Sequence record: OQ708376.1 | Length of the DNA: 64,000 nucleotides | Direction: 5' to 3' (one strand) | Shown here: positions 1-64,000 of the stretch, piece by piece | Position numbering within the stretch: the first letter of the stretch is position 1 | Layout of the letters: every line of letters begins with the position of its first letter | Notes under the pieces: generated by a model | Told to the model about the DNA's origin: nothing | Seen by the model: the letters and a program-made list of their open reading frames with translations, nothing else | The model's database searches: none | Program-made: the position numbers and the translations under genes

Positions 1-159
1 TGTAAAAGTACTTACACTAATAGATATGGTAAGAGTCATCCAGAATTGGATAAGTTCATGTACATTGATGTACGAGAATGTCAAAAGTATTTGACTGAAC
101 GAATGTGTAACAGTATTATTAAAGCTGTTAAAGCTTTTCAAAGAAATAGAAGGAAATAA
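1..159 (+). CDS. 3' end of an ORF truncated by the window edge; likely T4 NudE-like Nudix hydrolase C-terminus
   Basis: Frame 1 reads CKSTYTNRYGKSHPELDKFMYIDVRECQKYLTERMCNSIIKAVKAFQRNRRK* with the stop at 157-159. This resembles the recalled T4 NudE C-terminus (CxSxF...PEMDAFALI). The Nudix box would lie upstream of the window. Confidence 0.5.
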   Translation, partial: CKSTYTNRYGKSHPELDKFMYIDVRECQKYLTERMCNSIIKAVKAFQRNRRK

Positions 160-160
160 C

Positions 161-409
161 ATGAAAGTTAAAATTTATGGTCGCAAGACTGGTTGTAAAT
201 TTTGCGACACTGCAAAAGCTGTATGTGAACAAAATAAATTTGAAATGGAGTTTGTAGATATTGTTGCTGAAGGTATCGATGGTTCAAAACTGTCTGAAAT
301 TTGTGGTGAACCAGTTCGTCAAGTTCCTCAAATTTTCGTAAATGACATTTATGTACCAGGTGGTTGTACTGGGTTTATTGAAGGTCTTAAAGAAGGTCGT
401 TGGAACTAA
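161..409 (+). CDS. glutaredoxin / NrdH-like redoxin
   Basis: 82 aa; CKFC active-site motif after KIYGR; VPQIFV cis-Pro motif; GG motif; AGGA RBS upstream. Confidence 0.9.
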   Translation: MKVKIYGRKTGCKFCDTAKAVCEQNKFEMEFVDIVAEGIDGSKLSEICGEPVRQVPQIFVNDIYVPGGCTGFIEGLKEGRWN

Positions 410-651
410 TGGATATTGAAAAAGTATCATCTCGTGCAAAACAACTAGCTGATACGTTGGGAGTAGAGTTCAAAATTCCTGATATTTCAATAGCTAAAGA
501 AAAAGCCCAGATTAAAATTAACAAGATGAAAGAATATCTATCTAAACAAGAACAGTATGATTCCGCTGTCGAATTTATTGTAAAATCTTTTAGTAAAGAT
601 GATATTTTGGCATTTATCAAATATGTGAAGGTTTCTGGCAACCCTAAATAA
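400..651 (+). CDS. hypothetical protein
   Basis: 83-aa ORF overlapping the glutaredoxin stop in a tightly packed operon. Confidence 0.7.
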   Translation: MELMDIEKVSSRAKQLADTLGVEFKIPDISIAKEKAQIKINKMKEYLSKQEQYDSAVEFIVKSFSKDDILAFIKYVKVSGNPK

Positions 652-697
652 ATGTGAAGAACAAAAAGTTCTTCTTAACAATTTGGGAGATACTATT

Positions 698-940
698 ATG
701 CTCAGTTTTCGTGAACAATTAGCAAAAGGTCAATTTCAGGCTAAAGCTCAAACTAATATTCCTAAAAAATCTGCATTTTTAGGAACAATTACGGAAGATG
801 GATTTTGTGATTATGATGCACCAGAAGATTCATGGTACATTACAAAAGACACAAAACGCAGTAATAGACTTCACAAAAGTACAATAGCTAGAAAGCATCG
901 AAAAGAATTAAAGAAAATCCGTTTCGGTGAAGAAGAATAA
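698..940 (+). CDS. hypothetical basic protein
   Basis: The ORF track starts at TTG 683, but ATG 698 follows a GGGAGA RBS. Followed by a terminator. Confidence 0.7.
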   Translation: MLSFREQLAKGQFQAKAQTNIPKKSAFLGTITEDGFCDYDAPEDSWYITKDTKRSNRLHKSTIARKHRKELKKIRFGEEE

Positions 941-948
941 TTTAAAAT

Positions 949-978
949 AAGGACTCTGAACACAGAGTCCTTTCTTTT
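949..978 (+). terminator. intrinsic terminator
   Basis: AAGGACTCTG-AACA-CAGAGTCCTT followed by TCTTTT. Confidence 0.8.
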
Positions 979-989
979 CGGAGAATATA

Positions 990-1466
990 ATGATTCATGA
1001 ACACCGAGGTAATCTGTTTGAATTATTCAGTACTGTTACAGATGATAAAACAGCAATACATATAATTGCTCATGGTTGTAACGCACAGGGTAAAATGGGT
1101 TCAGGTTTTGCAAAAGAGCTAAGAAATCGTTACCCAATGGCATATGATGATTATAAAGCATATGAAAAGGAAATGGGATTTCTTAGAATTGGACAAATTG
1201 CATATTCAGCAATTAACGATAATTTGATTATTGCAAACTGTATTACCCAAAAAATGTACGGTAATGACGGTGCTAAATATGTCAGTTATGATGCAATCGA
1301 CGATGTGTTCAAACATCTAAATTATTTTTGTAAAGTTGATCGAGATGTTCATGTACACTTCCCGAAAATTGGAGCCGATTTGGGCGGCGGTAACTGGAAC
1401 GTTATCAAAGAAATCATTGATCACCGACTGGTCAATGCAGAAAAACACTTATACATTCTAAAATAA
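990..1466 (+). CDS. macro domain protein (T4 Tk.4-like ADP-ribose-binding/hydrolase fold)
   Basis: Macro-domain motifs GNLF, AHGCNAQGKMGSGFAKEL, IANCITQ and FPKIGADLGGGNW; GGAG RBS. Confidence 0.85.
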   Translation: MIHEHRGNLFELFSTVTDDKTAIHIIAHGCNAQGKMGSGFAKELRNRYPMAYDDYKAYEKEMGFLRIGQIAYSAINDNLIIANCITQKMYGNDGAKYVSYDAIDDVFKHLNYFCKVDRDVHVHFPKIGADLGGGNWNVIKEIIDHRLVNAEKHLYILK

Positions 1467-1485
1467 ACAAAAGGACTTGACAAAA

Positions 1486-1794
1486 ATGACTATGACCGTT
1501 AAACTACTAAACATCAATAACATTGGCCCAGTACTAGCAGTTCTACAAACCGATTCTGCTGAAGCTGTTGTAGTTAACTACCCAGCACAACTAGGGACTG
1601 ACGAAAATGGTGAAATCATTCTTCGTGATTATCTAGAGTTTGTTAGTATGGAGAAAAATGTTATTTTTTATAAATCCAACATTATTAGTGTTAGTGATGC
1701 AAACCCTGCATTAGTTGATGCTTATGTTGATGCTATTAAAGCAATCGAAAACACTCCAAAAGTTTTCGTTCCTGAGAATAAAATCATTCTATAA
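1486..1794 (+). CDS. hypothetical small beta-rich protein
   Basis: AAGGA RBS 10 nt before ATG 1486 (the track uses TTG 1477); operon packing. Confidence 0.7.
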   Translation: MTMTVKLLNINNIGPVLAVLQTDSAEAVVVNYPAQLGTDENGEIILRDYLEFVSMEKNVIFYKSNIISVSDANPALVDAYVDAIKAIENTPKVFVPENKIIL

Positions 1795-1806
1795 TAGAGG
1801 TATATA

Positions 1807-2184
1807 ATGGCTGCTAATGACGTTAAAGTAAAAACTATCCAAGCTATCGTAGTACTGAAAGATTCTACACCATCCCCTAAAGAATTAGTAATGGCTGGGA
1901 TGACTATGTTACATCAATACAACCCTGAATCACCTAACTATGTTCAAGAATACGAAGCTAAGAAGTTTAAAGAACATTGGCAGTCATGGATTAAAGATAA
2001 TGAAATGGAGCAGGTAGTTTATGCTGCTGATGACATTTTCGAACTGGAACAAATTGAATATCTAGCTGGTCAGCAATCAGTACCATTGAGCATTTTCGGT
2101 AATGGTGAAGAAGTTCTGGTATTGGGACCATTCACTGCTGATGATATCATTCACTTACTGAGTAATTGTAAGAAAATTGAATAA
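1807..2184 (+). CDS. Pth2 (archaeal/eukaryal-type peptidyl-tRNA hydrolase)-fold protein, catalytic motifs degenerate
   Basis: Segments IQAIVVLKD, W..W....QVVYAADD..EL, SVPLSIF and VLVLGP..ADDI..LLSNCKKI align by eye with the Pth2 pattern. The K..G..AAQ..HA and DAGRTQ motifs are absent. Confidence 0.5.
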   Translation: MAANDVKVKTIQAIVVLKDSTPSPKELVMAGMTMLHQYNPESPNYVQEYEAKKFKEHWQSWIKDNEMEQVVYAADDIFELEQIEYLAGQQSVPLSIFGNGEEVLVLGPFTADDIIHLLSNCKKIE

Positions 2185-2395
2185 AAATTCGAAACTGTCA
2201 GGTTACCGTAACAACACGTTGAAGTACAATGATATTAAGTACTGGGTTGATCCTTACTTAAATAAATCATTGTTAATGTACAGAGATAAATCACGAGATC
2301 TATATGGAATATATGTTACTCAGTTAATATATATAATAGATTCCGAGCATTTTACTCCATTGGTATACCTGTACTGCTTGTATAATTCAAAATAA
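2177..2395 (+). CDS. possible small hypothetical protein
   Basis: 72-aa Tyr-rich ORF with a TTG start overlapping the previous stop; fills the gap before the 2401 hairpin; no clear RBS. Confidence 0.35.
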   Translation: MNKNSKLSGYRNNTLKYNDIKYWVDPYLNKSLLMYRDKSRDLYGIYVTQLIYIIDSEHFTPLVYLYCLYNSK

Positions 2396-2400
2396 CTATT

Positions 2401-2445
2401 AGCACCTCTAAATAATGTATATAAACATTAATGAGGTGCTTTTTT
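2401..2445 (+). promoter_or_regulatory. hairpin/terminator containing a TAAATA late-promoter motif and the neck-gene Shine-Dalgarno
   Basis: Outer stem AGCACCTC(2401-2408)/GAGGTGCT(2433-2440); inner stem TAATGT/ACATTA; T5 tail; TAAATA at 2409-2414; GAGGT SD lies in the 3' arm. Confidence 0.7.
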
Positions 2446-3237
2446 ATGTCTTACGATTATATGGGTGGAAACCCTGATGCTCCTAACTTTGACCATCGTG
2501 AAAAACTGAAAGATGTTATCACTCAAATGTTGGGTGCTGGGGCCGTTGAGGTAGAAATTACTGATGGTCAATTAGAAATTGCAATTGATAATGCGGTATC
2601 GAATTACAGAGCGTGGAGTTCTGCTTCTAAAGAAGAAGCATTTTTAAATATGAAATTTTATGATTCACAATCTGTATATATGCTACCAACTGAAGTTGAA
2701 ATTGTTAAAAAGATTTATCGTTATGGTAATGGTTACTTAAGTTCTGGTAGTGGGAACTCAGTAGATCCGTTTTCTCTAGCATTCACCAACACTTACTTAT
2801 TGACTTCAGCACGAAATGCAGGTGGATATGATCTAACTACATATGATTTTAGTTTTCAGTTCCAAGAACTGGTAGGTCGTATGTTTGGTCGTGATATTAT
2901 ATTTCAATTTAATCCAATGACCAAAAAATTAATTATAGATCGTGATATTCGCGGTACTGAAGAAGTACTATTGCACGTATATCATAATATTCCTGAACCA
3001 TTGTTGTTTCAAAGACAGCAAAGTTATCCTTGGCTACGTGATTGGGCATTGTCTGAAGCCATGATTATGTTGGGTCGTAACCGTGCCAAATTTGCTTCTC
3101 TTCCAGGTCCACAGGGAACGTTTTCTATGGATGGTGATACATTACGTAATGAAGGATTACAACTTCAGGAACAGCTTAAAGAGCGTTTGAAACGTTATCA
3201 AGATGGTGCTGAACCACTAGGTATGATTATTGGTTAA
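2446..3237 (+). CDS. neck protein (T4 gp13-like)
   Basis: N-terminal ..LKDVITQMLGAGAVEVEITDGQLEIAIDNA.. and C-terminal ALSEAMIMLGRNRAKFASLPGPQGTFSMDG match the gp13 family pattern. Start moved to ATG 2446, after the GAGGT SD. Confidence 0.8.
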   Translation: MSYDYMGGNPDAPNFDHREKLKDVITQMLGAGAVEVEITDGQLEIAIDNAVSNYRAWSSASKEEAFLNMKFYDSQSVYMLPTEVEIVKKIYRYGNGYLSSGSGNSVDPFSLAFTNTYLLTSARNAGGYDLTTYDFSFQFQELVGRMFGRDIIFQFNPMTKKLIIDRDIRGTEEVLLHVYHNIPEPLLFQRQQSYPWLRDWALSEAMIMLGRNRAKFASLPGPQGTFSMDGDTLRNEGLQLQEQLKERLKRYQDGAEPLGMIIG

Positions 3238-3240
3238 ATT

Positions 3241-3268
3241 AAAAAAGACTCCTATATGGAGTCTTTTT
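3241..3268 (+). terminator. intrinsic (bidirectional-type) terminator
   Basis: AAAAAAGACTCC-TATAT-GGAGTCTTTTT. Confidence 0.85.
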
Positions 3269-3274
3269 CACATT

Positions 3275-3286
3275 ATGTGATATAAT
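3275..3286 (+). promoter_or_regulatory. extended -10 early-type promoter (ATGTGATATAAT)
   Basis: Same ATGTGATATAAT motif as at 15616 and 41966; no -35 match here; upstream of ORF 3314. Confidence 0.55.
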
Positions 3287-3313
3287 GATAATATTAATCT
3301 TAAGGAACCTAAC

Positions 3314-3583
3314 ATGAATAACAACATAGATGCAATGTATAACAAATATAGTTGTGGTGCACCTACATTAGATTATGAGTCAACTGAAAAATTCTGGAAA
3401 TTTTTAAAAGAATCAATCGTTGATGTTTTCGGTAGAGATCGAATAAACGCGTGGGCGAGTATATGTCGTGATGATAATGGAGAAACATTCTACATCACTT
3501 ATGTTACTATATATTATGGGAGCGAGTTTATAGTTCAATTACTTGAATGTTTAGTAGGAAAGGATTTAGTAGTACTTATATAA
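3314..3583 (+). CDS. hypothetical protein
   Basis: 89 aa; AAGGA RBS; promoter immediately upstream. Confidence 0.7.
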   Translation: MNNNIDAMYNKYSCGAPTLDYESTEKFWKFLKESIVDVFGRDRINAWASICRDDNGETFYITYVTIYYGSEFIVQLLECLVGKDLVVLI

Positions 3584-3601
3584 TATACATGGAGAAGTAT
3601 T

Positions 3602-4228
3602 ATGGAAAGACAAATAATTGCAATTAACGGTACTATTGGAAGTGGTAAAGATACTTTTGGAGAAACTTTTATTAATAATGGTTACACCAGAATGTCATTT
3701 GCAACTAATCTTAAAGATTCCGTTGCTGCTATTTTTGGATGGGATCGTGAAATGCTTGAAGGTTCAACTAAGGAAAGTCGTAAGATTCGTGAAGAACCGG
3801 ACCAGTACTGGTGTGATAAGTTAGGTCGTAGTGATGTATCCCCTCGATGGGTATTGCAGAATTATGGTACTAATATTTTGCGTAAGTATTTTCATAATGA
3901 TATTTGGGTATTCAGTTTAGAAAAATCAATGCAAGAAATAGATGGAAATATCATCATCACTGATTGCCGTTTTCCAAATGAATTAAAAATGATTAGATCG
4001 CAAAATGGGACTATTATTGAAGTTCAACGTGTTCTACCACATTGGTATGGTTTGGCGGCCTCTTATAATAAAGGGGATATTAATATTAAACCAGTTGAAC
4101 TAGAAACAGTACACGAATCTGAGTGGGCTTGGATTGGCATAAACAATCCTGATATAATTGTACAGAATAACAGTACTATTGATGATTTACATAAAAAAGC
4201 AATGGACATTATTTATTCTAATACATAA
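3602..4228 (+). CDS. deoxynucleoside monophosphate kinase (T4 gp1-like)
   Basis: P-loop GTIGSGKDT; FATNLKD; SPRWVLQNYGT; IITDCRFPNE. Confidence 0.9.
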   Translation: MERQIIAINGTIGSGKDTFGETFINNGYTRMSFATNLKDSVAAIFGWDREMLEGSTKESRKIREEPDQYWCDKLGRSDVSPRWVLQNYGTNILRKYFHNDIWVFSLEKSMQEIDGNIIITDCRFPNELKMIRSQNGTIIEVQRVLPHWYGLAASYNKGDINIKPVELETVHESEWAWIGINNPDIIVQNNSTIDDLHKKAMDIIYSNT

Positions 4229-4266
4229 ATTATAAACAATAAGGACTGGACAATTAAATCCTTCAA

Positions 4267-4272
4267 TAAATA
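4267..4272 (+). promoter_or_regulatory. TAAATA late-promoter motif for the tail sheath
   Basis: T4-like late core TAAATA about 50 nt upstream of the sheath ATG. The same motif recurs before most structural genes. Confidence 0.5.
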
Positions 4273-4322
4273 AGACTATACGAATATATTTCGAATAACC
4301 AATTATTTTTGGAGGATTTAAT

Positions 4323-6986
4323 ATGGCAGGAGATCTACTCTCACCTGGCGTTTCCATTTCAGTAACTGATGAAAGTATGAGTACCGCTGCTGCTCCTGGC
4401 ACTGTACCACTATTTGTAATCGCTACTGCTGAAGACAAACTTGTCCCAGGAAGCAGTGCAATAGCTGCGGGAACTACTAAAGCAAACGCTGGAAAACTAC
4501 AGCTTCTAACATCACAAAAAAGCTCACTTGATACCTATGGTACACCAATTTTTCAAATGAATAACGGTTCTGTTGTTCAAGGTGATGAACTAAACGAATA
4601 TGGCCTACATGCAGTATATTCTTATCTAGGCATTACTAACCGTGCATATGTAATTCGTGCTGATATCGATCTAGCACAACTAGCACCAAGTGCTGAAGCA
4701 CCAACTGGCCCAGTATCCAATGGTACTTTGTGGTTTGATACCGCACAATCACAAGTAGAAGCGTATGTAGCGAAGAAAGATAGTCCAAGCAGTTTTTATG
4801 ATTGGCAACTTAAGCCAGTAACTATTGTAAGTGCTGAAGAAGTTGAAGATGTAAGTCTAGTAGGTTTAAATGTTGATGATTTAGTTCTACGTTACAAACC
4901 AAGCAATGGTCAGATGCTAATGTATAAACGTTCTGCTTCTGGGCTAGTGCAAATGGAAACTTATCTATCACCAATTAACAAAGTTCCAGTTGGCTCAACT
5001 GTAGAAAAAGGTAACATTTGGATTCGTGATGGTTACACCCAAAATGGTTCAAACTATTTTGGTACTCGTTTTGTTATTAAACGTTATGCATCCCTAACTC
5101 AAGTTTGGAATATTGTACCAGCATATACTGGTAATTCATTCCAAGAAATTGAAGCGAAAAGTGGTGTACTAAACAATAGTTATATCGCATCTCGTTTTGA
5201 TGAAGATAGTAAGAGTTTCTCTTTCTATATTCAAAGTGCAAAACTAACAACAATTAGTGCTCCTGCTTTGCCACTTGGTGAAACTATTATTGAACAAGCA
5301 GGTGCTGATAGTTATATGACTTTTGTTTATTTGAATAAATCAGTTAAAGTACTAGCAGTTCCACAAGGCGGTGTTATTAATACCCAAACTATCATCAATA
5401 ATCTAAATGCAAATGCTGAAATTATTAACGATGGTTTTAAATTTAAACGTGAAACTAATGGTGGTTTAGTTGTTTCCAATACAAAAGGTTACAGTTTCAA
5501 AATCACACAAAGTGGTGATGATATTTTTGCTGAACCTGAACTACAAAAACTAACTGTAGATAGTAACAACTACTCTCTAATTAACGTTAATAACTTCCGT
5601 GTTAGTTATTCAGTACCACGTAGTGTAGCAAAAGAAGGAACTCTCTGGTATGATTTCGGGAACTCCGATAATCTAACTGTAACTATGTATGTTGCTGATG
5701 TTGCTAATGATCAATGGGATCTAGTACAAGAAGAAAACAAATATGTACAAGTTGATGAACCAGCGGCTGACCGTTTAATTTGGGTTTGTCCTTTGTCTCA
5801 AGGCATTGATGGTTATGATTTCTATCGTAACGTTGATGGTGAATGGGTTAAACTTGACAGTACTGATCAAAGTACACTAAATGGTATGATTTTCCAAGAC
5901 TTTAATTTCCCAAGCCAAGTTCCTGCTGCGGCATTGTATCAAAATGGTATGCTTGCAGTTGACCTAGGTAACACTGAAGGTGTTGTTAAGAAAATGGTTA
6001 ATGGTCAATGGGAAGTTGTTAGTGGTGTAAGTCTTGATGGTGCTGGCCTATTTGGTCGTGCTGCACAACGTCAACTAGTAGTTGAAGCACTAGCTGCTGT
6101 TATTATTGGTAATGATGACATTCGTTCTGAATTTATTGATTTTAACCTAATTTGTGTACCTGGTTACGTTGAAACACTTGATGAATGTGTAACTTTAAAC
6201 ACTGATCGTAAAGAAACTGCATTTATTGTTACTGACGTTCCAGCACGTTTGAATCCAACCGGAAACGGTAGTGCTGTACAACAATGGGCTACTAATGCTA
6301 ACAATGCACCAAGCAACGGTTCAGTTGGTCGTACAACTGCTTATGATTATGCTGCTCAGTATATGGGTTGGTGTCTAAGTACTAACGTTGATGGTGAAGA
6401 AGTTGCAGTTCCTGGTAGTACTATTGCAATGCGTACATATGCATACAGTGATAGTGTTAGTTATGTATGGTATCCACCTGCTGGTACAACTCGTGGTGTT
6501 GTAACAAACGCTGCAAGTACTGGTTTTATCAACAGCGAAGGTGAATATCAACCAGTAGTATACAACCAAGGTCAACGTGACGTTATGTATACTAACAACA
6601 TTAACCCAATTGCAATGCGTCCTAACCGTGGTTTGCTTGTTTATGGAGATAAAACTCTATCTGCTAATCAAACTTCTGCACTAAGTCGTGTTAACGTTGC
6701 TCGTTTAGTTGTTTATATTCGTCGTCAACTAGAAATTATTTCCGAACCATTCCTATTCCGTTTGAATACTCCAAGTACTCGTCAGGAATTTAGTGGTGTA
6801 GTTAATAGCTTCTTGGCTGAAATTGTTCAACAACAGGGTCTTTATAACTTCGCAGTGGTTTGTGATGAAAGTAACAACACCGCAGAGCGTATTGACCGTA
6901 ATGAACTTTGGATGGATATTGCAATTCAACCAACTAAGAGTATTAACTTCATTTACGTACCAATCCGTATCGAGAAAACTCAATAA
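4323..6986 (+). CDS. tail sheath protein (T4 gp18-like)
   Basis: N-terminal LLSPGVSISVTDES; C-terminal WYPPAGTTRG, NINPI, GDKTL, RVNVARL, CDESNNTAERIDRNELWMDIAIQPTKSINFIYV. Confidence 0.95.
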   Translation: MAGDLLSPGVSISVTDESMSTAAAPGTVPLFVIATAEDKLVPGSSAIAAGTTKANAGKLQLLTSQKSSLDTYGTPIFQMNNGSVVQGDELNEYGLHAVYSYLGITNRAYVIRADIDLAQLAPSAEAPTGPVSNGTLWFDTAQSQVEAYVAKKDSPSSFYDWQLKPVTIVSAEEVEDVSLVGLNVDDLVLRYKPSNGQMLMYKRSASGLVQMETYLSPINKVPVGSTVEKGNIWIRDGYTQNGSNYFGTRFVIKRYASLTQVWNIVPAYTGNSFQEIEAKSGVLNNSYIASRFDEDSKSFSFYIQSAKLTTISAPALPLGETIIEQAGADSYMTFVYLNKSVKVLAVPQGGVINTQTIINNLNANAEIINDGFKFKRETNGGLVVSNTKGYSFKITQSGDDIFAEPELQKLTVDSNNYSLINVNNFRVSYSVPRSVAKEGTLWYDFGNSDNLTVTMYVADVANDQWDLVQEENKYVQVDEPAADRLIWVCPLSQGIDGYDFYRNVDGEWVKLDSTDQSTLNGMIFQDFNFPSQVPAAALYQNGMLAVDLGNTEGVVKKMVNGQWEVVSGVSLDGAGLFGRAAQRQLVVEALAAVIIGNDDIRSEFIDFNLICVPGYVETLDECVTLNTDRKETAFIVTDVPARLNPTGNGSAVQQWATNANNAPSNGSVGRTTAYDYAAQYMGWCLSTNVDGEEVAVPGSTIAMRTYAYSDSVSYVWYPPAGTTRGVVTNAASTGFINSEGEYQPVVYNQGQRDVMYTNNINPIAMRPNRGLLVYGDKTLSANQTSALSRVNVARLVVYIRRQLEIISEPFLFRLNTPSTRQEFSGVVNSFLAEIVQQQGLYNFAVVCDESNNTAERIDRNELWMDIAIQPTKSINFIYVPIRIEKTQ

Positions 6987-6992
6987 AACACT

Positions 6993-7018
6993 AAGGGAAC
7001 CTTTTGGTTCCCTTTTTT
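6993..7018 (+). terminator. intrinsic terminator after the sheath gene
   Basis: AAGGGAACC-TTTT-GGTTCCCTT followed by TTTT. Confidence 0.9.
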
Positions 7019-7065
7019 ATTGATTAAAATTAAATACCTTTATATTGATGTTATAAAGGAACATT

Positions 7066-7321
7066 ATGGATATGGAAGAAATACTAAAAAAAACAATACA
7101 AGATGTCAGTAAAATAGTTTTAACTCAGTTGGAATCAGTACACATACTAAATATATTTTTAAAAAATTTGGAAGATTGTCGGTATAATTGAAAAATACGA
7201 AGTATACACAAATGGAAAATGGTCTATATCAGTAAACTATATTGACCACACTAAACGAAAAAGATACTTATATTGTGTTAATATTAATTGGTTCCCTGTT
7301 GATGACACTTTAGTTAATTAA
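7066..7321 (+). pseudogene. small gene split into two frames (41-aa ORF 7066-7191 plus open frame 7163-7321)
   Basis: TAAATA at 7031, AAGGA RBS and ATG at 7066. The second frame reads KIWKIVGIIEKYEVYTNGKWSISVNYIDHTKRKRYLYCVNINWFPVDDTLVN*. The junction falls at a T5-A6 run. Confidence 0.35.
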
Positions 7322-7381
7322 AAATATACTTCCAGATAGATAAATAATATAAAGATGTCATTCCATAATAGGAGAATATAA

Positions 7382-8068
7382 ATGGCTACAATGCTTGATC
7401 GATATGGCGTACCGCTCGCTGGCGGTGGTCGTATCTCTATGAAACAACCAAAAGCAAAATACAAATTTCGTGTTATTTTCTTTGGTTTTGGTACTAATGA
7501 TGATGGTAATATGATTACACTAGACACCAATACAGTTGGGGCAGTATCTGTATCACATGAAAATGTCACTGTTCATAGTTACAACAGTTCTGCACACTAT
7601 AAAGGTAAGTACACTTGGGATACAATTGATGTTGCTTTCCGTGACTCAGTAGGTAATGCTTCTGCTAAAGCACTATACAACCAAATGCGTAAAGAATTCA
7701 ACTACTACAGTCAAGAATCTCGCATGACTGATTCACAATTTAAATTCGAAATGTGGATTCAAGAACTTGATGGTTCTAATAGTGAAAATACAACAAACTT
7801 GTTTGAAGGAACATTGAGTACTTGGGTATGTCAAGGTTGCTTTATTGAATCCAGCAACTTTGGTGATTGGGATTATTCCTCAAGTGAAGCACAAGTTATT
7901 TCAATGACTGTTCAACCAGATGGTTGTGCTAAATTGGGTCCAAACGGCGAAGCGTTCGGTGATGAAGTTAGTGGCTTCGGTAATCCATCAACTGCTACCT
8001 CTATTTCTGGTGCACAAACTAATATTAGTAGTACTACTCTACCAGATAGTAACTTCTACGAAAATTAA
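7382..8068 (+). CDS. tail tube protein (gp19-like)
   Basis: QPKAKYKFRV, GKYTWDTIDVAFRD and GCFIESSNFGDWDYSSSE tube-fold motifs; follows the sheath gene; TAAATA at 7341; GGAG RBS. Confidence 0.85.
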   Translation: MATMLDRYGVPLAGGGRISMKQPKAKYKFRVIFFGFGTNDDGNMITLDTNTVGAVSVSHENVTVHSYNSSAHYKGKYTWDTIDVAFRDSVGNASAKALYNQMRKEFNYYSQESRMTDSQFKFEMWIQELDGSNSENTTNLFEGTLSTWVCQGCFIESSNFGDWDYSSSEAQVISMTVQPDGCAKLGPNGEAFGDEVSGFGNPSTATSISGAQTNISSTTLPDSNFYEN

Positions 8069-8090
8069 TTTTATTTAAACTTAATATATA

Positions 8091-8117
8091 GCCTCGAATC
8101 TATTCGGGGCTTTTTTT
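8091..8117 (+). terminator. intrinsic terminator followed by TAAATA (8122-8127)
   Basis: GCCTCGAA-TCTA-TTCGGGGC followed by T7. Confidence 0.85.
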
Positions 8118-8162
8118 ATGCTAAATAAAGTATAATGCCTTATAAAATAAAAAGAGGTTGCT

Positions 8163-8939
8163 ATGGCAAATAACATGATTAATAAATATGGCGTTCCTTT
8201 ACCATCGGGGCGTAATCGTTCAATGCTACAACCGAAAGCAAAATACAAGTTTCGTGTTATTGTGTATAATTTCGGTACTGATATAGATGAACGTGATCAC
8301 ATCGCATTAGATGTTGATAAAATTGATAGACCTACTGTAACATTTAGTACTCATAAACTATATCAATTTACTACTAATACTTCCTATATAGGTAGTCATG
8401 ATTGGGAACCAATTACTATATCTATACGTGATTCAGTTGGAAATGCATCAGCAAAAGCATTATCACGCCAACTACAAAAACAACTGGACTTTCAACGCAG
8501 AATAACTTCAAGAAATGACCAAGATTATGGTTCTTATAAATTTGGTTTAGTTATACAGATGTTGAGTGGTCGTAACTCAGATGATACACTAGAAAATCTA
8601 GGAAGAGATACACTAGTAGATGCTGCAACTGCTGCAACAAATAATGCTGGCTTAGTAAATGCAGTAGATCAATTTATTGGTGGTTCTTCTTATAACAGTG
8701 CTGGTGTTATGGAATACTTTGTTTTAACCGGATGTGTTATTCAAAACATATCATACGATTCATTAGACTATAGTTCAAGTTCTCCAGTTGAAATGGTAGT
8801 GACTATCAAACCAGATAATTGTATACAATTTGATAACATTGAAGAAATGTATAGTACCAGAATTAATTCACTTTTACCTGAAAATGTCAATCAAGGTTTA
8901 GATATCATTGATCGTGTTTTTGGTAGTGTAGGATTTTAA
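8163..8939 (+). CDS. second tail tube-like protein (paralogue of 7382)
   Basis: Shares YGVPL, QPKAKYKFRV, W..I....RDSVGNASAKAL and GC.I......DYSSS with the 7382 product. Confidence 0.8.
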   Translation: MANNMINKYGVPLPSGRNRSMLQPKAKYKFRVIVYNFGTDIDERDHIALDVDKIDRPTVTFSTHKLYQFTTNTSYIGSHDWEPITISIRDSVGNASAKALSRQLQKQLDFQRRITSRNDQDYGSYKFGLVIQMLSGRNSDDTLENLGRDTLVDAATAATNNAGLVNAVDQFIGGSSYNSAGVMEYFVLTGCVIQNISYDSLDYSSSSPVEMVVTIKPDNCIQFDNIEEMYSTRINSLLPENVNQGLDIIDRVFGSVGF

Positions 8940-8950
8940 GGAGATAATGA

Positions 8951-11058
<2,108 letters not shown>

Positions 11059-11085
11059 CTTAAACGACCTTATGGAGTTATTAAA

Positions 11086-11622
11086 ATGAATAGATTACAA
11101 CAAATCCTAACTGAAAAGAAACCAGTTTATGAATACCGAGTTAAGTTTGCAGTTGAACCAACACCTGAGCAACTTAGTAAAGTAACACAGCGACTAATGG
11201 ATCGCTATGATGCGTTTGAAATTGGAGCACTAAAGAAAACAATTTTTATGGAAAAACCATTAGATTTCTATGAATTAGATTGTGGTGAAATTTGGATGTT
11301 TGACTTTAAATGTCATCGTGGCGTTCAATCAAATGTACTAATGTATGAAATTGGCAATTTACTAAGCATGACAGAAGCATTGATTCGTGTTCGTAGTAAA
11401 GATGAACCTCGTCAAATTGAAATGACTGATTTGGAAGATGATATCGATTTTGATGATGTTGATGAACCAGTTATTGGAGTGGATTTTGGTAAACCAGAAG
11501 ACAGTTATGACTTAGCTGGACAACAACGTGCAAACACTGCCGTTGATGATGCAATTGAAGCATCGAAAAAAGACAATAAATACTCTCAATATATGAGTGC
11601 TGGTTTTGGTAAAAAGGATTAA
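11086..11622 (+). CDS. hypothetical protein, probably virion/head-associated
   Basis: GGAG RBS; TAAATA at 11052; N-terminal ILTE motif; acidic C-half. Confidence 0.7.
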   Translation: MNRLQQILTEKKPVYEYRVKFAVEPTPEQLSKVTQRLMDRYDAFEIGALKKTIFMEKPLDFYELDCGEIWMFDFKCHRGVQSNVLMYEIGNLLSMTEALIRVRSKDEPRQIEMTDLEDDIDFDDVDEPVIGVDFGKPEDSYDLAGQQRANTAVDDAIEASKKDNKYSQYMSAGFGKKD

Positions 11623-11625
11623 CAC

Positions 11626-12168
11626 ATGAGTATACTTAATGAAATGTTAGATTATGAAGACAATGAGTTAAATGAAGCTCGTCCTTATAGTCGTTCACAA
11701 AGTGCAGTTGATAGTGCAAAAGGAAAAGTAAAAGGCTTTTTTGGTAGTGGACAGATTGAACAAGGTGCACAAGAAGTTGGTGCTGAAGCCAACCGCTTAT
11801 GGGCAGAGTTTAAACGTTATGTTGGACGTAAATATGGTAAAGCTCAACCATCAGTACCTTACGCTGATGTGGCACAGTTTTTTAAAGGTAACAATCTTGA
11901 TATTAAACATTTAGGGAACAATCCTCGTCGTTCTTTTACACCAAAAGATGTAGGTACTGCTCTATTAAATGCTGCTCGTGATATAATGAATGACTACCGT
12001 GACCAACAAGGTGGCGAAGAAAGTTCAGAATCACAACCATCACAATCGACCTCAACTGAGCAACCAGCACAACAAGAACAACCAAAAGCACAAGGTTCCA
12101 GTATCCCTGATGCTCTACAAAAATTAAGTCCAGAGCAACGCGACCAACTGTTACGTATGCTTTCTTAA
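11626..12168 (+). CDS. putative internal head protein
   Basis: MSILNE..ELNE motifs; Q/E/S-rich linker. Confidence 0.6.
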   Translation: MSILNEMLDYEDNELNEARPYSRSQSAVDSAKGKVKGFFGSGQIEQGAQEVGAEANRLWAEFKRYVGRKYGKAQPSVPYADVAQFFKGNNLDIKHLGNNPRRSFTPKDVGTALLNAARDIMNDYRDQQGGEESSESQPSQSTSTEQPAQQEQPKAQGSSIPDALQKLSPEQRDQLLRMLS

Positions 12169-12181
12169 GGAGAATCAACAC

Positions 12182-13699
12182 ATGGATAATTTTTTCAGTA
12201 CTGAAACTACCACAGTTCCTAATGGATATGTATATACGTCACATACTGGTGCAAAATATGTATTTCTTGAAGGATTCTGGTTCAATGACAATAATATGTT
12301 AATGGTAGACCCTAGAAAATACCCATCCATGTACGCAAGTGCTCGACAACAGATTGTCGAGCACAATCTAGCTTCAAATGAATATAAGATTGGTAACAAA
12401 TATATTGTTGAAGGTAAAGAGTGTACATTTATTGGTGAAAACCGTTTCAATTCAAAAGATGGAATTCTATTAACTGAAAGTGAATTCATCACTGAATTAA
12501 TGGCAGATGATCATCGAGTATATAATGTTTCTAAAGAAACACTACAAAAAGAATGGAATGCATTAAAATTTTACATTCTTCCACCATATGCTGATGATAT
12601 ATCAATTCCAGCAGGTATGGAAGTAAGTGGTTTTAAATTTGTGCCAAAGAATCACCGTTTTGTTGATATGAAATCAGGACGAGCAGTTGATCCAGCAATG
12701 ACCCGTAAACTATCAGATGAAGGTATGCGTATTGCTCGTCAGTTAGCTTCTAAAAATAAACTAATTCCAATCAAATCAACCTTAGTTCAAGGCAATACAC
12801 GTTGTGAGTGGAATGGTAAAGAATTTTGTGATAATGATGGTAATGTAGTAATTCCAGAACAAAATGCACATGCAATTATTAATGCATATCAGCAATTTGT
12901 TAAGAATAACCCAAGTGATTTTCCTACATTAACGGGTGAACAAGAACATAGTGAGCAACGTTTTGGTTCAGGTGAAAAGCCACATAAAGCTTCACACCCT
13001 GCTAAACAGCCAGTATTTGCAACTAAAGAATCAATTAATGAAGCAGATGAAGAAATTGAAGAATTTGAAAGCATTACTGTTCCTGACGGTTATAGAATGA
13101 CTTCTTCTAAAGGAAAAACATACGCTAAGAAAAATAACTTGTGGTATGATATCGAAAGTAAAAAGCAACTTAACACAAGTGCTTCTAAAAGTGTTGAACG
13201 AGCAGCACAGCGTGATATTTTCCGTCATAACAATTCCGGTGCTATGAAAATCGGTACAAAAGTTAAATCCAAACAAGGCAAAGAATATTCGTATGTTGGT
13301 GGTGACAGATTCATTAGTGCTGATGGTAAGTTTATACCAAAAGCAACTGCTGCTAAATTACTTGCCAAATATGAACAAGATAAAGAAGTTAAAAGTGATG
13401 AAACACCTGAAGTAGACTCTGGTACTGAGCAAATTCAATCAAAAGAAGAACCTAAGAAAGAACCAGAATCTGAACAAAAACCAGACGAAGTTTCTGAACC
13501 AGAAACTAAATCTGAAACAATTGCTGGTGATGATGTACAATCATTAGCTTCTAAAATTAAAGAGTCACCTTATGCTAAAAAAATCACAGTACTACTAACT
13601 CGTGGTGATGAGGTTTCTCTACTTGCTGCTGACATTTTACTTTCAGGTAAAAAGGATGAAACAGTGCAAATTTTAAAATCATTAAATAATAATGATTGA
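12182..13699 (+). CDS. putative internal head protein with repeated beta modules
   Basis: Repeats of VPxGY..TS..G..Y....W and IG.K....GK.Y.F.G..RF.S.DG; E/K/P-rich linker; LTE/ITE/INE motifs. Confidence 0.6.
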   Translation: MDNFFSTETTTVPNGYVYTSHTGAKYVFLEGFWFNDNNMLMVDPRKYPSMYASARQQIVEHNLASNEYKIGNKYIVEGKECTFIGENRFNSKDGILLTESEFITELMADDHRVYNVSKETLQKEWNALKFYILPPYADDISIPAGMEVSGFKFVPKNHRFVDMKSGRAVDPAMTRKLSDEGMRIARQLASKNKLIPIKSTLVQGNTRCEWNGKEFCDNDGNVVIPEQNAHAIINAYQQFVKNNPSDFPTLTGEQEHSEQRFGSGEKPHKASHPAKQPVFATKESINEADEEIEEFESITVPDGYRMTSSKGKTYAKKNNLWYDIESKKQLNTSASKSVERAAQRDIFRHNNSGAMKIGTKVKSKQGKEYSYVGGDRFISADGKFIPKATAAKLLAKYEQDKEVKSDETPEVDSGTEQIQSKEEPKKEPESEQKPDEVSEPETKSETIAGDDVQSLASKIKESPYAKKITVLLTRGDEVSLLAADILLSGKKDETVQILKSLNNND

Positions 13700-13721
13700 T
13701 AACTAAAAGGATTTATTTAAA

Positions 13722-14702
13722 ATGGCTAAAAAAATTAATGAAGCACAAGTTAAAATCGATATCGCAGGTTTAGAATCTGATGATTTGGAAACTCTATCAC
13801 GTATGTTAGCTCTTGCTGGTCAAGCTGAACGTCAAGACCCAGTAGTTGCCGCTCCAGTACCATCTATGGGGTCTATGACTCCATCTCTTCCACCTATTGC
13901 TCCACTAGATCTCGATTCTATTGGTGCTGAAGAAGAAATTGGTGGAATTGAAACTTCAGTTGAAGACCCACTAGCAGCGGCAGTTGATGATCTTTCCGCT
14001 GATGTTGGTGATTTTGGTGCTGACACAGATGAAGTTAGTATGGATGCTGAATTTTCAGAACCAGGTGTAGAAGGTGAAGAAGATTTTTCTCTTGACCTTA
14101 GTGGTCAACCTCAACTAGAATCAGTTGAAGAAGACGATGAGGAAGAAGAAGAAATTATTGAAGAAGAATTCGATTTTAGTCGTATGCTATCTCTTGCTGG
14201 TATTAACGAAGAAGAAGACGAAGATTTTTCAGTAGAGGGTAATCCTGCTACCGATAAAGAAATGAAAGATACCCAATTTCTACCAGATCTAAGTATCTCT
14301 GAAGATGAAGAACCATCTAACAGTACTGATTATGGTCCATATGAAACAGAAGCTGATGCCGTTCGTGATGGTCAACTAAAGACTAATGGTGTTGAAGGTG
14401 ACCATTTTGTTGTAATTGCAAAAGGCAATCAATTTTATTGGAGACGTGTTGTAGATGAAGATCTTGACAATCGTCCAGAACCTGAGTATTATGATAATGA
14501 AGGGAACGAAAATCGTGTTCATAAATTTGAACCAAAATTCCCAGGCACTGCATTAGGAGATAACCCACTAAATGTTAATGAAAGTGAAGAAGATGATTCA
14601 CCTGAAGGTAACATTGACTTGGAAGATGATTCTGATGAAGAAGTAGAAGATATTTTTGAAAGTCTCCAAGAAAAATACAAGAAATTTTTAGGAGACAAAT
14701 AA
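13722..14702 (+). CDS. highly acidic protein, putative prohead core/scaffold
   Basis: Very high D/E content; KINE, GINE, SISE, NVNE and IFE motifs. Confidence 0.6.
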   Translation: MAKKINEAQVKIDIAGLESDDLETLSRMLALAGQAERQDPVVAAPVPSMGSMTPSLPPIAPLDLDSIGAEEEIGGIETSVEDPLAAAVDDLSADVGDFGADTDEVSMDAEFSEPGVEGEEDFSLDLSGQPQLESVEEDDEEEEEIIEEEFDFSRMLSLAGINEEEDEDFSVEGNPATDKEMKDTQFLPDLSISEDEEPSNSTDYGPYETEADAVRDGQLKTNGVEGDHFVVIAKGNQFYWRRVVDEDLDNRPEPEYYDNEGNENRVHKFEPKFPGTALGDNPLNVNESEEDDSPEGNIDLEDDSDEEVEDIFESLQEKYKKFLGDK

Positions 14703-14703
14703 T

Positions 14704-15099
14704 ATGCAATATAATTATCGTGAACTAGTTGAAGCGTTAGACGAAATTACCGGAAGAGATGAAGACGAAAGTTTTTCAGTTGAAGTTGAATCCGATGTTG
14801 TAGCAGTTGATGTTCTTAAGGATATTACCAAATGTCTTATTGATATTGTTGATAAGATTAAATCTGGTGAAGACCAAAAAGAAATTGTAGATAAACTACA
14901 AAAAGCCTGTGACATTTTGTCTGACATTCGATATAATGATGAAAGTACTGAAGTTGCTGATGAAGAAGTGTTGGAAGCCATTGCAGGTTGTTTTGGAACT
15001 GAAGGTATGGGACCATCAATTGACAAAGAAGGCGTACAACACTATAATGAGCCTGGTGCACCATCTTATGCTGCACGTCAAGGTTTTGTTGGAGACTAA
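14704..15099 (+). CDS. acidic hypothetical protein
   Basis: 131 aa; translationally coupled to the previous gene. Confidence 0.7.
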   Translation: MQYNYRELVEALDEITGRDEDESFSVEVESDVVAVDVLKDITKCLIDIVDKIKSGEDQKEIVDKLQKACDILSDIRYNDESTEVADEEVLEAIAGCFGTEGMGPSIDKEGVQHYNEPGAPSYAARQGFVGD

Positions 15100-15102
15100 T
15101 AT

Positions 15103-15483
15103 ATGTTTCCAGAACCATCACATAACAGTACTGAATATCAAAATAATGTACTTTCCAAAGTTAGGGAAGTACATGAATCAGATTCAGAAATAACAGACCG
15201 TATGCTTCTGATGTCAATTTTTGAAAATTTCAGAACTGGCGGTGGTTTACGTCTTAGCAAGTTTGGGTATGGAATTTGTAAAGAAAATAATCTTTATGAA
15301 TTTACCAAAATCCCCTTGCAAAGAGAATTTAAAAGTTCTATAATGTTTACATCACTTGACAGAATATGTACTTCACCTTATTATGTTGAAGGTCAGTACA
15401 TATATCTGACAGATGCAATGATAATAACTGAATTAACATTGTGTTGTGATGATTTTAAACAGTTATTTTCTATTCATATGTAA
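15103..15483 (+). CDS. hypothetical protein
   Basis: 126 aa; GGAG RBS; GLRLS...LDR...PYY pattern. Confidence 0.7.
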   Translation: MFPEPSHNSTEYQNNVLSKVREVHESDSEITDRMLLMSIFENFRTGGGLRLSKFGYGICKENNLYEFTKIPLQREFKSSIMFTSLDRICTSPYYVEGQYIYLTDAMIITELTLCCDDFKQLFSIHM

Positions 15484-15506
15484 GAAAAATGAATTAAAAA
15501 TAAATG

Positions 15507-15534
15507 TTGACAAGATAGAATGATGTGATACAAT
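15507..15534 (+). promoter_or_regulatory. sigma70-like early promoter P1
   Basis: TTGACA-N16-TACAAT with extended TG and an A-rich upstream region. Confidence 0.75.
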
Positions 15535-15599
15535 AAGCATCAGACATAAAGTTTTCAAGCGACACAAGATGTGAGTTTGAAAAAAAAGAAAAAAAGTGA

Positions 15600-15627
15600 T
15601 TGACAAGTTGAAACGATGTGATATAAT
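15600..15627 (+). promoter_or_regulatory. sigma70-like early promoter P2
   Basis: TTGACA-N16-TATAAT with extended TG and an A-tract UP-like element. Confidence 0.8.
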
Positions 15628-15688
15628 GTTCACATCAAGACAGCAAAGAGATTTACCTTTTAAACACACGGATGATTCATGAAGTAAC

Positions 15689-15735
15689 AAAGGAACTGAT
15701 AAGTTAAATTATTTTAACACAGTTCCTTTACTTTT
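15689..15735 (+). terminator. long hairpin / terminator
   Basis: AAAGGAACTG(15689-15698)...CAGTTCCTTT(15720-15729) with inner stem GTTAAA/TTTAAC, then ACTTTT. Confidence 0.6.
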
Positions 15736-15755
15736 GCCCACGGATTGGCTATAAT
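15727..15755 (+). promoter_or_regulatory. sigma70-like promoter P3 for the AAA+ gene
   Basis: TTTACT-N17-TATAAT, 41 nt before ATG 15797. Confidence 0.55.
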
Positions 15756-15796
15756 AGAAACTTAAACGATTTTATCCAACAAAAGGAAATATATAC

Positions 15797-17122
15797 ATGA
15801 CTACTCAAAACGATATCCTGAACGTTAAACTGACTCCAAAGAAAGCTAAAGAAGCAATGGCACTAGCTGACATGATTCAAGATAGCCTGATGATTTGGGG
15901 TAGCCCAGGTATCGGTAAGTCTGCAATCGCTCGTCAATACGCTGATGAAAATTACCCACTGCGTAAAGATAACGTAGCTAAAATCGAGTTCATGAAACAA
16001 CAAATCGAAGCTGACCCTGAAAATGCTGATCAGCTACGCCGTGAACTGGCTGCATTTGAAGCAAAACTAATCGACCAAGATACTAACTTTATCGATTTCC
16101 GTTTGTCTCAAATCGAACCAAGTGACCTTCGCGGTATTCCAGTACCAGAGAAGCTTTTCCGTAAAACTGACGGTTCTCTTCTGAAAGAATCTGAGCTTGC
16201 CGAAGCAAAAGATTATGTAGCTGAAACTGCGGTAGTATGGGCTGCACCTAAAGTTCTGAAATTGTCCGAAGATTGGAAAGGTGTTATTCTGTTTGACGAA
16301 ATTAACTCTGCAATGCCTATTGTTCAGGCAGCGTCTTATCAGCTAATCCTCGACCGTTGTGTTGGTGAGATGAAGCTACCTAAGACTGCACTGATTCTTG
16401 CAGCAGGTAACCGTGAAACTGATGGCGGTGTAACTTTCTCTCTTGCTACACCACTGCGTGACCGTATGACTCACATTGAGATGATTCCTTATCATCAAGA
16501 TTGGATTAACGATTATGCGATTGCAAAACGTTTGAACCCAGCAACTGTTGCGTTCATCAACAACACTGGTTCTAAGTACTTTAACACACTTAGTCCACAA
16601 GATCCTTCTCACAGTGGTGGTACTTCTCCACGTTCATGGGAAGCAGTAGCACGCTACGAAGATCTCAAGAAAACTAAGACAATTGATAAAGAAGTGTTCC
16701 GTGCAATGATTGCTGGTCGTGTTGGTGAAGGTGTTGCAACTGAATACATTGAGTACGTTGAGAACGTTGCTAAATTACCAGATACTATGTCTATTCTGTC
16801 TGGTGAAATCAAAGAAATCGACGCAACGCTGGATATTTCTGCGAACTACTTTATCACTCTGAACTTGGTTTATAAAATTATCGACCTGTTCAATGAGAAG
16901 CAAGAACAACGTCTACCAGTGGAAGAATGGGGTAAACTGTGTAACAACTTCATCACCTTCCTAGACCATAACTTCTCTGCAACTCAAGCAGAACTGGCAG
17001 TACTGGCAATTCGTACCATCACGCTTCATAAGGTTGCGATTTCCATTAAAGATGTACCAGCGTTTAAAGATTTCATCGCTAAGTACTCTGATCTTGTACG
17101 TAAAGCACGCTCTCTTGGCTAA
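15797..17122 (+). CDS. MoxR/dynein-related AAA+ ATPase (AAA_5-type)
   Basis: Walker A WGSPGIGKS; DFRLSQIEPSDLRGIP; Walker B ILFDEINSA; sensor AAGNRETD; arginine finger PLRDRM; SPRSWE. Confidence 0.9.
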   Translation: MTTQNDILNVKLTPKKAKEAMALADMIQDSLMIWGSPGIGKSAIARQYADENYPLRKDNVAKIEFMKQQIEADPENADQLRRELAAFEAKLIDQDTNFIDFRLSQIEPSDLRGIPVPEKLFRKTDGSLLKESELAEAKDYVAETAVVWAAPKVLKLSEDWKGVILFDEINSAMPIVQAASYQLILDRCVGEMKLPKTALILAAGNRETDGGVTFSLATPLRDRMTHIEMIPYHQDWINDYAIAKRLNPATVAFINNTGSKYFNTLSPQDPSHSGGTSPRSWEAVARYEDLKKTKTIDKEVFRAMIAGRVGEGVATEYIEYVENVAKLPDTMSILSGEIKEIDATLDISANYFITLNLVYKIIDLFNEKQEQRLPVEEWGKLCNNFITFLDHNFSATQAELAVLAIRTITLHKVAISIKDVPAFKDFIAKYSDLVRKARSLG

Positions 17123-17136
17123 TTAACAAAGAGTTG

Positions 17137-17171
17137 TTGACAAGAAGGATGCCTAATGGTATCCTTCTTTT
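17137..17171 (+). promoter_or_regulatory. overlapping terminator and sigma70-like promoter
   Basis: Hairpin AAGAAGGATGCC-TAAT-GGTATCCTTCTT plus TT coincides with TTGACA(17137)-N17-TATCCT(17160), which has an extended TG. Confidence 0.6.
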
Positions 17172-17196
17172 ATCTTAACTAAACGAGGAAATATAC

Positions 17197-18621
17197 ATGT
17201 CAGATAACAAATCTACTTCAAGATTCAATGAAGTATCTCCGGCACTCCAGAAAGAATGTCAAGAACGTCTGGTTCTGGCTCGTACATCTTTGATGTTAAC
17301 TGCACCATTCTTTGGTGTACTCGCTTCACGTTTACGTCCAGTTCCTAATAATACATGGTGTCGTACTCTAGCAGTGGATGGTAAACATCTATTCTACAAC
17401 GTAGAATTTGTAATGGGCATTCAAGACCCATCTAAAAAGAAAGAATATGAAGAAGCTATTCGTGAAAAGCACCCTGAAGTTACAGACGAACAATTAAAAG
17501 AAATGACTGAAGGTTTGACTGATGAAAACCTTGTTGCTGTAATTTGTCATGAAATTCTACACTGTGCTTACGATCACTTCCTTCGTCGTGGTATGCGTGA
17601 TCCACAACGTTATAACCGTGCAGCGGATTATGCCATTAACCAAATCATCGTTCGTGAGAAAATTGGGAAAATCCAAAGTTCATGGTTGTATGATAAAAAA
17701 TATGAAGGCATGACCGCAGAAGAGATTTACATTCTTCTTGAAGAAGAAGAACAAAAAGAAGATGGTGAAGGTGAAGGTCAACCACAAAGTGGCGGCGGTG
17801 AAGGTGAAGGTAAAAATCGCGGTACTTTTGGCGATATTAAAGATGGTAAGGGTAAACCAAAAGGTACTACCATTGACCAGCATGACGTTCCACAAGAAGG
17901 TCAAGAGGGTGGTTCAAGTGAACAGCAAAAACGTGATTACATGGATGATTTCAAAACAGCAATGATGAATGCTGCTCGTGCAGGTGGTACACCAGCAGAA
18001 ATCGCTCGTATGATTAACAACTTTAAAGAACCAAAGATTGACTGGCGTTCAAAACTTCAACGTACACTTCGTAGTTGGTTGAAGTCTGATGCAACATATC
18101 AAAATCCGAATCGTCGTTCTTGGGGTGCAGGTTTTGGTTCTAATGGCTCATTCTATGGTAATCCAATTTACCCAGGGATGAAACCAGATGATGATATTGA
18201 TATTGCGATTGCACTAGATGCTTCTGGGTCTATTTCTGAAGATATGCTTCGTGATTTCATTAGTGAAGTTCTTGGCATCACTAAACAATTCAAACAGTTT
18301 AAGATTCGTATCATGACTTTTGATACTGAAGTTTATACTGTAAAGGATTACAAAACTGGCGAAGAACGTAAGATTCTGGAATATCCAGTAAAAGGTGGTG
18401 GTGGTACTGACTTTGAAGCAGTATGGGTTCATATGAAGAACGACAACTACAAGCCTAAACAGCTTGTAATGTTTACTGATGGTGAACCGTGGCAGTCATG
18501 GGGTGATCCAAACTACTGTAAAACACTGTTCGTGATTCACAGTAACCCAAATAAAGTTGCACCATTTGGTGAGACTGTACACTACGAATATGAAGCTGAT
18601 AAAAAGCGTCAACGTAGTTAA
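17197..18621 (+). CDS. HExxH metallopeptidase-like domain plus C-terminal VWA domain (DUF2201-type)
   Basis: APFFG, TLAVDG, VICHEILHC (HExxH), N.AADYAIN; G/E-rich linker; MIDAS DASGS, GGGGTDF, FTDG. Confidence 0.9.
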   Translation: MSDNKSTSRFNEVSPALQKECQERLVLARTSLMLTAPFFGVLASRLRPVPNNTWCRTLAVDGKHLFYNVEFVMGIQDPSKKKEYEEAIREKHPEVTDEQLKEMTEGLTDENLVAVICHEILHCAYDHFLRRGMRDPQRYNRAADYAINQIIVREKIGKIQSSWLYDKKYEGMTAEEIYILLEEEEQKEDGEGEGQPQSGGGEGEGKNRGTFGDIKDGKGKPKGTTIDQHDVPQEGQEGGSSEQQKRDYMDDFKTAMMNAARAGGTPAEIARMINNFKEPKIDWRSKLQRTLRSWLKSDATYQNPNRRSWGAGFGSNGSFYGNPIYPGMKPDDDIDIAIALDASGSISEDMLRDFISEVLGITKQFKQFKIRIMTFDTEVYTVKDYKTGEERKILEYPVKGGGGTDFEAVWVHMKNDNYKPKQLVMFTDGEPWQSWGDPNYCKTLFVIHSNPNKVAPFGETVHYEYEADKKRQRS

Positions 18622-18633
18622 GTACTAAATAAT

Positions 18634-18663
18634 GAGAACGGAAAATTCCGTTCTCTTCTTTTA
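18634..18663 (+). terminator. intrinsic terminator after the VWA gene
   Basis: GAGAACGG-AAAATT-CCGTTCTC followed by TTCTTTT. Confidence 0.85.
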
Positions 18664-18668
18664 TAAGT

Positions 18669-18696
18669 GGGACAACTTATAAAAATATGATATAAT
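18669..18696 (+). promoter_or_regulatory. early-type promoter
   Basis: GGGACA-N16-TATAAT with TG extension; same geometry as P1, P2 and the clpA promoter. Confidence 0.5.
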
Positions 18697-18730
18697 AGTT
18701 AATGTACCAATATACATGGAGAGTATTAAA

Positions 18731-18976
18731 ATGGAACAAGAAAATAATCAAATTCAACTAACCCTTCTAGACCTAATCAATGCTGCAAAAATCATGGAAG
18801 CTGCTGTTGCACGAAACACCTTTAAAGTTGAAGAACTTGTTGAGGTTGCTCCAGTTGTATCTAAATTTGTTTCTTTTGCAAATGTAGCTCTTGAAGATAT
18901 TAAAGCACAAGAAGATGCAGCTAAAGAAGAAGCTGAATCACAAGATAGTGAAACTCAAGAAGATAAAGGAGAATAA
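18731..18976 (+). CDS. hypothetical acidic protein
   Basis: GGAG RBS before ATG 18731 (the track starts at 18716). Confidence 0.75.
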   Translation: MEQENNQIQLTLLDLINAAKIMEAAVARNTFKVEELVEVAPVVSKFVSFANVALEDIKAQEDAAKEEAESQDSETQEDKGE

Positions 18977-18978
18977 TT

Positions 18979-19635
18979 ATGGCAGCTATTCGTCATGTTG
19001 GTGTAATGCGTAATACAGGTTCTCGTGTTTTTGTTGTTTGGCGTTCACTACCAGATGATCCTGAACACTGCCTTATCGTTTATCGTGATTCACTACCAGA
19101 AGCATATGTACACGCAGTAACTGATATTGTTATGGGTCATGGTCAATCTAATATTGATTTGTGGGAAGTAATGCATAAAATTGGTTATCTCGATGGACGC
19201 AAAATGCTAGATGTTCTACACAACATGCAGCATCTACGTCGCGTTCGTACTTGTGATATTGATATGCACACTGGTGGTAATAATAAAATTTCTCTTGATG
19301 TTCTAAACAAAGCATTAGATGAAAATCAAGCGAAAGTACAAGAAGATGGTAAAGTAAAAGACTTTAACCCATTCAATCCACAAGAAGCAGACACTAAAGT
19401 AGAAGAAGCTACTATTGTAGAACAACTTCTCACTGATGCACAAAAATATGAAAAACTGGCTAAAGAACATTATGAACGTGCATACAATTTAGAGCCAAGC
19501 TTGCGTCCGCAAACACAAGTTGTTGAACAACCGAAAGATAGTAAAACAATTTATCTAGAAATTCCAGAAGGTATTTCACAGACTAAAGCTATTGAGAAAG
19601 TAAAACAACTATTTGCAGAACGTAAAGCAAAATAA
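18979..19635 (+). CDS. hypothetical protein
   Basis: 218 aa; GGAG RBS; RHVG..RNTG.RV.VVWR.LP.DP..CL N-terminus. Confidence 0.8.
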   Translation: MAAIRHVGVMRNTGSRVFVVWRSLPDDPEHCLIVYRDSLPEAYVHAVTDIVMGHGQSNIDLWEVMHKIGYLDGRKMLDVLHNMQHLRRVRTCDIDMHTGGNNKISLDVLNKALDENQAKVQEDGKVKDFNPFNPQEADTKVEEATIVEQLLTDAQKYEKLAKEHYERAYNLEPSLRPQTQVVEQPKDSKTIYLEIPEGISQTKAIEKVKQLFAERKAK

Positions 19636-19638
19636 AAT

Positions 19639-20232
19639 ATGAAAAAGAATGAATTAGATGAAGCAATTAAAGGTTTATCTAATGTATGTTTTAGTGGCGG
19701 GGCAGCAGGTGCTGACCGCCTTTTTTCTATCTATGCAAAAAATAATGGATTTGAAGTTATTAATTTTTCATTCAAAGGTCATGAGCATAGTGTAGATGAA
19801 AGTACTATATTAGAAATACCATCCAATATTCTATCTGATATTTCTATATTAAATCAACTAAACATTGCATGTTACTCGTTGCAGCGAAAAGTACCAAAAC
19901 CTGGTTCTTATGTTTACAACTTACTTGCAAGGAATAGTTATCAGATACTTAATACAGAAAGAATATATTGTATTGCAAATATCACATCACCAACTAAGGT
20001 AAGTGGTGGTACTGCATGGGCAGTACAGATGTATATGGATTCAGTTGAAAATCCTGAAATTTATTGTTATGATATGAATTCACGTTCAGTATTTTATTTC
20101 GATACAGTACTGAAAGAGTTCACACAAACATTCGTCGTTCCAGCACCACATGGTAACTGGACTGGTATTGGTTCACGCAATGCCACAGAAAAACATATGG
20201 AACATTTTATTACATTTTTCAAGGAAGAATAA
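19639..20232 (+). CDS. SLOG-superfamily-like (DprA/YspA/LOG-type Rossmannoid) protein
   Basis: CFSGGAAGADRLF and VSGGTAWAVQM match the two SLOG glycine-rich motifs; C-terminal TGIGSR. Confidence 0.55.
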   Translation: MKKNELDEAIKGLSNVCFSGGAAGADRLFSIYAKNNGFEVINFSFKGHEHSVDESTILEIPSNILSDISILNQLNIACYSLQRKVPKPGSYVYNLLARNSYQILNTERIYCIANITSPTKVSGGTAWAVQMYMDSVENPEIYCYDMNSRSVFYFDTVLKEFTQTFVVPAPHGNWTGIGSRNATEKHMEHFITFFKEE

Positions 20233-21161
20233 TGAAACAACTACAAGAACTATATCAAAAAATTCTAGATGAAGGCGTAGAAAGCGTTGACCGTACTGGT
20301 GTTGGAACAATCAAACTTATCGGTCAACAAATGCGTTTTGACCTTAAAGATGGTTTCCCAGCAGTGACGACAAAACGTCTAGCTTGGAAAGCAATGACTT
20401 CAGAATTACTATGGTTTATTGAAGGTTCCCATGATGAGCGTCGCCTTTGTGAAATTTTGCATGGAACTCGTGATACAGAAAAGAAAACTATTTGGACAGA
20501 TAATTACCTAAATCAAGGCGTTGCTCTTGGTTATACTGATGGTGAGTTAGGTCCAGTGTATGGTAAGCAATGGCGTGAATGGGAAGATTATAAATTTAGT
20601 TCCAGTACTGAAGAAATTCAAGAATTAAAAGATAAAGGATACAAAGTTATCGATTATACTGGTTCACATGGTGTTGTTATGAAACGTACAACTGACCAAT
20701 TACAGGAACTAATCAATGGTATAAATTCCGATCCATATGGTCGTCGCCATATTCTAAGTGCATGGAACGTTGGTGAGCTTGATGATATGACGTTGCCACC
20801 TTGTCATAGCTTTGTACAATTTTGTGTAGTACAAGGGAAACTAAGCTGCATTCTACATCAAAGATCCGCTGATCTATTTTTGGGAGTTCCATTTAATATC
20901 AGTAGTTATTCACTACTAACTCATATGATTGCACAAATTACGGGTTTAGATGTTGGTGAATTTATTTGGAATGGTGGTGATTGCCACATTTATAAAAACC
21001 ACGTTGAACAAGTAAAAGAACAACTACAGAGAAAACCTCGTGAATTACCTGAATTATGGCTTGATCCTACAATTACTAATATTGAAGATTTCACAATGGA
21101 TTCTTTCAAATTAGTGAATTACAATCCAATGCCAACAATTAAAGCACCGATGGCTGTATAA
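20232..21161 (+). CDS. thyA: thymidylate synthase
   Basis: DRTGVGT, FPAVTTK, ELLWFIEG, GPVYGKQWR, RRHILSAWN, catalytic LPPCH, QRSAD.FLGVPFN, GDCHIY.NH, YNPMPTIKAPMAV. Confidence 0.97.
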   Translation: MKQLQELYQKILDEGVESVDRTGVGTIKLIGQQMRFDLKDGFPAVTTKRLAWKAMTSELLWFIEGSHDERRLCEILHGTRDTEKKTIWTDNYLNQGVALGYTDGELGPVYGKQWREWEDYKFSSSTEEIQELKDKGYKVIDYTGSHGVVMKRTTDQLQELINGINSDPYGRRHILSAWNVGELDDMTLPPCHSFVQFCVVQGKLSCILHQRSADLFLGVPFNISSYSLLTHMIAQITGLDVGEFIWNGGDCHIYKNHVEQVKEQLQRKPRELPELWLDPTITNIEDFTMDSFKLVNYNPMPTIKAPMAV

Positions 21162-21194
21162 AAGAAAAGGGAGAACTGACGTTCTCCCTTTTTT
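21161..21194. terminator. bidirectional terminator between convergent genes
   Basis: AAAAGGGAGAAC-TGAC-GTTCTCCCTTTT with A and T tracts on both sides. Confidence 0.9.
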
Positions 21195-21195
21195 A

Positions 21196-23160
21196 TTATC
21201 TAATTGTTACCAATGTTCTTCCGTCGAAACGTACATCAGGTGTTGAAGGTATACTGAACACTACGTTAGTGCCGTTAAACGTCACGCTATCGACCTCAAC
21301 ACGAGTATAGACACCAGAACTAACCTGTTCCTGTATCTCTGCTGTGACGATGTTTGAGGCTGTTACAGTAAGGGTGTAGTAGTTACCACTTAAGACCCAA
21401 GATGAAATGGTAAAAGCATCGGTTCTCACTGAACCTGAACCAATTGGAACCCATTGACCTTGAACTTTTTGCATTGAAGTACGCTCGGTATTGGAGTATG
21501 CAATCATACCATCAACGCCAACAGAGTTATCAATAGTAGCTAGTACAGGTAATTGGATACCATATCTATTAAAACGTGTTCTTATAGTTCCATTATCATA
21601 GATACTTACATCAGCATAATTACCCATTGATAGTTTTAAATCAGAACTAACTAATTGGATTGTACTTTGATTAGTAGCACTTTCTAATGTAATTATACCA
21701 TTAGCTAATAGATTTATATTTTTAAATTTATTAGTTGTTCCATTAAAATTAGTATTAGCTGTAAAAGTACTAACACCATTAACTGTAATGGTATCTGATG
21801 CAGCATCACCTAATGTGGTATTACCTTGAATGTTCAAATTACCACTAGCAGTTATATTACTAGCTGATGTATCCCCAGTTAATGTACTTGTACCATCAAC
21901 AACAATATTACCATGAAACGCACTTTCGCCATTTTTAAATTCAACTTGAACTTTATTCATTGAACTAAATGAAATAATATTACTACTAGCACTTAATCCC
22001 ACATTAGTATTAGTTGCATTATCAAATCTTAGTACTGGCGTTGATGCAGGTGTTGATGTTGATTGATATAATGTTAGTGTTGAATTATTAATTCGAACAC
22101 GTTCTGTACCAGCAGTACTGAACCCAATTGCGTCATCGGCTGGATGAAATATACCAGTATTAGCATCTGACCACTTAGTTGGGTCATTACCTGGGTTATT
22201 CGTTGGGTCAAACGGATTATTGTTAAATGTCAATGCTGGTGCTGCTGCACTTCCATACACCACCCCAAAACGCCCAGAGCCGTCTGTTCCATCATTATAC
22301 ATGGAATCACCAGTTCTACGTAAACACTCAATCACAACGTTATCTATGGATGTTTGAACGGTCCCTGCGTTTGTCCTAAATTGACGATGATTTGCAATCA
22401 TTACAGTATTGTCATATAATACTGAAGCAGCGGAAATGCTTGTTCTTGACTGGCGTAGACGTATGTTTTTATCTTCAGTTATAATAATCCAATCACCATC
22501 TGATAGTGCGGTTTGGTTCATTGGAACACCTGAAGCAAATGGTTTGGTTAAGTCAGCATCTGTTGCTAAATTTTTAAGACCATCATGACCAGTACTCGGA
22601 ATAGATGCAGGAATAATTCTAGCGAAAGCGTATGTTACTAGTTTAGCACCAGATATATTTGGATTAGAGTCAACATAATATAAAATTTCAATCCAATTAC
22701 CTTGTCCAGTTGGATTTGTAGGAGTAAATGTAACAGGACTTGTTTGTGGATTATTTGCTTCATAATGGGCTTGTGCGGCATCCATAATACCACGAACAAC
22801 ATAATAATCACCATTTAGTGATGCTGCTGGTGCTGGTAGTGGAGTTTGTGCTAAAGGTGGATCAATATCATCTGGAATAGGATTATATGTACCAACAAAT
22901 TGTAAACCACTAGTTACTGAATCTGGTAATTGGGAAGTAAGAAGTTTACCATTTGCATCTAAGTTTGCAAAACGGCGATATGCCATAGTACCATCTTCAA
23001 AATCCAGAACACCTTCAAACGATTTCCATTCCTTATTGTATCTAATCATCCCTGATCTTATTACATCAGCGGTTTCTTTTGATGGTGCTTTCGGTAACTC
23101 TAAAAAAGATTTACTATCGATAATTACACCACCATCACCTCTAATTCGATTTATACTCAT
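21196..23160 (-). CDS. virion structural / tail fibre-associated protein
   Basis: 654 aa; fibre-type motifs GMIRYN, LDANGK..SQLP and GSAAAPALTF..DANTGIF..ADDAIGFSTAGTER; TAAATA at 23194-23199. Confidence 0.65.
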   Translation of the reverse strand: MSINRIRGDGGVIIDSKSFLELPKAPSKETADVIRSGMIRYNKEWKSFEGVLDFEDGTMAYRRFANLDANGKLLTSQLPDSVTSGLQFVGTYNPIPDDIDPPLAQTPLPAPAASLNGDYYVVRGIMDAAQAHYEANNPQTSPVTFTPTNPTGQGNWIEILYYVDSNPNISGAKLVTYAFARIIPASIPSTGHDGLKNLATDADLTKPFASGVPMNQTALSDGDWIIITEDKNIRLRQSRTSISAASVLYDNTVMIANHRQFRTNAGTVQTSIDNVVIECLRRTGDSMYNDGTDGSGRFGVVYGSAAAPALTFNNNPFDPTNNPGNDPTKWSDANTGIFHPADDAIGFSTAGTERVRINNSTLTLYQSTSTPASTPVLRFDNATNTNVGLSASSNIISFSSMNKVQVEFKNGESAFHGNIVVDGTSTLTGDTSASNITASGNLNIQGNTTLGDAASDTITVNGVSTFTANTNFNGTTNKFKNINLLANGIITLESATNQSTIQLVSSDLKLSMGNYADVSIYDNGTIRTRFNRYGIQLPVLATIDNSVGVDGMIAYSNTERTSMQKVQGQWVPIGSGSVRTDAFTISSWVLSGNYYTLTVTASNIVTAEIQEQVSSGVYTRVEVDSVTFNGTNVVFSIPSTPDVRFDGRTLVTIR

Positions 23161-23207
23161 TTAAATATTTCCTCAGAATAGATTTATATGATGTATTTAT
23201 TTTAGTT

Positions 23208-23238
23208 AAAAGAAAAGGCCAAGCATAGACTTGACCTT
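23208..23238 (-). terminator. intrinsic terminator
   Basis: Minus strand AAGGTCAAG-TCTATG-CTTGGCCTT followed by TTCTTTT. Confidence 0.7.
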
Positions 23239-23247
23239 AATATGTTA

Positions 23248-24615
23248 TTAAACTACAGAAACTCCACTCATTGAAGGTGGAACGATTTGTTCAGCAATTA
23301 ATAATAAATTAGTTACTGTAAACTTACCACCATGTGACATTAACGTAATAGGTGTTCCATTAGTTACTAGGTTACCATTTTCATCAACACTTAAAAATGT
23401 ATTAAATGAAATAGTATCAACCGTGATAGTTGGTGTTCTAACTTGATTAATATTATTAAATTGAGTATTTGTAAAATTAATAGCAAAACTCATATTAGAC
23501 GAACTAGTAGTCCATGTGCCGTATATATTTAATTTGAAATTTAGAGAGGAATTGAAATTATAAACATTTAACTTATTACTTGTTGTATTGAAGAAACTAT
23601 CTAGTGTTCCACTAGTGGGTGTGAATGATTTAAGTATTTGAATTAAATTTTGTTCAATTCCATCAGTGAATTGTATATTTAAGTTTGAATAATATAATTC
23701 TCTTTTTCTACGAATTAGGTTAGTAGTATTATTACCATTAACAAATAATCCAGTACTATCTGATGTTAATATATTACCAGAGGTATTACTGATTTTAGAT
23801 GAAATTACATTAGCGTCAATAGATATACCATTTCCCGCAGTATATGAGGATGGTCCAGTTGGAACATACAACCCATTTACGTCAGTTGTTAACGTATTTC
23901 CTGGAGTTGTGCTTATTTTAGTTGAAATTGTTTCTGAACTAATAGATATACCAGTACCACCAACGTAATTTATTCTTGTATTAGGTACAAATAATCCAGT
24001 ACTGTCAGTAGATAGTATATTACCAGAAGTAGAACTAATTTTAGTACTGATTACTTCACCACTGATAGAAACACCGGAACCAGCACTATAAGATACTGAA
24101 TTATCAGGCACAAATAAACCATTACTTGTAGAAGATAGTATGTTTTCTGATGTCGGGTCAACCTTCACACTTATTACATCATCACTAATAGTAATGCCAG
24201 TACCAGCATTGTAAGTTATCGAATTATCCGGTACGAATAGACCAGTACTATCAGTTGTAAGGATATTTCCTAAAGATGTGCTTATTTTTGATGATATAAT
24301 ATTATTATCTATTTTAATACTGTCACTACCTGTATATGTTACTGTATTATCAGGTACATATAAACCATTAGAATCATTACTAAGAATATTTCCTTGTGTT
24401 GAACTTATTTTTGTGGATATTAAATTAGAGGATATTGATATACCAGTTCCACCTTGATAGATAATAGTGTTATCTGGAACATATAAACCATCACTTTCAT
24501 GAATTAAAATATTTTTATTTTTAGTACTAATATCAGGCACTGGTATCTTGCCTATTAGTTCTCCGTCATAACTAATATCACCATTTACAATAATATCTGT
24601 TCTTATATTATACAT
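23248..24615 (-). CDS. repeat-shaft fibre with C-terminal Sf6-type tail needle knob domain
   Basis: Start at ATG 24615 (AAGGA RBS). Six 41-aa repeats. The C-terminus RRKRELYYS..LKSFTPTSGTLDSFFNTTSNKLNVYN..FKLNIYGTW..FLSVDENGNLVTNG..LLIAEQ parallels the recalled Sf6 gp9 knob sequence. Confidence 0.75.
   Translation of the reverse strand: MYNIRTDIIVNGDISYDGELIGKIPVPDISTKNKNILIHESDGLYVPDNTIIYQGGTGISISSNLISTKISSTQGNILSNDSNGLYVPDNTVTYTGSDSIKIDNNIISSKISTSLGNILTTDSTGLFVPDNSITYNAGTGITISDDVISVKVDPTSENILSSTSNGLFVPDNSVSYSAGSGVSISGEVISTKISSTSGNILSTDSTGLFVPNTRINYVGGTGISISSETISTKISTTPGNTLTTDVNGLYVPTGPSSYTAGNGISIDANVISSKISNTSGNILTSDSTGLFVNGNNTTNLIRRKRELYYSNLNIQFTDGIEQNLIQILKSFTPTSGTLDSFFNTTSNKLNVYNFNSSLNFKLNIYGTWTTSSSNMSFAINFTNTQFNNINQVRTPTITVDTISFNTFLSVDENGNLVTNGTPITLMSHGGKFTVTNLLLIAEQIVPPSMSGVSVV
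23735..24468 (-). repeat. six tandem ~123-bp (41-aa) coding repeats
   Basis: Unit Y.(G/A)G.GI.I....IS.KI....GNIL..DS.GL(F/Y)VP. Confidence 0.85.
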
Positions 24616-24634
24616 ATATTTTTCCTTATAATGA

Positions 24635-24664
24635 AACAAAAAAGGTCAACAATAGTTGACCTTT
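24635..24664 (-). terminator. intrinsic terminator
   Basis: Minus strand AAAGGTCAAC-TATT-GTTGACCTTT followed by TTTGTTT. Confidence 0.8.
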
Positions 24665-24669
24665 ATTAA

Positions 24670-25449
24670 TTAACGTATACGTTCAGGAATATCAATACCT
24701 TCATATACCCAAATTGCAGCTTGTTGTGCTTTATAAATTGCATCAGGATCTAAATCATCAACTGCATCAATTGCAGCACACTGTTTGTCACATTCCGAAA
24801 ACAATTGTTCAATCATTGCAAATGCTTCAGTATATAGTTGAGTCATTTCAGCAGCAGATAATTTTACAATTGCGTCATCAAGAAAAATAGAAACACTTTC
24901 AGAGCCTGAAGTAACTTGTGTATAATAATTAAGAAGCATTTGACGACCAGACATATCAGTACTGTAACGATGACCATTGAACATATAACCAGAATTCATA
25001 CGATTTGTACGTTCTGATATAGTTCTTGCTTTTAAATCAGCTTTAACATCTGCTATTGGCATATCAATATAATGATATGTTTTAAGAACAGTTAGTGCTT
25101 TATATTCTTCGGTAGCGTCTTCTAAAAATTCAACAATAGGTTGATTTTCATCTTTTAATTTAATAAACTCCAACGGTTGTTCAATAGCATTAACATTTCC
25201 AAGATTTTTATACACTAACCACCAAAAACCTTCTTCTTTTCTAACAGCATCATTAGGTTCTACTGGGGAACCATCTTTACTTGAAATACCATAAAGAGTT
25301 CTAATATCACTATAAAGATAACGATAGGTTTGTGGATCTTCTGGTGTTGCACCTGGACGTTCTTTAAGTCCTTTTACACCAATTGGATTGGAAATAATAC
25401 TTCCCAATTCATAATTTTCTTTTGAATTTCCTTTCACATATGTGAACAT
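24670..25449 (-). CDS. tail fibre assembly-type protein with DUF4376-like C-terminal domain
   Basis: C-half ERTNRMNSGYMFNGHRYSTDMSGRQML...LSAAEMTQL...AAIDA matches the DUF4376 pattern; lies directly downstream of the long fibre. Confidence 0.65.
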   Translation of the reverse strand: MFTYVKGNSKENYELGSIISNPIGVKGLKERPGATPEDPQTYRYLYSDIRTLYGISSKDGSPVEPNDAVRKEEGFWWLVYKNLGNVNAIEQPLEFIKLKDENQPIVEFLEDATEEYKALTVLKTYHYIDMPIADVKADLKARTISERTNRMNSGYMFNGHRYSTDMSGRQMLLNYYTQVTSGSESVSIFLDDAIVKLSAAEMTQLYTEAFAMIEQLFSECDKQCAAIDAVDDLDPDAIYKAQQAAIWVYEGIDIPERIR

Positions 25450-25513
25450 ATAACTACCTCACTTGTTATGATGGTGTCACCCAAAATGAGTGACACCTTT
25501 ATTATTATAATTA

Positions 25514-28500
25514 TTAAGCAGTACGTTGTGCAATAAACATATCTGTTACTGGACTCACCCCGTCATAAATGACTTGGTAGATAGTTACAGAGTTTGCAGT
25601 TTTGTTTAGAGTTCCATCAACAACCGCATAAGTACCATCAGTAGTAAAGTTTCTATTACCTGTTGCATCTTGTTTTACATAAATGTATACTGAAGATGCT
25701 TTACCACCACCGATTAGACCAGTGATTGGTGCTAGAGTTGTATCTTGATCTAGAGTGATAAAGTATACGTTGCTAGTACCGTCTGGGGTCCAAGTGCCAG
25801 TTGGTGCAATAACAGAAGAAGTTACTTGATTAGGAATAACATCATATTTTTTAGTAGTTACTGTTGTAGTAGTCAAGTCAGCATTAGTAGTTGTTAATTG
25901 ACCAGTTACAGTTACATCTTTATCAAATACTGCATTTTCTTTGAAAGAAGATGTTGCATTGACAGTTAATGTATCAGCAGCCGCGTCACCTAAAACAACA
26001 CTACCATTTGCAGTCATTAATCCAGTAACAGTTAAAGTACCACCGATTGTTGCTGCTCCAGTAACAGATGCACTAGCAAGTGTTGCTGCACCAGAAGTAG
26101 TAATAGTAGTTACTGAAGTTGCTGCTAGGGTTGCAGTACCTGTTGCAGAAATATCACCACCAACAGTTAGGTTACCAGAAGTAATCCCAACGGTTCCAGT
26201 AATGTTAGCACCACTTGACATTGTTACTGCACCACCAAATGAACCAGTAGTAGTTACTTCAAGGGTGTTCCCTTTTAGCAGACCAGTTGCAGTAATACTT
26301 GTACCTGCGGTAATGCTAGTACCAGCAGCAACACTGTTGGTTGCAGTTAATGATTTAACAGCTACATCAGAGTTTGCTTGGTTTAGTGTTGCGTTTAGAA
26401 CACCAGTTACTGTAAAGTTACCGTTGTTAACTACGTTACCATTGATTGTTAAGTTGTTGTTTTGTGAACCAACATCACCAATAGTTGCTGATTTAGAAAT
26501 CAACTCTGCACCAGAAGTAATATTACCCGCTGCACTAATAGTGTCAGCCGCAACAACTGCATAAGGTTCGATTGTTTGACCACTAACATCAATATCAGCG
26601 TTGATACCACCATCTACACGCAAGGAACCAGCAATGTAAGTGTTAGGGAAAATCTGAACTGTTTCTGGTTGTTCACCGATCTTAGTACCAATAATAACAT
26701 TAGAACCAGTTTTCACTGCACCAGAAGTTGTTAGTGAACCTAAAGTTGCTGCACCAGTTACACCTAGTGTACCACCAATTGTTGCATTGTTAGTAACTGC
26801 TAATGCAGTTCCTTCACCATTAAGAGTGATTGATGGAGCAGTTGCTGCACCAGTTACACCTAATGTACCACCAATTGTTGCATTACCATCTGAATGTAGT
26901 GTGGTTGCAACAGAAAGACTGTTTGCAACTACATCAGTACTAGCTAAATCCAATGCACCTGGCGTTAATGTACCAGTAATGTTAACATTATTACCAAAGG
27001 TTGCTGCACCAGTTACATCTATTGTAGTACTAAATGTACCAGAAGTTGCAGATACCGCACCTGAATCTAGTGAACCGACAGTTGCCTTTCCAGTTACACC
27101 TAGTGTACCACCAATTGTTGCATTGTTAGTAACTGCTAATGCAGTTCCTTCACCATTAAGAGCGATTGATGGAGCAGTTGCTGCACCAGTTACACCTAGT
27201 GTACCACCGATTGTTGCATTGCCGTTTGAATGTAGGGTTGTTGCAACAGAAAGACTGTTAGCATCTACATCAGTACTAGATAAATCCAATGCACCTGGGG
27301 TTAACGTGCCAGTAATATTAACATTGTTACCAAATGTTGCTGCACCTGTTACACCTAGTGTAGTACTAAATGTACCAGAAGTTGCAGATATTGCACCTGA
27401 ATCTAGTGAACCGACTGTTGCCTTTCCAGTTACATCTAAAGTACCACCAACTGTTCCATTTGTGGTTACTGCCAATGTACCAGTACTTAATTCTTGTGCA
27501 GTTACCTTACCGGATGCAGTAACAGTTGAAGTGGAAACACCACCAGTTAGAGTACTTGCACCAGTAACACTTAATGTGGTTGCAGCAGTTACGCTATTCA
27601 CGTTAAGATCAGCACCGGATAGGTCCAAACCACCTTCAGGAATAAATGCACCCTTAACAGTTAGTTTTTGTACAGTACTGTCACCAGTTACATCTAGAGT
27701 AGATGCTGTAAGGCCACCATTCATACTAGCTGCACCAGTAACACCAAGGGTAGTAGTTACAGTTGCACTATTAAGGGTAGAGTCACCAGAAATATTAGCA
27801 CTTGGTGCGGTAATAGTTCCTGCATCAACTTGAATACCACCATCAACTACTTGAATACCACCAGTATTAACTGTTAGTTTACCACCAGTTGACAATGTGT
27901 TTGAAACTGTAGTTGCACCAGTTAACGTTGTGGTTCCAGTAACACCCAAGTTACCAGAAATAGATGGACTACCTGTAATGTTACCTGTAGTTAGAATCAA
28001 ATCAGTACCTACAGTGGTAGAGCCAGTACTTTCTAGTGTTACACCGACGATGTTTGCAGAACTTAGGTCAATAGAACCATCAACAGTTAAGTTACCTTGA
28101 ACGGTTGCATCACCTAGAGAAGTTAATGTCTTCACAGACACATCAGTTGTGCTAAGATCAATAACACCCGCAGTTAGTGTTCCAGATACTGCTAAATTAC
28201 CAGTAATCGCGGTATTTTTAGTAATGGATACATTTTCTGCCGCTGAAGTAATAGAACCAACAGTAAGTACACCACCAACAGTTGCGTTATTAGTTACATT
28301 TAGAGCAGTTCCAACACCAGATAGTGTTGCTGACCCACCAGTAATTGCACCTGAGATTGAAGCTGTTGCTGCTGAAACATCACCAGAAACTACTGCATTT
28401 GTTGCATTTAGAGCAGACACTGTAACTTCAGTACTTTGAACTTTAGGTAGAACGTTGATACCTTCTGCACTACTAACTGTAATAATACCAGTACTTGTTA

Positions 28501-31500
28501 GAGATTTAACAGATACATCAGAACCACTTAAATCAACTGTACCAGAAACAACAAGATCTCCACCAATATTTGCTCCAGCGGTAGTAGTAATGGATTTTGC
28601 ACTTACATCAGTTGTGCTCAAATCAATTGCACCTGGTGTTACTGTACCAGAAACTGTTAGGTCACCAGTAATAGATGTATTATTGGAAATAGATACACCA
28701 TCAACGTTACTAATTGTTGGGGTTTCTACAGAAACTGCTTTAACTTTACCTGAAGAAGTTACGTCAGCTACGGTAGATGCACCAGTAACATTCAAATTAG
28801 TAATATTTGCAGTTGTTGAACCAAGGGTTGCAATAGTTGCATCAGTACTTTGAAGTTTAGGTAGAACACTACTAATTGTAGATTCATTACTAACAATTGC
28901 ACCAGTACTAGTTAAAGATTTGACAGTAACATCAGCAGTAGTAAGATCTACTGTACCATTAACAGTTAGGTTACCACCAATAGTTGCACCAGCAGTAGTA
29001 GTAATGGATTTAGCATTAACATCAGTTGTTGCTAGATCGATAGAGCCTGGAATAACTGCACCAGTAACGGTTAGGTCACCAGTTACATTTGTATTATTGG
29101 AAATAGTGACACCACTTGCATTTGAAATGGTTGGGGTAACCAACGATGCAGTTGTAGTTTCACCAGTTACAGTTAAAGTTGACCCAACTAGAACAGATGA
29201 GCTTGAGTAAATTGTACCCAAATTAGCAGATCCGGTAACAGTTATATCATCAGCATTAACAGTAGTTGCCGTTATGGTAGTACTATTAAGTACAGGAAGT
29301 ACGTTAGCATTAACAAGGTCATTACTTTTAACAATACCAGAAGAAGTTAGTGATTTAACGTTAATGTCTGCTGCTGATAAATCAAAAGAACCTTGAACCA
29401 CAAGATCTCCACCAATATTTGCACCAGCGGTAGTAGTGATTGATTTCGCACTAACATCAGTAGTACTCAAATCAATTGTACCTGGGGTTACTGTACCAGT
29501 AACTGTTAGATTTCCAGTAATATCAACATTTTCTGTGAAGTTAGTATTACCACTAATAGTTGGTGCAGTCAGAGTTGTTGCACTAATATTAGTACCGTTA
29601 ATTGTTTGTCCACTTACAGTTCCACTCGCAGTGATAGTAGGAGCCGTTACTTCAGTAGATGCACTAATTGTTGGTGCAGATACAGAAGTTGTACCAGTAA
29701 TAGAACCAGAACTTACTGAACCAGCGGATAATGCACCAGAAAGAGTTGCAGTTGTACCAGCAATATCACCAGTAACAGTTAGTTTAGCACCCACGGTAGT
29801 GTTACCAGTACTTTCAAGGGTTGCACCTTTAATATTTGTCGCAGCAACAACTGAGTTTGGTGTTAGATCCTGACCACTTACATCAACAGTTAACCCAGTT
29901 ACGGTGCCAGTAAAATCGACATCATTAAGAATTGCTTTACCACCAACTTGTAGGAATGGTGTACTAGGGTCTTGTGTTGCGTTACCTGTAATGGTTAGGT
30001 AATCTAATTTGTTTAGGCCATTACCAGTAATACCATACGTAGAAAGTGCAGCATTACCAAAAGTTGCCGTTTTTAGAACGTTCAGTGTTGAAGGAGAAAC
30101 TAATTCTGATTGAACTTCGTTAGGTAAAATCACGGTTGGACGTTGACTTGGTGCAGTATATCCAAATCCAAGTTTTACAGCAGAATCTTGACTACTTTGG
30201 CCTAAGCTGATAGCTTTAAATGATGCAGTACTATTATACCCAGTAATATTAGAACCAAGAGTAACACCACCAACTAATGAAGTTGCACCAGTAACGTTCA
30301 AAGATGCTGCATTAATATCGTCTAATTGGAATGTTCCACCAAGAACACCAGAAATATTAATATTATTAAAATTAGCAGTTCCAGTACTTTCAATATTTGG
30401 TATAGTTGCAGTTCCGGTGACTTCAAAGTCAGCAACTTTGGTTTTTCCTTTTTGAACTTCTAATAGTGGTGTATCTGGAGCTTGTGTTTCGTTACCAGAA
30501 ACTGTTAGATAATCTAATTTGTTTAGGCCATTACCAGTAATGCCATAAGACGATAATGACGCATTACCAAAAGTTGCAGTTTTAAGAACGTTCAATGTAG
30601 AAGGAGAAACTACTTCTGATTGAACTTCATTAGGTAGAATAACTGTTGGGCGTTGACCGGGTGCAGTATATCCAAAACCTAGTTTCACTGCTGCATCTTG
30701 ACTATTTTGACCTAAGCTAATAGCTTTAAAGGTAGCAGTACTATTATACCCAGTAATATTAGAACCAAGAGTAACACCACCAACTAACGAAGTGGCCCCA
30801 GTAACGTTCAATGTTACTGCATTAATATCATCTAGTTGGAATGTTCCACCAAGAACACCAGAAATATTAATATTATTAAAATTAGCAGTTCCAGTACTTT
30901 CAATATTTGGTATAGTTGCGGTTCCTGTAACTTCAAAATCGGCAACTTTGGTTTTTCCTTTTTGAACTTCTAATAGTGGGGTGTCTGGTGATTGTGTATT
31001 GTTACCAGAAACTGTTAGATAATCTAATTTGTTTAGACCATTACCAGTAATACCATAAGAAGATAATGACGCATTACCAAAAGAAGCAGATGTCAAAACT
31101 GTTAAGTTTGCAGGTGACATTAACTCGGACTGAATTTCGTTTTGTAGAATAACAGTTGGGCGTTTACCAGGAGCAGTGTAAGGGAAGCTTAATCTGAAGG
31201 TTTGTGATTCAGAGTTAGAACCAATACGAATGTCTTTAAAAGTAGCAGTACTGTTAATACCAGTTACGTTAGCACCGAAAGTTACTGCACCTTGTTGGTT
31301 AGATGCACCAGTAACGTTCAATGTTACTGCATTTAAGTCAGATAGATTAAACTCACCACCAAGTGTACCACTAATTGTCACATCTTTAAATGTAGCAGTA
31401 CCAGTACTACTAATATCTGTTGTACTTACATTAGTAATTTCTGCGGTATTAGCAGTAATTTTATCAAATGCAGCAGTAGTCCCAACATCAGCAGTAATAT

Positions 31501-31903
31501 TACCTTTAAATGCTGTTGTTTCAGCAACTTCTAAGTTTTTAACTTTAGTTGCTTGTAGAGTGGTTGTACCAGCAGTTTGTGTAAAATCAGAACCAACTGA
31601 TACAGTACCGTTAAAGGTAGCGTTTGAATTAATTGTTGCTGTATCAGACCCGACCACTGCACTACCGATTGTAGTATTACCCTCAACACCAAGACCACCA
31701 GAAAGTGTTGCTTTGCCACCTACATCTAAAGTAGATGTAATATTGGCAGTTGATGATTCAATGGCAGTAAAAGTTGCATTTGCAAAAGTTACAGTACCAT
31801 TTACAGTTAGGTTATTGTTGAAAACAGCATTTCCTTTGACTAAAAGATCCTTACCAACCGTACCAGCACCAGTAATATCTAAGTCAGTTTTTATTGAGTA
31901 CAT
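25514..31903 (-). CDS. long tail fibre (2129 aa, T/G/S/V/A/N-rich repeats)
   Basis: Uninterrupted ORF; GGAGGG RBS; TAAATA at 31939-31944; beta-repeat shaft; C-terminal tip domain with YVKQDATGNR..LNKTANSVTIY. Confidence 0.85.
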   Translation of the reverse strand: MYSIKTDLDITGAGTVGKDLLVKGNAVFNNNLTVNGTVTFANATFTAIESSTANITSTLDVGGKATLSGGLGVEGNTTIGSAVVGSDTATINSNATFNGTVSVGSDFTQTAGTTTLQATKVKNLEVAETTAFKGNITADVGTTAAFDKITANTAEITNVSTTDISSTGTATFKDVTISGTLGGEFNLSDLNAVTLNVTGASNQQGAVTFGANVTGINSTATFKDIRIGSNSESQTFRLSFPYTAPGKRPTVILQNEIQSELMSPANLTVLTSASFGNASLSSYGITGNGLNKLDYLTVSGNNTQSPDTPLLEVQKGKTKVADFEVTGTATIPNIESTGTANFNNINISGVLGGTFQLDDINAVTLNVTGATSLVGGVTLGSNITGYNSTATFKAISLGQNSQDAAVKLGFGYTAPGQRPTVILPNEVQSEVVSPSTLNVLKTATFGNASLSSYGITGNGLNKLDYLTVSGNETQAPDTPLLEVQKGKTKVADFEVTGTATIPNIESTGTANFNNINISGVLGGTFQLDDINAASLNVTGATSLVGGVTLGSNITGYNSTASFKAISLGQSSQDSAVKLGFGYTAPSQRPTVILPNEVQSELVSPSTLNVLKTATFGNAALSTYGITGNGLNKLDYLTITGNATQDPSTPFLQVGGKAILNDVDFTGTVTGLTVDVSGQDLTPNSVVAATNIKGATLESTGNTTVGAKLTVTGDIAGTTATLSGALSAGSVSSGSITGTTSVSAPTISASTEVTAPTITASGTVSGQTINGTNISATTLTAPTISGNTNFTENVDITGNLTVTGTVTPGTIDLSTTDVSAKSITTTAGANIGGDLVVQGSFDLSAADINVKSLTSSGIVKSNDLVNANVLPVLNSTTITATTVNADDITVTGSANLGTIYSSSSVLVGSTLTVTGETTTASLVTPTISNASGVTISNNTNVTGDLTVTGAVIPGSIDLATTDVNAKSITTTAGATIGGNLTVNGTVDLTTADVTVKSLTSTGAIVSNESTISSVLPKLQSTDATIATLGSTTANITNLNVTGASTVADVTSSGKVKAVSVETPTISNVDGVSISNNTSITGDLTVSGTVTPGAIDLSTTDVSAKSITTTAGANIGGDLVVSGTVDLSGSDVSVKSLTSTGIITVSSAEGINVLPKVQSTEVTVSALNATNAVVSGDVSAATASISGAITGGSATLSGVGTALNVTNNATVGGVLTVGSITSAAENVSITKNTAITGNLAVSGTLTAGVIDLSTTDVSVKTLTSLGDATVQGNLTVDGSIDLSSANIVGVTLESTGSTTVGTDLILTTGNITGSPSISGNLGVTGTTTLTGATTVSNTLSTGGKLTVNTGGIQVVDGGIQVDAGTITAPSANISGDSTLNSATVTTTLGVTGAASMNGGLTASTLDVTGDSTVQKLTVKGAFIPEGGLDLSGADLNVNSVTAATTLSVTGASTLTGGVSTSTVTASGKVTAQELSTGTLAVTTNGTVGGTLDVTGKATVGSLDSGAISATSGTFSTTLGVTGAATFGNNVNITGTLTPGALDLSSTDVDANSLSVATTLHSNGNATIGGTLGVTGAATAPSIALNGEGTALAVTNNATIGGTLGVTGKATVGSLDSGAVSATSGTFSTTIDVTGAATFGNNVNITGTLTPGALDLASTDVVANSLSVATTLHSDGNATIGGTLGVTGAATAPSITLNGEGTALAVTNNATIGGTLGVTGAATLGSLTTSGAVKTGSNVIIGTKIGEQPETVQIFPNTYIAGSLRVDGGINADIDVSGQTIEPYAVVAADTISAAGNITSGAELISKSATIGDVGSQNNNLTINGNVVNNGNFTVTGVLNATLNQANSDVAVKSLTATNSVAAGTSITAGTSITATGLLKGNTLEVTTTGSFGGAVTMSSGANITGTVGITSGNLTVGGDISATGTATLAATSVTTITTSGAATLASASVTGAATIGGTLTVTGLMTANGSVVLGDAAADTLTVNATSSFKENAVFDKDVTVTGQLTTTNADLTTTTVTTKKYDVIPNQVTSSVIAPTGTWTPDGTSNVYFITLDQDTTLAPITGLIGGGKASSVYIYVKQDATGNRNFTTDGTYAVVDGTLNKTANSVTIYQVIYDGVSPVTDMFIAQRTA
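26750..27430 (-). repeat. two tandem 336-bp (112-aa) near-identical repeats in the long fibre
   Basis: CCTTCACCATTAAGAG occurs at 26811 and 27147; duplicated VGSLDSGA...TGKAT unit. Confidence 0.9.
29995..31395 (-). repeat. three tandem 510-bp (170-aa) repeats in the long fibre
   Basis: AATCTAATTTGTTTAG occurs at 30001, 30511 and 31021; ATGTTCCACCAAGAACACC at 30331 and 30841. Confidence 0.9.
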
Positions 31904-32005
31904 TTATACCCTCCATTATAACCTTGTTAATATGTATATATTTAGTTTTATTATGCTGTTATCCAACAATTAATATGTTATTTGACAAAAGCAAATATAA
32001 TAAAA

Positions 32006-32034
32006 AACCAGACTTATTTAGGACAAGTCTGGTT
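32006..32034 (-). terminator. intrinsic terminator with TAAATA spanning the loop
   Basis: Minus strand AACCAGACTT-GTCCTAAAT-AAGTCTGGTT followed by TTTT. Confidence 0.7.
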
Positions 32035-32042
32035 AATTTTTT

Positions 32043-32939
32043 TTACTTACCAGAGATGACAATCTTACCACTGAAAGAAATATCAGAAGTGAAGATTACA
32101 TCACCAGTACTACTAATTTGTGTATCAGTCACTACCAATTCAAATGGAGATGACGCAACACTCCCAGGTGTTTTATTTGCATAAATTGAAATATACAAAT
32201 TATCTGGTGTTTGATTGTGTTCAGATGCAGGAATAGTGATTGTAAAATCACCAGCACTAGAAACCCAATCTGCTTGGTTTACCAATTTACTATAAGGTAC
32301 TGTCATTGTTGTTGCTCCTATAATGTTTACTTTAACACTTGCATAATCTGTGATTTGACCAATCACATCAATTGTTATATCCCCAATACCACTAACTGTT
32401 ACTGTGGTTTGGAATACTGATTCCAATGCAACATTACCTGGGTCACCTTGTAGTTGGATCATAATATCAGAACCTCTACCATGAACTGATTCTGGTAGTG
32501 TGTAAGTATAATGATCAGTAGTATCTGGTACTAATGTAAATGCAGAAACAGGAACTATTTCAGTAGTTACATATGAACTATCAGTCCCAGGTGAGCTACC
32601 TTTAAATGGTTTCCAAATACCAAGATCTTTAATATAAATTTGAAGAACATTAGTACTATCAACCAAAAAGTAAACGTCACCATCTAGACCGATTGAATCG
32701 GATGGTGCTGTTGTTCCACGTAAGATACCAGAACTACCACCACCACTGTGTGCGTTTAAATATCCCAATGTAACCAAGTGTGTGTTTGCAGTTGGTTCAC
32801 CTGCTGAAATTGGAAGAAGTTGTGTTCCTGAGTAGTTTTGAATTTGCACAACACTACCATTTGTGGTAATCTGTGCACCATTCTTCCCAAGAATGAAGGA
32901 CTTCTTCATGGTTCCTTCTAAATTAGAAAAAACTGCCAT
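32043..32939 (-). CDS. fibre/tailspike adaptor-like structural protein
   Basis: N-terminal ~110 aa is paralogous to the adjacent tailspike (MAVFSN.EGTM...FILGK.GA). Two C-terminal modules resemble the C-terminus of the 21196 protein. Confidence 0.65.
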   Translation of the reverse strand: MAVFSNLEGTMKKSFILGKNGAQITTNGSVVQIQNYSGTQLLPISAGEPTANTHLVTLGYLNAHSGGGSSGILRGTTAPSDSIGLDGDVYFLVDSTNVLQIYIKDLGIWKPFKGSSPGTDSSYVTTEIVPVSAFTLVPDTTDHYTYTLPESVHGRGSDIMIQLQGDPGNVALESVFQTTVTVSGIGDITIDVIGQITDYASVKVNIIGATTMTVPYSKLVNQADWVSSAGDFTITIPASEHNQTPDNLYISIYANKTPGSVASSPFELVVTDTQISSTGDVIFTSDISFSGKIVISGK

Positions 32940-32955
32940 TTTAATATAATCTCCT

Positions 32956-35097
32956 TTATGGTAGGGTTATGTAAGTTACGGGTTGGGCAGCTTTTAATGC
33001 TGCACCAGCGGCAGTTGCTGTTATGATAGGATCTGCAATATCAATTCTATATACGTTGTTTACAACATACACTGCACGAGTTATATACGTTCTCAAATCA
33101 CCACCATTTTCACCAGCACCGGATATAATGATCTCAGTACCAGCAGCTTTTGCATATTGGTTTTCACCCCATGACACACCCAATGCTTCTATGTATGTTT
33201 GTCCTGCTACCGTTTGTCTAATTGTGTCATATTTTCCGAAAAAAGAACCACCAACAGTTACAATATATTTTCCACCCGATTGTTTATGAATAATCGTGCC
33301 TTCAGAGAAATAGCGTCCCCCAGGAAAAGTATCGTATGGAATATAATATTGCTCAACTACAGGTATCAGTACTGGGCCACGGTGACCTGTACCATCGATT
33401 GCAGTTGTAACTTTAAAGTTATTAGATGATTGGTCTATTCTGTCTACATACATTTTAGAAAAACTATATTTTGAAACATTACAATCATCTTGAACAACAC
33501 AGTTAGTCCAATTAGTATAAGTATATTTAGAGCGAGTATAGATACCACCACCTTCGCCTTCGGTAGAGAGGTGTTGACCAATTACATCTAATTCTTTAGT
33601 TCTAATATCACTAAATTTAGATGATGATGGCAAACCACGCCAAAGGATTTTAGAACAAGTGATATTGCTCAATTCTGTATTATTTAACCAATTATCAGAA
33701 CCGGAAGTATAAACAAGTATAGAAGACTCTGGAATATAGAGATTAGAAATTTTAAAGTTTCTAGGTGGTCCAGCAAAACGACCAGAAGTTACACCCCAGT
33801 TTATTGAAACCATTCTATTTGTGATAGAAGGATCATTAAGCAAATGACCAGTCAACCCATCAATAATGAATTCTTTCGAACCATAAGTTATAACACCAGC
33901 AGTGGTTAATCCAGTACCAACAGAAACTAAAGATGATGGATAAACTTCATTATTAAGTATTTTAAAGTCCATTCCTAATTCAACGTGTATACATTGTCTA
34001 ACATTATATAGTCTGTTATTTTTAATAACAAAGTTTCTGACATATTGTGTATCTGGTGCATCTAAACCATAAGGACCAGAACCAGCAACGCCAATACCAA
34101 TGCCCCAGTTTGAAAGTGGGATTGGAGCGTTAGAACCATCAACGTTTTCAATTACGTTTCCTTCAATCACAAAACCATCAGGATAATGTGAGTTAATTAC
34201 GTTTAGTTCAATTGCATCACCATAGATATCATGAATATGGTTATATGAATATCTACCAACCTTCATTTTCTCACCAGTACCTTGTTGAAGAACACCATAC
34301 TTACATTGGGTCATTTCATTAAAGCAAAAATCTATTGTTCCTGGTTGTGTCATACCTTGCATTAAAAATGCAGCAGTACTTGTGATGTTTATAAATTTAT
34401 TAAAATAAAACTTACCATCGCCACCGAAGAATTTTAAATAACATCCAGTAAGTGTTGCAAATTGTATTTGGGAATTAATAACAGATACCATAGTACCACC
34501 GTTACCAGTAATAGTTCCCCCAAACCAAGTTACATCTTCTAGGTATATTGCAGTTTTGATACGGTAATTACCACCAGCCTGAATTTGGATTTTATTTTCT
34601 TTAGCATAAGCAGCACATAAATTTACAGCAGCAGTGTCATCAGTTTCGCCATCACCTTTAGCACCAAATTCTTCTGGTGTTATATAAAACTGGGCCTGTT
34701 GAACTGTACCTCCAGTAATAAGTCCGATGAAATCGCCACCATTTTTACTGGATAGAACTTTTTTATTAATGTATAATGATTTTACCCATGTACCATTACT
34801 TTTTGCAAAAATATCAACAATACCATCTTCATCAATTTGAAAATACGTATTATTGTTCTTTCCTACATCATCGGTAGGGGGTACAACACCAAATAATGCA
34901 TTAGGGTTATCTTCAAGATATTTTACGTTAACTGCTGAATTAGGGTCAGATGAAGTTCCTACCTTCAGTGGTAGGAACTGTTCTCCTAGATAATCTTTTA
35001 TAGAAACTGAATCATTGATAAAATTTATTGAAGCACCTTTTTTCCCCAATATGAATTTGGGCTGCATAGTTCCTTCAAAATTAGAAAATACTGCCAT
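32956..35097 (-). CDS. tailspike with WcaM-like beta-helix, putative colanic acid depolymerase
   Basis: PEEFGAKGDGETDDTAA pectate-lyase-like start. The segment DIYGDAIELNV...NWGIGIGVAGS..Y......VRNFVI.N......RQCIHVE.G parallels E. coli WcaM as recalled (DLQGDAIEWNV..NWGIGIGLAGS..VKNFVVAN..RQLVHVENG). Confidence 0.8.
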   Translation of the reverse strand: MAVFSNFEGTMQPKFILGKKGASINFINDSVSIKDYLGEQFLPLKVGTSSDPNSAVNVKYLEDNPNALFGVVPPTDDVGKNNNTYFQIDEDGIVDIFAKSNGTWVKSLYINKKVLSSKNGGDFIGLITGGTVQQAQFYITPEEFGAKGDGETDDTAAVNLCAAYAKENKIQIQAGGNYRIKTAIYLEDVTWFGGTITGNGGTMVSVINSQIQFATLTGCYLKFFGGDGKFYFNKFINITSTAAFLMQGMTQPGTIDFCFNEMTQCKYGVLQQGTGEKMKVGRYSYNHIHDIYGDAIELNVINSHYPDGFVIEGNVIENVDGSNAPIPLSNWGIGIGVAGSGPYGLDAPDTQYVRNFVIKNNRLYNVRQCIHVELGMDFKILNNEVYPSSLVSVGTGLTTAGVITYGSKEFIIDGLTGHLLNDPSITNRMVSINWGVTSGRFAGPPRNFKISNLYIPESSILVYTSGSDNWLNNTELSNITCSKILWRGLPSSSKFSDIRTKELDVIGQHLSTEGEGGGIYTRSKYTYTNWTNCVVQDDCNVSKYSFSKMYVDRIDQSSNNFKVTTAIDGTGHRGPVLIPVVEQYYIPYDTFPGGRYFSEGTIIHKQSGGKYIVTVGGSFFGKYDTIRQTVAGQTYIEALGVSWGENQYAKAAGTEIIISGAGENGGDLRTYITRAVYVVNNVYRIDIADPIITATAAGAALKAAQPVTYITLP

Positions 35098-35111
35098 TAT
35101 GACATCCTCCC

Positions 35112-36227
35112 TTAAATATTATCTTGAATCGGTTGGATAGGAGCTTGCCATGAAAGAGTACAAATAATTTCCATTTTTCCATAAGGACTGTTGTTAACAG
35201 AATCGTTGAATACACATGAAATAATTTCATCAACATCGGATGCTGCATGATTAGTTTCATTAACAATAAAACGCATCTGACGATTGATATCAAAGTAGGA
35301 AGTTGGTGCAATTACCGTCCCGCCAATATCTTCTTGTGCTTCACCACCAAAACGTACAAACATATCAGTTACTGGAAGAGAATAAGGTTGTATAACGTTT
35401 ACATCAATATTAGAAACTACATATCCAGCAGGACATGTACCAATAACTAATAGTGCGTTAGTCCATGAGCTATCTATGGTATTTCTAATAGAAATTGTAT
35501 CTTTACCTGGTGCACCTGGTTCGCCTTGTATACCTTGAATACCTTGCTGGCCTTCTTTACCACGGAATAGAATACCCTCACTCCACTCTTTTGAAGGAGG
35601 GGTAGTTGTAGTTACTTCATCAACATAATATAGTTTTCCATCAGTGTTGTTATAAAAACAATAATCAACTGGAAGATTTTCAATACTTGGAAATTGATCA
35701 CCACTGCTATCAATATGGAAACGACCACGCGGACCTTGTTCACCACGGAAAGGTATACCATCACTCCAAGTAGCAGTTACACTTTGATAGAAATAAAGTT
35801 TACCATCTTGAGTATTATAAAATGTATAGTTATTAAAAAGACCAGTTGTTGGGAAAGTAGTTCCAGCACTATCAATGTGGAACGGCTTACCCGCTTCACC
35901 CGTATCACCTTTACCAAACTCAACACTAATCCATGTACTTGTCGGATCTTGTGCATCATTTGATTTAAAGTATAGAGTACTGGTATTGTTAGCCAAGCTT
36001 AAGTAGCACCACCCAAGTGGTTCACCAACTTTAAATTGTTCGGAAGGAATTTCAAAACCAATCTCATTAGGATAAAAGTTTTTACCATTCTCGCCATTCT
36101 GTCCTACAACAAGACCTAAATCTTGAATTGTGTTATCTGCATAGGTTACAATTAAATGCCCAGCACCATTAATAACTAGACTTTTGATGCCGGAGTTATT
36201 ACATGAACCATTAAATGAAATTGTCAT
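35112..36227 (-). CDS. collagen-like structural protein
   Basis: ATG 36227 with AAGGGA RBS and TAAATA at 36264-36269; short G-X-Y runs (GKEGQQGIQGIQGEPGAPGKD); duplicated FHIDS.G..FP...FYN..DGKLY...W module. Confidence 0.7.
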   Translation of the reverse strand: MTISFNGSCNNSGIKSLVINGAGHLIVTYADNTIQDLGLVVGQNGENGKNFYPNEIGFEIPSEQFKVGEPLGWCYLSLANNTSTLYFKSNDAQDPTSTWISVEFGKGDTGEAGKPFHIDSAGTTFPTTGLFNNYTFYNTQDGKLYFYQSVTATWSDGIPFRGEQGPRGRFHIDSSGDQFPSIENLPVDYCFYNNTDGKLYYVDEVTTTTPPSKEWSEGILFRGKEGQQGIQGIQGEPGAPGKDTISIRNTIDSSWTNALLVIGTCPAGYVVSNIDVNVIQPYSLPVTDMFVRFGGEAQEDIGGTVIAPTSYFDINRQMRFIVNETNHAASDVDEIISCVFNDSVNNSPYGKMEIICTLSWQAPIQPIQDNI

Positions 36228-36337
36228 AATATTTCCCTTGTATGAGTTAATGTCATATACCAATATTTATCAGTACAAAATACATTTCGTTATCATTAAT
36301 AAATAAATGAAAGTTCACTACTAAAAGGGCTTAAACA

Positions 36338-36835
36338 ATGGCATTAAGATCAAAAGACTTTCTCTTCAGAAGAAAAACAAAAGATGGTTCATGGCAAGAT
36401 TTTCCTGAATCTGATAGCTGGTATCCAGCTAACTTGGATTATCACTGGAATGAACAAACGTTACCACTCGCAAGTGGTGGCTACTATGGCTGTACTACAG
36501 GTTTACATACTATTTCATTTACACTACGTAATTTTATTGGTAGAATTTATGTATTAGCTACATTAGCTAGTAATCCTACTGATGATGATTGGTTTCCAAT
36601 TAAATTCACTGAAAGTTGTAATTATTATCTTGAATTTACTGATATGGTTATTTTAAATCCAAATGGTGGGGATTTAATTAGACAACAAGGAACTACCGGA
36701 ACATTTGCTGAAACAGTAACTGGTAATTTTACTTACCTTAAAGTTGGTATAGACCGTGATTATATTAGTAAGTATCCATCAGATGTCCAAAAAAGTTTAG
36801 CTGGGAAGTTAGAACAAATTTTAATTAACTACTAA
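36338..36835 (+). CDS. hypothetical structural protein
   Basis: 165 aa; TAAATA at 36300; beta-rich. Confidence 0.7.
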   Translation: MALRSKDFLFRRKTKDGSWQDFPESDSWYPANLDYHWNEQTLPLASGGYYGCTTGLHTISFTLRNFIGRIYVLATLASNPTDDDWFPIKFTESCNYYLEFTDMVILNPNGGDLIRQQGTTGTFAETVTGNFTYLKVGIDRDYISKYPSDVQKSLAGKLEQILINY

Positions 36836-36844
36836 GGATTAGAA

Positions 36845-37453
36845 ATGAAATTAGAAACAGAACAACCAAAACTATTTGTTAAAGGTCATGTCCTAATTAC
36901 TGACGTTACTGATCCATCAAATCAAAAAATCGTTTTAGATAAATCTAACGCTATTCACCCTGAAAATATGAGTACTGCCATTGCTAATGCGTTAGCATAT
37001 AATCAAGACAGTACTGGTATTCCTATTGGTTCTATTAGCGAGATGCGTTTTGGTAATGGTGGTACAGTAGTTTTAAGTACTGGTCGTGTTACTTATAAAA
37101 AACCACGTGTTACATCATTCGGTGGTTTGTATTCACAAACATATTTGAAAAAAATCAACCCACGAATTACGGCAGGTATTGATTCACAATACAATAATAT
37201 TACAACTGTACATATACCAGGACAGTCCTATACTGATATTGTATGTATTTGTACTCTAGGGTTAGGTGAACCATCCGACCAAGGTGTAAGCTCAGGGACA
37301 AGCATGGATGGAACTTATGTATTTGATGAATTGGGATTGTACACGGATGGCGATAGTGGTATTCCTTTAACCCATATCATTTTTCACCCAGTTGAGAAAA
37401 GTGCAAACCGTGTCTTACAAATTAAATACACAGTTCGTGTACAATTACAATAA
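36845..37453 (+). CDS. conserved virion structural protein (baseplate/fibre-associated)
   Basis: KGHVLITD, NAIH.ENM, FGNGG, FDELGL and THIIFHPVEKSANR motifs typical of large-myovirus structural genes. Confidence 0.65.
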   Translation: MKLETEQPKLFVKGHVLITDVTDPSNQKIVLDKSNAIHPENMSTAIANALAYNQDSTGIPIGSISEMRFGNGGTVVLSTGRVTYKKPRVTSFGGLYSQTYLKKINPRITAGIDSQYNNITTVHIPGQSYTDIVCICTLGLGEPSDQGVSSGTSMDGTYVFDELGLYTDGDSGIPLTHIIFHPVEKSANRVLQIKYTVRVQLQ

Positions 37454-37465
37454 TGGGGACATATA

Positions 37466-38566
37466 ATGAGTGTTAATTATACAATTTATAGAAGTAATGG
37501 TAGTGTTTATGCTACCATTCCAAATAATGTTATTTTAGGACCAAACCAGCCCGGAAGTAACCCAGTTCCGTTAAATTTAGTTGGTAGAAATAAAGTAAGT
37601 TACGGTCAAGCGTGGAATGAAAACTTTTTACATTTAGTTGAAAATTTCAGTTCAGCATCTGCACCACGTGGCAACGTCAATGGTCAACTTTGGTATAGAA
37701 ACACTGGTAGTACTGGTGAGTTATTGATATCATTAGTTGATAATGCTAGACAACCTGCTGATATGGTAAGTGAAGCTGAATGGGCGTCTATCCCTATGAT
37801 TACTGTTTTTAACACAGTACCTGATGGTGAAAATAGTGTTATGGGTCGTATGGTATTAACTAGTAACGGTGATTCTCTTCGTGTGTTAATGAAAAACAAA
37901 GAATGGCGTGAAATTCAAACATCTAGACCAGAAAACAAAGAGTATTCATCATTATTAGATATTAACTATGATAATGGTAAAAAATATATAGAGTTCACAC
38001 AAAGTAATAGTACTAAACCGATTGCGTATTTTAACTTAGGTGGTACTTCACAAGTAGATACAAATAACTGGACAACATTAACTAATGGTACTGGTGTCTT
38101 TGAATTTGGTAGCAACTATTTCTATGAATTAAAAATTATGATTAGAGAAGTAAATGATTCTTCTGGTGAGATAGTTTCTCTTCCATACAATTCCAAAACC
38201 TTTTTTATAAAAGGGCAATTTTATGTAGATAATCAAGGAACTTTTGTTCCTGGTTCGGTGGGGGCAAGTCAAATGCCAGACCCACGTAGGATTACACAAT
38301 TAGAATCCATTAAAGATGTTATTACCAGTAGTCGCCCAAACTGGGACGTAAATATTGTTATTAATGGTGTAGATCCATCTATCCCAAATCCTAATGGAAC
38401 ATCTAAAGCTGATTATGAAAATTGGGTTATCAATTCTCTAAACTCAAATAAAAATTTAGGTTTTCGAGTTGATGGTAGTATTAGTAATCTAACTGCTGGT
38501 GAATCCGTTAAACTACAAGCATCCGTGTTGTTAAATATTACAGGTATTCCGATTATTGGAGTATAA
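37466..38566 (+). CDS. baseplate/fibre-attachment structural protein
   Basis: N-terminal Y.I...NG......LVGRN...YGQ..NENFLHLVENF...SAP...GQLWY motif. Confidence 0.65.
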   Translation: MSVNYTIYRSNGSVYATIPNNVILGPNQPGSNPVPLNLVGRNKVSYGQAWNENFLHLVENFSSASAPRGNVNGQLWYRNTGSTGELLISLVDNARQPADMVSEAEWASIPMITVFNTVPDGENSVMGRMVLTSNGDSLRVLMKNKEWREIQTSRPENKEYSSLLDINYDNGKKYIEFTQSNSTKPIAYFNLGGTSQVDTNNWTTLTNGTGVFEFGSNYFYELKIMIREVNDSSGEIVSLPYNSKTFFIKGQFYVDNQGTFVPGSVGASQMPDPRRITQLESIKDVITSSRPNWDVNIVINGVDPSIPNPNGTSKADYENWVINSLNSNKNLGFRVDGSISNLTAGESVKLQASVLLNITGIPIIGV

Positions 38567-38592
38567 AAAAAGGAGCCACACGGCTCCTTTTT
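38567..38592. terminator. bidirectional terminator
   Basis: AAAAAGGAGCC-ACAC-GGCTCCTTTTT. Confidence 0.9.
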
Positions 38593-38595
38593 GTT

Positions 38596-39060
38596 TTAAT
38601 ATCTATATGGTAAACTGTTGACAAACTGTGTACCTTCACGTATACTTTCCCATAGTGAGTAAAAATCTTTCATTAAGTTTGTGTTAAGTAAAGTATTTTT
38701 AGCACCAGGGTGTAATGGTTTAGGCCAAGAACCAATTCTAACCCAAGCATAACCAGAGCTTTCATGATTTAAAGTTGGTACAAATTCATTCTCAACTACA
38801 ATAACAAATGAATAATATTTAAATTTACCATTTTTTGTACAAAATACATCAAACGGTATAATATCAATAATGTTAGGTATTGAGTTGCCCAACTCTTCTT
38901 TAATTTCTCGCATCAGACCTTGTAGTGGTGTTTCGTTATGTTCAAGCTTTCCACCAACAAATGCCCAGTTGTTAGAATAGGTACTTCTTTCAGAACGCAA
39001 GTTTAACATCATATGTCCAGTACTTTTTGATAAAAATATAGCACCAACCGCTTCATTCAT
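38596..39060 (-). CDS. Nudix hydrolase
   Basis: Nudix box GGKLEHNETPLQGLMREIKEELG; AVGAIF; LNHES.GYAW; LHPG. Confidence 0.9.
   Translation of the reverse strand: MNEAVGAIFLSKSTGHMMLNLRSERSTYSNNWAFVGGKLEHNETPLQGLMREIKEELGNSIPNIIDIIPFDVFCTKNGKFKYYSFVIVVENEFVPTLNHESSGYAWVRIGSWPKPLHPGAKNTLLNTNLMKDFYSLWESIREGTQFVNSLPYRY
38618..38646 (+). promoter_or_regulatory. near-consensus sigma70 promoter antisense to the Nudix gene
   Basis: TTGACA(38618-38623)-N17-TATACT(38641-38646). Confidence 0.5.
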
Positions 39061-39073
39061 AACAACACCTCCT

Positions 39074-40417
39074 TTATTTGTCAGTGAAAGTTATTTTCCA
39101 ATATCCCTGACGATACACAGGCATGATACTTTTATGCCATTTAAATTTGTCATTATATCTATAATAACCATTGTCTTCTTTATTATAAATGTAATTTCGT
39201 ACAGTAGATGGATCAATTAATTGTGCACCGTCATTTGTAATTTTAAACAAATAATTTGATGGGATTTCGGTTTCTTTATAAATGATGTTATGTATACTGT
39301 TATTTACATAATATTGTTCAGGTAATGCACTTGAAAGTACTGAATCTTTCTGCACAAACCCATGTATAGTGTAATCAACAGTATAATTGGTATTATCAAG
39401 CTGTACTATAATTTTGTTGGCATCTTCATTTTCACCATACGACGCTATATGACCTTTTAGTGGGTTGTCTTCTTCAATAGATTGTTGAAATTTAATCCCT
39501 ACTTTTTTGTCATCAAAATTTGGTTCTAGATATTTAAGATATTTTTCCCATGAATATATTCCACCGTTGGGAGAAACCGCAGATAGCGATTGGCTAACCA
39601 AGGTAAGTTGGTATGTATCAGGTAAATTATACTTGGAATTAGTAATTTCTTCAACTTTAATGCATAAATTCTTGGGTGTAAAAACATCTGTTATTATATC
39701 TGAATAATTTCCCATTTCAAAATCAAATTCGTCACGAGCACCTTTAATATTTGTAGTAATCTGTTGGATTAATTTTGGTTTTTCAACAATAGCTGGTAAA
39801 GAAAACCATATTGTCGTTTCAAATGTTAAAACCATTATATCCAAATCTGGGTCAGTTCCTTGTGGAAAACCACGAGTAGAAAACTGACAATCTATTAGTT
39901 CAACATCACTAAGCGATGTCCAATCTAACGGGTTATCAGATAATTGAAGTTGTATACTAGGTGCAAACAAAGTTGAGATTTGTTCGAATAATTCCATTTT
40001 AGTTTGAGTTTGAGTTACCCAAATATTCAAATCAAACGTAAAAGTCCAAGGTACTGGGTTATGTCTTACAATTTTGTATTGTGTGTCAAGATCTTTTGTG
40101 TACTCATTAATAGCAGGGGACTTGTTAGACCCCATTACTATAGTTTCGTTGGCATTAGAACGAATATTTTTACGATCCAACTTTAGTTGATTAACACTTA
40201 TGGTCATTATAGGTGCTGATGGGAGAACATTTTCACTATTCCCATTTATAATTGCTGCTGCCATTCTTGAAATATCGGCATAGCGACATGGAACCTTTTT
40301 GTATTTTGGGTTTCCATTAGCATCAATACCATTTTGTACTTGAAATTCACCAAAAACTCTGATAAGATGTTTCAGTACTCTGCGAAATTGACCGTCATAA
40401 TAATAATCTATTTTCAT
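39074..40417 (-). CDS. tail sheath stabiliser / tail terminator (T4 gp15-like)
   Basis: YYYDGQFRR....IRVFGEF, KVPCRYA, P..TI, NPVPWTFTFDLNIW, ELFEQISTLFAP. Confidence 0.85.
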   Translation of the reverse strand: MKIDYYYDGQFRRVLKHLIRVFGEFQVQNGIDANGNPKYKKVPCRYADISRMAAAIINGNSENVLPSAPIMTISVNQLKLDRKNIRSNANETIVMGSNKSPAINEYTKDLDTQYKIVRHNPVPWTFTFDLNIWVTQTQTKMELFEQISTLFAPSIQLQLSDNPLDWTSLSDVELIDCQFSTRGFPQGTDPDLDIMVLTFETTIWFSLPAIVEKPKLIQQITTNIKGARDEFDFEMGNYSDIITDVFTPKNLCIKVEEITNSKYNLPDTYQLTLVSQSLSAVSPNGGIYSWEKYLKYLEPNFDDKKVGIKFQQSIEEDNPLKGHIASYGENEDANKIIVQLDNTNYTVDYTIHGFVQKDSVLSSALPEQYYVNNSIHNIIYKETEIPSNYLFKITNDGAQLIDPSTVRNYIYNKEDNGYYRYNDKFKWHKSIMPVYRQGYWKITFTDK

Positions 40418-41907
40418 TCTGTGTCCTTATGTATGCGATAAACAGTATTAGGTTTAACTGCGTCATGTAATGGAACTTTGTTATCACTATTTACAAACTG
40501 TGTAAGTGCTAAGTCTGCACCTTCCCACGGTTTTCTTCCACCATAATCAAAAATAACCCATGAATTCTTAGTTGCATTGAATTCCCATAACGTAACTGGA
40601 GTATAATCGGTGCGATAGAAATAGTCACCATCTACTGCATCAGTTGGGAACATATTTCCTTCAGGGACTGTACCTCGTGCTGGTGGAATTTTAGGACGAT
40701 AATCTTGTTGCGAATCAATATTACCATATACACAATTGGACGTGAATGGTTCATTGACATAAGTTACCTTTGGTTCCCCCCACTTGTCATCATTATACTG
40801 ATAAATGTGTGGTTCTTTATAAAAAATACAAAAATCTTCCACATCTTCTGGTGGAACATCACTGGTAGTATATTCTACATCACAATTTAACCATTTTTTA
40901 GCACTTTTATCATATTGATACAACGTATAACCTGTCACATCTGCGTCATTTTCTTTAAAGAAGAAGTCACCATCCATTGGTTTTCTGGGAAAGATGGTTC
41001 CACGCTTGACTTCCACAGAAATCCATGTATCATTAACAAACTCTTTGAGTACTGGGTATGTTTTTTTCAAAAAATACATTCCATCGGCAGGTTCTTCTGG
41101 AAAATCATAACCGTTAAGCATATATTTTGATAAATCTACTGTATCAGGTCGATCATCATACAAATGTTCGTTTGTATAATGAATATAGGGTACTTCATCA
41201 TCAGCTTGCATGATGATACGGTTCATGATATCCATTTCATTGCCATAGTTACTGTTTTCCGACGAACCATCATCGGTATTTCCATTACCATTATTAGGGT
41301 CATCTGGATTATCAGGATAATTATTGTTACCGAGTAAATCGGAGTACTCAGGTGAGTCGGTTAGCGGTTTAACTCTAAGTTTATAAATGTGATGTTGCCA
41401 CGTAACCGAGTATCCCTCAGATGTACGAAATGCATCTTGGACGACATAGAAGCGGTTTAGACCTGTATCTTTACCCAATACATCAAAATCACGTAAATTT
41501 GGTAGTTCTATCACATCCCCTGGCATGATTTTTCTACCTAAACGCTGCATCATTGTATTATAATGGATTGTGATGTCCATAGTGTTGAAATTAAAGAACA
41601 ATCCTGGGATTTTCAAGTCTGGAGTTGCTTCTTGAACTTGATAGACACAACTAAGTGTGATAGCTTCAAGGTTGTAGTTTCTGTTTGGTGTGTCACCAAA
41701 AATTAAATCGCCAATACTTGACACAACTGATCCTGAAGATGTATAATCACCTCCATAGGATAAGTCAGTGTTGTCAGCAACTTGTTTTGGACCGACATAT
41801 GCATAAAGCCACATGTCAACTCCACCAATGTTGTATTGTTCAGCAATGGCAGAATCAATGAACTTGTAATCATTGGTTCTACCTTTTTTCCACATTCTAT
41901 ATGTCAT
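40414..41907 (-). CDS. neck protein (T4 gp14-like) with C-terminal extension
   Basis: ATG 41907 after GGAG; DYKFID..IAEQ..IGG, LGRKIMPGDVIELP, YVVQDA...EGY..TW..HIYKL; TAAATA at 41939-41944. Confidence 0.75.
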   Translation of the reverse strand: MTYRMWKKGRTNDYKFIDSAIAEQYNIGGVDMWLYAYVGPKQVADNTDLSYGGDYTSSGSVVSSIGDLIFGDTPNRNYNLEAITLSCVYQVQEATPDLKIPGLFFNFNTMDITIHYNTMMQRLGRKIMPGDVIELPNLRDFDVLGKDTGLNRFYVVQDAFRTSEGYSVTWQHHIYKLRVKPLTDSPEYSDLLGNNNYPDNPDDPNNGNGNTDDGSSENSNYGNEMDIMNRIIMQADDEVPYIHYTNEHLYDDRPDTVDLSKYMLNGYDFPEEPADGMYFLKKTYPVLKEFVNDTWISVEVKRGTIFPRKPMDGDFFFKENDADVTGYTLYQYDKSAKKWLNCDVEYTTSDVPPEDVEDFCIFYKEPHIYQYNDDKWGEPKVTYVNEPFTSNCVYGNIDSQQDYRPKIPPARGTVPEGNMFPTDAVDGDYFYRTDYTPVTLWEFNATKNSWVIFDYGGRKPWEGADLALTQFVNSDNKVPLHDAVKPNTVYRIHKDTE

Positions 41908-41949
41908 GATTGTCTCCAAAATAAATCGGGTATATCTTTATTTACCTTG

Positions 41950-41977
41950 TAGACAAACCGTAAGAATGTGATATAAT
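41950..41977 (+). promoter_or_regulatory. early-type promoter for clpA
   Basis: TAGACA-N16-TATAAT with ATGTGA immediately before the -10. Confidence 0.7.
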
Positions 41978-42017
41978 GTTTATTAATTAGAGTGACGTGA
42001 ATCACATAGGAGAATAC

Positions 42018-44306
42018 ATGAATCTTACTCAATTGTTCAAAAAAAGCGACGAACTGGCAACATCTCTAGGTCATACATTCTTGACTATTGACCACGTAAG
42101 TGCCACAGTACTGACTATTGATAGCATCAAGAACGTATTTGAAGATATGAACATTGATGCAGACAAACTGCACAACCGCCTAATGAACTATCTTAAAAAT
42201 ACAACAGTTCCACATGCACCAAAAAGTGTTAAAGATGAAGACGCGAATCGCACTTCACTTCTAGTGAATCGCGTTGTACATGAGCTTTCTAAAAAATCAG
42301 TTATTGAACAACTAAAAAGTGATGATTTTTCGATTGATGCATATTTTGTTCTATTCGAATGTCTGTCTTTCCCTAACACAGCACTAGAAGCTGCGTTAAA
42401 AGAAGAAGGTGTTAGCTGTACTGAAGCTGCACGTGCATTACAGAAACACGTTGAGTCACTTGATAAGGGTATCAACTTACAAAGTATTAATGACGAACCG
42501 ATTGGAGATAAAAAAGTGGCCCAACAGCAGCAATCATCTAAACAAAAAGGTTTGGAAGACTATACAACGAATCTAACTGCTCTTGCAAAAGAAGGCAAAC
42601 TAGATCCTATGATTGGTCGCCAGAAAGAATTGTCTGCATTGATTGAGACTCTTGCTCGCAAAACCAAAAAGAATGCTATTCTCACTGGTGAAGCTGGTGT
42701 AGGTAAAACACAAATCATCGACGGGCTTGCACAAGCTATTGCTGATGGTAACGTACCTGAACACCTAAAAGACGTTGAAATTCTTTCACTAAATGTTGGT
42801 GCATTGACTGCTGGTACTAAGTATCGTGGTGAATTTGAAGAACGCATCGACAATTTGCTAAAAGAACTAAAGAAACGTGAAAATACTATTGTTTTCATTG
42901 ATGAAATTCATATTATGGTTGGGGCTGGTTCCGCAAGTAATGGTTCTATGGACATGAGCAATATGCTTAAGCCAGCACTTTCACGTGGTGAGATTCGTGT
43001 AATTGGTGCAACAACATATGATGAATATCGTAAAAATATCGAGAAAGATAGTGCATTAACTCGTCGTTTTATGAAAATTGACGTAGTTGAGCCGACAATT
43101 GATGAAACTCGTGCAATTGTTAATGGTTTGAAACCAACGTATGAAAAATTCCATAATGTTGAGTTCACATCTGATGCAATGGATGCTGTAATTTCTCTCA
43201 GTGATAAATTCCTGAAGAATAAGCACTTCCCAGATAAAGCAATTGATCTAATGGATGCTGCTGCGGCTAAAGTTCGTTCACGTGACAACAATAGTAAGCT
43301 TATTACTTCCAATTTGATTCAAGAAGTTGTTGCTGGTATTGCCAATTTGGATATCAACGTGGTTGCATGTACTGAAAGTGATCGTATGCGTAATCTACCA
43401 GATGCACTACGCTCACGTGTATACGGTCAAGAGGAAGCTATTCAAAAATTAGTTGATAACGTGATGGTAGCTCGTGCAGGACTGCGTGACAAATCTAGTG
43501 TTCAGGGTGCATTTATGTTTGTTGGACCATCTGGTACTGGTAAAACAGAAATTACCAAAGCATTAGCAGACGCAACTGGTGCGGAACTCATTCGCTTTGA
43601 TATGTCAGAATTTTCTCAAGAACATACTGTTTCTAAACTAATTGGTTCACCTCCAGGTTATGTTGGTCATGATTCTGGTAACGGTTTACTGTTGGATAAA
43701 ATTGAGCAGTTCCCTAATGCAGTACTGTTACTTGATGAAATTGAAAAAGCAGATCGTAAAGTACTACTAACCTTCCTACAGGTTTTGGATGAAGGTCGTC
43801 TGACTGGTTCTCAAGGTAAAACTGTATATTTTAATAACGTAACTGTTATTATGACTACAAACCTTGGTGCGGCTGATTCAACAAAGCGTAGCATTGGTAT
43901 GAGCGGTAGTGACACTGCACAGGACAAGGCAATTAAAGCATTCTTGCCACCAGAGTTTATTAACCGTATTGATAGTATCGTTACGTTTAAAGACCTAAGC
44001 AGTGAAGCTATTGACAGCATCATTGATAAGTTCATGGGTGGTTTGAATGAACAAGTCAAAGACCGTAATGTTAAAGTTACATTGACAAAAGCTGCACGTG
44101 AATGGCTTGCGAAAAATGGGGTAAAAGTTGGTATGGGTGCACGTCCAATGAAACGTACCATTGAACAAAACATTCGTGTACCACTAGCTAAAGAAATGTT
44201 GTGTGGTTCACTTGTGAATGGTGGTAACATTACATTTGATGTTATTGATGGTAAAATCGGTATTAAGCCGAAACGTACCAAAGCTGTAGATAAAGCACTA
44301 GTATAA
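42018..44306 (+). CDS. clpA: ClpA-like AAA+ protease ATPase subunit
   Basis: Clp N-domain ([10 protein letters not shown]); AAA1 [35 protein letters not shown]; AAA2 [22 protein letters not shown]; no M-domain; ATG 42018 after GGAG. Confidence 0.9.
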
Positions 44307-44312
44307 AAAAAG

Positions 44313-44342
44313 AAAAGGAGAGCATAATGCTCTCCTTTTTTT
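44313..44342. terminator. bidirectional terminator
   Basis: AAAAGGAGAGCA-TAA-TGCTCTCCTTTT with flanking A and T tracts. Confidence 0.9.
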
Positions 44343-44343
44343 A

Positions 44344-47300
44344 TTACTTAACTAATAATATATTTTTAATATCATTACCACTAACTTGTAGACTATCAGT
44401 GTATACTGAAAGATCTATAGTGTAACTATTTTGTGTGTAACGTTTTAACATATCATAATTACCTAAATTAATTCCATTGAAAGAATATGTAGTATTAAGT
44501 TTAAAATCATGTTCTGCACTATACATTACACCACGGAGTAAATTATTTGCATTTCTAACTTCAACTTTTTCATATCCAATCGATATAATATCATTCATGT
44601 TTGCGGCTGAACCGGATAAAACATTATTTCTAATACTATAAGGACTTATTGATTTAGGTTGAGAAACATAGGTTGTATTTTCTTCACTAATGGTTGTGAT
44701 GTTAGTAACAGTACCACCAACAACACCGATATACATACCGTCAACCATTGGGAATCCATAAACCCATATCCCTTCATTATTTCTAAACGGTTGAATAACA
44801 CTTGAATCATATTCGATAACGTTGATTTCTAAACTATCAGTCATTTTAGTTCTTGCCAATTCACTAAGAACTCCCGCACCCGTAATTGGTAAGTTATAAC
44901 CGTTATCGATAGTAATTCCATCAACATCAAATATTTCATTAGAGATTATCCAAACGTCAACGTCATCTGGTGTTATTCCGTCATTGTACTTACCACCATT
45001 TAAAGTAGTATCGTAGAAAACATCATAATTAATTACATCAATGGTGTAATTTCTATTTTGTTCATACAATTTAATACCATTCTTGACAAATTCAGGGTCA
45101 GCAAATGTTCTAACACGAACAATGTTCAATGCTAGAGGCTGTACTGGCTCATTTTGTTGTGCAAGAGTGATGTTATCATAACGGAGAACTGCACCAGTAC
45201 TCTCATCAATCAATTCAATCGTTTCCTTACCTGTATTTCTTACAGTGAATAGGATCGGAGTTGTATTGTTTTTGATGTTAGATACACGCAAGATTGTTTC
45301 CCATGTGTGATTTTGATATCTCACAAAATCTTCACCATCAGGAGTGAAAATCATCACCTTATCACCATCAGATAGGTCATTGTCAACTATTTCTGCTTCA
45401 GTTAAGCTATTAATAGATCTCACACGATAGAAATATTTTTCATCAAACTTCGATGTTGTTTTATTAATATCATTTTCAATCTTAGCATATGAAGGAATAC
45501 TTACAATTGCTTCTGTATGTTTATATGGATTGATAATTGCCATACCTTCAGTTTGATATCTGCTGTTATCACGTAATTGTACAAGAGATACATTGTCAAA
45601 CCCATATCCATCAACTGTAAATCTAATTTGACCTACATCACGCCCAGAAGGGTTTATGTCAGATATATCCACAATATAAGGATCAACTTCATCATCTTTA
45701 ACTTCCCATTTTATTGAAGAAGTTTGAGATTCCAATGCTAGGTTATCAAATGCATTCATATCATTGAAGTACTTAGCTTCAGTAATACTATCAAGTATAT
45801 ATTGATAATCAGAATACATTGGATTATTTTGATCTAGTGGTAAATCATCAAGATTTATTTCAGCTAGTTCAACCATTTCACCATTTGTGATAAAATAATC
45901 TTCCATGAAATCATCAATACTTTGTTCATCAGGTATACTTTGATATACACCGTTAACATTTAAGTAAACATATTTTCGTGGAATCATTGTAATTGCATAG
46001 ATATCAATTGGGGTCTTACTAAGAATCTCTTCAGCTTTTTCGTACTTATCAGTAGCGTCTTTGTCGAATAACCCTCTCATACCTGCTAATACGTGAATAG
46101 CATCAGTATAGAAACGGGTATCACCACCTACTTCATCATAACGATAAACATATACACCATACTCAACTTCAAGTTTAACTTTTACTTCATAGTCTGATGC
46201 GTCAGGATTTTTATCTTTAATTAATGAAATGTATTTTTGATACAATTCACTGCTTATTTCAAAATATCCATAGTTATAATCATTACTAGAAGAAAAGCCT
46301 AATGGAAGTCTAGTACTAGGATTGTCATTATAAGTAAGTCCACTAAATCCACATCCAACTTCATCGTGAATTTTCTCATCACTTATATCTTTATAAAGTT
46401 TCAAACGGTTTGCCAATGTGTTATACTGAACATATTGTCTAAGGTCAGTAAACATATCGTTATGCGTTGATTCTTTATAAACACGTTCCAATGTAGCAGT
46501 GAATTCATCAGTTGCTTCTAAATCTTCCGCATGGTCTTTATACCACTGGTTAACGCCATATGCTGTTCCTAGTGTTACATCCAATTCTGGATAGTAGATT
46601 TGCATTTGATAAGCAATAAGAAGATCGAAAGTTTCTTCACTATATTCTGGGAAAGAATATATATAACGTTGTAATTCATAGTTACTAACAGCATCCTTTT
46701 CATTGGATTGATATTTGTTATTAACACTTACTAATTCATTTATGCTTGCCAAATCTTCATTTGGTTTACACTGAATATTATCATAATGCATAATAATATC
46801 AATTTCTTGGAATCTTCTATTTGGTGTAACGAAATCACTTGGTAGTGAACCTACCTGTTCCCATTTTTGGGTAATTTCATTAAATTGAGCGTACTCATAA
46901 TCCCAAATATCTTTTTCAGTTTTGATCCAAGAACCATCAACGAAAATATATCCATTAGGATCTAAATCATTACATAGACCTTTTATTAAATCATCATCAG
47001 ATGTCTTTTGCTCTATTTGTGAACGAATTTTAGTTCTATAAGGTTTAACTTCTTCAAAATATTCAACAATTTGATTAATCAAATTATCGTTTGAATAGTT
47101 TTGAACTAATGATTGTTCCAAACCAACAATATAGATATATGATGTTTTAAATACCCAATCCACAACACTTTGTTCAACATGTACATATTTGACCATATCA
47201 AAAACAATTTCGCTTTGATGTAAATCGAAAGAATTTTTGAGTAAAGCTAGTGCTTTACGAACGTTGATTTCACGATTGCTTAGTGAACCATTATCATTAT

Positions 47301-50300
47301 GAACACTATAATCTGCGTAAAGCATATCATTGAGTTCAACTGTACTGTTTTCACGACCAATCGCTTTCCAATAAATTGAATCGCGTGATTGTGATTTAAT
47401 ATACAATGTCCAAATGTTTTCACTATCGGTAACTCTGATAATATCGCCAACTTGGTAGTTTTTAGTATTAGCATCTTCTAAGCTTGACTCTTGAGTATAA
47501 GTCGTGTTACTATCATATCCAACATCATACCAATCAGCATATGACCAGTACTGAGTCATGTCTAATGAGGTTCCTAGTGATTCAACATAATCAGATTGTT
47601 TAATCATTTTATGTTGTCCCTCACCTTTGTTTTCTAACGTTATAGTAACAACACTACCCGCGTTTGCTGGACTATTCATTAACTGAATATATCCATTTTC
47701 GTCGAAGTGAATAAAATAAACAGCACTAGAAGTTAATGGATTTGGTAGATATCCACTAGTACTTAAAATAACAGCGTCATTTTCTTTAAATTTATCACTT
47801 TCAACTGCAATAACTAATTCATTATTGTAAGACAACACACGGAAAGAAACTTCATTAGGGTTAACTTCAGTGGTTTTAACATTAAACACATCTTCCATAA
47901 CAACACTATTAGTGGTTATGTTTTGTGACCTATAATAATTATTAGCACTTTCTACAAAGTTTCTACGAGCTTCTATAACATTTTGGAACCAAGTTTTGTT
48001 TGATCCTAAACCGTTATCAACATCTGGATATAATAAATTAATCACAGAACCTGATTCAGTTGTTTCTTGACCAATTAGTGAGTTCCACATTGAATCCCAA
48101 ATTAGTGGGTTAAAGTTATAGCTGTCACCTTCTTTACATAGTTGATACTGGTCATGTTTAACAACTTCAGTACTATCCATGTAATAAGAAACAGTTAAAA
48201 TACTGGTATCATCATTCACTTTAAATTGCATATTACTAAGAATAAACGAGTTTTCATTTATTGGAGCGAACCAAGGAATGTTTAGCTGTGTTGGATCTTT
48301 AATAATACGAGCAATGTCAGTACATGATTTCGTTCTGGTATGTAGTGGTGGTACATAAATTGTATCACGTACCCAGAAATAGTATTTTGTTACATAACTA
48401 TCAGTTGAACTATCATATTCCAAAAATGTACTATAATTATCTTCAAGTGCAGTTCCACTTGGTAGATACATAGTATTATTTTTGTTTTTCTTAGCAACAT
48501 CTTTACAGTATTTGTCCCAGTTATATGGCTCAACTGGTGAACAAACCCACTCTAACACATCAATGGTACTATGTGGTAACAAACGGCCCCAGTTGTAACG
48601 TTTGTATTCATTGGTTGCATCAATATCAACATTACCGTCTGCGTCATAAATTGCACGAGTATAATCCAAATAAAATGCAGTGCTAGTGTTCCACCATACT
48701 TGACCAACTTTATCAGCACCCCAAGCCTGGATTAACTCTCCATTACTATTATACTGTGCAGGATCAACTGGTGAAGTATATGTTACGTTTTGCATAGCCG
48801 CACCTGGAATAACACCATTAATTGGGTCATAAACGTTTAGATATAGCTCAGTAATGTTAGTACGTTCATCATATGTCGTTGGACGATCAAATAAAGTACT
48901 TTGTGGTGCTTTAAAACTATATTTCTTGTCAATGTAAGCTTGACGATCATCAGTACTGGCAAAACGTGATACATAACGATACAAACGTGGACGTGTATCT
49001 GGATCAGTAAATTCAATATCAATAGAAGTGTCAAATGGAACTACCATAACTTTAGGATCAGAACCAGCAGTATAATATTGACTTTCTACTGTTAAAGTAT
49101 CTGGCATAAAGTTAGTTTCATCAACAAAATAATAATAATCACCATCTTCAAGTGGTACATTATCAGTTAAAGTTACTTTACAAAATTGTTCAGCATACAC
49201 ATCGGTATTTTCAATAGGTGTTATAGAAACCATTTGTACATTAGTATCAACCAATTCAAAAATGTTCCACAAACCATTACCGTCTTTAAACATCCACACA
49301 GATTCAGGATTTTCACCTTTACCATTAGTATAAGTTATGCGGTCATTATATGCAGTACTGAAATCTTTTGTTGTGTACGATACTTCATCCAATGTTACTG
49401 GACCAATATCTGGAAGTTGGATGTTTTCACTTCTTCCACTACGCATTGGGAATGAGAACTTACCATTTGGACGTGTAATCCAACGAGGATCTTTACCTTG
49501 CTCACCGAAGTATACAATATGATTACCATTACCATTTGAAGTTGCATTTACATCAAAAGAAACCATTTGAGGTTGTTGTTTAAATTGGTCATTGATTAGT
49601 TTAAATTGAAGGTTTTTCTTACCATCAATATTACCATATGTACCAATTTTAAATGCCCATTCTTGTAATGCTTTATATTCATCAGTGTCATATGATTTAG
49701 AAACACGAAGTACACGTTCTAAAACTTGGTTAGTACCTTTATCGTGAATGAATCCTTTATAGAAATCAACACGACTAACATCACTACTAATCATACGCTG
49801 TAGATAATCACGAGATTGATAACCAATCAAATGGTTTGACAACTCTTGTAATTGTACATCACTTACTGGAGTTTCACTATCATAATAATGTTGGAAATCC
49901 GACACTAATTTTTCAAATGATGGTAGTGTTCCAGCTTCCAAGATAATAAATCCAGGAGCTTGTAGGCGACCAGTCCATGAACCAGTAATATATCCATACA
50001 TTTTAATTAGTTCTTGAATAGAACCATATGTTGGCTGATAAATGTAATCACCAAAAATAGTTTTATCATCAAAAATAACAGCATGTTCATATGAACACAA
50101 ACTTAAACGAATCAATGCAATGCGTTTATTAGATTCTAAAGTTCTAACAGTGAAGATATTTCCAATACGAGAAGTTTCAATTTCATATTGGCGAATACCT
50201 TGGTTATTATCATCAAGTAATGACCATACACCACCATTATTTTGCGTAATAGATTGTACTGAACCAAAGTCTGCCCCAAATTTAGCGTTTGCAGCACTTG

Positions 50301-53300
50301 GGGTACAAGAAATAAATTCACCAGTTACTAGAGAATTCTGACTCCAGATCACGAAATCTTTAGCAATAGTGTTCCAATCTTGTTGAGCACCACTATCATT
50401 TACATCTTCAAAAATCCAACCATGTTCTTTAAGATATTCACCATATCCACAAATAAAAGTATAAACTTCTTGGTAACTATTGAAAACTTTACCATATTCA
50501 ATTGAAGCTTCAGACTTCCATTCATTATAATGAACAACATTACGGTTTTCCAATTTAAGAGTTACTTTTCTACCATTTTTTACTGGAAGTTTATATTTAA
50601 ATTTAGCACCAACTAGATCATATCCATCAATCTGATATGCACTACCATTCCAAGTAATTTTGATCGCACTCATTTGCTCATCACGGATATTATTAGAACG
50701 AACAAGACCAATGGTTTGGTTTTCTTGTGAAATAAGACCGAAAGATTTAGCATTGAATGTTAGCTGATCTGCTTTAGTAAATCCTCCAATTTTATGACCA
50801 ACATTTATATAAGAAGAACGAACTACATCCCCATACTTGGTGGTAATATTTTTATTTTGATACATCAAATGGTCACTTACAAACATTTGATAACCAATTG
50901 TTCTTGTGCTATTTTCACCATGAACTACTGTATTTTTATCAAAATTAATACGCTTACGTGTATCACCATAAAGGAATTGTGAACCATCAGTGAATACTTC
51001 TTTTAAGTTATCGTTGCGGGTATCCCAGAAATAGTTAGCAAATTGTGCTGGTTTAGCTTTATACAAAAGCATCATTTGGTCATATGCAAACAATGTAGTG
51101 TTCATGTATGTAAATTCCATGTCACCCATATCACCATATGTCCAAGGTTCTGCTCTATGATTTAAAGATCCAGACACTAAACCTAAAATTTCAGGTGCAA
51201 TATATTCAACCACACAAATATCAATACCAGAAGATGTTTTATTTCCAGTTTTTGTAATTTTGAATGGCTGTACACCAAATCTTTTATATTTGTCATATTG
51301 ACCACGACGATCACCAAATAAAATAGTTCCAGTACTGCTATCTCCAATAGTTCCGTCAATATCCCAAAGACCACTAGGAACTAAATCACCTTGCTCATTC
51401 ATAACAAGTGCTTCATATACATATACAACATCACTATCACGTTCACCAACTTGAACAGCCGTTGGTTCGTATTCTTGGTTCCACCAAGTTGGACGTTGTG
51501 TAAAGCCAAACATTTCCCACGGATGGGTAGCTGGGCGATATGTACCATATTGGTCAGTGTAAATGGCACGCCATGAACCACGTGCAGGAATTTCAGTACT
51601 TTGACCATTAACTACATAATAAGTGCCAGTATAGTTCCAAGTTCTCCAATTGTTAGGATCATAATCATGTGTACTATTACTGATACCATTAGTTGCGGTG
51701 AAGTTAATGTATCCACGTAGTAATAATGTTTGTTTCTCTTCAGCACTATATTCAGTTTTAGTGAAATATGGTGTAGGGAAAAGGTCATCACTATTCAATA
51801 CTGGTACGTAATCAACATCTTTGAATTTATTATCAATACTATTAAAAATTCTATTTTCTAATTCATATACAACATCATCCATTTTATCAACACCATTGAT
51901 AACACGGTATGCTTTGGAAATAATACCAGTATGACTGATGTTATAACAGCTTGGTTTACTACCAGCAGTGAGGAATGTCGCTTTTTCTGGTACATATGCT
52001 TGAAGAATACCTAAGAACTGTGGTGTTGGTGGTATAAATGCACGAATGAATCCAGAAGTACTTCCAACATTATCATAATAGAATGGGAATGAACTATCAC
52101 GTCCCATATTAATAGTAGTTAAAATTGCATCAACAATGTTTGCAGCACTATTTTGTAAAAAGTCTGATGGATTTTCATCATACATACGAAGCATTTGTGT
52201 ATTAAATTTATTAATGAATCTAAAATATTCAGATTGCATAAACATAGTTGCTTCAAACAAATCAATATCTTCATTTGCAGTATGTGCCATCAATGGAAGC
52301 ATAGATGCTTCATTTTGGATAATTTTAGTACCTACGCCATTATTAACCAATCCTTTAGCCAAACGTTCTTCATAGTCATTGAAATCATCAGAAGAACCAC
52401 GTGTAATGTTCTTTTGAATAATATCCTGAAAATGTAAAGTGTAGTCACCTTGGTTAATGTATATAATATTAGAATTATATGGGTTATTTTGTAGGTTGAT
52501 TGGAACTTCATATGCACCTAATTCTTTATTAGGAGTTACAGTACTGCTATAAGTTCTAATTTGAATAACAGAATCTTCATCCAATTCTACAGTACTATCT
52601 AGAGTGATGCTTTGTACTTGACCTTTTGAAACATTTTTGGTATATTTGGACACATCAACACCATCAACCACAACTTCAATAATATCAGAATCATTATCTA
52701 AAACTTTTTGTGCCAATTCGAATGTATGGTCATATTTTACAATCTGAACACCATCACCAGTAATTGGATGCCAATCTAGATAAGTTTCACGGTCAGCTTT
52801 ATAGTACTGATATGTTCTATCAACTTCAATAACATATGCATACATACCATCAACTGGTTCTTTAAAAACTTCCATATCATAAACAGTACTGAATACACGA
52901 TACATATCAGTACGTTGGACTTGTGGAGTTTGTTTTACAAATTGTTTAGAGTACTCTTCTGAACGAACCCAATCGGTTTGAAGATTCATTTCATTATTTT
53001 CATCAATAATGTTATAATAGTATAAACCATCAATTTCAACTTCTTTTCCAAGATGGTCATAGGTATAACGTTGGGATTGTAAAAAGTTTTCATAAATGTA
53101 ATAATTATAATCACCAAGTTCAATGTTATATCCATATACACTATCAGTTGCATAGTTGTAATTTATTTTAAAACCAAACAACTCTGAACCTTTAAAGTTA
53201 CTTGATGGATATGTAGTACTGTTGTCAAGTTTGATACCATTACGATCATAAAGTTGGAATTTAGGGAATACGTTAACACTAGTTTTTGATTGTGCACGAA

Positions 53301-54315
53301 CCCACAAAGATCCATTCCAGTACATAGAACTATTACCATACTCATTACCTTTAGTGATTAGAACAACATCACCATCTTGAGGTTCACCACTTGGGCGTGA
53401 TTCGGTTTCTTCTTCTGGATCTAGTGCTAAACCATAAACACGAGTACCATCTTGCATTTTTTTCACATATACATTATAAATTCTATTGTTTTCACCATTG
53501 TTACCAATACTGGTGAATAGAATACGCATTCCATCTTGCGGAATAATACCATCAATACGTATACCACTATTAATATCTTTTTGAACGATATCTTCAGGTT
53601 TAATAATATCAGAGAACAGATCAACAGTTCCACGGAATTTTGTACCGTAGTTAATTAGCTCAATATTTTTATTATATTCAATAATTGGTGCACGTGCACG
53701 AATAAAACGTGAATCTTGCATTAATTCTTCAGTTAATATTGAGCCATCTTCTAATGTTTCACCTAAAGTATACCAAAAGTTTTGTAGTGACCATGTATTA
53801 CCATTAAGTGCTCCACGTTCCATTACAATGTAATCAGGTGAAGTAATATTATAAGAGTTTTTAGTATCCCAAAGATATGAGCTAAAATTGTTCATTTTAT
53901 TTGGGTTAATAGCTGGAGTCCATGCATAAAACTTACCGTTGAACAAACGGCTTTCATTATCGGTTAGTGCTCCATAATGATTCATGTATCCAACTAGATC
54001 ATCATAAAATTGAATTGAACGAATTGTCGAATCATCATTTTTTGAGACGTAAGCAGTGGACAACTGATAAAGTTGACGTGCTACAGTACTTTCATGTAAG
54101 AAGATATTACCAGCAGCGGCAGGAGAACCCATATCACCAATATAGCCGTCAACTAATTCGTTTTCAGCCGGATTAAACCATTGTTGAATAACATCATCAC
54201 TGACTTTTTGAATATCTTCTAAGCCTTGCATCCACTCAGGCAATCTTTTAATAAAAAGCTTCTTCTGTACTGCTTCAGCCATCTGTGTAGGTTGAAACTT
54301 AAAATTATTAGTCAT
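44344..54315 (-). CDS. very large (~3323 aa) baseplate structural protein
   Basis: Single ORF. The likely start is ATG 54315 after GGAG, with TAAATA at 54352-54357. It lies directly downstream of the gp6-like wedge gene. Confidence 0.75.
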   Translation of the reverse strand: MTNNFKFQPTQMAEAVQKKLFIKRLPEWMQGLEDIQKVSDDVIQQWFNPAENELVDGYIGDMGSPAAAGNIFLHESTVARQLYQLSTAYVSKNDDSTIRSIQFYDDLVGYMNHYGALTDNESRLFNGKFYAWTPAINPNKMNNFSSYLWDTKNSYNITSPDYIVMERGALNGNTWSLQNFWYTLGETLEDGSILTEELMQDSRFIRARAPIIEYNKNIELINYGTKFRGTVDLFSDIIKPEDIVQKDINSGIRIDGIIPQDGMRILFTSIGNNGENNRIYNVYVKKMQDGTRVYGLALDPEEETESRPSGEPQDGDVVLITKGNEYGNSSMYWNGSLWVRAQSKTSVNVFPKFQLYDRNGIKLDNSTTYPSSNFKGSELFGFKINYNYATDSVYGYNIELGDYNYYIYENFLQSQRYTYDHLGKEVEIDGLYYYNIIDENNEMNLQTDWVRSEEYSKQFVKQTPQVQRTDMYRVFSTVYDMEVFKEPVDGMYAYVIEVDRTYQYYKADRETYLDWHPITGDGVQIVKYDHTFELAQKVLDNDSDIIEVVVDGVDVSKYTKNVSKGQVQSITLDSTVELDEDSVIQIRTYSSTVTPNKELGAYEVPINLQNNPYNSNIIYINQGDYTLHFQDIIQKNITRGSSDDFNDYEERLAKGLVNNGVGTKIIQNEASMLPLMAHTANEDIDLFEATMFMQSEYFRFINKFNTQMLRMYDENPSDFLQNSAANIVDAILTTINMGRDSSFPFYYDNVGSTSGFIRAFIPPTPQFLGILQAYVPEKATFLTAGSKPSCYNISHTGIISKAYRVINGVDKMDDVVYELENRIFNSIDNKFKDVDYVPVLNSDDLFPTPYFTKTEYSAEEKQTLLLRGYINFTATNGISNSTHDYDPNNWRTWNYTGTYYVVNGQSTEIPARGSWRAIYTDQYGTYRPATHPWEMFGFTQRPTWWNQEYEPTAVQVGERDSDVVYVYEALVMNEQGDLVPSGLWDIDGTIGDSSTGTILFGDRRGQYDKYKRFGVQPFKITKTGNKTSSGIDICVVEYIAPEILGLVSGSLNHRAEPWTYGDMGDMEFTYMNTTLFAYDQMMLLYKAKPAQFANYFWDTRNDNLKEVFTDGSQFLYGDTRKRINFDKNTVVHGENSTRTIGYQMFVSDHLMYQNKNITTKYGDVVRSSYINVGHKIGGFTKADQLTFNAKSFGLISQENQTIGLVRSNNIRDEQMSAIKITWNGSAYQIDGYDLVGAKFKYKLPVKNGRKVTLKLENRNVVHYNEWKSEASIEYGKVFNSYQEVYTFICGYGEYLKEHGWIFEDVNDSGAQQDWNTIAKDFVIWSQNSLVTGEFISCTPSAANAKFGADFGSVQSITQNNGGVWSLLDDNNQGIRQYEIETSRIGNIFTVRTLESNKRIALIRLSLCSYEHAVIFDDKTIFGDYIYQPTYGSIQELIKMYGYITGSWTGRLQAPGFIILEAGTLPSFEKLVSDFQHYYDSETPVSDVQLQELSNHLIGYQSRDYLQRMISSDVSRVDFYKGFIHDKGTNQVLERVLRVSKSYDTDEYKALQEWAFKIGTYGNIDGKKNLQFKLINDQFKQQPQMVSFDVNATSNGNGNHIVYFGEQGKDPRWITRPNGKFSFPMRSGRSENIQLPDIGPVTLDEVSYTTKDFSTAYNDRITYTNGKGENPESVWMFKDGNGLWNIFELVDTNVQMVSITPIENTDVYAEQFCKVTLTDNVPLEDGDYYYFVDETNFMPDTLTVESQYYTAGSDPKVMVVPFDTSIDIEFTDPDTRPRLYRYVSRFASTDDRQAYIDKKYSFKAPQSTLFDRPTTYDERTNITELYLNVYDPINGVIPGAAMQNVTYTSPVDPAQYNSNGELIQAWGADKVGQVWWNTSTAFYLDYTRAIYDADGNVDIDATNEYKRYNWGRLLPHSTIDVLEWVCSPVEPYNWDKYCKDVAKKNKNNTMYLPSGTALEDNYSTFLEYDSSTDSYVTKYYFWVRDTIYVPPLHTRTKSCTDIARIIKDPTQLNIPWFAPINENSFILSNMQFKVNDDTSILTVSYYMDSTEVVKHDQYQLCKEGDSYNFNPLIWDSMWNSLIGQETTESGSVINLLYPDVDNGLGSNKTWFQNVIEARRNFVESANNYYRSQNITTNSVVMEDVFNVKTTEVNPNEVSFRVLSYNNELVIAVESDKFKENDAVILSTSGYLPNPLTSSAVYFIHFDENGYIQLMNSPANAGSVVTITLENKGEGQHKMIKQSDYVESLGTSLDMTQYWSYADWYDVGYDSNTTYTQESSLEDANTKNYQVGDIIRVTDSENIWTLYIKSQSRDSIYWKAIGRENSTVELNDMLYADYSVHNDNGSLSNREINVRKALALLKNSFDLHQSEIVFDMVKYVHVEQSVVDWVFKTSYIYIVGLEQSLVQNYSNDNLINQIVEYFEEVKPYRTKIRSQIEQKTSDDDLIKGLCNDLDPNGYIFVDGSWIKTEKDIWDYEYAQFNEITQKWEQVGSLPSDFVTPNRRFQEIDIIMHYDNIQCKPNEDLASINELVSVNNKYQSNEKDAVSNYELQRYIYSFPEYSEETFDLLIAYQMQIYYPELDVTLGTAYGVNQWYKDHAEDLEATDEFTATLERVYKESTHNDMFTDLRQYVQYNTLANRLKLYKDISDEKIHDEVGCGFSGLTYNDNPSTRLPLGFSSSNDYNYGYFEISSELYQKYISLIKDKNPDASDYEVKVKLEVEYGVYVYRYDEVGGDTRFYTDAIHVLAGMRGLFDKDATDKYEKAEEILSKTPIDIYAITMIPRKYVYLNVNGVYQSIPDEQSIDDFMEDYFITNGEMVELAEINLDDLPLDQNNPMYSDYQYILDSITEAKYFNDMNAFDNLALESQTSSIKWEVKDDEVDPYIVDISDINPSGRDVGQIRFTVDGYGFDNVSLVQLRDNSRYQTEGMAIINPYKHTEAIVSIPSYAKIENDINKTTSKFDEKYFYRVRSINSLTEAEIVDNDLSDGDKVMIFTPDGEDFVRYQNHTWETILRVSNIKNNTTPILFTVRNTGKETIELIDESTGAVLRYDNITLAQQNEPVQPLALNIVRVRTFADPEFVKNGIKLYEQNRNYTIDVINYDVFYDTTLNGGKYNDGITPDDVDVWIISNEIFDVDGITIDNGYNLPITGAGVLSELARTKMTDSLEINVIEYDSSVIQPFRNNEGIWVYGFPMVDGMYIGVVGGTVTNITTISEENTTYVSQPKSISPYSIRNNVLSGSAANMNDIISIGYEKVEVRNANNLLRGVMYSAEHDFKLNTTYSFNGINLGNYDMLKRYTQNSYTIDLSVYTDSLQVSGNDIKNILLVK

Positions 54316-54363
54316 TTTTGGACTCCATATAATTCGTTCATTCATTTGATTTATTTATGATAT

Positions 54364-54387
54364 AAAAAAGGCGTTCCGAAGAACGCC
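54364..54387 (-). terminator. UUCG-tetraloop terminator
   Basis: Minus strand GGCGTTC-TTCG-GAACGCC followed by TTTTTT. Confidence 0.9.
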
Positions 54388-54394
54388 CGTTATA

Positions 54395-57300
54395 TTAAGA
54401 ACCGATATTAATATTACTTTTAGCTAGTGAGTTAACAATTTGAACATTTTCAACAGATGCAGTACTCAAAAATATTTGGTCTGAACGTGAAGGGATTTCA
54501 AATAGAGAGCCAAATTTTGAATTTGGATTTTGTGCAACTATAACAATGGTACTAATATGTCTACCTAACTGTGAGTGTATGTAAGTACACAAATCAGTAT
54601 AATAGAAACTTTCACCGAAATCCCAGTTGTCAACATTGAAGTATTCATTAGTTAATGCTATAACATTTTGACGAATTTCATCGTCACTCATTGTGCTGTT
54701 TGGTAATTTCACTACTTTAAAATCAGCTTTGTAATCTTCAGCAGCACTGTTGCCAAATAAAGGTAAGTACTCAGCACTATGCCAAATAATACTATCACTA
54801 ATGACTATTTTTTGTTCAACATCTTTGAACATATCTTTCAATTCAACCGATGTAGGTGGTTTAGGAATACTACCAACAGCATTATTTTTCAACCAAACGT
54901 CAACTTCAGTTTTATATGAATTGGTTAATACATACATATCAATTAAGTTTGTTCTACTAGGATCAATGCGATTGTCGTCAGGTGCATAGTGTTTCCAATG
55001 GAAGTCTATACTAGTACGTGCATTAGTTTTAACAGTGTACTGTGAAGTAACATCTTTGTATCCATAATAATCTAGCTTCTGATTCTCGTCAGCATTAGTT
55101 CCCATGTTATTAATTGCACGATAAAAAGCCAATTCAGGACTAACAGTGCCAGTATCATCGGAATAAGTTAAATTACTAATTAGCTGTCCTAAACGATCAT
55201 TGTTATTACCAACTGTTTGTTCAATAAAATAATATTTACCATCATAGTTAAAACCAACTAAAAATCCAGAACCTTTACTATATAATCCACTCAATGTGGT
55301 TGAACGAATTGCGTTATTTCTAACAAATTCAGTTCTTTTATATGCATTCGGCTCTGCCAAGGCTTGTTCCATTGTATAAGACCACGATGAATCAAGAAGT
55401 GTGAAGGTATCATTTGGTAACGACAGTACTGATATAGTGAAATCACTATTTTCCTGAAATACCAAAATACCACCATATTTTAATGCATCGGTTCCAGTCC
55501 AAGTAGGAACAATTTCTTTAAATTGGTTTGGTTCCAATGGTATACCATTACTATCTACTTTCCTAGATGTAACAATAACACGAGAACCATCTAGATAGCC
55601 ATTCTCTTGTTGAATTGTGTCATAAATTTGAAAATCTATATTACTTGTCAATCCTGAATTACTACTACTAGTAGTGTTAGATGATAAAATTTCAATCTTA
55701 TCACTTTGAACTGTACCAGTACTAATATCAGTAATTTTTTTAGATGATACAAAGTAAAATCTTACTTTTTCTCCACCCACAAAAATATATTCAATACCGT
55801 TAGCATCAAATTCCCAAGTTTCTGCTGTATATTTTACATTAATTATAATTAAAACTTCATTACCATTATATACAATAGTATCATCATTGGTACTTACTTC
55901 AATAGGAACCCATGATGTCGTTTCTTTGTCATGTACAATAACAAAATCAGTTTTTTTATCTAGCATAGCAGAAATTGCTTGAACTTCAACCGAGTTAAAT
56001 CTAGTTCTATATGGTAAAATGTACTCTATGGCTTGCATTCCACTTGGAACCGATGTACTCAGTACATAAAATCCATTATCCAATACACTAACTACACTAG
56101 CCCATATAGTAGTTCCAGAATTAGAAAATTTAATTAGAGTACCAACCTGATATGAACCATAAACTGTACCAGATGAACCCAAAATTCTACCATATGTGTT
56201 AGTTGTATAATTTGAATTGTATACCGGAGTCCATGCTTGTTGTATTTCAATACCAATTGTATTTGATGGAAACGCTTGGTAACGTTGTATTACCGCATTT
56301 TCACCAATCAATGGTTGAATATTGTCAATAACAATACTAGCATTTGTTTTTGTAGTTGGTAGCAATAATGATCTATTAAATTGTGTGTTTTCTTGATATA
56401 ATGCACCATCATCACTAAAAACATCGGTATTTTGATACTTACCAGTAGGATCATTAATATCAATAAATCTTGATTGTCCACTATAAATTCTATTAATAGC
56501 TTTAGATTTAAGTACAGTATTGCCTAAACTAAGTGGTGCAATATTATAATCTTCACCATTGACAAAACGGTTTTGTGTATAGTACATTTGTGGTGCACGT
56601 GCTTTAATCTGCTCAATAGTCTCTGCACTTTGTGCACGGTCGGACTCATATTGTAATGAAAAACGTATATCCAATGTACTAGATTCATAACTTGACTGTG
56701 TTTTTGTACGATATGTATATTTTACGCTTTTGTTTTGAATTTCAGAAGTTTTAATGTTATATGTTTTACCATTACTAACACGATACCATACGCGGAACGT
56801 CCCACGGGGAACAACACCACTTCTTGAGTCTGGATACTTAATTGTTATTTGATCTTTATCACGAGTAGTAACAGCAAAAATTGTTTTTAATTGACGATTA
56901 ACAGTGTTATATGCAATACTTTCCATTGATGGAACTTTTGTCCATTTGGTACGAACAATACCATCTTCATTTATTTCTTGAACCCATACATCAGTTTCGT
57001 TGATATTATCAACGTTAATATCTTGTATACGGTTCTCTTCACGGATAGCATATTGATAATCTTGATATGTCAATGTACCTTGTACGAAATATACAAAAAA
57101 ACCAGTATTTGGTGAACTAAATCCATTACCATCATTTTGATAAACAATATATTTTTGCTCTTGTGGTTCTGGATGTCGTTCTTCAACACCAACAGACGTA
57201 ATATCAGGATTCACTACTTCAAATGTCATAGATTCACCATTGACAGTTGCAATAAATGGAATACTGGGTGCTGTCATTGGGATGGTGTTCATTCGATATA

Positions 57301-57856
57301 GTTGACGAGAGACACCATTAACATCAATACGCTTGACTGGATTACCAAATTGGTTAGTACTGACAAATGAACTGTTCATTACTAGAATGAAGTTTTCATA
57401 CCAGTTAGCATCCATCGGGTCATTCCAACGAATGATTTTATCTTTTAATGATTCATTAAAACTATTACGAACATCTTGGTTTGTTTTAATTTCGGTTAAT
57501 TTAGCAACTGCACGACCTGGATATGAGCGGCGTGGTGAGTAAGAAATCATTTTAGCTAGTTTTAGTACTGATGCACGACGAGTTGCAGTATCTAAAAAGT
57601 TTTCACGTGTGTTCAAATCCATACGAAATGCCAAGTTCTGCCCTAGCATAGAAATCGTATCTAAAATAAAAATAAACTGGTCGTTTTCGATCCAGTCGTT
57701 GAATGAGTCTGGGTAAGTTGCACGTAGATAATCAATCATACTCTGACGGATAGTATCGAAGTCATAAGCTGTAAGATTGATTTTATAAAAACTTTCATAT
57801 ACTTGAGTCCAATCCTCACCAGCGTATAAATTTGATTGCCTTTTTTGTTGTGACAT
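54395..57856 (-). CDS. baseplate wedge protein (T4 gp6-like)
   Basis: DFDTIRQSMIDYL, F.D......F.FILD.....GQNLAFRMD...RENFLDTA.RR.SV...AK...Y.PRR, ETIEQIK.RAP..Y.TQNR.V.GEDY. Confidence 0.9.
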   Translation of the reverse strand: MSQQKRQSNLYAGEDWTQVYESFYKINLTAYDFDTIRQSMIDYLRATYPDSFNDWIENDQFIFILDTISMLGQNLAFRMDLNTRENFLDTATRRASVLKLAKMISYSPRRSYPGRAVAKLTEIKTNQDVRNSFNESLKDKIIRWNDPMDANWYENFILVMNSSFVSTNQFGNPVKRIDVNGVSRQLYRMNTIPMTAPSIPFIATVNGESMTFEVVNPDITSVGVEERHPEPQEQKYIVYQNDGNGFSSPNTGFFVYFVQGTLTYQDYQYAIREENRIQDINVDNINETDVWVQEINEDGIVRTKWTKVPSMESIAYNTVNRQLKTIFAVTTRDKDQITIKYPDSRSGVVPRGTFRVWYRVSNGKTYNIKTSEIQNKSVKYTYRTKTQSSYESSTLDIRFSLQYESDRAQSAETIEQIKARAPQMYYTQNRFVNGEDYNIAPLSLGNTVLKSKAINRIYSGQSRFIDINDPTGKYQNTDVFSDDGALYQENTQFNRSLLLPTTKTNASIVIDNIQPLIGENAVIQRYQAFPSNTIGIEIQQAWTPVYNSNYTTNTYGRILGSSGTVYGSYQVGTLIKFSNSGTTIWASVVSVLDNGFYVLSTSVPSGMQAIEYILPYRTRFNSVEVQAISAMLDKKTDFVIVHDKETTSWVPIEVSTNDDTIVYNGNEVLIIINVKYTAETWEFDANGIEYIFVGGEKVRFYFVSSKKITDISTGTVQSDKIEILSSNTTSSSNSGLTSNIDFQIYDTIQQENGYLDGSRVIVTSRKVDSNGIPLEPNQFKEIVPTWTGTDALKYGGILVFQENSDFTISVLSLPNDTFTLLDSSWSYTMEQALAEPNAYKRTEFVRNNAIRSTTLSGLYSKGSGFLVGFNYDGKYYFIEQTVGNNNDRLGQLISNLTYSDDTGTVSPELAFYRAINNMGTNADENQKLDYYGYKDVTSQYTVKTNARTSIDFHWKHYAPDDNRIDPSRTNLIDMYVLTNSYKTEVDVWLKNNAVGSIPKPPTSVELKDMFKDVEQKIVISDSIIWHSAEYLPLFGNSAAEDYKADFKVVKLPNSTMSDDEIRQNVIALTNEYFNVDNWDFGESFYYTDLCTYIHSQLGRHISTIVIVAQNPNSKFGSLFEIPSRSDQIFLSTASVENVQIVNSLAKSNINIGS

Positions 57857-57923
57857 AATTTATTCCTTTAAATCAGTAAAGTACTAGTTCAGTACTGGGA
57901 ATTATATATAGAAATATTTATTC

Positions 57924-57953
57924 AAAAAGAAAAGCACTCCGAAGAGTGCTTTT
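57924..57953 (-). terminator. UUCG-tetraloop terminator followed by TAAATA (57915-57920)
   Basis: Minus strand AAAAGCACTC-TTCG-GAGTGCTTTT followed by CTTTTT. Confidence 0.85.
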
Positions 57954-57957
57954 GTAA

Positions 57958-58353
57958 TTATAAAGACGATACTGAATATGTTGCCATTCTGTTATTACTT
58001 CTTGCATCGAATACAATAGTAAGTTCTTCTAATGTATCCAATACTACGTACTGTAATACAATATTCATTTGGTATCCATATTCTATTCTTGAAATTTGCA
58101 ATTTCTTAAGATTTAAGCGTGGATCTAAGCTAATTATTCTACGGGCATCTGCTTCCAAAAGGTTGATAGTATTATAACCTTCCAATTCAAACAGCAAATC
58201 CCATGCAATAAAACCATAGTCAGCATCAAATGCTCTTTCGCCTTTTTTTGTATTGAAATGATTCATTAAATCTTGGCGAACCAATTCACTATCATACAAT
58301 GTTTCAGTTCTACCCACTACTGGGGTAGAAAAACCTTTAAAAACAACTGCCAT
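57958..58353 (-). CDS. baseplate protein (T4 gp25 / GPW-like)
   Basis: FKGFST, LYD.ELVRQDL.NHF.T.KGER.FDADYG...WDLLFE, I...DPRL. Confidence 0.9.
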   Translation of the reverse strand: MAVVFKGFSTPVVGRTETLYDSELVRQDLMNHFNTKKGERAFDADYGFIAWDLLFELEGYNTINLLEADARRIISLDPRLNLKKLQISRIEYGYQMNIVLQYVVLDTLEELTIVFDARSNNRMATYSVSSL

Positions 58354-58368
58354 TGACTATTTCCTTTA

Positions 58369-58857
58369 TTATACGGATTCAACAATACGTGCCATCTTTT
58401 CCGCTCTTGAAGTGGTTTGTTTATACCATGTACTATCACGCAATTCCTTACCAGCAGTTTTATAATCAGCCTTACCTAATGCGGTCATTGCTTTTTTAAA
58501 TTTTAAAACTTTGGTTTTTCCCATCTGGAATACCATCAACCATAATACACGTTGAACCTGTACAGGTGCGGTCATACCAAATTGTTCATAAATTGATTTT
58601 GCATCATTGTACGCAGTTTGAGCATCTTTAAGAAGAAGTTGGTCAGCTTGTGCTTCTGTTAAACCATTCTTGAAATTTTCACCAGGTAAAACTAGGTGAC
58701 CATAGCCAATAGTATCAAGACCTAAGCTGTCTTTATATACCCAAAACTTATCATTTTTAAAATAACCAAGTTTTTTCTGATAAGCAATAGTTCCTTCAAA
58801 TTCTTTAATTTCCTTAAAAAATTGCTCATCTGTATTTTTAATTTCCCATTTACTCAT
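58369..58857 (-). CDS. T4-lysozyme-like (GH24) muramidase, probable endolysin
   Basis: EFEG...YKDSLGLDTIGYGH, MVFQMG, KF......, ELRDSTWYKQTTSRA; own TATAAATA and GAGGA RBS. Confidence 0.9.
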   Translation of the reverse strand: MSKWEIKNTDEQFFKEIKEFEGTIAYQKKLGYFKNDKFWVYKDSLGLDTIGYGHLVLPGENFKNGLTEAQADQLLLKDAQTAYNDAKSIYEQFGMTAPVQVQRVLWLMVFQMGKTKVLKFKKAMTALGKADYKTAGKELRDSTWYKQTTSRAEKMARIVESV

Positions 58858-58873
58858 AAAGATATCCTCGTTT

Positions 58874-58881
58874 TATTTATA
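58874..58881 (-). promoter_or_regulatory. T4-type late promoter TATAAATA
   Basis: Full T4 late consensus on the minus strand, 16 nt before the lysozyme ATG. Confidence 0.6.
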
Positions 58882-58893
58882 GTACTAAAATAT

Positions 58894-61557
58894 TTATTGA
58901 CATGCCTCTAAACGACGAGCCATTAACTCAGCACGGCGAGTAGTTTGGCGATACCAAGCTGAATTACGTATTTGAGCAGCAGCTTGTTTATAATTACCTT
59001 TAGCTAATTCAGACAACATAGTTTTAAATTTAAGTACCCCACCTTTACCCATCTGGAATACCATTTGGCATAGTACTTGTTGAGCCAAATAAGGTGTTTT
59101 CATGTTGTATGAAGCATAAATTGATTTAGCATCATATATAGCTTTACTACTATCACGAACTAACATATCGTTGGCTTGCTGTTCAGTTATTCCATCTGAA
59201 AAGTTTTCACCACTAATAATTAAGTGACCATAACCAATAGTTGGATACCCACGACTATCCAAATAACGCCAGAATTTACCATTACGATAATATCCTTTTG
59301 CTTGTTGGTATTGTAATGTACCTTCATATTCTTTTAATTCAGAAATAAATTGTGCATCACCTGGAACAACTTTCCAATCGATTGCAGTTTTATCAACATT
59401 TCCAATATTATAGGTAGGTTGCTCCACCGGAGTTGTTGAAGCTCCACTTCTCTGTGTTCTTCTCCTACGAGGCACATGACGAGAACCACGTTGAGAATAT
59501 CCAGTACCTATCGTTTTGATTTTTGTTGTAACTACCAATTCATCACTATCAACTGAAGGTTGTACAACTGCTTTTGGAGCAGATTGATTAGTTGCTTGAC
59601 CACCAATTAATGTTTTATTCGCCGCATCAGACCCTGTTCCTGTTTGTGAAGCATAAAATAATCCTGGGTCAACAGAACCACTGAATCCAAGAACATTTGC
59701 TGATGTAACACGAATTTCAAACTGTATGACACCATTTGCTTTTCCAACAACTTGACCTTTTTGAACAACATCTTTGTTTAATAAATCAGATTGAATATTA
59801 TAAAAAATAGATTTATATCCAGACTTATGTTGTATTAAAAGAGCACCATTAGTAATTACTACCACACCACCATCTGGTGCAACTACATCACCTTTACATT
59901 GTATTTCCCAACCTGAACGGTCTGCCTTTCCTCCACTTTGTGTTGGAACACCTTTCCCCCAGTAACCATATTGTCGAATAGTACCGCTACATGGCATTAA
60001 CATATGTAAACCTTCATATGTAATACTATATCCAGTCATCCCAGGATCAGATGTCATCAAATCTTGTGATTGAACTTGTTCAGTTTCTGATGTATAGTTA
60101 ACAAACTGAACAGCTTCAGTGTCTTGTGCTACGGGTAATTCTGGTGATACATCATTTGCTGGTTGTGGTTGTACTGGTGATTCACTAGAACCACTTCCAC
60201 CACCTTGTCTTGGTGGTTCAACATAACTACCATGATTTTCAGCGTTAACCCATGCAGCAATATCATGAATGTGTTCATTAAGACCAGCAGATGGTGTTCT
60301 AAAGTTTGGTGCAGTAAATTCAGCAGTACCGCTATTACCACCACTATTAACTGTTAATGTTTGACCACCACCACTAATAATTGCTGATGATGATCCAATT
60401 AGGTTTGCAGATGTTGCGGCAGAAATAGAAGCATTTGAACCAGCCGTAATATCAGTACTGCTACCACTTTGCATACGTAATGATGCAGCAGTAACTAAAC
60501 GAAGGTCTGCCCCAGAATTAACAACAACTTGTCCACCAACTTTTGCATCAAGAGCACCAATTAGATCTAATTTAGTATTTGCACCAACTCGTGCATTGAA
60601 ATCTTGTCCGGTTTCAATATTATATGAACGTCCAGCAGTAATATTAATATCTTGACCAGCACGAATATTAATATTCTTATCACAGTGCATGTCAATATCA
60701 CCTTCACCAGTGAATTTTATACGTGCAGTGCCATCACGATTAATTAAAAGAACATCACCAGTAGCTTCTGATAAAAGAAGTTGTGCACCACTACGTGTTT
60801 TTATTACGACACCTTCATTTTTACGAGAACCAACACGTGTATCGTTTACTGGGTTATTAAATTGTGTATCTTGATATCCATCTGGGTCTTGATCCCACGT
60901 TGGTGCTGTTAATTCCTCTTCAGTATATCCATCATCAATAATAAAACTATTACCACGTGGCGAAGACATACCATATACAGTACTGGTGGTTTGTCGAGTA
61001 CTACTACGATTCGCCAACCCAGCTTCTTCGTCATATAAAAGGTTTTGCTTTTTAAGACCTGCGATAATTGGAACGTTAGCATATTTGTCTTGCATATCGG
61101 TAGTGATAGTGTTACGATCATAGTCAGTAACAGGAAGTGGCATATCAGTTCCACCATAATTACTTACTTCAGTTGCCATACCTGGAACCATCGTATTCAT
61201 ACGCTGGTCATATACACAACCAATCCAATATGCTTGGAATGTACGGGCTTGTGCAAAAATTACAACAACTGTACACCCTACGTCTGGTGGTACTGCCCAA
61301 AAACCGTATCCTTTTGGATATTGACCATATGCATCAGCACTTGGAATACCTGGTGTTTTACCAGCAAAAGGAGACATGTAAGATGCTTCTATCCATGATT
61401 CTTTTGAGTTTTTATCACTTTGAGAACCTTGTATCCAAACTTTCAGTTTTCCTGATTTAGTTGGATCTCTGTTATCCATAACAGTTGCTAACTGCGGATA
61501 AGATGGGTCAAAACGACCCAACTGCTGTTGTGCATACTTTTTACTTGTATCTGCCAT
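58894..61557 (-). CDS. baseplate central spike (T4 gp5-like) with degenerate M23-like domain and C-terminal lysozyme
   Basis: OB-fold (V.DN.DP..SG.LKVWI, GFWAVPPDVG..V.V.F); beta-helix repeats; HIH motif; LytM-like segment; C-terminal GH24 domain. Confidence 0.85.
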   Translation of the reverse strand: MADTSKKYAQQQLGRFDPSYPQLATVMDNRDPTKSGKLKVWIQGSQSDKNSKESWIEASYMSPFAGKTPGIPSADAYGQYPKGYGFWAVPPDVGCTVVVIFAQARTFQAYWIGCVYDQRMNTMVPGMATEVSNYGGTDMPLPVTDYDRNTITTDMQDKYANVPIIAGLKKQNLLYDEEAGLANRSSTRQTTSTVYGMSSPRGNSFIIDDGYTEEELTAPTWDQDPDGYQDTQFNNPVNDTRVGSRKNEGVVIKTRSGAQLLLSEATGDVLLINRDGTARIKFTGEGDIDMHCDKNINIRAGQDINITAGRSYNIETGQDFNARVGANTKLDLIGALDAKVGGQVVVNSGADLRLVTAASLRMQSGSSTDITAGSNASISAATSANLIGSSSAIISGGGQTLTVNSGGNSGTAEFTAPNFRTPSAGLNEHIHDIAAWVNAENHGSYVEPPRQGGGSGSSESPVQPQPANDVSPELPVAQDTEAVQFVNYTSETEQVQSQDLMTSDPGMTGYSITYEGLHMLMPCSGTIRQYGYWGKGVPTQSGGKADRSGWEIQCKGDVVAPDGGVVVITNGALLIQHKSGYKSIFYNIQSDLLNKDVVQKGQVVGKANGVIQFEIRVTSANVLGFSGSVDPGLFYASQTGTGSDAANKTLIGGQATNQSAPKAVVQPSVDSDELVVTTKIKTIGTGYSQRGSRHVPRRRRTQRSGASTTPVEQPTYNIGNVDKTAIDWKVVPGDAQFISELKEYEGTLQYQQAKGYYRNGKFWRYLDSRGYPTIGYGHLIISGENFSDGITEQQANDMLVRDSSKAIYDAKSIYASYNMKTPYLAQQVLCQMVFQMGKGGVLKFKTMLSELAKGNYKQAAAQIRNSAWYRQTTRRAELMARRLEACQ

Positions 61558-61570
61558 AATATTTTATTCC

Positions 61571-63820
61571 TTAATCAACTATACTATCGTGACGTTTGAG
61601 TGCACGAATTACAATTGCAGCTTGAATTTGTTGTGTAAAAGAACCACCTGCACCAAAATCATGAACAATTTTATTAACACGATAAATTGTTTGGTTAAAT
61701 GTGGTTGGTGTATTAATATCCAAAACACCAGTGTTATCATTTATTGATATTACTGGTTGTAATTTTAGTAATAGATACGCTTCAGATGTTATATAATTTG
61801 CTACATGATAATCATCTGGGTTAATTTCCATATCTTCACCATTAATTACTTGTTCTAGATATTGTAAGTAAGAGTAATCACTCCACCCTAACCAGTACGG
61901 GTCGCCTACTACACGCATATCGAGTTTACACAAAAAAGGTCTATTGTAATAGTTGTCACGTATTTTACGTCTATCCATTTCATATGTGCTGCTGTTATCG
62001 TTTAACGAAGCGGATAAAGTTGTTTCATTGTTAGTTGCTTCAGTTGGCATTGTGAACACTTCACCATAACGGTGACCAACACCATCAGTACCGCCATCGT
62101 TTTCTTCATAAGTGGTTACATAATCCTCAATATATTGAGGTAAAACATTGACTTGATAGTTATTATAACGGTCTTGTTCTTCTGCGTTACCAACCTGCAT
62201 TTGATTTTTTGCTAAAGTTTCAACTTCAGTTAACAATTGTTGTTGGGCTTGTGTTAACATCCCTCCTAAATCACGAGTTACACGTAAATCACTTGTTTTT
62301 GCCCATGCGTCTGGTATACTATTGTATTGTACACCTTGAATATTGAGTTCTTGGGATGTATGTGTACCTGCATGGTTCGCTACATCTTGTATCGGACCAG
62401 GGTTACGTGTAGTGGCTACGAAAAATTGCTGATCAAATTTCAAATCCAAATCAAGTATCTCACTATTAAGCCCACTAAATTGATAATTATAAGTTTTCAT
62501 GTTTATTTTTGGTTTTTGATCATTAGGATCTACGTATTTTTCTGCGTTCTCAAAAAAGTACTCAAATGTGAAATTTTCAGGTTGTAAATCCGATTCATGA
62601 ACAATATCACCTATTTTAAATCTAACAATATAAAAAATTACTTTATAAACAGAAGTATTACGATAATTATCAAAACCAACGTATTGTTTAACTGGTATAA
62701 TGTTTACAAATTGACGCACACTAGTACTATCATCGGCTTGTACAGTACATGTATCAATAACGTCATCAATAATTCGAGATATAGGAGTACTTGGGTTCCA
62801 TGAAAAGTTTTTAGAACCTTGTGCACCACTTTTAGTTGTTCCGGCCTCTGCCATTTGTTTAGAATCATAGTTTATAAACAAATCTTGCAAATCAGGTGCT
62901 ACTTTAAATTCGAAAAATTTACCTTCGGATAATTCACCAAATTTATATCTAAGATAACCATATTGTTGGTCAGCCATCTGATTTAATTTATCTTCTAAAT
63001 CAAAGCAGAAGTCACCAAAGTTTTCAGCAGTACAATTGAATGGTTCTTTTAAGGTCCATTCAATGTTATCAACTAAAGCTGCTCTATTATGAACTAAGTT
63101 CATAGTATACATCATAGTACTACCACTTTGTGAAGCACTTGCAGTAACACTATTAATTTTAACTGACCAGCGTCTTGTTGTTTCTGGGATAATTTCAGGT
63201 ATTCCATTTTTATTAAAGCCAATAAACTTTAATTCCAAGATCAATGGCAAGTCCATAAATTTATGATATCTAAGTTTGTTACTTAACGAAATTAATTCAT
63301 CATATAGACTCATACTATTATTTTCAGACATATTAAGTACTGCTGTATTAAAACAATAGTTTGTTGTCATTCCTGGTGTTGAAGGTCCAGCTTGTGTCAT
63401 TTGTACACTAGTGATATTATATTTGCCAGTAACACCACTTTCTGATATCACATGTCGTTGCACTTCTGCATCTGGGTAAAGCCAAAAGTTTTTAAAATCA
63501 TCTTTATCTAAGGCAAATAAACAAAAGTGCCAAGTTGGGTTATCATATTTCAATAATTTATTGTCATACGGTATTACAAACTGACTTAAATCGAGATCTT
63601 CATAAACTTGATCAACACTAGCACTTTGTTTTGGTAATGATACTACATTACTTACATTTGCTTTGTAATTATTTTTTGTAATAGTTTTTACATCATTTTG
63701 TAATGTATTTGCTGTAGCTTTCAAACTATCAAGTGCATTAGATGTGGTGGTTTTAGCCTTACCAGTAATACTTGTAATATCATTTTGAAAATTATCAACT
63801 GTACTTCGTAAATCTGCCAT
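61571..63820 (-). CDS. baseplate hub-like structural protein (gp27/late-D-like)
   Basis: 749 aa directly upstream of the gp5-like gene; C-terminal LDMRVVGDPYW...YRVNKIVHDF..G.FTQ pattern. Confidence 0.55.
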   Translation of the reverse strand: MADLRSTVDNFQNDITSITGKAKTTTSNALDSLKATANTLQNDVKTITKNNYKANVSNVVSLPKQSASVDQVYEDLDLSQFVIPYDNKLLKYDNPTWHFCLFALDKDDFKNFWLYPDAEVQRHVISESGVTGKYNITSVQMTQAGPSTPGMTTNYCFNTAVLNMSENNSMSLYDELISLSNKLRYHKFMDLPLILELKFIGFNKNGIPEIIPETTRRWSVKINSVTASASQSGSTMMYTMNLVHNRAALVDNIEWTLKEPFNCTAENFGDFCFDLEDKLNQMADQQYGYLRYKFGELSEGKFFEFKVAPDLQDLFINYDSKQMAEAGTTKSGAQGSKNFSWNPSTPISRIIDDVIDTCTVQADDSTSVRQFVNIIPVKQYVGFDNYRNTSVYKVIFYIVRFKIGDIVHESDLQPENFTFEYFFENAEKYVDPNDQKPKINMKTYNYQFSGLNSEILDLDLKFDQQFFVATTRNPGPIQDVANHAGTHTSQELNIQGVQYNSIPDAWAKTSDLRVTRDLGGMLTQAQQQLLTEVETLAKNQMQVGNAEEQDRYNNYQVNVLPQYIEDYVTTYEENDGGTDGVGHRYGEVFTMPTEATNNETTLSASLNDNSSTYEMDRRKIRDNYYNRPFLCKLDMRVVGDPYWLGWSDYSYLQYLEQVINGEDMEINPDDYHVANYITSEAYLLLKLQPVISINDNTGVLDINTPTTFNQTIYRVNKIVHDFGAGGSFTQQIQAAIVIRALKRHDSIVD

Positions 63821-63831
63821 ACGTTACTCCA

Positions 63832-64000
63832 TTAGCCTATGTTTCGAGTACCATTAAGATAATTCTGTACTCTTTGATTTGCTGGTATTCTAATTGTTAC
63901 TCCACTTTTAAAATTATATATAGGATCTTCTCCTAGTATGTCTGGATTTAACAATGCGAAAATATAATATAAGCGTTCATTACCATACATTTCGTATGCT
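63832..64000 (-). CDS. 3' part of a gp53-like LysM baseplate protein (truncated by the window edge)
   Basis: Minus frame from 63999 reads AYEMYGNERLYYIFALLNPDILGEDPIYNFKSGVTIRIP...IG*, with the stop at 63832-63834. Confidence 0.7.
   Translation of the reverse strand, partial: AYEMYGNERLYYIFALLNPDILGEDPIYNFKSGVTIRIPANQRVQNYLNGTRNIG

Follow-up and report, generated by a model that had tools for sequence, protein, structure and literature searches.

The DNA analysed here, which we call the window, is a stretch of 64,000 nucleotides from sequence record OQ708376.1. Around the hairpin described below, it is 100% identical to Escherichia phage vB_EcoM_CRJP21 and 95-99.9% identical to phAPEC6, PBECO4 and 121Q, the 'Rak2-like' jumbo myoviruses of about 350 kb grouped in Asteriusvirus; the window is that of an Asteriusvirus jumbo coliphage of the 121Q/PBECO4 group. 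The features of the locus are collected in Table 1. The neck and tail sheath genes each lie downstream of non-structural genes of the same strand, which encode a macro-domain protein and a peptidyl-tRNA-hydrolase-like protein in the first case and the dNMP kinase in the second.

The neck protein matches phrog_211 (head-tail adaptor Ad2) at 1e-41, a profile of 10 of its orthologues matches the T4 gp13 structures 9mkb and 9lu4 at 2e-13, and its orthologue has been detected in phAPEC6 virions by mass spectrometry; a Pfam search with the protein gave no match. The profile matches and the virion detection make the label 'gp13-like', which the preliminary description had given to this gene, a correct one. 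An in-frame ATG at 2431 was rejected as the start of the gene: it has no Shine-Dalgarno (SD) sequence and is not conserved, and relatives share the N-terminus MSYDY and the SD spacing that go with the ATG at 2446. Directly 3' of the neck gene, ph0011, Muenster and RaK2 carry a large endonuclease-domain (homing endonuclease) gene, which begins at position 2019 of locus L004, 2055 of L008 and 2060 of L009, respectively; in the window, that place is taken by the small hypothetical gene and the gene for dNMP kinase.

What looked like a 261-nt 'gap' before the neck gene is filled by a small ORF (2177-2395), whose stop codon is situated 5 nt 5' of the hairpin. In four Asteriusvirus subgroups that are about 82% identical in nucleotides, its frame is open and its amino acids are conserved, and the other two frames across the same interval are full of stops. 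The ORF is absent from JNE01, RaK2 and other genera and is unannotated in several records; no similarity was found between it and the extra small gene present at the same place in Erwinia phage Hallingskeid.

Table 1. Features of the window from the macro-domain gene to the tail sheath gene
Feature	Position	Strand	Evidence or remark
Macro-domain protein gene	990-1466	+	
Small protein gene	1477-1794	+	
Small protein gene	1807-2184	+	peptidyl-tRNA-hydrolase-like according to the annotation of relatives
Small ORF, 72 codons from TTG	2177-2395	+	121Q gene 547
Outer 5' arm AGCACCTC, anti-SD segment	2401-2408	+	pairs with 2433-2440 in the minimum-free-energy fold; covaries
TAAATA, predicted T4-type (gp55-dependent) late promoter core	2409-2414	+	
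Inner stem-loop, TAATGT / 6-nt loop / ACATTA	2413-2418 / 2419-2424 / 2425-2430	+	
Outer 3' arm GAGGTGCT	2433-2440	+	contains the SD GAGG(T) at 2433-2437
T6 run, possible terminator U-tract and SD-to-ATG spacer	2440-2445	+	five T unpaired after the stem
Neck protein gene (head-tail adaptor Ad2, T4 gp13-like)	2446-3237	+	phrog_211 and gp13 profile matches
Canonical terminator closing the neck gene cassette	3247-3268	+	sequence; ARNold terminator at the corresponding place of G17
TGATATAAT, extended -10 promoter-like site ahead of the next two genes	3278-3286	+	motif match only
Hypothetical gene	3314-3583	+	
dNMP kinase gene	3602-4228	+	
Sheath leader hairpin: anti-SD arm / TAAATA / 3' arm	4251-4266 / 4267-4272 / 4309-4322	+	SD GGAGG at 4311-4315; no T-run
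Tail sheath gene	4323-6986	+	phrog_10581, E = 0

The neck gene leader is predicted to fold over its Shine-Dalgarno sequence

The minimum-free-energy RNA fold of 2401-2440 is a two-tier hairpin of -17.0 kcal/mol (z = -5.25), and none of 200 dinucleotide shuffles folds as stably. The outer stem comprises 8 pairs, 5 of which are G-C, and its arms are separated by 24 nt. The SD of the neck gene is fully paired in the predicted fold, with a probability of 1.0 of pairing with bases located 5' of the predicted transcription start, and the leader running from this start to the ATG has a predicted energy of -0.4 kcal/mol versus -17 for the full leader. The preliminary description had reported the two stems, the GAGGT SD in the 3' arm, the TAAATA motif and the T tail; all of them are found where it had placed them, and the predicted fold is identical to the one it described. 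Its title placed the late promoter in the 5' arm; TAAATA is nested in the hairpin, but the motif abuts the outer 5' arm on its 3' side instead of lying inside it, and shares 2 nt with the inner 5' arm. It is in the GAP32-like relatives that TAAATA is located inside the 5' arm.

We extended the same prediction to 114 kb, made up of the window and the next 50 kb (OQ708376.1 188001-238000). Pairing of the SD with upstream sequence at P >= 0.9 is predicted for 9 of the 93 genes, which rules out SD occlusion alone as an unusual trait. Since predicted SD pairing is not rare in this genome, the fold of a single sequence is weak evidence, and the argument is carried by conservation, by covariation and by the invariant motif nested in the hairpin.

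The hairpin is conserved and its arms covary across genera

Neck gene leaders were gathered from 21 GenBank phages and 19 IMG/VR contigs, which yielded 25 distinct sequences including that of the window. When folded individually, 24 of the 25, that is all but that of the more distant phage PA5oct, which lacks the hairpin, form an SD-occluding hairpin (weakly in the Vibrio phage) in which the SD pairs with a segment lying directly 5' of TAAATA or over it; PA5oct and the Vibrio phage aside, the energies range from -17 to -25 kcal/mol. The layout consisting of a 5' arm, TAAATA, a loop, an SD-containing 3' arm and the ATG is thereby present, besides the window, in 23 distinct leaders of orthologous neck genes; at least four genera are represented, the sources being Asteriusvirus, Alcyoneusvirus, Mimasvirus, Eneladusvirus, unclassified phages and IMG/VR contigs.

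Conservation between genera does not extend to the sequence 5' of the hairpin, and the inner structure and the loop vary between lineages. The arms are AGCACCTC/GAGGTGCT in Asteriusvirus and Alcyoneusvirus, GCACCCCTAT/ATAGGGGTGC with GTAC and AAC variants in the SE_PL-like phages, ACCCCTAAA/TTTAGGGGT in Mimasvirus and Eneladusvirus, and ATCCTCTAAA/TTTAGAGGAT in XaC1, with a G.U pair in EJP2. A plain MAFFT alignment shifts the 5' arms of the SE_PL type by 2 nt from their register, and we therefore relied on pair counts made in the minimum-free-energy fold of each sequence, with positions anchored on the GG of the SD, and on a covariance-model alignment. By the first approach, compensatory double changes are observed at four stem positions, with U-A 8/C-G 14, A-U 20/U-A 3, C-G 8/U-A 8/A-U 3 and G-C 9/A-U 5. 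In the covariance-model alignment of 23 sequences, in which 80% of the cells are paired and some are left unpaired, double-sided changes affect 4 of the 9 pairs and 20 cells; this alignment has a covariation score of 0.247, compared with 0.156 in shuffles (0 of 500 reach 0.247) and at most 0.161 in slid-register controls. Conservation and covariation of the stem in related jumbo phages, which had been put forward as a check by the preliminary description, are thus observed across genera. Because its arms covary across genera, the neck hairpin is, on this comparative evidence, a structure under selection.

TAAATA as the predicted core of a late promoter

All 18 aligned neck leaders carry an unchanged TAAATA, though its pairing partners differ by lineage. 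The window contains 47 copies of this hexamer versus 119 expected, of which 21 are found in 2.8 kb of intergenic DNA versus 26 in 61 kb of coding DNA, a 17-fold enrichment (p = 1.5e-16). Half of the 20 copies located no more than 100 nt upstream of a gene sit 34-43 nt from the start codon, at 37 nt in the case of the neck gene, and copies are present upstream of the tail tube, baseplate and other structural genes.

The neck site reads TCTAAATA and agrees with the T4 late consensus TATAAATA at 6 of 8 bases, the match being confined to the TAAATA core; the complete 8-bp T4 box is not present at the neck site of the window and is carried at this site by the SE_PL-like relatives. Full copies of TATAAATA number one in the window versus 10.6 expected. 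This sole copy, at 58874-58881 on the minus strand, precedes a lysozyme-domain baseplate gene (58369-58857).

In phage CBB, a MEME analysis of the regions upstream of structural genes led to ATAAATA as a putative late promoter, and the late-promoter list of that study (Table S7) includes the orthologous sites of the neck gene (Porf_201) and of the sheath gene (Porf_204) (PMC5259590). Likeness to the predicted ATAAATA late promoters of CBB and GAP32 thus extends to orthologous neck and sheath sites and to the presence of a gp55-like sigma, but the CBB study reports the motif alone, with no surrounding SD-occluding hairpin and no entry at the site in its terminator table.

The gp55-like late sigma of the present phage is encoded about 1 kb beyond the window, at 189009-189845 of OQ708376.1. 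Its identity to CBB_244 is 74%, and its profile matches are phrog_12791 (3e-154) and the late sigma phrog_234 (8e-18); a PDB sequence search gave no match for it. Over 188001-238000 of the CRJP21 record, this sigma (189009-189848) is labelled 'structural protein' and a neighbouring virion structural protein is labelled hypothetical, so that the product names of the record look displaced.

T4 late promoters are made of a TATA box placed about one helical turn before the start and followed by AT-rich DNA (PMC2988020). The 12 bases 3' of the neck TAAATA include only 2 G/C. Applying the T4 geometry to TAAATA puts the predicted start at about 2419-2421, 3' of both 5' arms, and we infer that the motif is the core of a late promoter whose transcripts would start there.

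The tail sheath leader and other occurrences of the design

The leader of the tail sheath gene has the same organization. AAATCCTTCAA, directly 5' of TAAATA, pairs with TTGGAGGATTT over the SD, giving a predicted fold of -21.3 kcal/mol (z = -5.9), and there is no terminator between the dNMP kinase and sheath genes. The succession of anti-SD arm, TAAATA and SD is found in 17 distinct variants of the sheath leader from the same genera, and is conserved in every relative that was examined. The predicted late sheath leader also contains a short palindrome (4281-4293, CGAA-loop-TTCG), conserved with its flanks across genera, which could stabilise the 5' end as a hairpin or act as a binding site.

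Among about 40 TAAATA-to-gene pairs in the 114 kb, strong occlusion is predicted only for the neck gene, the sheath gene, the gene at 698 and a gene of 102 aa. The design being absent from most of them, its generality to TAAATA-preceded genes is ruled out.

The TAAATA at 645-650 overlaps the stop of an upstream ORF and lies ahead of an 80-aa gene (698-940). There, ATTTGGG, at the SD of this gene, is paired with CCCTAAAT, a small hairpin (656-674) being located between them, and the SD is occluded with a predicted probability of 0.97; the interval 640-700 is a possible third instance. The 102-aa gene shows a variant geometry. At about 205469-205506 of OQ708376.1 (17469-17506 of locus L045), TAAATA is immediately followed by TCTCCAT, and the ATGGAGA at the SD of the gene pairs with this heptamer, the inhibitory arm thus extending on either side of the predicted start site.

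Discussion

We propose that the neck hairpin is a temporal gate of the T4 type on the translation of a late structural gene, and we consider this reading likely. Transcripts started upstream would carry both outer arms, so that 2401-2408 would pair with 2433-2440 and the paired SD arm would keep the 30S subunits off the neck initiation site. In the lineage of the window, the GC-rich base of the stem followed by U5-6 would probably stop part of these long transcripts just before the ATG. Late in infection, the gp55-like sigma would direct RNA polymerase to TAAATA, inside the hairpin, with a start at about 2419-2421, and the resulting RNAs, devoid of both 5' arms, would form no terminator, would expose the SD and would allow the neck protein to be made. 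The late starts are predicted near 2419-2421 for the neck gene and near 4278 for the sheath gene, and the early 3' ends near 2441-2446. The literature that we searched on Asteriusvirus and Rak2-like phages contains no transcript mapping, ribosome occupancy or structure probing and no mention of the hairpin.

The precedent invoked by the preliminary description, the RBS-occluding hairpins of the T4 genes e, soc and 49, is as it had claimed. In T4, inhibitory leader hairpins are known for e (lysozyme), soc, 49 and I-TevI, and also for I-TevII/III, segB and Aeh1 mobE (PMC3014915, PMC2988022). In these leaders, a gp55-type late promoter is preceded or overlapped by the 5' strand of a helix that engages the SD and sometimes the AUG. 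The gene is downstream of earlier genes of the same strand, and its late transcripts, begun within the structure, are devoid of the 5' strand (PMC3014915, PMC2988022). The neck leader resembles this class by the helix formed between the SD and an upstream segment, by a promoter motif predicted 3' of the inhibitory strand, by the same-strand context and by a gp55-type late sigma, which the phage encodes as T4 does. The switch that the preliminary description had drawn from this precedent is consistent with the covariation of the stem, the position of TAAATA, the late-promoter prediction made for CBB and the gp55-like sigma. Unlike the T4 class, it would operate in Rak2-like jumbo phages, which are only distantly related to T4, and on core virion genes (neck and sheath) instead of lysis, decoration, nuclease and homing-endonuclease genes; the promoter is reduced to the TAAATA core in place of the full TATAAATA, and a U-tract is added in the lineage of the window, so that the predicted hairpin resembles a terminator.

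This resemblance has to be weighed, since the hairpin could be a plain intrinsic terminator of the upstream operon and the occlusion of the SD could have no selected role. A stem of 8 pairs with 5 G-C, directly followed by T5 (T6 when the last paired T is counted) and placed 5 nt past the stop of the upstream ORF, is what such a reading would expect; a compact genome would place the promoter and SD of the next gene on top of it, a run of T4-T8 is kept in most relatives, and covariation is expected of terminator stems too. The T-run, however, varies from 0 to 8 among relatives: it is absent from RaK2/Muenster, where the RaK2 stem reaches into the AUG, and from Hallingskeid, and is reduced to T3 in EJP2, and yet the SD-occluding stem is kept in all of them. 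The sheath leader shows the same anti-SD/TAAATA/SD design with no T-run at all. The Rho-independent terminators of the phage (among them 949-972, 3247-3268 and 6993-7014) share with the neck hairpin a GC-rich base, an immediate T-run and a position after a stop codon, but they are compact, with loops of 4-5 nt, whereas the neck hairpin is a far longer two-tier structure of 40 nt with an AT-rich interior that contains a promoter motif, its 3' arm is the SD of the next gene and its T-run is not conserved in the orthologues. The neck hairpin was not called in a terminator scan of the window, and the ARNold terminators in the G17 and CBB annotations have no entry at it. We therefore regard the plain terminator as an unlikely explanation.

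The same observations bear on the proposal that the hairpin doubles as the terminator of the upstream operon. The GC-rich base and the T5-6 located 5 nt past the upstream stop make some termination plausible, and the hairpin probably also terminates upstream transcription in the lineage of the window. This is nevertheless the weakest part of the preliminary description: the window and most relatives have a T-run after the stem, RaK2/Muenster and Hallingskeid have none, and that of EJP2 is short. The absence of the T-run from several lineages designates SD occlusion, and not termination, as the conserved feature; the absence of terminator calls, the difference from the compact terminators and the sheath design without T-run argue likewise that termination is not the conserved function. 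If termination at the hairpin were efficient, little read-through would be left to silence, and occlusion would add little in the lineage of the window.

The hairpin could also be a protein-binding operator or an RNA-stability element, that is a repressor or nuclease site or a 3'-end protection, and not a promoter-dependent switch. A hairpin at the end of an operon protects against 3' exonucleases. In T4-type phages, stable conserved hairpins in initiation regions are the sites of repressors (PMC3014915). What covariation preserves here is nevertheless the pairing and not the sequence: the loop and the inner stem differ between lineages, so that there is no conserved recognition surface beyond TAAATA and the SD. 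Furthermore, an Rfam scan of 2100-4400 at permissive E-values gave nothing near any gathering score, and we hold this possibility to be quite improbable. Slightly more improbable still is a translational coupling in which ribosomes terminating on the upstream ORF would melt the 5' arm and the neck gene would be translated only in step with its neighbour. With an upstream stop that is 5 nt away from the 5' arm in the window and 2-14 nt away in relatives, a terminating ribosome might open part of the stem. Against such coupling as the conserved role, however, there is no overlap between the 5' arm and the upstream ORF in any case, the two are 10-14 nt apart in JNE01 and RaK2, and at the sheath hairpin the distance is about 23 nt, which is out of reach. 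There is, besides, no obvious logic in making a virion protein depend on an upstream gene that is small or non-structural, and the invariant TAAATA inside the hairpin is left unexplained.

If the temporal gate that we propose is the right reading, a classic post-transcriptional mechanism of T4 would be extended to core virion genes of distant and poorly studied jumbo phages; what makes the case notable is the deep conservation, the nature of the targets and the twin at the sheath gene. We give an even chance to the idea that the Rak2-like jumbo phages share an ancient modular cassette insulating virion genes that are scattered among early and middle genes. The cassette would consist of an anti-SD arm, a gp55-type promoter core, an SD arm and an optional U-tract, and would serve the neck gene, the sheath gene and perhaps a few more. 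A single hairpin would then have three jobs, in that it would end or silence earlier transcription, would host the late promoter and would be disarmed as late RNAs begin inside it. If so, the hairpins regarded as a 'special case' in T4 would represent a general and evolutionarily old principle of T4-related late control. For the annotation of these genomes, a TAAATA about 37-41 nt before a start codon would designate a late gene, and an anti-SD segment directly 5' of this TAAATA would designate a late gene within an earlier transcription unit.

Other promoter-like sequences of the window

The CBB-style promoter pattern TGAAAC-N-TATAAT is not enriched in the window, and TGNTATAAT occurs 14 times versus 8 expected. 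The exact extended -10-like 9-mer TGATATAAT recurs 10 times, including the plus-strand copies at 3278, 15619, 18688 and 41969. Several copies lie just upstream of genes (3314, 15797, 18716 and 41997), and TGATATAAT may represent an early or middle promoter class of the phage.

Follow-up and report, generated by a model that had tools for sequence, protein, structure and literature searches.

A putative control region with a promoter-proximal terminator upstream of the MoxR ATPase operon in 121Q-like jumbo coliphages and their relatives

The T5 N25/P25-type promoters, the T7 A1-A3 tandem array and the T4 early promoters are the familiar examples of strong early coliphage promoters. Short terminated transcripts ahead of an operon are known from lambda PR'-tR', the source of 6S RNA and the site of Q antitermination, and from oop RNA, where a strong sigma-70 promoter produces a transcript of ~80-200 nt that ends before the operon; at PR'-tR', expression of the operon depends on passing the terminator. 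For the Rak2-like jumbo phages, a literature search found no transcriptome, promoter study or transcript map. By analogy with lambda PR'-tR', the locus described here is of this known kind, a predicted promoter-proximal intrinsic terminator with a short leader RNA, and it is a conserved example that neither Rfam nor the literature searched describes.

The window, that is, the whole stretch of 64,000 nucleotides analysed from sequence record OQ708376.1, was assigned by sequence comparison to a 121Q/PBECO4-like jumbo coliphage (Asteriusvirus). Over the 701 bases around the locus, identity is 99-100% to 21 Asteriusvirus records, PBECO4, 121Q, phAPEC6, and G17 among them, and 79-97% to diverged Asteriusvirus members. 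The intergenic gap at 15484-15796 corresponds to 121Q 274014-274326, and genome-wide counts were taken in 121Q, a genome near-identical to the window. Inside the gap, the only listed open-reading frame of at least 30 aa lies on the minus strand, starts with TTG and encodes 75 aa, and an 11-codon plus-strand frame at 15672 is shortened to 3 codons in A4 and RaK2. A small peptide encoded in the leader was rejected, since the frames are not conserved across relatives, and the original prediction that the gap is non-coding agrees with both the ORF list and the relatives. The 126-aa protein upstream has no Pfam domain, falls in a PHROG without known function and carries the label HdfR in fEgEco12, and it was rejected as a regulator on these grounds. 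The sequence features originally listed for the gap were all confirmed by reading the sequence and by promoter scan and stand above chance, and the locus is laid out as follows.

15103-15483: upstream gene of 125-126 aa, function not known, adjoining the gap and preceded by virion structural genes
15485-15506, plus strand: A/T-rich UP-like tract of P1, within a 48-nt direct repeat
15507-15534, plus strand: promoter P1, with TTGACA at 15507, a 16-nt spacer, TG at 15526-15527 and TACAAT at 15529-15534 (11/12 matches, promoter scan)
15552-15583, plus strand: hairpin between the promoters, with the middle GATGTGA at 15568-15574 (minimum-energy and centroid folds)
15580-15599, plus strand: A tract, putative UP-like element of P2
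15600-15627, plus strand: promoter P2, with TTGACA at 15600, a 16-nt spacer, TG at 15619-15620 and TATAAT at 15622-15627 (12/12 matches, promoter scan)
15615-15636, no strand: palindrome GATGTGA-N8-TCACATC straddling the P2 -10
15634-15688, plus strand: 5′ part of the P2 leader, with AAGACAG near the start and ACGGAUG, the first A-N-GGA word, at 15668-15674
15689-15736, plus strand: predicted intrinsic terminator, with a 10-bp basal stem, an upper stem and the tail ACUUUUG
15727-15755, plus strand: putative promoter P3, with TTTACT, a 17-nt spacer and TATAAT (10/12 matches, promoter scan)
15740-15745, plus strand: second A-N-GGA(U) word, ACGGAT, inside the P3 spacer
15783-15799, plus strand: ribosome-binding site AAGGAAA and ATPase ATG (from the sequence; an RBS is annotated at the equivalent place in UE-S1)
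15797-17122, plus strand: MoxR-type AAA ATPase gene (Pfam and PHROG matches)
17197-18621, plus strand: DUF2201 metallopeptidase/VWA protein gene (Pfam and PHROG matches)
15797-18621, plus strand: downstream operon of MoxR ATPase and DUF2201/VWA (synteny in all relatives)

The claim of tandem duplicated promoters held: P1 and P2, together with the A tracts ahead of them, are copies of a 48-nt direct repeat that share 71% identity and are spaced by 93 nt. Both have the marks of the sigma-70 class (hexamers 16 nt apart, a TG and an A/T-rich UP tract), and the A tract at 15580-15599 is one that we take to resemble the proximal UP subsite consensus. From their positions, the promoters would start transcription at ~15539-15542 (P1), at A15634 (P2), and near 15762 (P3). 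The consensus hexamers, A-tract UP element, TG extended -10 and tandem arrangement are those of the strong early coliphage promoters, and the start-site word ACATCAAG is shared by P1 and P2 with the phage's other early promoters. The locus differs from the early coliphage promoters in that a terminator precedes any gene and in that a 16-nt spacer is combined with both a -35 and an extended -10. The hexamers of P1 and P2 are conserved in relatives; P1 is found in each Asteriusvirus clade as well as in RaK2 and Muenster, and P2 is found in all Asteriusvirus clades and is missing in RaK2 and Muenster, which suggests that P2 is a lineage-specific duplication. A TGAAACG word in the P2 spacer was considered as a CBB-type -35 and rejected, being wrongly spaced and poorly kept in relatives. 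The hairpin between the two promoters is followed by an A tract 3′ of its stem, with no U tract, and it is kept in Asteriusvirus and absent in RaK2. At P3, the -35 overlaps the terminator U tract, and the -10 persists in Asteriusvirus, in RaK2 as TATCAT, and in Hallingskeid but is degenerate or absent in PHA46, BF, Yen9-04, GAP32, CBB, and XbC2. A separate, putative promoter for the ATPase gene, as originally proposed, is consistent with these comparative data.

The word GATGTGA, present at 15522, 15568, and 15615, is not enriched in the window (11 found vs 10.75 expected), with 4 of these 11 copies lying within 115 nt. Although the three copies reported at 46-47-nt spacing are there, Tandem Repeats Finder detected no such repeat period, and a 46-nt repeat behind them was rejected, as only the 93-nt duplication was found. 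The middle copy is the 3′ arm of the separate hairpin between P1 and P2. The third copy forms the left arm of the palindrome at P2, and this arm is the TG-containing extended -10 word TGTGATATAAT, which often stands without any -35 and occurs in 121Q 10 times on the plus strand and 0 times on the minus strand, compared to 0.5 expected. The right arm is a conserved discriminator/start-site word, and many early promoters of 121Q have the start-site word ACATCAAG(AC) in their start region.

The palindrome, together with the other GATGTGA copies, could be an operator at which a dimeric repressor or activator of host or phage origin switches P2. In favour of this, TGTGA-N8-TCACA occurs 3 times in 121Q (191053, 218282, and 274147) compared to 0.27 expected per spacing, each time straddling a -10, an exact 20-mer is common to P2 and the promoter at 191053, and the middle GATGTGA is conserved within Asteriusvirus. 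Against it, the left arm shows the one-strand distribution of a promoter word, and the right arm keeps the form GTTCRCATC in cases with an altered left arm. At the 191053 promoter, the only close paralogue, both arms are degraded with no compensation in A4 and JNE01, and the -10 and GTTCGCATC are kept. The palindrome at P2 is itself broken in three of four sister clades, reading CCACATC in EcMJ and A4 and carrying an inserted base in JNE01, and it is absent in all other genera, so that its conservation in relatives was not upheld. The original prediction had likened the palindrome to a CRP-type regulator site. The TGTGA and TCACA half-sites are correctly inverted, as in a CRP site, but they are separated by 8 nt rather than the 6 nt of TGTGA-N6-TCACA, a spacing outside the CRP definition, and they overlap the -10; no N6 CRP-type site was found anywhere in 121Q. 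The CRP-type assignment is not supported by these comparisons. With a -10 word as its left arm, a start-site word as its right arm and decay in relatives, the palindrome is read as two chance-complementary promoter words, that is, as a by-product of the extended -10 and start-site words, and an operator role is unlikely, with only a slim chance left to the switching of P2 by a dimeric regulator.

Downstream of P2, the terminator hairpin is formed by arms at 15689-15698 and 15720-15729 that are complementary at 10/10 positions, followed by ACTTTTG to 15736, and the segment 15689-15729 folds at -14.4 kcal/mol. The hairpin originally placed at 15689-15735 is thus present, but its stem ends at 15729 and the interval to 15735 includes the tail. 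Its loop exceeds 8 nt, which is why a strict terminator scan did not report it. Hairpins of -12 to -18 kcal/mol, each with a U-rich tail, were obtained in 14/14 lineages folded, and an ARNOLD-based terminator is annotated at the equivalent site in G17 and, as Torf215, in CBB. The promoter-table passages retrieved from that paper, whose authors used a search range of 100 nt, do not show a promoter upstream of Torf215; the CBB promoter found here upstream of Torf215 sits more than 100 nt from the ATG.

The original prediction had named covariation across related phages as a check, and the terminator stem does covary in the alignment of 17 lineages. Stem cells are paired in 92.3% of cases, compared to 20-57% when the partner is slid, and 3/10 stem pairs show compensatory changes (GC to AU and CG to AU). 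The observed covariation score was reached by 0/500 shuffles, a result that reflects only two or three independent substitution events. In RaK2, both arms are one base shorter, with GGAACUG/CAGUUCC becoming GGACUG/CAGUCC. Folding z-scores against shuffles were -3.9 for the P1 transcript and -2.5 for the P2 transcript. Judged by sequence and fold, the predicted hairpin is a canonical intrinsic terminator, and it would also end transcripts of the upstream late virion operon.

Distant relatives were found through the ATPase protein, at 58-79% amino-acid identity, and their upstream gaps were then compared. The same gene order and the same layout are present in 17 lineages of at least four genera. 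The order of virion genes, 125-aa gene, gap, MoxR ATPase, and DUF2201 is kept in RaK2, Muenster, Hallingskeid, PHA46, and EJP2 and also in BF, pEa_SNUABM_19, fHe-Yen9-03/04, GAP32, CBB, XbC2, and Kaldavass. The shared layout begins with a promoter located at the stop codon of the preceding gene or overlapping it, continues with a leader, which in the distant relatives is ~25-35 nt long with a UUAAGA-like start and an A-N-GGA(U) word, and closes with a G+C-rich hairpin and U-rich tail, a second A-N-GGA(U) word and the ribosome site. Asteriusvirus, RaK2, and Muenster all retain P1, the hairpin and tail, the ribosome site and the -10 of P3. The promoter upstream of the hairpin is either of the TGTGATATAAT type, as in Hallingskeid, PHA46, and EJP2, or of the TGAAAC-N17-TGGTATAAT type, as in Eneladusvirus and Mimasvirus, the latter corresponding to the class called "divergent RpoD-like" in the CBB paper. 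Whichever type is used, the order of promoter and then terminator was found in 17/17 lineages compared, so that each transcript from the promoter contains the terminator. This order is unusual: other TGTGATATAAT promoters in 121Q, at 10457, 90285, and 261804, sit after terminators. In PA5oct, a distant relative, a terminator and then a promoter lie upstream of the ATPase, and the four PA5oct ncRNAs reported map elsewhere in that genome. With a covariance model, the locus scored 83.6 bits and no other site more than 30 bits, giving one copy per genome; the locus was the only match of the paralogue search, the next being a generic terminator.

Selection on the gap was gauged against the third codon positions of the adjacent ATPase gene as a near-neutral yardstick, and the percent identities to five relatives were as follows.

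Third codon positions: UE-S1 90, ph0011 82, EcMJ 76, JNE01 66, A4 63
P2 core: UE-S1 100, ph0011 95, EcMJ 84, JNE01 89, A4 84
Leader: UE-S1 94, ph0011 98, EcMJ 89, JNE01 89, A4 78
Hairpin and tail: UE-S1 100, ph0011 98, EcMJ 94, JNE01 92, A4 92

From P2 to the ribosome site, identity exceeds that of the third codon positions, indicating that this stretch is constrained and, as estimated against this yardstick, that purifying selection acts on the leader. P1 and the P1-P2 spacer, apart from the hexamers, are near the neutral identity level.

The comparison across genera also bears on replication. Tandem promoters in an A/T-rich gap could prime replication through an R-loop and so mark an origin, as do the T7 phi1.1A/B primary origin and the T4 origin promoters, which are transcription-primed. 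The gap has 29% G+C compared to 34% in the 121Q genome, and the peak of the cumulative GC skew in 121Q falls in the 275-280 kb bin, which adjoins the locus at 274 kb. However, this peak is 1-6 kb downstream of the locus, the skew turn lies 5-10 kb downstream and probably follows a switch in gene orientation there, and a replication origin was rejected on this basis. Known transcription-primed origins, moreover, are not known to have a terminator directly downstream, and the other genera mostly have a single promoter in a gap of only 140-180 nt. An origin at this site is, in our estimate, very improbable.

The conserved leader raises the question of what a short RNA from this locus might do. 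Motifs of the leader recur in other genera, and its two A-N-GGA words lie ~50-70 nt apart, with a third GGA within the stem. The second word is 3-5 nt past the U tract in the window and 3-8 nt past the tail in the distant relatives, at a position conserved in 16/17 lineages; a "U tract then GGAT" design for 121Q terminators in general was rejected, as it is not general in the genome. The listed hosts are all expected to have CsrA/RsmA, and the T4 RegB nuclease targets GGAG and cleaves GGAU less. Protein family searches of 121Q found no CsrA homologue, no PF10715 match for RegB and no PF06530 match for a Q antiterminator. As in CsrA/RsmA leaders and small RNAs, the A-N-GGA words are conserved and one resembles the SELEX consensus, with ACACACGGAUGA in the window matching 9/12 positions of RUACARGGAUGU (PMC4347634). 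In contrast to those RNAs, there are two words only, neither is placed in a loop, one lies past the terminator, and the GGA of the ribosome-binding site is not conserved across genera. The words are therefore treated as a lead only for CsrA/RsmA sites. It is conceivable, though we hold it doubtful, that a host CsrA/RsmA or a phage protein binds them as a factor-controlled switch or decoy common to Rak2-like jumbo phages, in which case binding would set termination versus read-through, or an abundant short RNA would titrate the protein early.

A related reading has the locus producing a stand-alone small RNA of ~60-110 nt that acts in trans on host or phage mRNAs, or titrates a CsrA-like protein through A-N-GGA(U), with any effects on the ATPase operon being secondary. 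The architecture is typical of small RNAs (a strong promoter, an unstructured 5′ part of 25-55 nt and an intrinsic terminator), the 5′ part is under apparent purifying selection, both A-N-GGA and a UUAAGA close to the start are shared between genera, the SELEX match noted above fits, and promoter copies have increased at the site with P2 in Asteriusvirus. Nevertheless, the terminated RNA would expose one GGA only, with the second word located past its end, and in EJP2 the first GGA word is missing. The AAGAC start is common to the phage's early promoters generally, and the element is always tied to the same downstream operon. A trans-acting RNA is, in our estimate, rather unlikely. Rfam yielded no family match, the only hit being a chance-level mir-239 on the minus strand with 21 bits compared to a 49-bit threshold. 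In public RNA data, a single-cell RNA-seq run held 0 phage reads, and two wastewater metatranscriptomes gave scattered 151-nt contigs at a depth of 2-7x, none of them over 15543-15756, a region whose short RNAs would usually be lost in library preparation. The X1 read set is probably DNA.

The relation of the terminator to the genes downstream argues for a role in cis. No sigma-70-like promoter was found between the terminator and the gene in BF, Yen9, GAP32, CBB, and XbC2, so that in these phages the operon must be fed by read-through unless a promoter of an unrecognised type is present, and this apparent dependence favours a promoter-proximal terminator acting in cis as an attenuator. In EJP2, a strong P2-like promoter with the start word CACATCAAGAC sits downstream of the terminator, which suggests that selection can act on strong transcription of the operon as such. 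In these phages, co-oriented genes seem often to be separated by terminators, as at 17142-17169 in the window and at Torf216 in CBB, and the short RNA could therefore be a by-product. Compared to lambda, the locus differs in that P3 follows the terminator, in that the genes downstream encode MoxR ATPase and VWA proteins rather than late functions, and in that 121Q has no Q antiterminator by the PF06530 search above. In T4-type occlusion of the ribosome-binding site, early transcripts that read through cannot be translated, and those started at an internal promoter can. The locus is similar in that the U-tract word at 15727-15736 is 9/10 complementary to 15780-15789, with the P3 start between the two. 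Neither the minimum-energy nor the centroid fold of the read-through RNA contains this pairing, and such complementarity between a U tract and a purine-rich ribosome site is expected from composition alone. Occlusion of the ribosome site by the U tract or by TTACCTTTT was dropped because the pairing is not in the predicted folds.

Given this evidence, we favour, with moderate confidence, a compound control region in which a promoter-proximal terminator module would give leader RNAs and the operon would be expressed through read-through and P3. Host RNA polymerase would read P1 and P2, and the transcripts would meet the terminator 55 nt (P2) and ~150 nt (P1) downstream, so that most should end as non-coding leader RNAs of ~103 nt and ~197 nt, respectively. 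The MoxR-ATPase/DUF2201 operon would be expressed by the read-through fraction and by the weaker P3, and the A-N-GGA(U) words flanking the terminator may be recognised by an RNA-binding factor governing termination or the fate of the RNA. The early timing and the efficiency of termination in this scheme are ones that we infer. The original prediction had P1 and P2 transcripts ending at the hairpin, as a short RNA or an attenuated leader, and the order of elements, the covariation and the conservation of the leader fit that proposal at the comparative level. The probable function of the locus is to produce a short leader RNA or to hold back expression of the operon.

These results point to a compact putative regulatory module upstream of a MoxR/VWA pair whose role is not known, conserved in phages of Escherichia, Klebsiella, Salmonella, Erwinia, Serratia, Yersinia, Cronobacter, Pectobacterium, and Xanthomonas. 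They also outline a promoter grammar for the group, comprising the TGTGATATAAT extended -10 class, the ACATCAAG start-site word and, in Mimasvirus and Eneladusvirus, the TGAAAC-type -35, and they make P2 a candidate promoter part of very high strength. Should the short RNA act in trans, a phage small RNA family common to many genera would be represented here.

In 121Q, the near-identical genome used for genome-wide counts, a threshold of at least 11 of 12 matches gave 105 near-consensus sigma-70 promoters on the + strand, compared to 13 on the - strand. These promoters reached their highest density at 135-155 kb and have the start-region word tACATCAAG(AC) in common. The TGTGA-N8-TCACA core of the palindrome straddling the P2 -10 was also found around the -10 of two other 121Q promoters:

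121Q 191053, TGTGA-N8-TCACA around promoter -10
121Q 218282, TGTGA-N8-TCACA around promoter -10

The 191053 promoter is flanked by an 8-bp inverted repeat, ATGTGAAC...GTTCACAT, and would drive a 128-aa gene. Downstream of the 218282 promoter come ~100 nt of non-coding sequence and then another promoter.

A second word, AGTACTG, was present in 109 copies in the window compared to 8.7 ± 3.0 in shuffled sequence, mostly in the palindromic form CAGTACTG, and the two strands of 121Q carried 426 and 399 copies, where ~22 would be expected per strand. Examples of AGTACTG or CAGTACTG in the window are:

14944-14950
15126-15133
16998-17005

In the early region at 135-155 kb, AGTACTG occupies the promoter spacer immediately 5′ of the -10, the same spacer position that is held by GATGTGA in the tandem promoters P1 and P2.

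A promoter scan of the window returned four further near-consensus sigma-70-like sites within the two genes upstream of the gap, one a late virion gene and the other without known function, all directed toward the ATPase operon:

14909-14937, + strand, sigma-70-like site
15020-15048, + strand, sigma-70-like site
15316-15344, + strand, sigma-70-like site
15356-15384, + strand, sigma-70-like site

Counterparts at similar distances were found in other Asteriusvirus clades, RaK2, PHA46, Hallingskeid, and EJP2. These sites could be real internal promoters, or coding constraint alone could account for their conservation. The 126-aa protein encoded at 15103-15483 had no Pfam domain and belongs to PHROG 15638, a family without known function; the fEgEco12 annotation overlapping these coordinates, "transcriptional regulator HdfR", apparently refers to its homologue, a label that looks unsupported.

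Two relatives carry a complete TGAAACG-type promoter that overlaps the upstream gene's stop codon:

CBB (L042) 461-489
GAP32 (L041) 731-759

The CBB site has no entry in the promoter table of the CBB paper, in its available portion; in both phages this promoter lies >100 nt from the ATPase start, outside the 100 nt searched by the authors of that paper. Within the operon lies a terminator-like element:

17137-17169, at the ATPase-DUF2201 junction, hairpin followed by a T-rich tail

This hairpin is overlapped by a promoter-like site, TTGACA-N-TATCCT, and CBB carries a terminator, Torf216, at the equivalent junction. Leaky terminators may be common between co-oriented genes in this phage group.

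The EJP2 gap (L046 283-600) is rearranged, such that an extended -10 promoter and a terminator come first, with a P2-like consensus promoter and a promoter resembling P3, which follows the terminator in the window, inserted 3′ of the terminator. This arrangement looks like a natural experiment that uncouples the short RNA from transcription of the operon.

Follow-up and report, generated by a model that had tools for sequence, protein, structure and literature searches.

Two adjacent genes of an Escherichia coli jumbo phage raise the question of what an AAA+ ATPase and a protein combining a zinc-peptidase motif with a VWA domain do together, and when and on what they act. The genes lie in a 64,000-nucleotide stretch of sequence record OQ708376.1 (here referred to as the window), which derives from a PBECO4/121Q-type phage; the region from 15797 to 18621 is 100% identical to PBECO4. 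A preliminary description of this DNA proposed an undescribed, early-expressed ATP-dependent protease. We could confirm part of what it observed and support part of its interpretation. Both genes are real and intact where it had placed them, on the plus strand at 15797-17122 (441 aa) and 17197-18621 (474 aa), and the features mapped around them below are on the same strand. The similarity of their ribosome-binding contexts (GGAAATATATACATG for gene 1 and GGAAATATACATG for gene 2) also holds, as does a composition that sets both apart: GC3 of the ATPase gene is 0.345, the highest among 41 genes in the window (median, 0.199), and gene 2 ranks fifth.

Gene 1 encodes a MoxR-class AAA+ ATPase of the N4 gp24 family, matching phrog_1297 (E = 3e-107) and gp24 of the N4-like phage G7C (E = 7e-25). 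It scores below the cutoffs of Pfam AAA_3 and AAA_5, which more distant homologs and a plasmid homolog do reach. Walker A (GSPGIGKS, residues 35 to 42; 15899-15922) and Walker B (VILFDE, residues 163 to 168; 16283-16300) are present; all 41 homologs compared share G38, K41, S42, E168, N205, R223, and R279, while D167 is nearly invariant. The predicted model (pLDDT, 85.5) has the helix-2-insert and pre-sensor-1 hairpins, and its best matches in the PDB are NorQ, NorQ-NorD complexes, and CbbQ/CbbQ2, the closest solved folds, although sequence identity to the NorQ-NorD and CbbQ-CbbO pairs is only 11 to 15%. Sensor-1 Asn205 and the post-sensor-1 loop, NRETDGGVTFSLA, lie at 16409-16447; N205, D209, and G211 are invariant, and the loop ranks among the best-conserved segments of the protein and is disordered in the monomer model (pLDDT of <50 at residues 209 to 217).

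The two insertions previously noticed in the ATPase are real and specific to one clade. The first (residues ∼53 to 95; 15953-16081), of about 42 aa, comes after the Walker A helix and ahead of strand beta2 and forms two helices (residues 56 to 72 and 74 to 90, by DSSP on the model); it is 45 to 68 aa long in the jumbo-phage clade versus 6 aligned residues elsewhere, and both G7C gp24 and the MIJ3 ATPase align with a gap in its place. The second, of about 20 aa, precedes Walker B and sits at the tip of the helix-2-insert beta-hairpin (residues 114 to 149; 16136-16243), whose strands span residues 114 to 123 and 140 to 149, again by DSSP on the model. This hairpin measures 37 to 50 aa in the jumbo-phage clade and mostly 14 to 19 aa in homologs that lack insertion 1 (outliers of 28 and 70). 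Both insertions are missing from MIJ3, G7C gp24, and more distant homologs.

In the partner, encoded by gene 2, a zincin peptidase and a VWA/MIDAS domain are fused. This protein is a member of the N4 gp25 family that matches Pfam DUF2201_N and DUF2201 (PF13203, E = 2e-35; PF09967, E = 7e-21) and aligns with G7C gp25 over its full length, HExxH and MIDAS included (E = 1e-26). The protein also belongs to phrog_1314, whose label, “HNH endonuclease,” is wrong. As the preliminary description had it, peptidase motif, G/E-rich linker, and full MIDAS are all present. The zincin domain (residues 1 to 190; 17197-17766) carries HExxH as HEILH (residues 118 to 122; 17548-17562), with H118, E119, H122, H127, and R130 invariant, and its profile matches the M48 peptidase 3c37 and the selecase MJ1213 (E of about 1e-3). 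Invariance of the HExxH glutamate in the alignments examined is as expected of an active peptidase. A clade-specific helical insertion of 32 aa (residues ∼75 to 107) precedes the motif; the length at this position is 39 to 42 aa in the jumbo-phage clade versus 8 elsewhere. The linker that follows (residues ∼190 to 240; 17764-17916) is disordered (pLDDT of <50), and its length among family members ranges between 37 and 77 aa. The VWA domain (residues 330 to 467; 18184-18597) has a complete, invariant MIDAS (D341-x-S343-x-S345, with DxSxS at 18217-18231, plus T404 and D428), and its fold matches the integrin I, collagen VI, and CLCA1 VWA domains with Z of 10 to 12. In the literature under DUF2201, PF13203, PF09967, and COG3864, we found no functional test of any family member.

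The two proteins are a functional pair, as had been proposed. At each of the 26 loci whose sequence reaches far enough upstream, the ATPase gene comes first, with both genes on one strand, and the order is the same in G7C, MIJ3, PA5oct, CBB, and two plasmids. Divergence of the ATPase tracks that of its partner (Mantel r of 0.92, with none of 2,000 permutations as high), and the two trees are congruent, sharing a fully supported deep split, so that the proteins have coevolved. The family comprises about 25,000 clusters, and the pair occurs in four phage groups, in prophage-like elements, and on 76 plasmids, of which 29 are predicted to be conjugative.

The claim of an undescribed system does not stand. 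A widespread pair of the N4 gp24/gp25 type had already been described, and the window genes are its jumbo-phage form: the Schitoviridae proteins come from these two families as well, and their genes share the order and common strand of the window pair. Both orthologs are already named in the record of phage phAPEC6, as “MoxR ATPase” and “N4 gp25-like.” Iyer et al. (2021, PMC7824862) described a MoxR-vWA pair with an N-terminal metallopeptidase fusion in “group 2.2” jumbo phages (for example, ASV44729.1 and ASV44728.2), with the architecture and in the phage group seen here. The window proteins share 74% and 70% identity with their orthologs from phage Munch (AZU98186.1 and AZU98187.1, respectively), whose accession numbers are close to that of AZU98290.1, cited for group 2.2 (PMC7824862), which suggests the same genome. 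What distinguishes the window proteins from the N4-like ones is that the family tree puts them on its other deep branch, that the ATPase carries two clade-specific insertions and its partner a third, ahead of HExxH, and that they sit in a conserved five-gene block, formed with the neighboring genes o126, o86, and o218, which N4-like phages lack.

Upstream of gene 1 there are three sigma70-like promoter candidates: TTGACA-16-TACAAT with an extended −10 TG (15507-15534; score, 11/12) and TTGACA-16-TATAAT with an extended −10 (15600-15627; 12/12), both intergenic, and a proximal TTTACT-17-TATAAT (15727-15755; 10/12), 42 nt from the ATG. The first two have the common motif TTGACAAG...GATGTGATAyAAT, and the extended −10 of the 15600 site recurs upstream of another gene at 41950-41977. 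A hairpin in the leader, with a T-rich tail 3′ of it (15690-15729; RNA fold z of −2.5), is possibly an attenuator or the end of a short transcript; phage CBB has the same succession of promoter, hairpin with T-run, and ATPase gene (locus L036, 4553-4637). Each gene is followed by a hairpin, in keeping with the terminators previously assigned to them. The intercistronic one (17142-17169; 12-bp stem, weak T tail, fold z of −5.2) is probably a partial terminator or an RNA-stability element, with an equivalent in CBB at 6042-6060; the one 3′ of gene 2 (18634-18655) is terminator-like and bidirectional, a 9-bp stem followed by TTCTTTTATA, with a CBB counterpart at 7446-7467. A host-type promoter for each gene, as claimed, is not confirmed: gene 1 has the three candidates above, but the candidate of gene 2 (TTGACA-17-TATCCT, 17137-17165) overlaps the intercistronic, terminator-like hairpin. 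The 41-bp intergenic spacer of CBB holds the hairpin alone and leaves no space for a promoter, which supports cotranscription of the pair.

The designation “early-expressed” had been based only on promoter type and finds no support in data from relatives. N4 gp24 and gp25 are middle transcripts and count among the 14 genes that form the core set of N4-like phages (PMC4193335), and the PA5oct orthologs gp335 and gp340 fall outside the early class of that phage, in which host RNA polymerase and sigma70-like promoters are used throughout infection.

Timing is one of several points that make it unlikely that the pair is an early ATP-dependent unfoldase-protease that threads and degrades host complexes or defense proteins, as first proposed. 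The promoters with an extended −10 would suit that reading, as would a host-directed shift in composition, seen in the window and strong in MIJ3, and the presence of the pair in both phages and conjugative plasmids, which alike face host defenses; for a host or defense target, the plasmids help a little. However, the pair is core and conserved rather than a patchy accessory, which argues against a classical antidefense role, and PADLOC returned no match for it. The related vWA-MoxR-VMAP ternary conflict systems (Kaur et al. 2020, PMC7159879) have a similar MoxR and vWA core, in which effector domains, rarely a metallopeptidase, are fused to the vWA protein (PMC7159879), but they are cellular, defense-type systems with a third component, VMAP, that is not evident at the window pair.

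The architecture also speaks against cleavage of a threaded client, and we reject a processive threading protease. Solved MoxR-VWA pores hold a finger of the VWA partner while the motor twists the linker (PMC13036017), and the known machines of this kind do not thread clients. The window ATPase lacks an aromatic-hydrophobic pore loop and has a charged insertion on its pore-lining hairpin. FtsH and Lon likewise combine an AAA+ ATPase with a peptidase, a HExxH zincin in FtsH, but there every motor subunit has a peptidase fused to it, the peptidases form a chamber beneath the ring, and substrate is threaded by aromatic pore loops, whereas here a motor of the helix-2-insert clade is paired with a peptidase that belongs to a different protein, the adaptor, where it follows a floppy, disordered linker rather than lining a chamber beneath the ring.

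NorQ-NorD and CbbQ-CbbO are the likely models for docking and force transmission. In NorQ-NorD, a finger of the VWA partner fills the pore and is gripped by the helix-2-insert that lines it, the post-sensor-1 loop binds the NorD C terminus, and the motor twists and stretches the adaptor linker, a mechanism that its authors presume to be general for AAA+/VWA pairs (PMC13036017). The partner in these systems is laid out like the gene 2 product, with an N-terminal domain, a linker, and a VWA domain (that of NorD, 9qh8_G, aligns at Z of 10.6), and the family-wide disordered linker parallels that of NorD. NorD and CbbO, in contrast, have no peptidase and serve metalloenzymes (NOR and Rubisco), and the compact VWA fold of the window protein has no obvious finger insertion, unlike that of NorD. 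It is therefore a guess that the disordered loop just 5′ of the VWA fold (residues 297 to 329; 18085-18183; pLDDT of <50) takes the part of the finger; the loop conserves R306, W309, P326, and G327 and is 24, 29, or 34 aa long by subclade, with one sequence at 37.

By this analogy, we consider it about an even call that the pair is a two-component, ATP-driven “remodel-and-clip” machine, the jumbo-phage form of N4 gp24/gp25. The ATPase would be the motor, presumably a hexamer, and the gene 2 product its dedicated adaptor, with a VWA/MIDAS domain, a long disordered linker, and an N-terminal zincin endopeptidase. Both genes would be transcribed together from one or more of the sigma70-like promoters, the intergenic hairpin probably lowering the dose of adaptor relative to motor. 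The VWA part may dock on the ATPase ring; an extended adaptor element would enter the pore, which the helix-2-insert hairpins line, the conserved post-sensor-1 loop would provide a second contact, and the MIDAS metal could hold a specific target protein by one of its acidic residues. ATP hydrolysis would then twist and stretch the linker, so that the target is remodeled and offered to the zincin site for what we infer to be a limited, site-specific cut; alternatively, linker twisting may un-gate the peptidase. Made in the middle period, such a machine would answer a conserved housekeeping need of a mobile element in its cell. We lean toward a nonvirion target common to phages and conjugative plasmids, perhaps at an establishment or replication step.

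Data from relatives point partly to a morphogenetic role instead, in which the pair would be a chaperone for head, tail, or fiber assembly whose zincin trims structural proteins, as Iyer et al. proposed (PMC7824862). We regard this as possible but doubtful. Peptides of the ATPase ortholog were detected in purified phAPEC6 virions (gp265c; 6 peptides, 19% coverage), the PA5oct ortholog (EST35_0335) is flagged “ESI-MS/MS” in virions, genes for virion structural proteins and tail fibers flank the pair in Rak2-like phages, and N4-like phages keep the pair among their core genes. ATV p618/p892, another virus-encoded MoxR and VWA pair and the cited precedent for a role in tail development (PMC7824862), invites the likeness, with a peptidase added; compared by description, it has no peptidase domain and works on extracellular tail growth of an archaeal virus. 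On plasmid pBcp895-1, the pair abuts a T4SS operon, which could equally indicate a role in assembling a large machine. Against this, the virion preparations with ATPase peptides also yielded thymidylate synthase, SSB, and RNase H, which makes carryover of abundant nonstructural proteins likely. In the three virion data sets examined (phAPEC6, PA5oct, and CBB), the peptidase-VWA protein is neither flagged nor listed, and the CBB mass spectrometry table has neither protein. The N4 homologs are middle genes amid nucleotide-metabolism genes, and in a Brucella element the pair adjoins DNA ligase and sliding-clamp genes. Given the plasmids, this DNA-metabolism context, and the CBB table, the pair is not virion specific, and the proposed virion-assembly role is less general because of these plasmid and DNA-metabolism contexts, which lack a virion.

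The remodel-and-clip reading treats the zincin as a protease; it is very improbable that the HExxH domain instead binds a metal or a client for a phage metalloenzyme, for example, of nucleotide metabolism, in a chaperone for cofactor insertion or enzyme activation of the NorQD, CbbQO, or chelatase-motor type. Most characterized MoxR-VWA pairs do serve metal insertion or enzyme activation, and thymidylate synthase or dCTP deaminase genes lie within a few kilobases of the pair in G7C and Rak2-like phages. Yet the catalytic glutamate is invariant, the profile resembles true M48 and selecase peptidases, and rV5-like phages, PA5oct-like phages, and plasmids show no thymidylate synthase link.

The pair also has conserved neighbors. 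In the large-phage branch, o126 (phrog_15638; 15103-15483) has homologs immediately upstream of the ATPase gene in CBB and loci L006, L007, L014, and L033, and farther upstream in L008. Downstream, o86, with an acidic C-terminal tail, and o218 (phrog_15894), together at 18716-19635, are absent from N4-like phages, rV5-like phages, and plasmids. Both follow the pair in CBB, L006, L011, L012, L014, and L016, o218 follows without o86 in L007 and L008, and both are inverted but nearby in MIJ3 and PA5oct; o86 and o218 are possible partners or substrates of the pair.

The window belongs to a PBECO4/121Q-type E. coli jumbo phage (Asteriusvirus, Rak2-like), and the interval 15500-18900 matches PBECO4 and several further records at 100% identity. 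Two plus-strand open reading frames (ORFs) lie in this interval: gene 1 (15797-17122), which encodes a 441-aa MoxR-class ATPase, and gene 2 (17197-18621), which encodes a 474-aa peptidase-VWA protein. Both sets of coordinates match exactly those of a preliminary description, whose sequence-level observations were largely right and whose interpretation was partly so: it had correctly recognized a MoxR-VWA-peptidase pair, and the ribosome binding site contexts of both genes are as it gave them. In public records gene 1 is called “ATPase,” and gene 2 is called “HNH endonuclease,” “Zn-dependent hydrolase (T4-gp25-like),” or “hypothetical protein”; the record of phage phAPEC6 names the orthologs “MoxR ATPase” and “N4 gp25-like protein.” Several names in circulation for the peptidase-VWA protein are wrong. 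“HNH endonuclease” has spread and is also the label of phrog_1314, “T4-gp25-like” mistakes N4 gp25 for T4 gp25, and the protein is listed as “DNA repair ATPase” in Pseudomonas phage MIJ3 and as “putative membrane protein” in phage CBB.

The gene 1 product is a MoxR-class AAA+ ATPase of the helix-2-insert/pre-sensor-1 hairpin clade. It matches phrog_1297 (ATPase) with an E value of 3e-107, scores below the cutoffs of the Pfam models AAA_3 (16.7 bits; cutoff, 27) and AAA_5 (15.6; cutoff, 22), and passes a single AAA model, the generic Pfam AAA (21.3 versus a cutoff of 21.2). Homologs at ∼30% identity carry AAA_3 and AAA_5, and a plasmid homolog reaches 26.9 for AAA_5, over the cutoff of 22. The Walker A motif is GSPGIGKS (residues 35 to 42) and the Walker B motif is VILFDE (residues 163 to 168); across an alignment of 41 homologs, no change occurs at G38, K41, S42, E168, N205, R223 (in PLRDRM), or R279 (in SPRSW), and D167 is almost invariant. 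By analogy, we take N205 to be the sensor-1 Asn, R223 the Arg finger, and R279 the sensor-2 Arg of the lid SPR motif.

An AlphaFold model of this protein (pLDDT, 85.5) has an AAA+ core and a helical lid. Secondary structure assigned to the model by DSSP places the helix-2 insert between beta2 and Walker B, as a long beta-hairpin whose strands span 114-123 and 140-149; a short pre-sensor-1 hairpin (188-193) precedes strand 199-205. The best Foldseek matches are NorQ and NorQD, including NorQ-NorD VWA complexes (E values, 6e-7 to 1e-6; TM score by target, 0.52 to 0.60), and CbbQ2 has a TM score of 0.58; a clamp loader and McrB follow NorQ closely in E value with much worse TM scores. Two insertions in the ATPase, noticed in the preliminary description, are real: one of ∼42 aa, forming two helices, comes after the Walker A helix, and the helix-2-insert hairpin carries one of ∼20 aa at its tip. 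Both are confined to the jumbo-phage clade; the MIJ3/PA5oct proteins, N4-like gp24, and more distant homologs lack them. The adjacent gene supplies an operonic VWA partner with a complete MIDAS site. Searches of PDB sequences with both whole proteins returned matches at chance level only, and an NCBIfam scan gave no match for the pair.

That partner, the gene 2 product, has the domain order DUF2201_N then DUF2201, both over their gathering scores: PF13203 (“putative metallopeptidase”) scores 123.2 bits against a cutoff of 23.2 (E value, 2e-35) and PF09967 (“VWA-like”) scores 75.1 against 26.4 (E value, 7e-21). The residues of the HExxH zinc site (H118, E119, H122, and H127) and of the MIDAS motif DxSxS...T...D (D341, S343, S345, T404, and D428) are invariant or nearly so in alignments. 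The structural model (pLDDT, 74.6) comprises a helical N-terminal domain, a G/E-rich disordered linker (residues ∼190 to 240), a disordered loop (297-329), and a compact VWA fold, which resembles the VWA domains of integrin I, collagen VI, and CLCA1 (Z, 10 to 12) and that of NorD (Z, 10.6). The zincin domain was judged by a domain profile against PDB sequences, since whole-chain Foldseek and VIA wide were swamped by the VWA; the profile matched an M48 peptidase and selecase, a minimal metallopeptidase, at E values of ∼1e-3 over a span comprising a strand and the HExxH helix. With the N-terminal domain as the query, ESM Atlas returned unnamed clusters only. The linker is present family-wide, with a length of 37 to 77 aa, and a 32-aa insertion ahead of HExxH occurs in the jumbo clade only.

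The two genes are a true pair. The ATPase gene lies 5′ of the peptidase-VWA gene on the same strand at every one of the 26 genome and metagenome loci with enough upstream sequence, and the same arrangement is found in MIJ3/PA5oct, an N4-like phage, and plasmids; the homologous MoxR gene of rV5-like phages is on the opposite strand, 3.6 kb off. Pairwise divergences of the two proteins correlate across 30 loci (r = 0.92, a value reached in 0 of 2,000 permutations), a correlation to which genome kinship contributes. Both protein trees have an identical, fully supported deep split, with the large phages (the window, CBB, MIJ3, rV5-like phages, and metagenomic contigs) on one side and N4-like phages, plasmids, alphaproteobacterial elements, and Saccharibacteria contigs on the other.

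The space between the two genes holds selfish elements at some loci: an HNH homing endonuclease in the N4-like phage G7C (locus L003, 5967-6443), a homing endonuclease in PA5oct/MIJ3 (L037, 7451-8947), and an IS21 element on plasmid pBcp895-1 (L038, 6350-8469). The “anti-sigma factor” adjoining the peptidase gene in rV5-type phages was considered as an ATPase partner and rejected for want of ATPase homology.

How such a pair might work is suggested by the NorQ-NorD structures of 2026, in which a finger of the VWA protein sits in the AAA+ pore and is gripped by the helix-2 inserts, the adaptor C terminus rests on the post-sensor-1 loop, and ATP-driven rotation stretches the linker to the adaptor N-terminal domain, a mode that the authors presume to be general for AAA+/VWA pairs (PMC13036017). 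The ATPase in the window likewise combines a lengthened helix-2-insert hairpin with a post-sensor-1 loop of high conservation, and its adaptor has the layout of N-terminal domain, disordered linker, and VWA. Because the window pair has parts matching those of NorQ-NorD, we favor, by analogy, a remodel-and-clip machine over a threading protease: a predicted hexameric ATPase ring would dock the adaptor as in NorQ-NorD, and a specific target gripped at the MIDAS site would be remodeled and then cut in limited fashion by the zincin.

The preliminary description had proposed a protease that threads its clients. In FtsH, Lon, and ClpXP, each motor subunit has a peptidase fused to it or stacked on it, which gives a degradation chamber; in the window, by contrast, the peptidase forms the N-terminal domain of another protein, the adaptor, in which a disordered linker of ∼50 aa joins it to the VWA. 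We read no aromatic-hydrophobic pore-loop motif in the aligned blocks of the ATPase, in which beta2 is followed by DLRGIP and then by the helix-2-insert hairpin with its charged tip. The missing pore loop and the placement of the peptidase on an adaptor without a chamber both speak against threading.

The remodel-and-clip reading concerns a pair that is already known through annotation and comparative genomics, and its detection here is a rediscovery. It had been put forward as an undescribed system, a view contradicted by its homology to N4 gp24/gp25, by the phAPEC6 annotation, and by an earlier comparative description. G7C carries homologs in the same gene order, gp24 matching the gene 1 product with an E value of 7e-25 and gp25 matching the gene 2 product over its full length with an E value of 1e-26, and the 14 core genes of N4-like phages include N4 gp24 and gp25 (PMC4193335). 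Iyer et al. (2021) described in group 2.2 jumbo phages a pair of MoxR AAA+ and vWA proteins, the latter fused to an N-terminal metallopeptidase (PMC7824862). Phage Munch appears to be among those group 2.2 phages, because its accession numbers neighbor a protein cited in that paper, and its pair shares 74% and 70% identity with the window pair; a cluster look-up for ASV44729.1, an example given there, did not find the accession.

The family is large. By tblastn, the peptidase-VWA protein is found in 685 phage records (Rak2-like, rV5-like, N4-like, and PA5oct-like), and a profile search recovered 25,193 representatives of 50% identity clusters at an E value of ≤1e-3 and 18,529 at ≤1e-10. In the literature on the family (PF13203, PF09967, and COG3864), we found no functional test of any member.

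A role in virion assembly was proposed for the group 2.2 MoxR-vWA pair (PMC7824862), and some proteomic data bear on it. In purified phAPEC6 virions, mass spectrometry detected the ATPase gp265c (6 peptides, 19%), and the PA5oct ATPase is flagged “ESI-MS/MS” in virion data; the phAPEC6 and PA5oct preparations that contain the ATPase also hold thymidylate synthase, SSB, or RNase H. The CBB virion data include neither CBB protein of the pair (CBB_216 and CBB_217), and the peptidase-VWA protein is neither flagged nor listed in the virion data of phAPEC6, PA5oct, and CBB. The pair also occurs on 76 plasmids, chiefly large Burkholderiales replicons, 29 of which are predicted to be conjugative. On pBcp895-1 it lies immediately 5′ of the T4SS operon, and on pBB2, where homology was confirmed for both proteins, it shares a block with a PRTRC/ThiF cassette and DUF3085 and DUF4313 genes; we found no relevant link of the pair to the plasmid leading region or PRTRC in the literature. 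A DNA ligase and a sliding-clamp-like protein adjoin it in a Brucella pecoris element, and its neighbors in G7C are RNAP2 subunits, dCTP deaminase, and thymidylate synthase. This spread over plasmids and DNA-metabolism contexts argues that the basic job of the family is not tied to virions, while particular phages might still use the pair there.

Two records in this survey deserve comment. A 137.6-kb E. coli “plasmid,” CP057073.1, carries a copy at 46443-47873 with identity and coverage equal to those of rV5-like phages and may be a phage genome that was deposited as a plasmid. One Haliscomenobacter metagenome-assembled genome has the pair at two separate loci (L009 and L011), on contigs of 23 kb and 183 kb, which may be two phage-derived contigs binned together.

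Three small plus-strand ORFs around the pair are candidates for partners or substrates. o126 (15103-15483) flanks the pair in CBB and several distant metagenomic loci, where o86 (18716-18976), with its acidic tail, and o218 (18979-19635; phrog_15894) also accompany it. All three are inverted near the pair in PA5oct and MIJ3, and N4-like phages, rV5-like phages, and plasmids lack them. None of the flanking ORFs has a Pfam family, and ESM Atlas with o218 returned unnamed clusters only. Checked through the Pfam families of these flanking ORFs, no VMAP third component was seen by the pair, and a PADLOC scan matched neither protein. An ORF of 197 aa (19639-20232), immediately 5′ of thymidylate synthase, matches the PHROG “DprA-like DNA recombination-mediator protein” (E value, 1e-26) and, weakly, a SLOG-family Pfam model.

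As a speculation that we think rather unlikely, virulent phages and conjugative plasmids might share the pair as an establishment factor of incoming mobile elements, acting as a site-specific protease gated by ATP and targeted through the MIDAS. Soon after DNA entry it would cut one conserved host protein, either a defense or a housekeeping factor, with o86 and o218 as co-factors or regulators in the large-phage branch. The rV5-like, Rak2-like, and PA5oct-like phages, among them several phage therapy candidates, have conserved the pair, and it recurs on conjugative plasmids. Few gaps are left in the core biology of these phages, and naming the target of the pair would fill one; it would also reveal the action of a MoxR-VWA motor whose adaptor bears a protease.

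Upstream of gene 1 are two sigma70-like sites with an extended −10 (at 15507 and 15600) and a weaker, proximal one (15727); between the 15600 site and gene 1 lies a leader hairpin with a T-rich tail (15690-15729; z, −2.5). A strong hairpin (17142-17169; z, −5.2) follows gene 1. A separate promoter had been assigned to gene 2, but it overlaps this strong hairpin, and the 41-bp spacer of CBB contains a hairpin alone. On these grounds we think that both genes are transcribed as a single unit and that a partial stop separates them, which would fit a motor-to-adaptor ratio well over one.

The window (15600-15736) and CBB (L036, 4553-4647), whose proteins are ∼60% identical to the window pair, have in common an extended −10 promoter, a leader with a hairpin and T-run, and the ATPase gene, in unrelated sequences. 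The leader up to the hairpin and T-run is ∼100 nt in the window and shorter in CBB. This conserved arrangement could represent an attenuator or else a small RNA; an Rfam scan of the whole window, leader hairpin included, gave no match.

The pair had also been called early, on the basis of promoter type alone, a label that its relatives do not bear out. Its N4 homologs, gp24 and gp25, are middle transcripts (PMC4193335), and its PA5oct orthologs, gp335 and gp340, fall outside the early class of that phage (gp34-105 and gp450). PA5oct relies on the host RNAP at all stages of infection, and its mapped start sites have sigma70-like motifs. The T4-type late promoter motif TATAAATA occurs just once in the 64 kb, and there is therefore no internal late-gene control.

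Third-codon-position GC content (GC3) is 0.35 for gene 1 and 0.26 for gene 2 versus a median of 0.20, ranking them first and fifth among 41 window genes. The shift is stronger in MIJ3, at 0.67 and 0.51 for the pair (L005, 1991-3106 and 5992-7176) versus ∼0.20 in its neighbors, and is absent from CBB and G7C; despite this extreme GC3, the MIJ3 pair still falls in the large-phage branch of both trees. Transfer and codon adaptation are candidate causes of the host-ward composition.

Sigma70-like sites matching at least 11 of 12 positions number 10 in the window versus a simulated mean of 4.8 and maximum of 11, which is not a clear enrichment overall. Six of these 10 strongest sites gather on the plus strand at 14464-15627, four of them within ORFs (13722-15483) annotated by PHROG as “virion structural protein” or as of unknown function. 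A further promoter-like site (41950-41977), 41 nt 5′ of a 762-aa ORF (42018-44306), has the same extended −10 (AATGTGATATAAT) as two sites upstream of gene 1, a shared motif suggesting that they may form one promoter class.

Follow-up and report, generated by a model that had tools for sequence, protein, structure and literature searches.

One gene in the 64,000-nucleotide stretch of DNA analysed here (the window; sequence record OQ708376.1), referred to below as the knob gene, most likely encodes an optional homotrimeric side fibre composed of an N-terminal anchor, a repeat shaft, and a C-terminal knob of the Sf6/HS1 type, and this gene is most likely old at its slot. We assign this reading a probability of about 70%. 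The knob domain is already known: phrog_1030 and one GenBank record carry the label "tail needle knob". What is new is the variable slot in which the gene lies, the short anchor that it has in common with the long tail fibre, the existence of alleles differing in repeat number, and evidence that speaks against a recent origin from a podovirus.

Source Phage and Gene Neighbourhood

The region was 100% identical to that of phages PBECO4 and vB_EcoM_CRJP21 (CRJP21) and 94-97% identical to that of UB and BAU.Micro_ELP-22 (ELP-22). The window and all four of these phages belong to Asteriusvirus, Rak2-like jumbo myophages of E. coli with genomes of ~350 kb. The genes on the minus strand are arranged in the order long tail fibre (2129 aa), DUF4376 protein (259 aa), knob gene (455 aa), and 654-aa structural protein, and thyA is located opposite, on the plus strand. 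The features of the region are listed in Table 1.

Table 1: Positions in the window of the knob gene, its parts, and its surroundings.
Feature	Position	Strand	Basis
Long tail fibre (2129 aa), first 14 residues, same N-terminal motif as the knob fibre	31862..31903	-	BLAST, hhalign, HMM searches
Segment of 1425 nt with the knob gene and one of two similar hairpins; edged by the short direct repeat TTGACCTT within both hairpins	23243..24667	.	Megablast, junction alignment, contig joint
Terminator-like hairpin at the 5' edge of the indel, separating the DUF4376 gene from the knob gene	24641..24664	-	Terminator scan, sequence, junction alignment with 121Q
Knob-tipped accessory fibre, coding sequence (455 aa)	23248..24615	-	ORF list and translation; 100% identical in PBECO4/CRJP21; phrog_1030
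N-terminal anchor, residues 1-27	24535..24615	-	Conserved among orthologues; also in three paralogues of Serratia phage BF
Anchor residues 1-14, motif common to the long tail fibre	24574..24615	-	hhalign, HMM searches
Shaft, residues 28-297; six full 41-aa repeats and half a unit at each end	23725..24534	-	Anchor spacing, repeat alignment, AF2 hairpins, trimer contacts
Sf6/HS1-type knob, residues 301-443; trimeric jelly roll; putative L-glutamate sites E306, K361, S409, D411	23287..23715	-	PF16532, PDB, AF2/Foldseek
C-terminal tail of 12 residues past the end of the Sf6 knob	23251..23286	-	Translation; alike in orthologues and in Ackermannviridae SFP10
Stop codon of the knob gene	23248-23250	-	Translation
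Terminator-like hairpin at the 3' edge of the indel, following the knob gene; copy kept in 121Q	23215..23238	-	Terminator scan, sequence, junction alignment

The knob gene is annotated as "structural protein" in CRJP21 and as "tail needle knob" in ELP-22 (WPK29744.2). A literature search turned up no publication behind the CRJP21 label, no paper on CRJP21 itself, and none on the virion proteomes of phages with the knob gene; NCBIfam gave no match for the knob protein or for its 654-aa neighbour. The CBB homologues of the genes next to the knob gene (CBB_224, CBB_225, and CBB_226) were all detected in virions by mass spectrometry (PMC5259590), and the long fibre of phAPEC6, gp256, was likewise detected (PMC7247149). 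In CBB, the slot between the DUF4376 gene and the gene of the 654-aa type is empty.

Translation of the knob gene starts at the ATG at 24615, which is preceded by an AAGGAAA ribosome site 7 nt upstream. A longer form beginning at a TTG at 24639 is unlikely, as this codon falls within the upstream terminator hairpin. We looked for a promoter belonging to the knob gene itself and recognised none; terminator-like hairpins lie on both sides of the gene. The T4-type late promoter TATAAATA occurred once in the window, more rarely than expected (10.7 occurrences), and a TATAAAT element was found upstream of the 654-aa gene but was absent upstream of the knob gene. No raw reads of RNA run X21 mapped to the stretch. 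Metatranscriptome X20 contributed a few 151-nt contigs, one of which spanned the hairpin and the start of the knob gene; these may be DNA carry-over.

The C-Terminal Knob

From a set of short motifs, the C-terminal domain had been predicted to resemble the knob at the tip of Sf6/HS1 tail needles. Every quoted motif was found, and Pfam, PDB, and Foldseek searches agreed with the assignment. The HMM check suggested at the time, with Pfam model PF16532 (Phage_tail_NK), gave a clear match of 96.3 bits (gathering cut-off 27; E = 2.1e-27) between residues 301-443 and positions 34-175 of the 175-position profile. The solved HS1 and Sf6 knobs were matched with E values of 1.2e-27 (PDB 4K6B) and 1.6e-27 (3RWN), respectively. 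In the AF2 model, the pLDDT of the knob was mostly 73-90, with three 10-residue blocks at 51-65; Foldseek aligned this model with 3RWN over 143 columns (E = 3e-13, target TM 0.82, rmsd 2.3 A, 40% identity), and the next structural neighbours were PRD1 P5 and then C1q/TNF-type domains. Residues E181, K235, S283, and D285 of the HS1 knob contact bound L-glutamate and are invariant across homologues (PMC3741392). They align with E306, K361, S409, and D411 of the knob protein, all four being kept. The motif IAEQ, which had been placed at the end of the protein, is present, but it does not form the end, since 12 further residues follow.

The likeness to Sf6 gp9 and the HS1 needle covers the C-terminal 143 residues, which are homologous (~40% structural identity) and have the fold of a trimeric jelly roll, as predicted by the models in the case of the knob protein. 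Outside the knob, in contrast, the proteins are unrelated: where the needles have a coiled coil, the knob protein has a shaft of beta repeats, its N-terminus is of another kind, and its C-terminus is 12 residues longer. Further differences from the needles are its origin in a contractile-tail jumbo phage, its dispensability, and its probable position off the tail axis. No Pfam or PDB match to a gp26-type N-terminal tail-channel domain or to a coiled-coil shaft was obtained outside the knob, and residues 1-300 were predicted to form beta-hairpins with no helix (AF2 monomer; pLDDT <50 over residues 1-298).

Repeat Shaft and Trimer Model

Seven G-L-[YF]-V anchors were located at residues 43, 84, 125, 166, 207, 248, and 289, and their spacing of exactly 41 residues confirmed the earlier count of six 41-aa repeats. 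The double units of the shaft were 50-57% identical to one another, and Tandem Repeats Finder detected no repeat at the DNA level in the gene, indicating that the shaft copies are old. Neither Pfam nor NCBIfam contained a model matching the shaft repeat. A profile built from the repeat gave weak matches in the PDB to Afp tailocin fibres (8UUR, E = 0.0072; 8UUS, E = 0.013), with a still fainter one for an adenoviral fibre (8ON5, E = 1.6). Because the AF2 monomer was unreliable over the shaft (pLDDT <50 for residues 1-298), we made no call on its fold, and a triple beta-spiral of the adenovirus/Afp13 type is no more than a candidate.

The AlphaFold-type trimer check put forward with the original prediction was carried out with three copies of residues 192-455 in three runs, together with three controls. 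It returned a confident trimer: the median ipSAE was 0.88 (0.88-0.89 between runs), whereas the best control scored 0.00; the partner pLDDT was 85, and at least 90% of the contacts were shared between runs. In the calibration, which used two copies and not three, 21 of 30 solved pairs and none of 23 single chains attained the ipSAE mark. The contacts in the model involved both the knob and the shaft repeats at residues 192-295, with conserved hydrophobic residues packing on the axis against their counterparts in the other chains. Since the Sf6 knob trimer has been solved, the score may in part be recall of that structure; for the shaft contacts, there is no solved template comparable to that trimer. 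The predicted model thus supports a trimeric repeat-shaft fibre.

A short conserved N-terminal tail, a trimeric beta-repeat shaft with a variable number of repeats, and a jelly-roll knob are also the parts of adenovirus fibres, PRD1 P5, and Afp13-type fibres. However, the sequence similarity to these proteins is marginal and their knobs come from different families, and we treat the adenovirus-like plan of the knob fibre as an analogy and not as family membership.

N-Terminal Anchor

The N-terminus of the knob protein had been said to mimic that of the long tail fibre. This likeness is real but extends over ~12-14 residues, and it is supported by profile tests, whereas BLAST is weak: a direct comparison of the knob protein with the long fibre was not significant (E = 0.8), and the two N-termini fall into different PHROG families (phrog_33322 for the knob fibre, E = 1e-10, and phrog_4549 for the long fibre). 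Alignment of the small-fibre and long-fibre N-terminal alignments with hhalign gave a probability of 93% (E = 2.9e-7, 20 columns). When an HMM of the small-fibre N-terminus was run against the six frames of three whole genomes, the only matches besides the small fibres themselves were residues 1-12/14 of the long fibre, with E values of 5e-4 in Serratia phage BF, 0.13 in CRJP21, and 0.13 in 121Q. Within the window, the knob fibre and the long fibre were the only ORFs opening with the motif, and the small-fibre and long-fibre versions are each conserved across genera.

Serratia phage BF (Eneladusvirus) carries three consecutive genes, BF_0221, BF_0222, and BF_0223 (167, 183, and 555 aa), in the same slot between the DUF4376 gene and that of a 650-aa structural protein. 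Their products have the same anchor (profile E = 1e-21 to 1e-23), but they differ from the knob fibre in having other C-termini, no knob, and the shaft repeat in traces only. Taken at the level of sequence, these comparisons point to a short element at the N-terminus that interchangeable small fibres have in common. The motif of 12-14 residues could instead be a trimer-initiation element and not a docking element.

Presence/Absence and Length Polymorphism

The gene was present in five phage records only, out of ~40 Asteriusvirus records. In a megablast search, 121Q, phAPEC6, and ~20 relatives, among them SP27, slurp01, JP4, G17, and Sharanji, matched the flanks and missed ~1.4 kb, and the same was true of a second Asteriusvirus clade (~84% identity). 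Pairwise alignment of the junction with 121Q revealed a clean indel of the 1425-nt segment (Table 1). The nearest genome record (G001; 348,532 bp) showed no match to the knob protein, which is consistent with the indel. Contigs of both forms were recovered from a wastewater metagenome (X9) and from a second sample (X10), the depth of the gene-bearing form being 31 and 8, respectively, and that of the joint skipping the gene (23239->24665) being 98 and 39. Carriers and non-carriers therefore coexist in nature. The earlier description of the protein as an extra fibre agrees with these data, in that the gene lies in the neighbourhood of the long fibre and is dispensable, being absent from 121Q-type phages. 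That most Asteriusvirus genomes are without the gene is a point on the side of recombinational gain into the PBECO4 clade.

The number of repeats was also variable. At the same slot, a 345-kb Asteriusvirus contig encodes a protein of 291 aa with two full repeats (P0002), the protein studied here has six (455 aa), and that of ELP-22 has nine (578 aa), the extra repeats of ELP-22 being diverged copies and not fresh duplicates. The knob protein matched phrog_1030 ("tail needle knob") over nearly the full length of the profile (residues 135-454 on positions 4-267 of 268; E = 4.2e-70). The proteins of this type, namely those of ELP-22, the PBECO4/UB orthologues, and the metagenomic P0005-P0010, represent the same shaft-plus-knob module, with a period of 37-43 aa and a copy number of 2-9. 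One of them, P0009 from an SU10-like podophage, has the same repeats and knob but a different N-terminal domain; the shaft-plus-knob part therefore moves as one module between phage types.

Knob Homologues in Other Phages

Using tblastn, we detected the knob domain in 290 phage records, and its carriers included Ackermannviridae, T4-like Pseudotevenvirus and Biquartavirus, a 60-kb Klebsiella phage with no family assignment, and T7-like and P22-like phages. The domain is thus widespread among myophages. Many of the homologues are short stand-alone proteins. Those of myophages (SFP10_0171, Sajous1 gp119, and the LIMEstone/JA15 protein, as well as those of RB43, Margaery, and 44RR2.8t) have the same C-terminal knob and likewise come from phages with contractile tails, but they are 172-288 aa long, lack both the repeat shaft and the MYNI-type anchor, and are encoded at other genome positions. 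The homologue in Dickeya phage JA15 is annotated as "unknown structural protein". Elsewhere, knob genes lie among early or head genes, as in Margaery and in 44RR2.8t, where the gene is placed between gp23 and gp24; the knob domain therefore does not fix the location in the virion.

A maximum-likelihood tree was built from 13 knob domains, with no fetched sequence omitted. The shaft-bearing proteins clustered together (supports 81/90 and 97/96): the protein of metagenomic jumbo-phage contig L008 branched off, then that of the SU10-like podophage, and then the pair formed by the window and contig L007. The P22-like knob was placed elsewhere in the tree. Homologues outside the P22-like group had been listed by Leavitt et al. 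(2013), who argued for a recent entry of the knob into P22-like phages (PMC3741392).

Age and Origin of the Gene

Contigs L007 and L008 have the same order of DUF4376 gene, knob fibre gene, gene of a ~650-aa protein, and thyA. Identity to the window in L007 and L008, respectively, was 58% and 51% for the knob fibre, 66% and 53% for the 654-aa neighbour, 43% and 29% for the DUF4376 protein, and 85% and 73% for ThyA; judged from these sequences, the knob gene and its neighbours have diverged to a similar extent. Its GC content is 0.294, 5.5 points lower than that of the window (0.349), so the original prediction was right in calling the gene AT-rich. A reading of this value as a mark of foreign DNA is not supported, because the GC3 of the gene (0.136) is normal, the neighbouring late genes spanning 0.12-0.20, and because the same GC offset from the surroundings is seen for the orthologues in L007 and L008. 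The shortfall is found in codon position 1 (GC 0.318) and stems from the composition of the protein, in which S, T, I, and N account for 51% of the residues.

The same slot and order in L007 and L008, the neighbour-like divergence, the normal GC3, and the GC offset common to the orthologues lead us to favour a long residence of the gene at this slot, followed in 121Q-type phages by its probable loss through deletion between the flanking terminator hairpins; on these sequence comparisons, we regard such a history as fairly likely. Alternatively, the gene may have been gained from a related jumbo phage by homologous recombination, for which we see a smaller yet appreciable chance. We consider very unlikely the version in which the knob of an Sf6-like podovirus was recently fused onto an existing shaft and the low GC content reflects foreign DNA. 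It would fit a gene that forms a clean cassette in about 5 of ~40 Asteriusvirus records and lies below the window mean in GC content, and the SU10-like podophage nested within the jumbo clade of the knob tree does mean that the module has moved between phage types. However, shaft and knob occur together in all the relatives and in phrog_1030, and the shaft-plus-knob clade (support 81/90) does not include the P22-like knob of phage Louie, which argues against the grafting of a podovirus knob onto the shaft. Recent horizontal acquisition, as originally proposed, is likewise made improbable by the orthologues in the identical slot of distant jumbo phages, diverged about as much as their neighbours, as well as by the normal GC3 and the offset seen in the orthologues. 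Furthermore, the transfer inferred by Leavitt et al. (PMC3741392) was directed into P22-like phages.

Proposed Role and Alternatives

As an optional side fibre, the knob protein would dock on the virion as a trimer through its 27-residue anchor, on the adaptor of the long fibre or an equivalent. The ~41-aa beta repeats would form the shaft, and their copy number (2, 6, or 9 between near-identical phages) would set the reach of the tip. The knob, with its kept L-glutamate residues, may contact a component of the host surface as a secondary adhesin or sensor. The slot between the DUF4376 virion protein and the 654-aa protein is variable: 121Q and CBB have no gene there, the window has one, and BF has three. 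More tentatively, Rak2-like phages may possess a plug-in slot in which a 12-27-residue anchor common to the long fibre docks interchangeable small fibres on one adaptor, while recombination at the hairpins and within the repeats shuffles the tip, the number of fibres (0, 1, or 3 genes), and the shaft length (2, 6, or 9), tuning host range where carriers and non-carriers coexist; we see this broader scheme as possible but doubtful.

Asteriusvirus phages (PBECO4, UB, and JP4) are under consideration against E. coli O157:H7 and APEC, and knowledge of their optional receptor-binding parts helps to explain differences in host range between nearly identical isolates. The 121Q-type phages are natural knock-outs and the alleles with 2, 6, and 9 repeats are natural length variants, and together they make a ready system for studying the function of the Sf6-type knob in contractile-tail phages. 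The idea that the knob is a part specific to podoviruses is corrected by these results.

Other roles were weighed against that of a side fibre. The protein might decorate the virion away from the baseplate, for example as a "hairy" whisker on the sheath, collar, or capsid that serves loose adhesion. Rak2-like phages do bear hair-like trimeric appendages on both tail and capsid, to which no genes have been assigned (PMC7247149; PMC5259590), and the position of the 44RR2.8t knob gene among head genes would suit such a role. Nevertheless, phAPEC6 and CBB are whiskered and have no knob gene, so their whiskers cannot be the knob protein; the location of the gene within the long-fibre module and the N-terminal motif common to the long fibre also make this role unlikely. 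The domain as found in Sf6/HS1 needles, together with the automatic annotation "tail needle knob", would suggest instead a needle or plug in the centre of the tail, of the kind found in P22-like phages, sealing the channel and touching the membrane with its tip. We regard this as extremely improbable: a gp26-type N-terminus and a coiled coil are missing, residues 1-300 consisting of beta repeats with no predicted helix; the tail is contractile, gp277 of the close relative phAPEC6 having been identified by mass spectrometry as a tail sheath protein (PMC7247149); the Rak2-like relative CBB has a gene for a baseplate hub and tail lysozyme of the gp5 type, CBB_240 (PMC5259590); and 121Q-type phages dispense with the gene. 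It is also distinctly unlikely that the product stays outside the virion, as a soluble or cell-associated knob fibre (a decoy or exclusion factor) or as a poorly expressed passenger between terminators. Such a role would accord with the hairpins on either side and the failure to recognise a promoter of its own, with the dispensability of the gene, and with the stand-alone knob genes that lie among small non-structural genes in Ackermannviridae and T4-like phages. In contrast, intact orthologues have been kept at the same structural slot over deep divergence, the fibre architecture and the anchor motif indicate a part of the virion, and a knob homologue was found in purified virions, the Vi01-like knob protein gp119 of Sajous1 being represented by 16 spectra from CsCl-purified particles.

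Anchors common to neighbouring fibre and spike genes

In Serratia phage BF, the slot of the window's knob fibre is occupied by BF_0223, BF_0222, and BF_0221 (555, 183, and 167 aa, respectively), which are arranged in tandem. All three proteins start with a MYNI-type anchor, and their C-terminal parts are unrelated. In the window, the adjoining 298-aa protein and 713-aa tailspike have in common a domain of roughly 105 residues at the N-terminus (38% identity, E 1e-19), beyond which the two sequences part ways. This pair is a second instance, in the window phage, of an anchor common to neighbouring fibre or spike paralogues.

Coordinates of the compared genes, regions, and terminator-like hairpins
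Feature	Locus	Position	Strand
BF_0223, BF_0222, BF_0221	L012 (Serratia phage BF)	2702..5504	
298-aa protein	window	32043..32939	(-)
713-aa tailspike	window	32956..35097	(-)
Hairpin, 3' of 654-aa gene	window	21165..21192	(-)
Hairpin, 3' of knob gene	window	23215..23238	(-)
Hairpin, 3' of DUF4376 gene	window	24641..24664	(-)
Hairpin, directly upstream of long-fibre gene	window	32006..32034	(-)
thyA and 654-aa-protein homologue	L004 (UE-S1)	501..4359	
thyA and 654-aa-protein homologue	L005 (ph0011)	501..4467	
Stretch without annotated CDS	L006 (phAPEC6)	7931..10857	
Knob-domain gene	L020 (Aeromonas phage 44RR2.8t)	1066..1932	

Transcription signals

The two terminator-like hairpins bracketing the knob gene have the arms AAGGTCAA / TTGACCTT in common. 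Because no such hairpin was found in the window between the long-fibre and DUF4376 genes, these two genes look like a single transcription unit. The T4 late-promoter octamer TATAAATA occurred once in the 64 kb window, versus approximately 10.7 occurrences expected from shuffles.

Comparison with other phages

In the Asteriusvirus genomes UE-S1 and ph0011, thyA is annotated at 1554-1641 nt rather than 930 nt. Their homologues of the 654-aa protein are also longer, at approximately 756-763 aa, so this stretch of the module is variable too. The phAPEC6 GenBank record contains about 2.9 kb without any annotated CDS, whereas 121Q carries homologues of the 654-aa and DUF4376 proteins at the corresponding place; the gap is one of annotation, and the sequence itself is present. 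The knob-domain gene (288 aa) of the T4-like phage 44RR2.8t is flanked by the genes for gp23 (major head protein) and gp24 (vertex protein), a location that may point to a head-associated function in some knob proteins.

Follow-up and report, generated by a model that had tools for sequence, protein, structure and literature searches.

Colanic acid forms the slime coat of enterobacteria, and its overproduction (mucoidy) gives E. coli a common and broad means of escaping phages. A long gene in the tail region of an Escherichia phage, given in a preliminary description as a predicted colanic acid depolymerase tailspike, raised the question of which glycan its product acts on, whether the product travels with the particle and how its parts came together. 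The window, i.e. the whole stretch of 64,000 nucleotides that was analysed, was 100% identical at the nucleotide level to OQ708376.1, Escherichia phage vB_EcoM_CRJP21 (Asteriusvirus, a RaK2-like jumbo phage). We consider the product to be, quite probably, a virion-borne tailspike of two modules, a RaK2-type anchor and a phi92-gp150-type colanidase, which would cut colanic acid for host access. The depolymerase prediction stood up as one made from relatives, through close gp150 homology and a shared fold.

The gene and its tail operon

The open reading frame was intact, began with ATG and encoded 713 aa (Table 1). By our own arithmetic, DNA of about 35% GC would stay open over such a length by chance with a probability of approximately 1e-23. 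This is a real, well-supported gene with a strong ribosome-binding site. Antisense open reading frames of up to 88 aa were seen on the plus strand inside it. They were treated as chance occurrences and are unannotated in both records examined (121Q and CRJP21).

Table 1. Features of the tailspike gene, its product and its neighbours in the window (nucleotide positions unless residues are given).
Feature	Position	Strand	Remarks
Upstream conserved tail protein gene (121Q gp574 / RaK2 ORF062w / CBB_228 type)	35112..36227	-	PHROG 13565 'tail protein', E 2e-220
Shine-Dalgarno GGGAGGA	35105..35111	-	7 nt before ATG, directly after the upstream gene's stop codon; read from sequence
Colanidase-type tailspike gene	32956..35097	-	gp_306 of vB_EcoM_CRJP21; orthologue of 121Q gp573
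N-terminal anchor, residues 1 to ~105	34783..35097	-	Putative virion-attachment module of the RaK2 clade, not phi92-like
Neck/linker, residues ~106-140	34678..34782	-	phi92 gp150 homology begins around here; pLDDT 44-62
Right-handed parallel beta-helix, residues 141 to ~560	33418..34677	-	Predicted enzymatic body; pLDDT mostly >90, stacked short strands
WcaM-like core, residues 262-459	33721..34314	-	TIGR04004 match; most conserved stretch, probable active-site region
Motif GDAIELNV	residues 293-300		
Motif NWGIGIGVAGS	residues 330-340		
Motif VRNFV	residues 353-357		
Motif RQCIHVELG	residues 367-375		
C-terminal domain, residues 561-713	32959..33417	-	Homologous to phi92 gp150 C-terminal part
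Downstream 298-aa virion protein gene (121Q gp572 / CBB_227 type)	32043..32939	-	PHROG 10468 'virion structural protein'
Intrinsic-terminator-like hairpin	32006..32034	-	12-bp stem then T run; closes three-gene unit; consensus scan only
Long tail fibre gene, 2129 aa	25514..31903	-	Separate unit after terminator; PHROG 4549 'tail fiber protein'

The 574-type gene immediately preceded the anchor-bearing gene in Asteriusviruses, RaK2, GAP32 and CBB, and was separated from it by one short gene in XaC1. The small virion proteins of the RaK2 clade thereby follow the conserved tail protein as the tailspike does. Both CBB_228 and CBB_227 have been found in virions by mass spectrometry (PMC5259590). 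The 574-like tail protein had no match among PDB sequences. The 298-aa protein was modelled with a pLDDT of 78 as beta-sandwich domains; no PDB fold matched it below E 0.03, and its matches in BFVD were limited to uncharacterised relatives and collagen-like fibre proteins. Beyond the terminator, the 2129-aa fibre gene has a 121Q homologue annotated 'long tail fiber proximal subunit'. A promoter scan was uninformative (51 sites against 55.7 expected).

Relation to the phi92 colanidase and to WcaM

The closest relative of known structure was the colanidase tailspike gp150 of phage phi92 (PDB 6E0V/6E0W), matched with an E value of 1.8e-235 between residues 96-712 of the query and 11-623 of the chain. 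These were also the only convincing matches when a profile of 46 homologues was compared with solved structures. A phi92-type protein (P0005) shared 57% identity over about 619 residues, the BLASTP alignment starting at query residue 96 and P0005 residue 189, and identity to phi92-type proteins within the beta-helix was 51-66%. In a Foldseek search with the AlphaFold (AF2) monomer model (pLDDT 81), 6E0V_A was the top match (TM 0.95, rmsd 2.5 A, 605 columns), all others being generic beta-helices with E >1e-6. Sequence comparison supports a close relationship between the tailspike and the gp150 colanidase of phi92, in line with the main reading of the preliminary description. PHROG 6117, 'colanic acid degradation', matched at E 3e-264; its category is 'moron, auxiliary metabolic gene and host takeover', not 'tail'.

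This protein shares with phi92 gp150 (Justusliebigvirus) the beta-helix body, the C-terminal domain and the conserved motifs of the core. The C-terminal alignment reached the last residues of both 6E0V and P0005, and the matching part of P0005 carries the Pfam domain TSP_Ig-like. The two differ at the N-terminus, where the approximately 188 residues of the phi92 type (precomputed Pfam PF26208) are replaced by an unrelated anchor of about 105 residues. Residues 1-95 were only about 18% identical to phi92-type N-termini, and the PF26208-type attachment domain was absent. The carriers differ as well, being a 366-kb jumbo phage here and a 148-kb phage in the phi92 type. The beta-helix start that had been noticed earlier (PEEFGAKGDG..DDT) was located at residues 141-155 (nt ~34633-34677), and a weak match to Pfam Pect-lyase_RHGA_epim (PF12708) reached 24.3 bits, short of the cut-off of 27, over residues 143-250.

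The NCBIfam WcaM profile TIGR04004 matched the core with an E value of 2.1e-26, so that both of the expected similarities, to gp150 and to WcaM, were recovered. The WcaM match was partial, however, scoring 92.6 bits against an equivalog cut-off of 794.6 and spanning 198 residues at profile positions 162-347 of 464. All four WcaM-like motifs that had been placed around 33970-34260 were present (nt 33973-34221) and lie on invariant columns. The earlier label 'WcaM-like' holds for the homology of the core; the protein itself is not a WcaM. Both contain a beta-helix core roughly 200 residues long in which D, E, W, R, H and E columns are invariant. WcaM has some 464 aa and is encoded in the wca cluster; the tailspike has 713 aa, with an anchor of phage type and the C-terminal domain of a tailspike, and is encoded in a phage tail operon. 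A WcaM-like protein (P0045) was 31% identical to the tailspike core, and the alignments support a more distant relationship to WcaM than to gp150. A precomputed PF27800 'WcaM' assignment was present on 45 of 45 homologues, including P0001 (94% identity); the local copy of Pfam returned no PF27800 model.

Residues 251-460 formed the region of highest identity to every homologue and diverged more slowly than the remainder of the protein. Columns invariant over the 46 homologues, one of them a WcaM-like protein, included D294, E297, N299, W331, R367, Q368, H371 and E373. From this conservation we propose D294, E297, W331, R367, H371 and E373 as candidate catalytic residues. As the shortlist is shared with the host protein, it makes the role of WcaM approachable by structure comparison.

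Anchor module and age of the exchange

The N-terminal anchor shared 38% identity (E 4e-20) with the start of the downstream gene product, whose paralogous copy occupies residues 1 to ~110. In tblastn searches it matched RaK2, K64-1, GAP32, CBB, XaC1 and others with E values of 1e-13 to 3e-17, and RaK2, GAP32, CBB and XaC1 carried the domain at the corresponding syntenic position. RaK2 ORF061w, GAP32 gp221, CBB_227 and 121Q gp572 all begin with this domain of about 105 residues (34-39% identity). Across the RaK2-like clade, only Asteriusvirus possessed two copies. On these comparisons the anchor is a RaK2-clade module duplicated from the neighbouring 298-aa virion protein gene, and the colanidase is an insertion specific to Asteriusvirus within a tail operon that is conserved. 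What is added here is a precise domain map, in which an enzyme has been joined to an anchor specific to the clade at a tail locus that is itself conserved; the map may aid the reading of receptor-binding gene clusters in jumbo phages.

An anchor profile detected 99 representative proteins. In the search for a fold of the anchor and of the 572-like protein, a profile compared with PDB sequences gave nothing significant, and the anchor region was modelled with low confidence. Its first ~68 residues head varied cargos: none in RaK2 (ORF061w, 115 aa), a beta-sandwich in the 572 type and a colanidase in Asteriusvirus. Other RaK2-clade small proteins carry about 190 residues of beta-sandwich, and none carries a beta-helix enzyme. 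Further cargos were another beta-helix, a fibre with an S74 chaperone domain, and BNR-propeller proteins of 1200-1370 aa. We tentatively suggest that the anchor could serve RaK2-like jumbo phages and related phages as a general adaptor of the plug-in kind, with the colanidase and its neighbour docking at equivalent sites on one tail component of a branched receptor-binding apparatus. The 574-type protein was not found in three metagenomic anchor-bearing loci and is therefore not proposed as the docking partner. In one metagenomic relative (P0006) the colanidase core was flanked by the anchor on one side and a C-terminal domain of the 572 type on the other, a layout that looks as if the cassette had been inserted into a 572-type gene.

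The preliminary description had also drawn module exchange from a use of AGA and ATA codons above that of core genes. The enrichment itself was real: AGA made up 11 of the 18 Arg codons, compared to 22% elsewhere in the window (p 6e-4), and ATA 20 of the 64 Ile codons, compared to 16% (p 0.0035). It was not diagnostic, however, as two of 36 genes exceeded the tailspike in AGA and eight of 36 in ATA, some core tail genes among the eight. GC content (0.351) and GC3 (0.199) equalled the window means, divergence of the tailspike between Asteriusviruses tracked that of the flanking tail genes, and no tRNA genes that could account for the rare codons were found in the window. As an argument for recent transfer, codon usage was discarded. 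The exchange is real by domain mosaic and synteny, and it is old, since GC content and divergence track the flanking genes.

Proposed function, rival explanations and distribution

The anchor, copied from the small virion neighbour, would most likely attach the spike to the fibre network of the tail or baseplate. Residues ~96-713 would then form a right-handed beta-helix with a C-terminal domain, presumably trimeric as in other tailspikes. The six candidate catalytic residues fall on three successive coils, and the groove that they form most likely binds colanic acid. The backbone would be hydrolysed into repeat-unit oligosaccharides, and the particle could cross the slime layer that E. coli or Salmonella forms on Rcs induction and so reach its membrane receptors. 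Trimer formation, virion incorporation, colanic acid as the substrate and the role in infection are all inferred, the last two by analogy: hydrolysis of colanic acid and passage through mucoid coats are projected from phi92 gp150 and the enzyme of phage NST1. According to PMC13450770, which cites Xu et al. 2025, the bond of colanic acid that gp150 reportedly hydrolyses is beta-1,4 Glc-Fuc. The NST1 colanic acid hydrolase (CAE, GenBank HM214492) has been shown experimentally to release repeat-unit products (PMC9143390). The sole lead to the NST1 enzyme here was a weak match (E 2.9e-4) to PHROG 8280, 'tail spike protein with colonic acid degradation activity'.

The same fold and attachment could serve another substrate, with an O-antigen, a group 1/4 capsule or another exopolysaccharide being cut or bound. 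The specificity of tailspikes can shift with few changes. The only characterised close relative, gp150, is 57-65% identical rather than nearly identical, which may leave room for an altered glycan specificity, and relatives of the cassette (27-38% identity) are found in phages that infect genera with differing glycans (Klebsiella, Cronobacter, Enterobacter, Pseudomonas and Stutzerimonas). Against this, the core at residues 251-460 is the best conserved part, and its columns are invariant even with WcaM-type proteins of the colanic acid cluster. The gene was also kept in all Asteriusvirus records found, across the hosts O157, O103, K-12 and Salmonella; retention whatever the O-type of the host agrees with a glycan that all these hosts share, such as colanic acid. 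We therefore regard another substrate as unlikely. Somewhat less likely again is a soluble enzyme, made late and freed at lysis, that thins nearby slime (giving plaque halos and faster diffusion) outside the particle. The auxiliary category of PHROG 6117 would suit such an enzyme, and PMC13532299 speculates that the enzyme aids diffusion in lawns. The protein is also missing from the published virion proteome of phAPEC6, but this absence says nothing, because the phAPEC6 record lacks this CDS. The N-terminal anchor, moreover, is the same as in a protein shown in the virions of a relative (CBB_227), the gene lies inside a tail-gene unit, and its closest relative is a tailspike.

A catalytically inactive spike, binding its glycan and leaving it uncut, appears very improbable. 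The catalytic residues were assigned by conservation, which gives this reading its footing, but every invariant acidic, His and Arg column of the family is retained and the slow divergence of the core likewise argues against it. A biosynthetic role like that of WcaM could be read from the partial profile match and from the label 'colanic acid biosynthesis protein' in the GenBank records of Sharanji, slurp01, BF17, fEgEco12 and UE-S1. It was effectively refuted by the test of WcaM membership, with a score far under the equivalog cut-off over a short match, and we give it next to no weight. No other wca gene is nearby, the gene belongs to a tail operon, the protein has a tailspike C-terminal domain, and its N-terminus showed no export signal by inspection. 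A virion-borne colanidase tailspike remains the preferred reading. Phage colanidases of this kind are of practical interest for host access and biofilm penetration, given mucoidy as a means of phage escape. Colanidase is also used as a tool for making colanic-acid oligosaccharides.

The same cassette was present in 255 phage records. The host had been predicted to be an enterobacterium; it is E. coli, and near-identical phages have been isolated on Salmonella. A receptor-screen preprint that includes phage G17 does not name the G17 receptor in its main text, and the literature searched yielded no paper on the activity or virion location of an Asteriusvirus colanidase, nor any structural or proteomic record of the protein. 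The kind of gene is already known, and its function has been assigned by annotation in sister genomes. The tailspike gene was 99.9% identical in nucleotides to 121Q gp573, annotated 'colanic acid-degrading protein'; together with the 'colanic acid degrading protein' of PBECO4, this is the same gene at the same locus (99.9-100% nucleotide identity), with no substantive difference. In OQ708376.1 itself, product names are five genes out of register, and users of this record should be aware that the deposited annotation is displaced. Because of this shift, the tailspike gene is labelled 'MutT/NUDIX' there.

The colanidase gene and its relation to gp150

The colanidase gene of vB_EcoM_CRJP21 (gp_306) is intact, has a strong ribosome-binding site and lies within a tail-gene unit. 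Its position and those of the surrounding features are listed in the table, where window base 1 corresponds to base 124001 of OQ708376.1. Over 24 kb surrounding the gene, the window matched this record of Escherichia phage vB_EcoM_CRJP21 at 100% identity. By our arithmetic, DNA of ~35% GC would contain so long an open frame by chance with a probability of ~1e-23. The gaps in the three-gene unit measure 14 and 16 nt, and the long tail fibre gene starts ~100 nt beyond the hairpin. A promoter scan was uninformative (51 sites against 55.7 expected).

Features in and around the colanidase gene (window coordinates)
Feature	Position	Strand	Remarks
574-type tail protein	36227-35112	-	first of three consecutive genes
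GGGAGGA (Shine-Dalgarno)	7 nt before colanidase ATG	-	directly after stop codon of upstream gene
Colanidase ORF	35097-32956	-	second of three consecutive genes; 713 codons, uninterrupted, ATG start
Anchor copy, colanidase	34768-35097	-	
572-type protein	32939-32043	-	third of three consecutive genes; 298-aa virion protein
Anchor copy, 572-type protein	32610-32939	-	
Hairpin	32034-32006	-	12-bp stem and T run; closes three-gene unit
Long tail fibre gene	25514-31903	-	2129 aa
455-aa gene	23248-24615	-	GC 0.294
gp_301	21196-23160		

Residues 96-712 of the colanidase aligned with the crystallised phi92 tailspike gp150 (PDB 6E0V/6E0W; E 1.8e-235), bearing out the kinship proposed in the preliminary description. 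An AlphaFold model based on a 46-sequence alignment had a mean pLDDT of 81, exceeding 90 through most of residues 141-560, and superposed on 6E0V_A with a TM of 0.95 and an rmsd of 2.5 A. The structure matches after 6E0V were generic beta-helix enzymes and tailspikes (E above 1e-6), and the family profile found no convincing relative among solved structures besides gp150. PHROG 6117, 'colanic acid degradation', matched the colanidase with E 3e-264.

The beta-helix start quoted from the sequence was present at residues 141-155, and a Pfam pectate-lyase-like match, below threshold, covered residues 143-250. All four WcaM-like motifs named in the preliminary description were likewise found (residues 293-300, 330-340, 353-357 and 367-375; nt 33973-34221). 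The resemblance to WcaM extends to a match of the NCBIfam WcaM profile to residues 262-459 (E 2.1e-26), and a WcaM-like protein, P0045, was 31% identical to the colanidase over this stretch. Aligning the colanidase with 45 database homologues showed D294, E297, N299, W331, R367, Q368, H371 and E373 to be among the invariant columns; they map to beta-strands 296-299, 333-338 and 368-373 of the AlphaFold model. Since these strands lie on three successive helix coils, coil periodicity suggests that the invariant residues should form one surface patch. The PF27800, PF26208 and PF27114 assignments are precomputed matches on homologues.

The cassette was found in 255 phage records from many genera, behind at least six types of N-terminal attachment domain (P22 head-binding, T7 fibre, TSP1/Gp66, tail-collar fibre, phi92 type and the type described here). 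Published work ranks it as one of the best-conserved receptor-binding proteins in phi92-like and related phages.

The duplicated anchor and the age of the graft

Residues 1 to ~105 of the colanidase, the anchor, had no similarity to phi92-type proteins (~18% identity). Homology to these begins at query residue 96, aligned with residue 189 of P0005, a protein of the phi92 type. The counterpart of residues 1-104 is instead the N-terminus of the adjoining 572-type protein (38% identity, E 4e-20). Of the first 33 coding bases, 30 are shared by the two anchor copies; past this point, only about half of the positions agree. Other RaK2-like phages carry the anchor once, at the corresponding locus. 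In RaK2 itself, ORF061w (115 aa) consists of the anchor and nothing else, and in GAP32, CBB and XaC1 the anchor heads a 572-type protein of ~287 aa that is followed by the long tail fibre. The anchor-bearing gene directly follows the 574-type tail protein, a conserved protein typified by 121Q gp574, in Asteriusviruses, RaK2, GAP32 and CBB; in XaC1 one short gene stands between them. As two anchor copies occur in Asteriusvirus records only, the colanidase gene was added specifically in Asteriusvirus, between two conserved tail genes, by the joining of a local anchor copy to a gp150-type cassette.

The extreme N-terminus of the anchor, its first 11 residues, is nearly invariant across the RaK2-like clade and may be the actual docking peptide. 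A profile built from both window anchors retrieved 99 representative proteins. Profile positions 1-68 head other cargos, namely another beta-helix, a fibre bearing an S74 chaperone domain and BNR-propeller proteins. Positions ~65-110 correspond to a short motif of which many long fibre-like proteins of unrelated phages contain up to 11 copies. Against the PDB, anchor residues ~65-105 (34783-34900) matched designed beta-propeller blades, but weakly and below significance. Anchor pLDDT was 26-55 in the colanidase and mostly better, ~50-83, in the 572-like paralogue, for which structure and profile searches found no solved or annotated structural relative, nor for the anchor.

In a metagenomic RaK2-like phage, the 792-aa protein P0006 (L013 6320-8698), whose gene adjoins thymidylate synthase, combines an anchor (36-41% identity), a WcaM-type core and ~93 C-terminal residues like the 572-type C-terminus. 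It is a different arrangement of parts found in the window genes.

The AGA and ATA codons had been taken as a hint of module exchange. Both are indeed enriched in the colanidase (AGA 11/18 of Arg against 22% in the rest of the window, p 6e-4; ATA 20/64 of Ile against 16%, p 0.0035), but the bias is not distinctive: 2 of 36 genes had higher AGA and 8 of 36 higher ATA, the latter including a core tail gene. The anchor is also ATA-biased, and the GC (0.351) and GC3 (0.199) of the colanidase equal the window means. The graft is real but old. Between Asteriusviruses the colanidase diverges in step with its surroundings: nucleotide identity to UE-S1 was 87.8% for the gene and 86.2% for the 24-kb region, and protein identity to A4 was 63%, with 54-72% for the flanking tail genes. 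The graft predates the Asteriusvirus radiation and has been inherited vertically since.

Proposed working and alternatives

We consider it probable that the colanidase is an anchored trimeric tailspike hydrolysing colanic acid for passage through slime. It would trimerise like other tailspikes, its anchor fastening it to the fibre network of the tail or baseplate at the same kind of attachment site as that of the 572-type protein. The beta-helix groove would bind colanic acid and hydrolyse its backbone, and the particle would work through the slime layer to membrane receptors.

According to PMC13450770, which cites Xu et al. 2025, gp150 hydrolyses colanic acid at the beta-1,4 linkage between glucose and fucose. 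Another phage enzyme, the colanic acid hydrolase of NST1, releases repeat-unit products (PMC9143390). The colanidase body belongs to the gp150 family and is predicted to work alike; the attachment domain of gp150 is absent from it. A changed glycan specificity of the spike seems unlikely. A spike that only binds its glycan is a very improbable reading. Rather improbable, too, is a soluble, non-virion enzyme. The view of the anchor as a virion-attachment module is best supported at present by mass spectrometry of CBB virions, which detected the anchor-bearing CBB_227 as well as CBB_228, the tail protein encoded upstream (PMC5259590). A WcaM-like biosynthetic role is scarcely credible. Identity with WcaM was rejected, the profile match being partial and scoring 92.6 bits against a cut-off of 794.6, and the gene lying in a phage tail operon. 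Several records label the gene 'colanic acid biosynthesis protein', which is misleading, as the colanidase is not a WcaM.

Related records and neighbouring fibre genes

The phage vB_EcoM_CRJP21 is an Asteriusvirus, among the RaK2-like jumbo phages. The colanidase gene was 100% identical in phages UB, G17 and Sharanji, 99.9% in 121Q and 99.0-99.8% in four phages isolated on Salmonella Typhimurium. Orthologues in the GenBank records of 121Q and PBECO4 were already annotated as colanic acid-degrading proteins, an annotation that Asteriusvirus papers repeat without experiments, so that the function had been assigned before. The literature searched contained no activity, virion-proteome or structural data on an Asteriusvirus colanidase and did not mention the anchor duplication or the graft, which are a small new detail. 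The phAPEC6 record (L012, MK817115.1 182380-191521) is 99.6% identical over the colanidase gene. Neither the colanidase nor the 572-type gene has a CDS there, the numbering jumping from gp253 to gp256, and so neither protein could appear in the published virion proteome.

The record of vB_Ec-M-J (OQ718158.1) splits the colanidase into two CDS in different frames, equivalent to one frameshift-type break, and two CDS also underlie the match in the Salmonella-phage records OR699182.1 and OR699183.1 (SD-6_S16 and SD-1_S14). Compared with 121Q, product names in the vB_EcoM_CRJP21 record are shifted by five CDS over window 20000-44000 (OQ708376.1 144001-168000). The colanidase is thus labelled 'MutT/NUDIX hydrolase', gp_299 'long tail fiber proximal subunit', gp_309 'Clp protease' and gp_301 'colanic acid biosynthesis protein'; gp_301 had no WcaM similarity.

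The long tail fibre has 1841 aa in 121Q, and in several phages the match to the 24-kb region starts only at query base ~4490-5090, inside the long tail fibre gene. Its length and these boundaries indicate that the fibre varies within the genus, while the colanidase is nearly identical. The low-GC 455-aa gene, with the strongest AGA/ATA bias in the neighbourhood, matched PHROG 1030, 'tail needle knob' (E 4e-70). The corresponding position in 121Q lacks it, which suggests a variable cassette for receptor binding within this fibre cluster.
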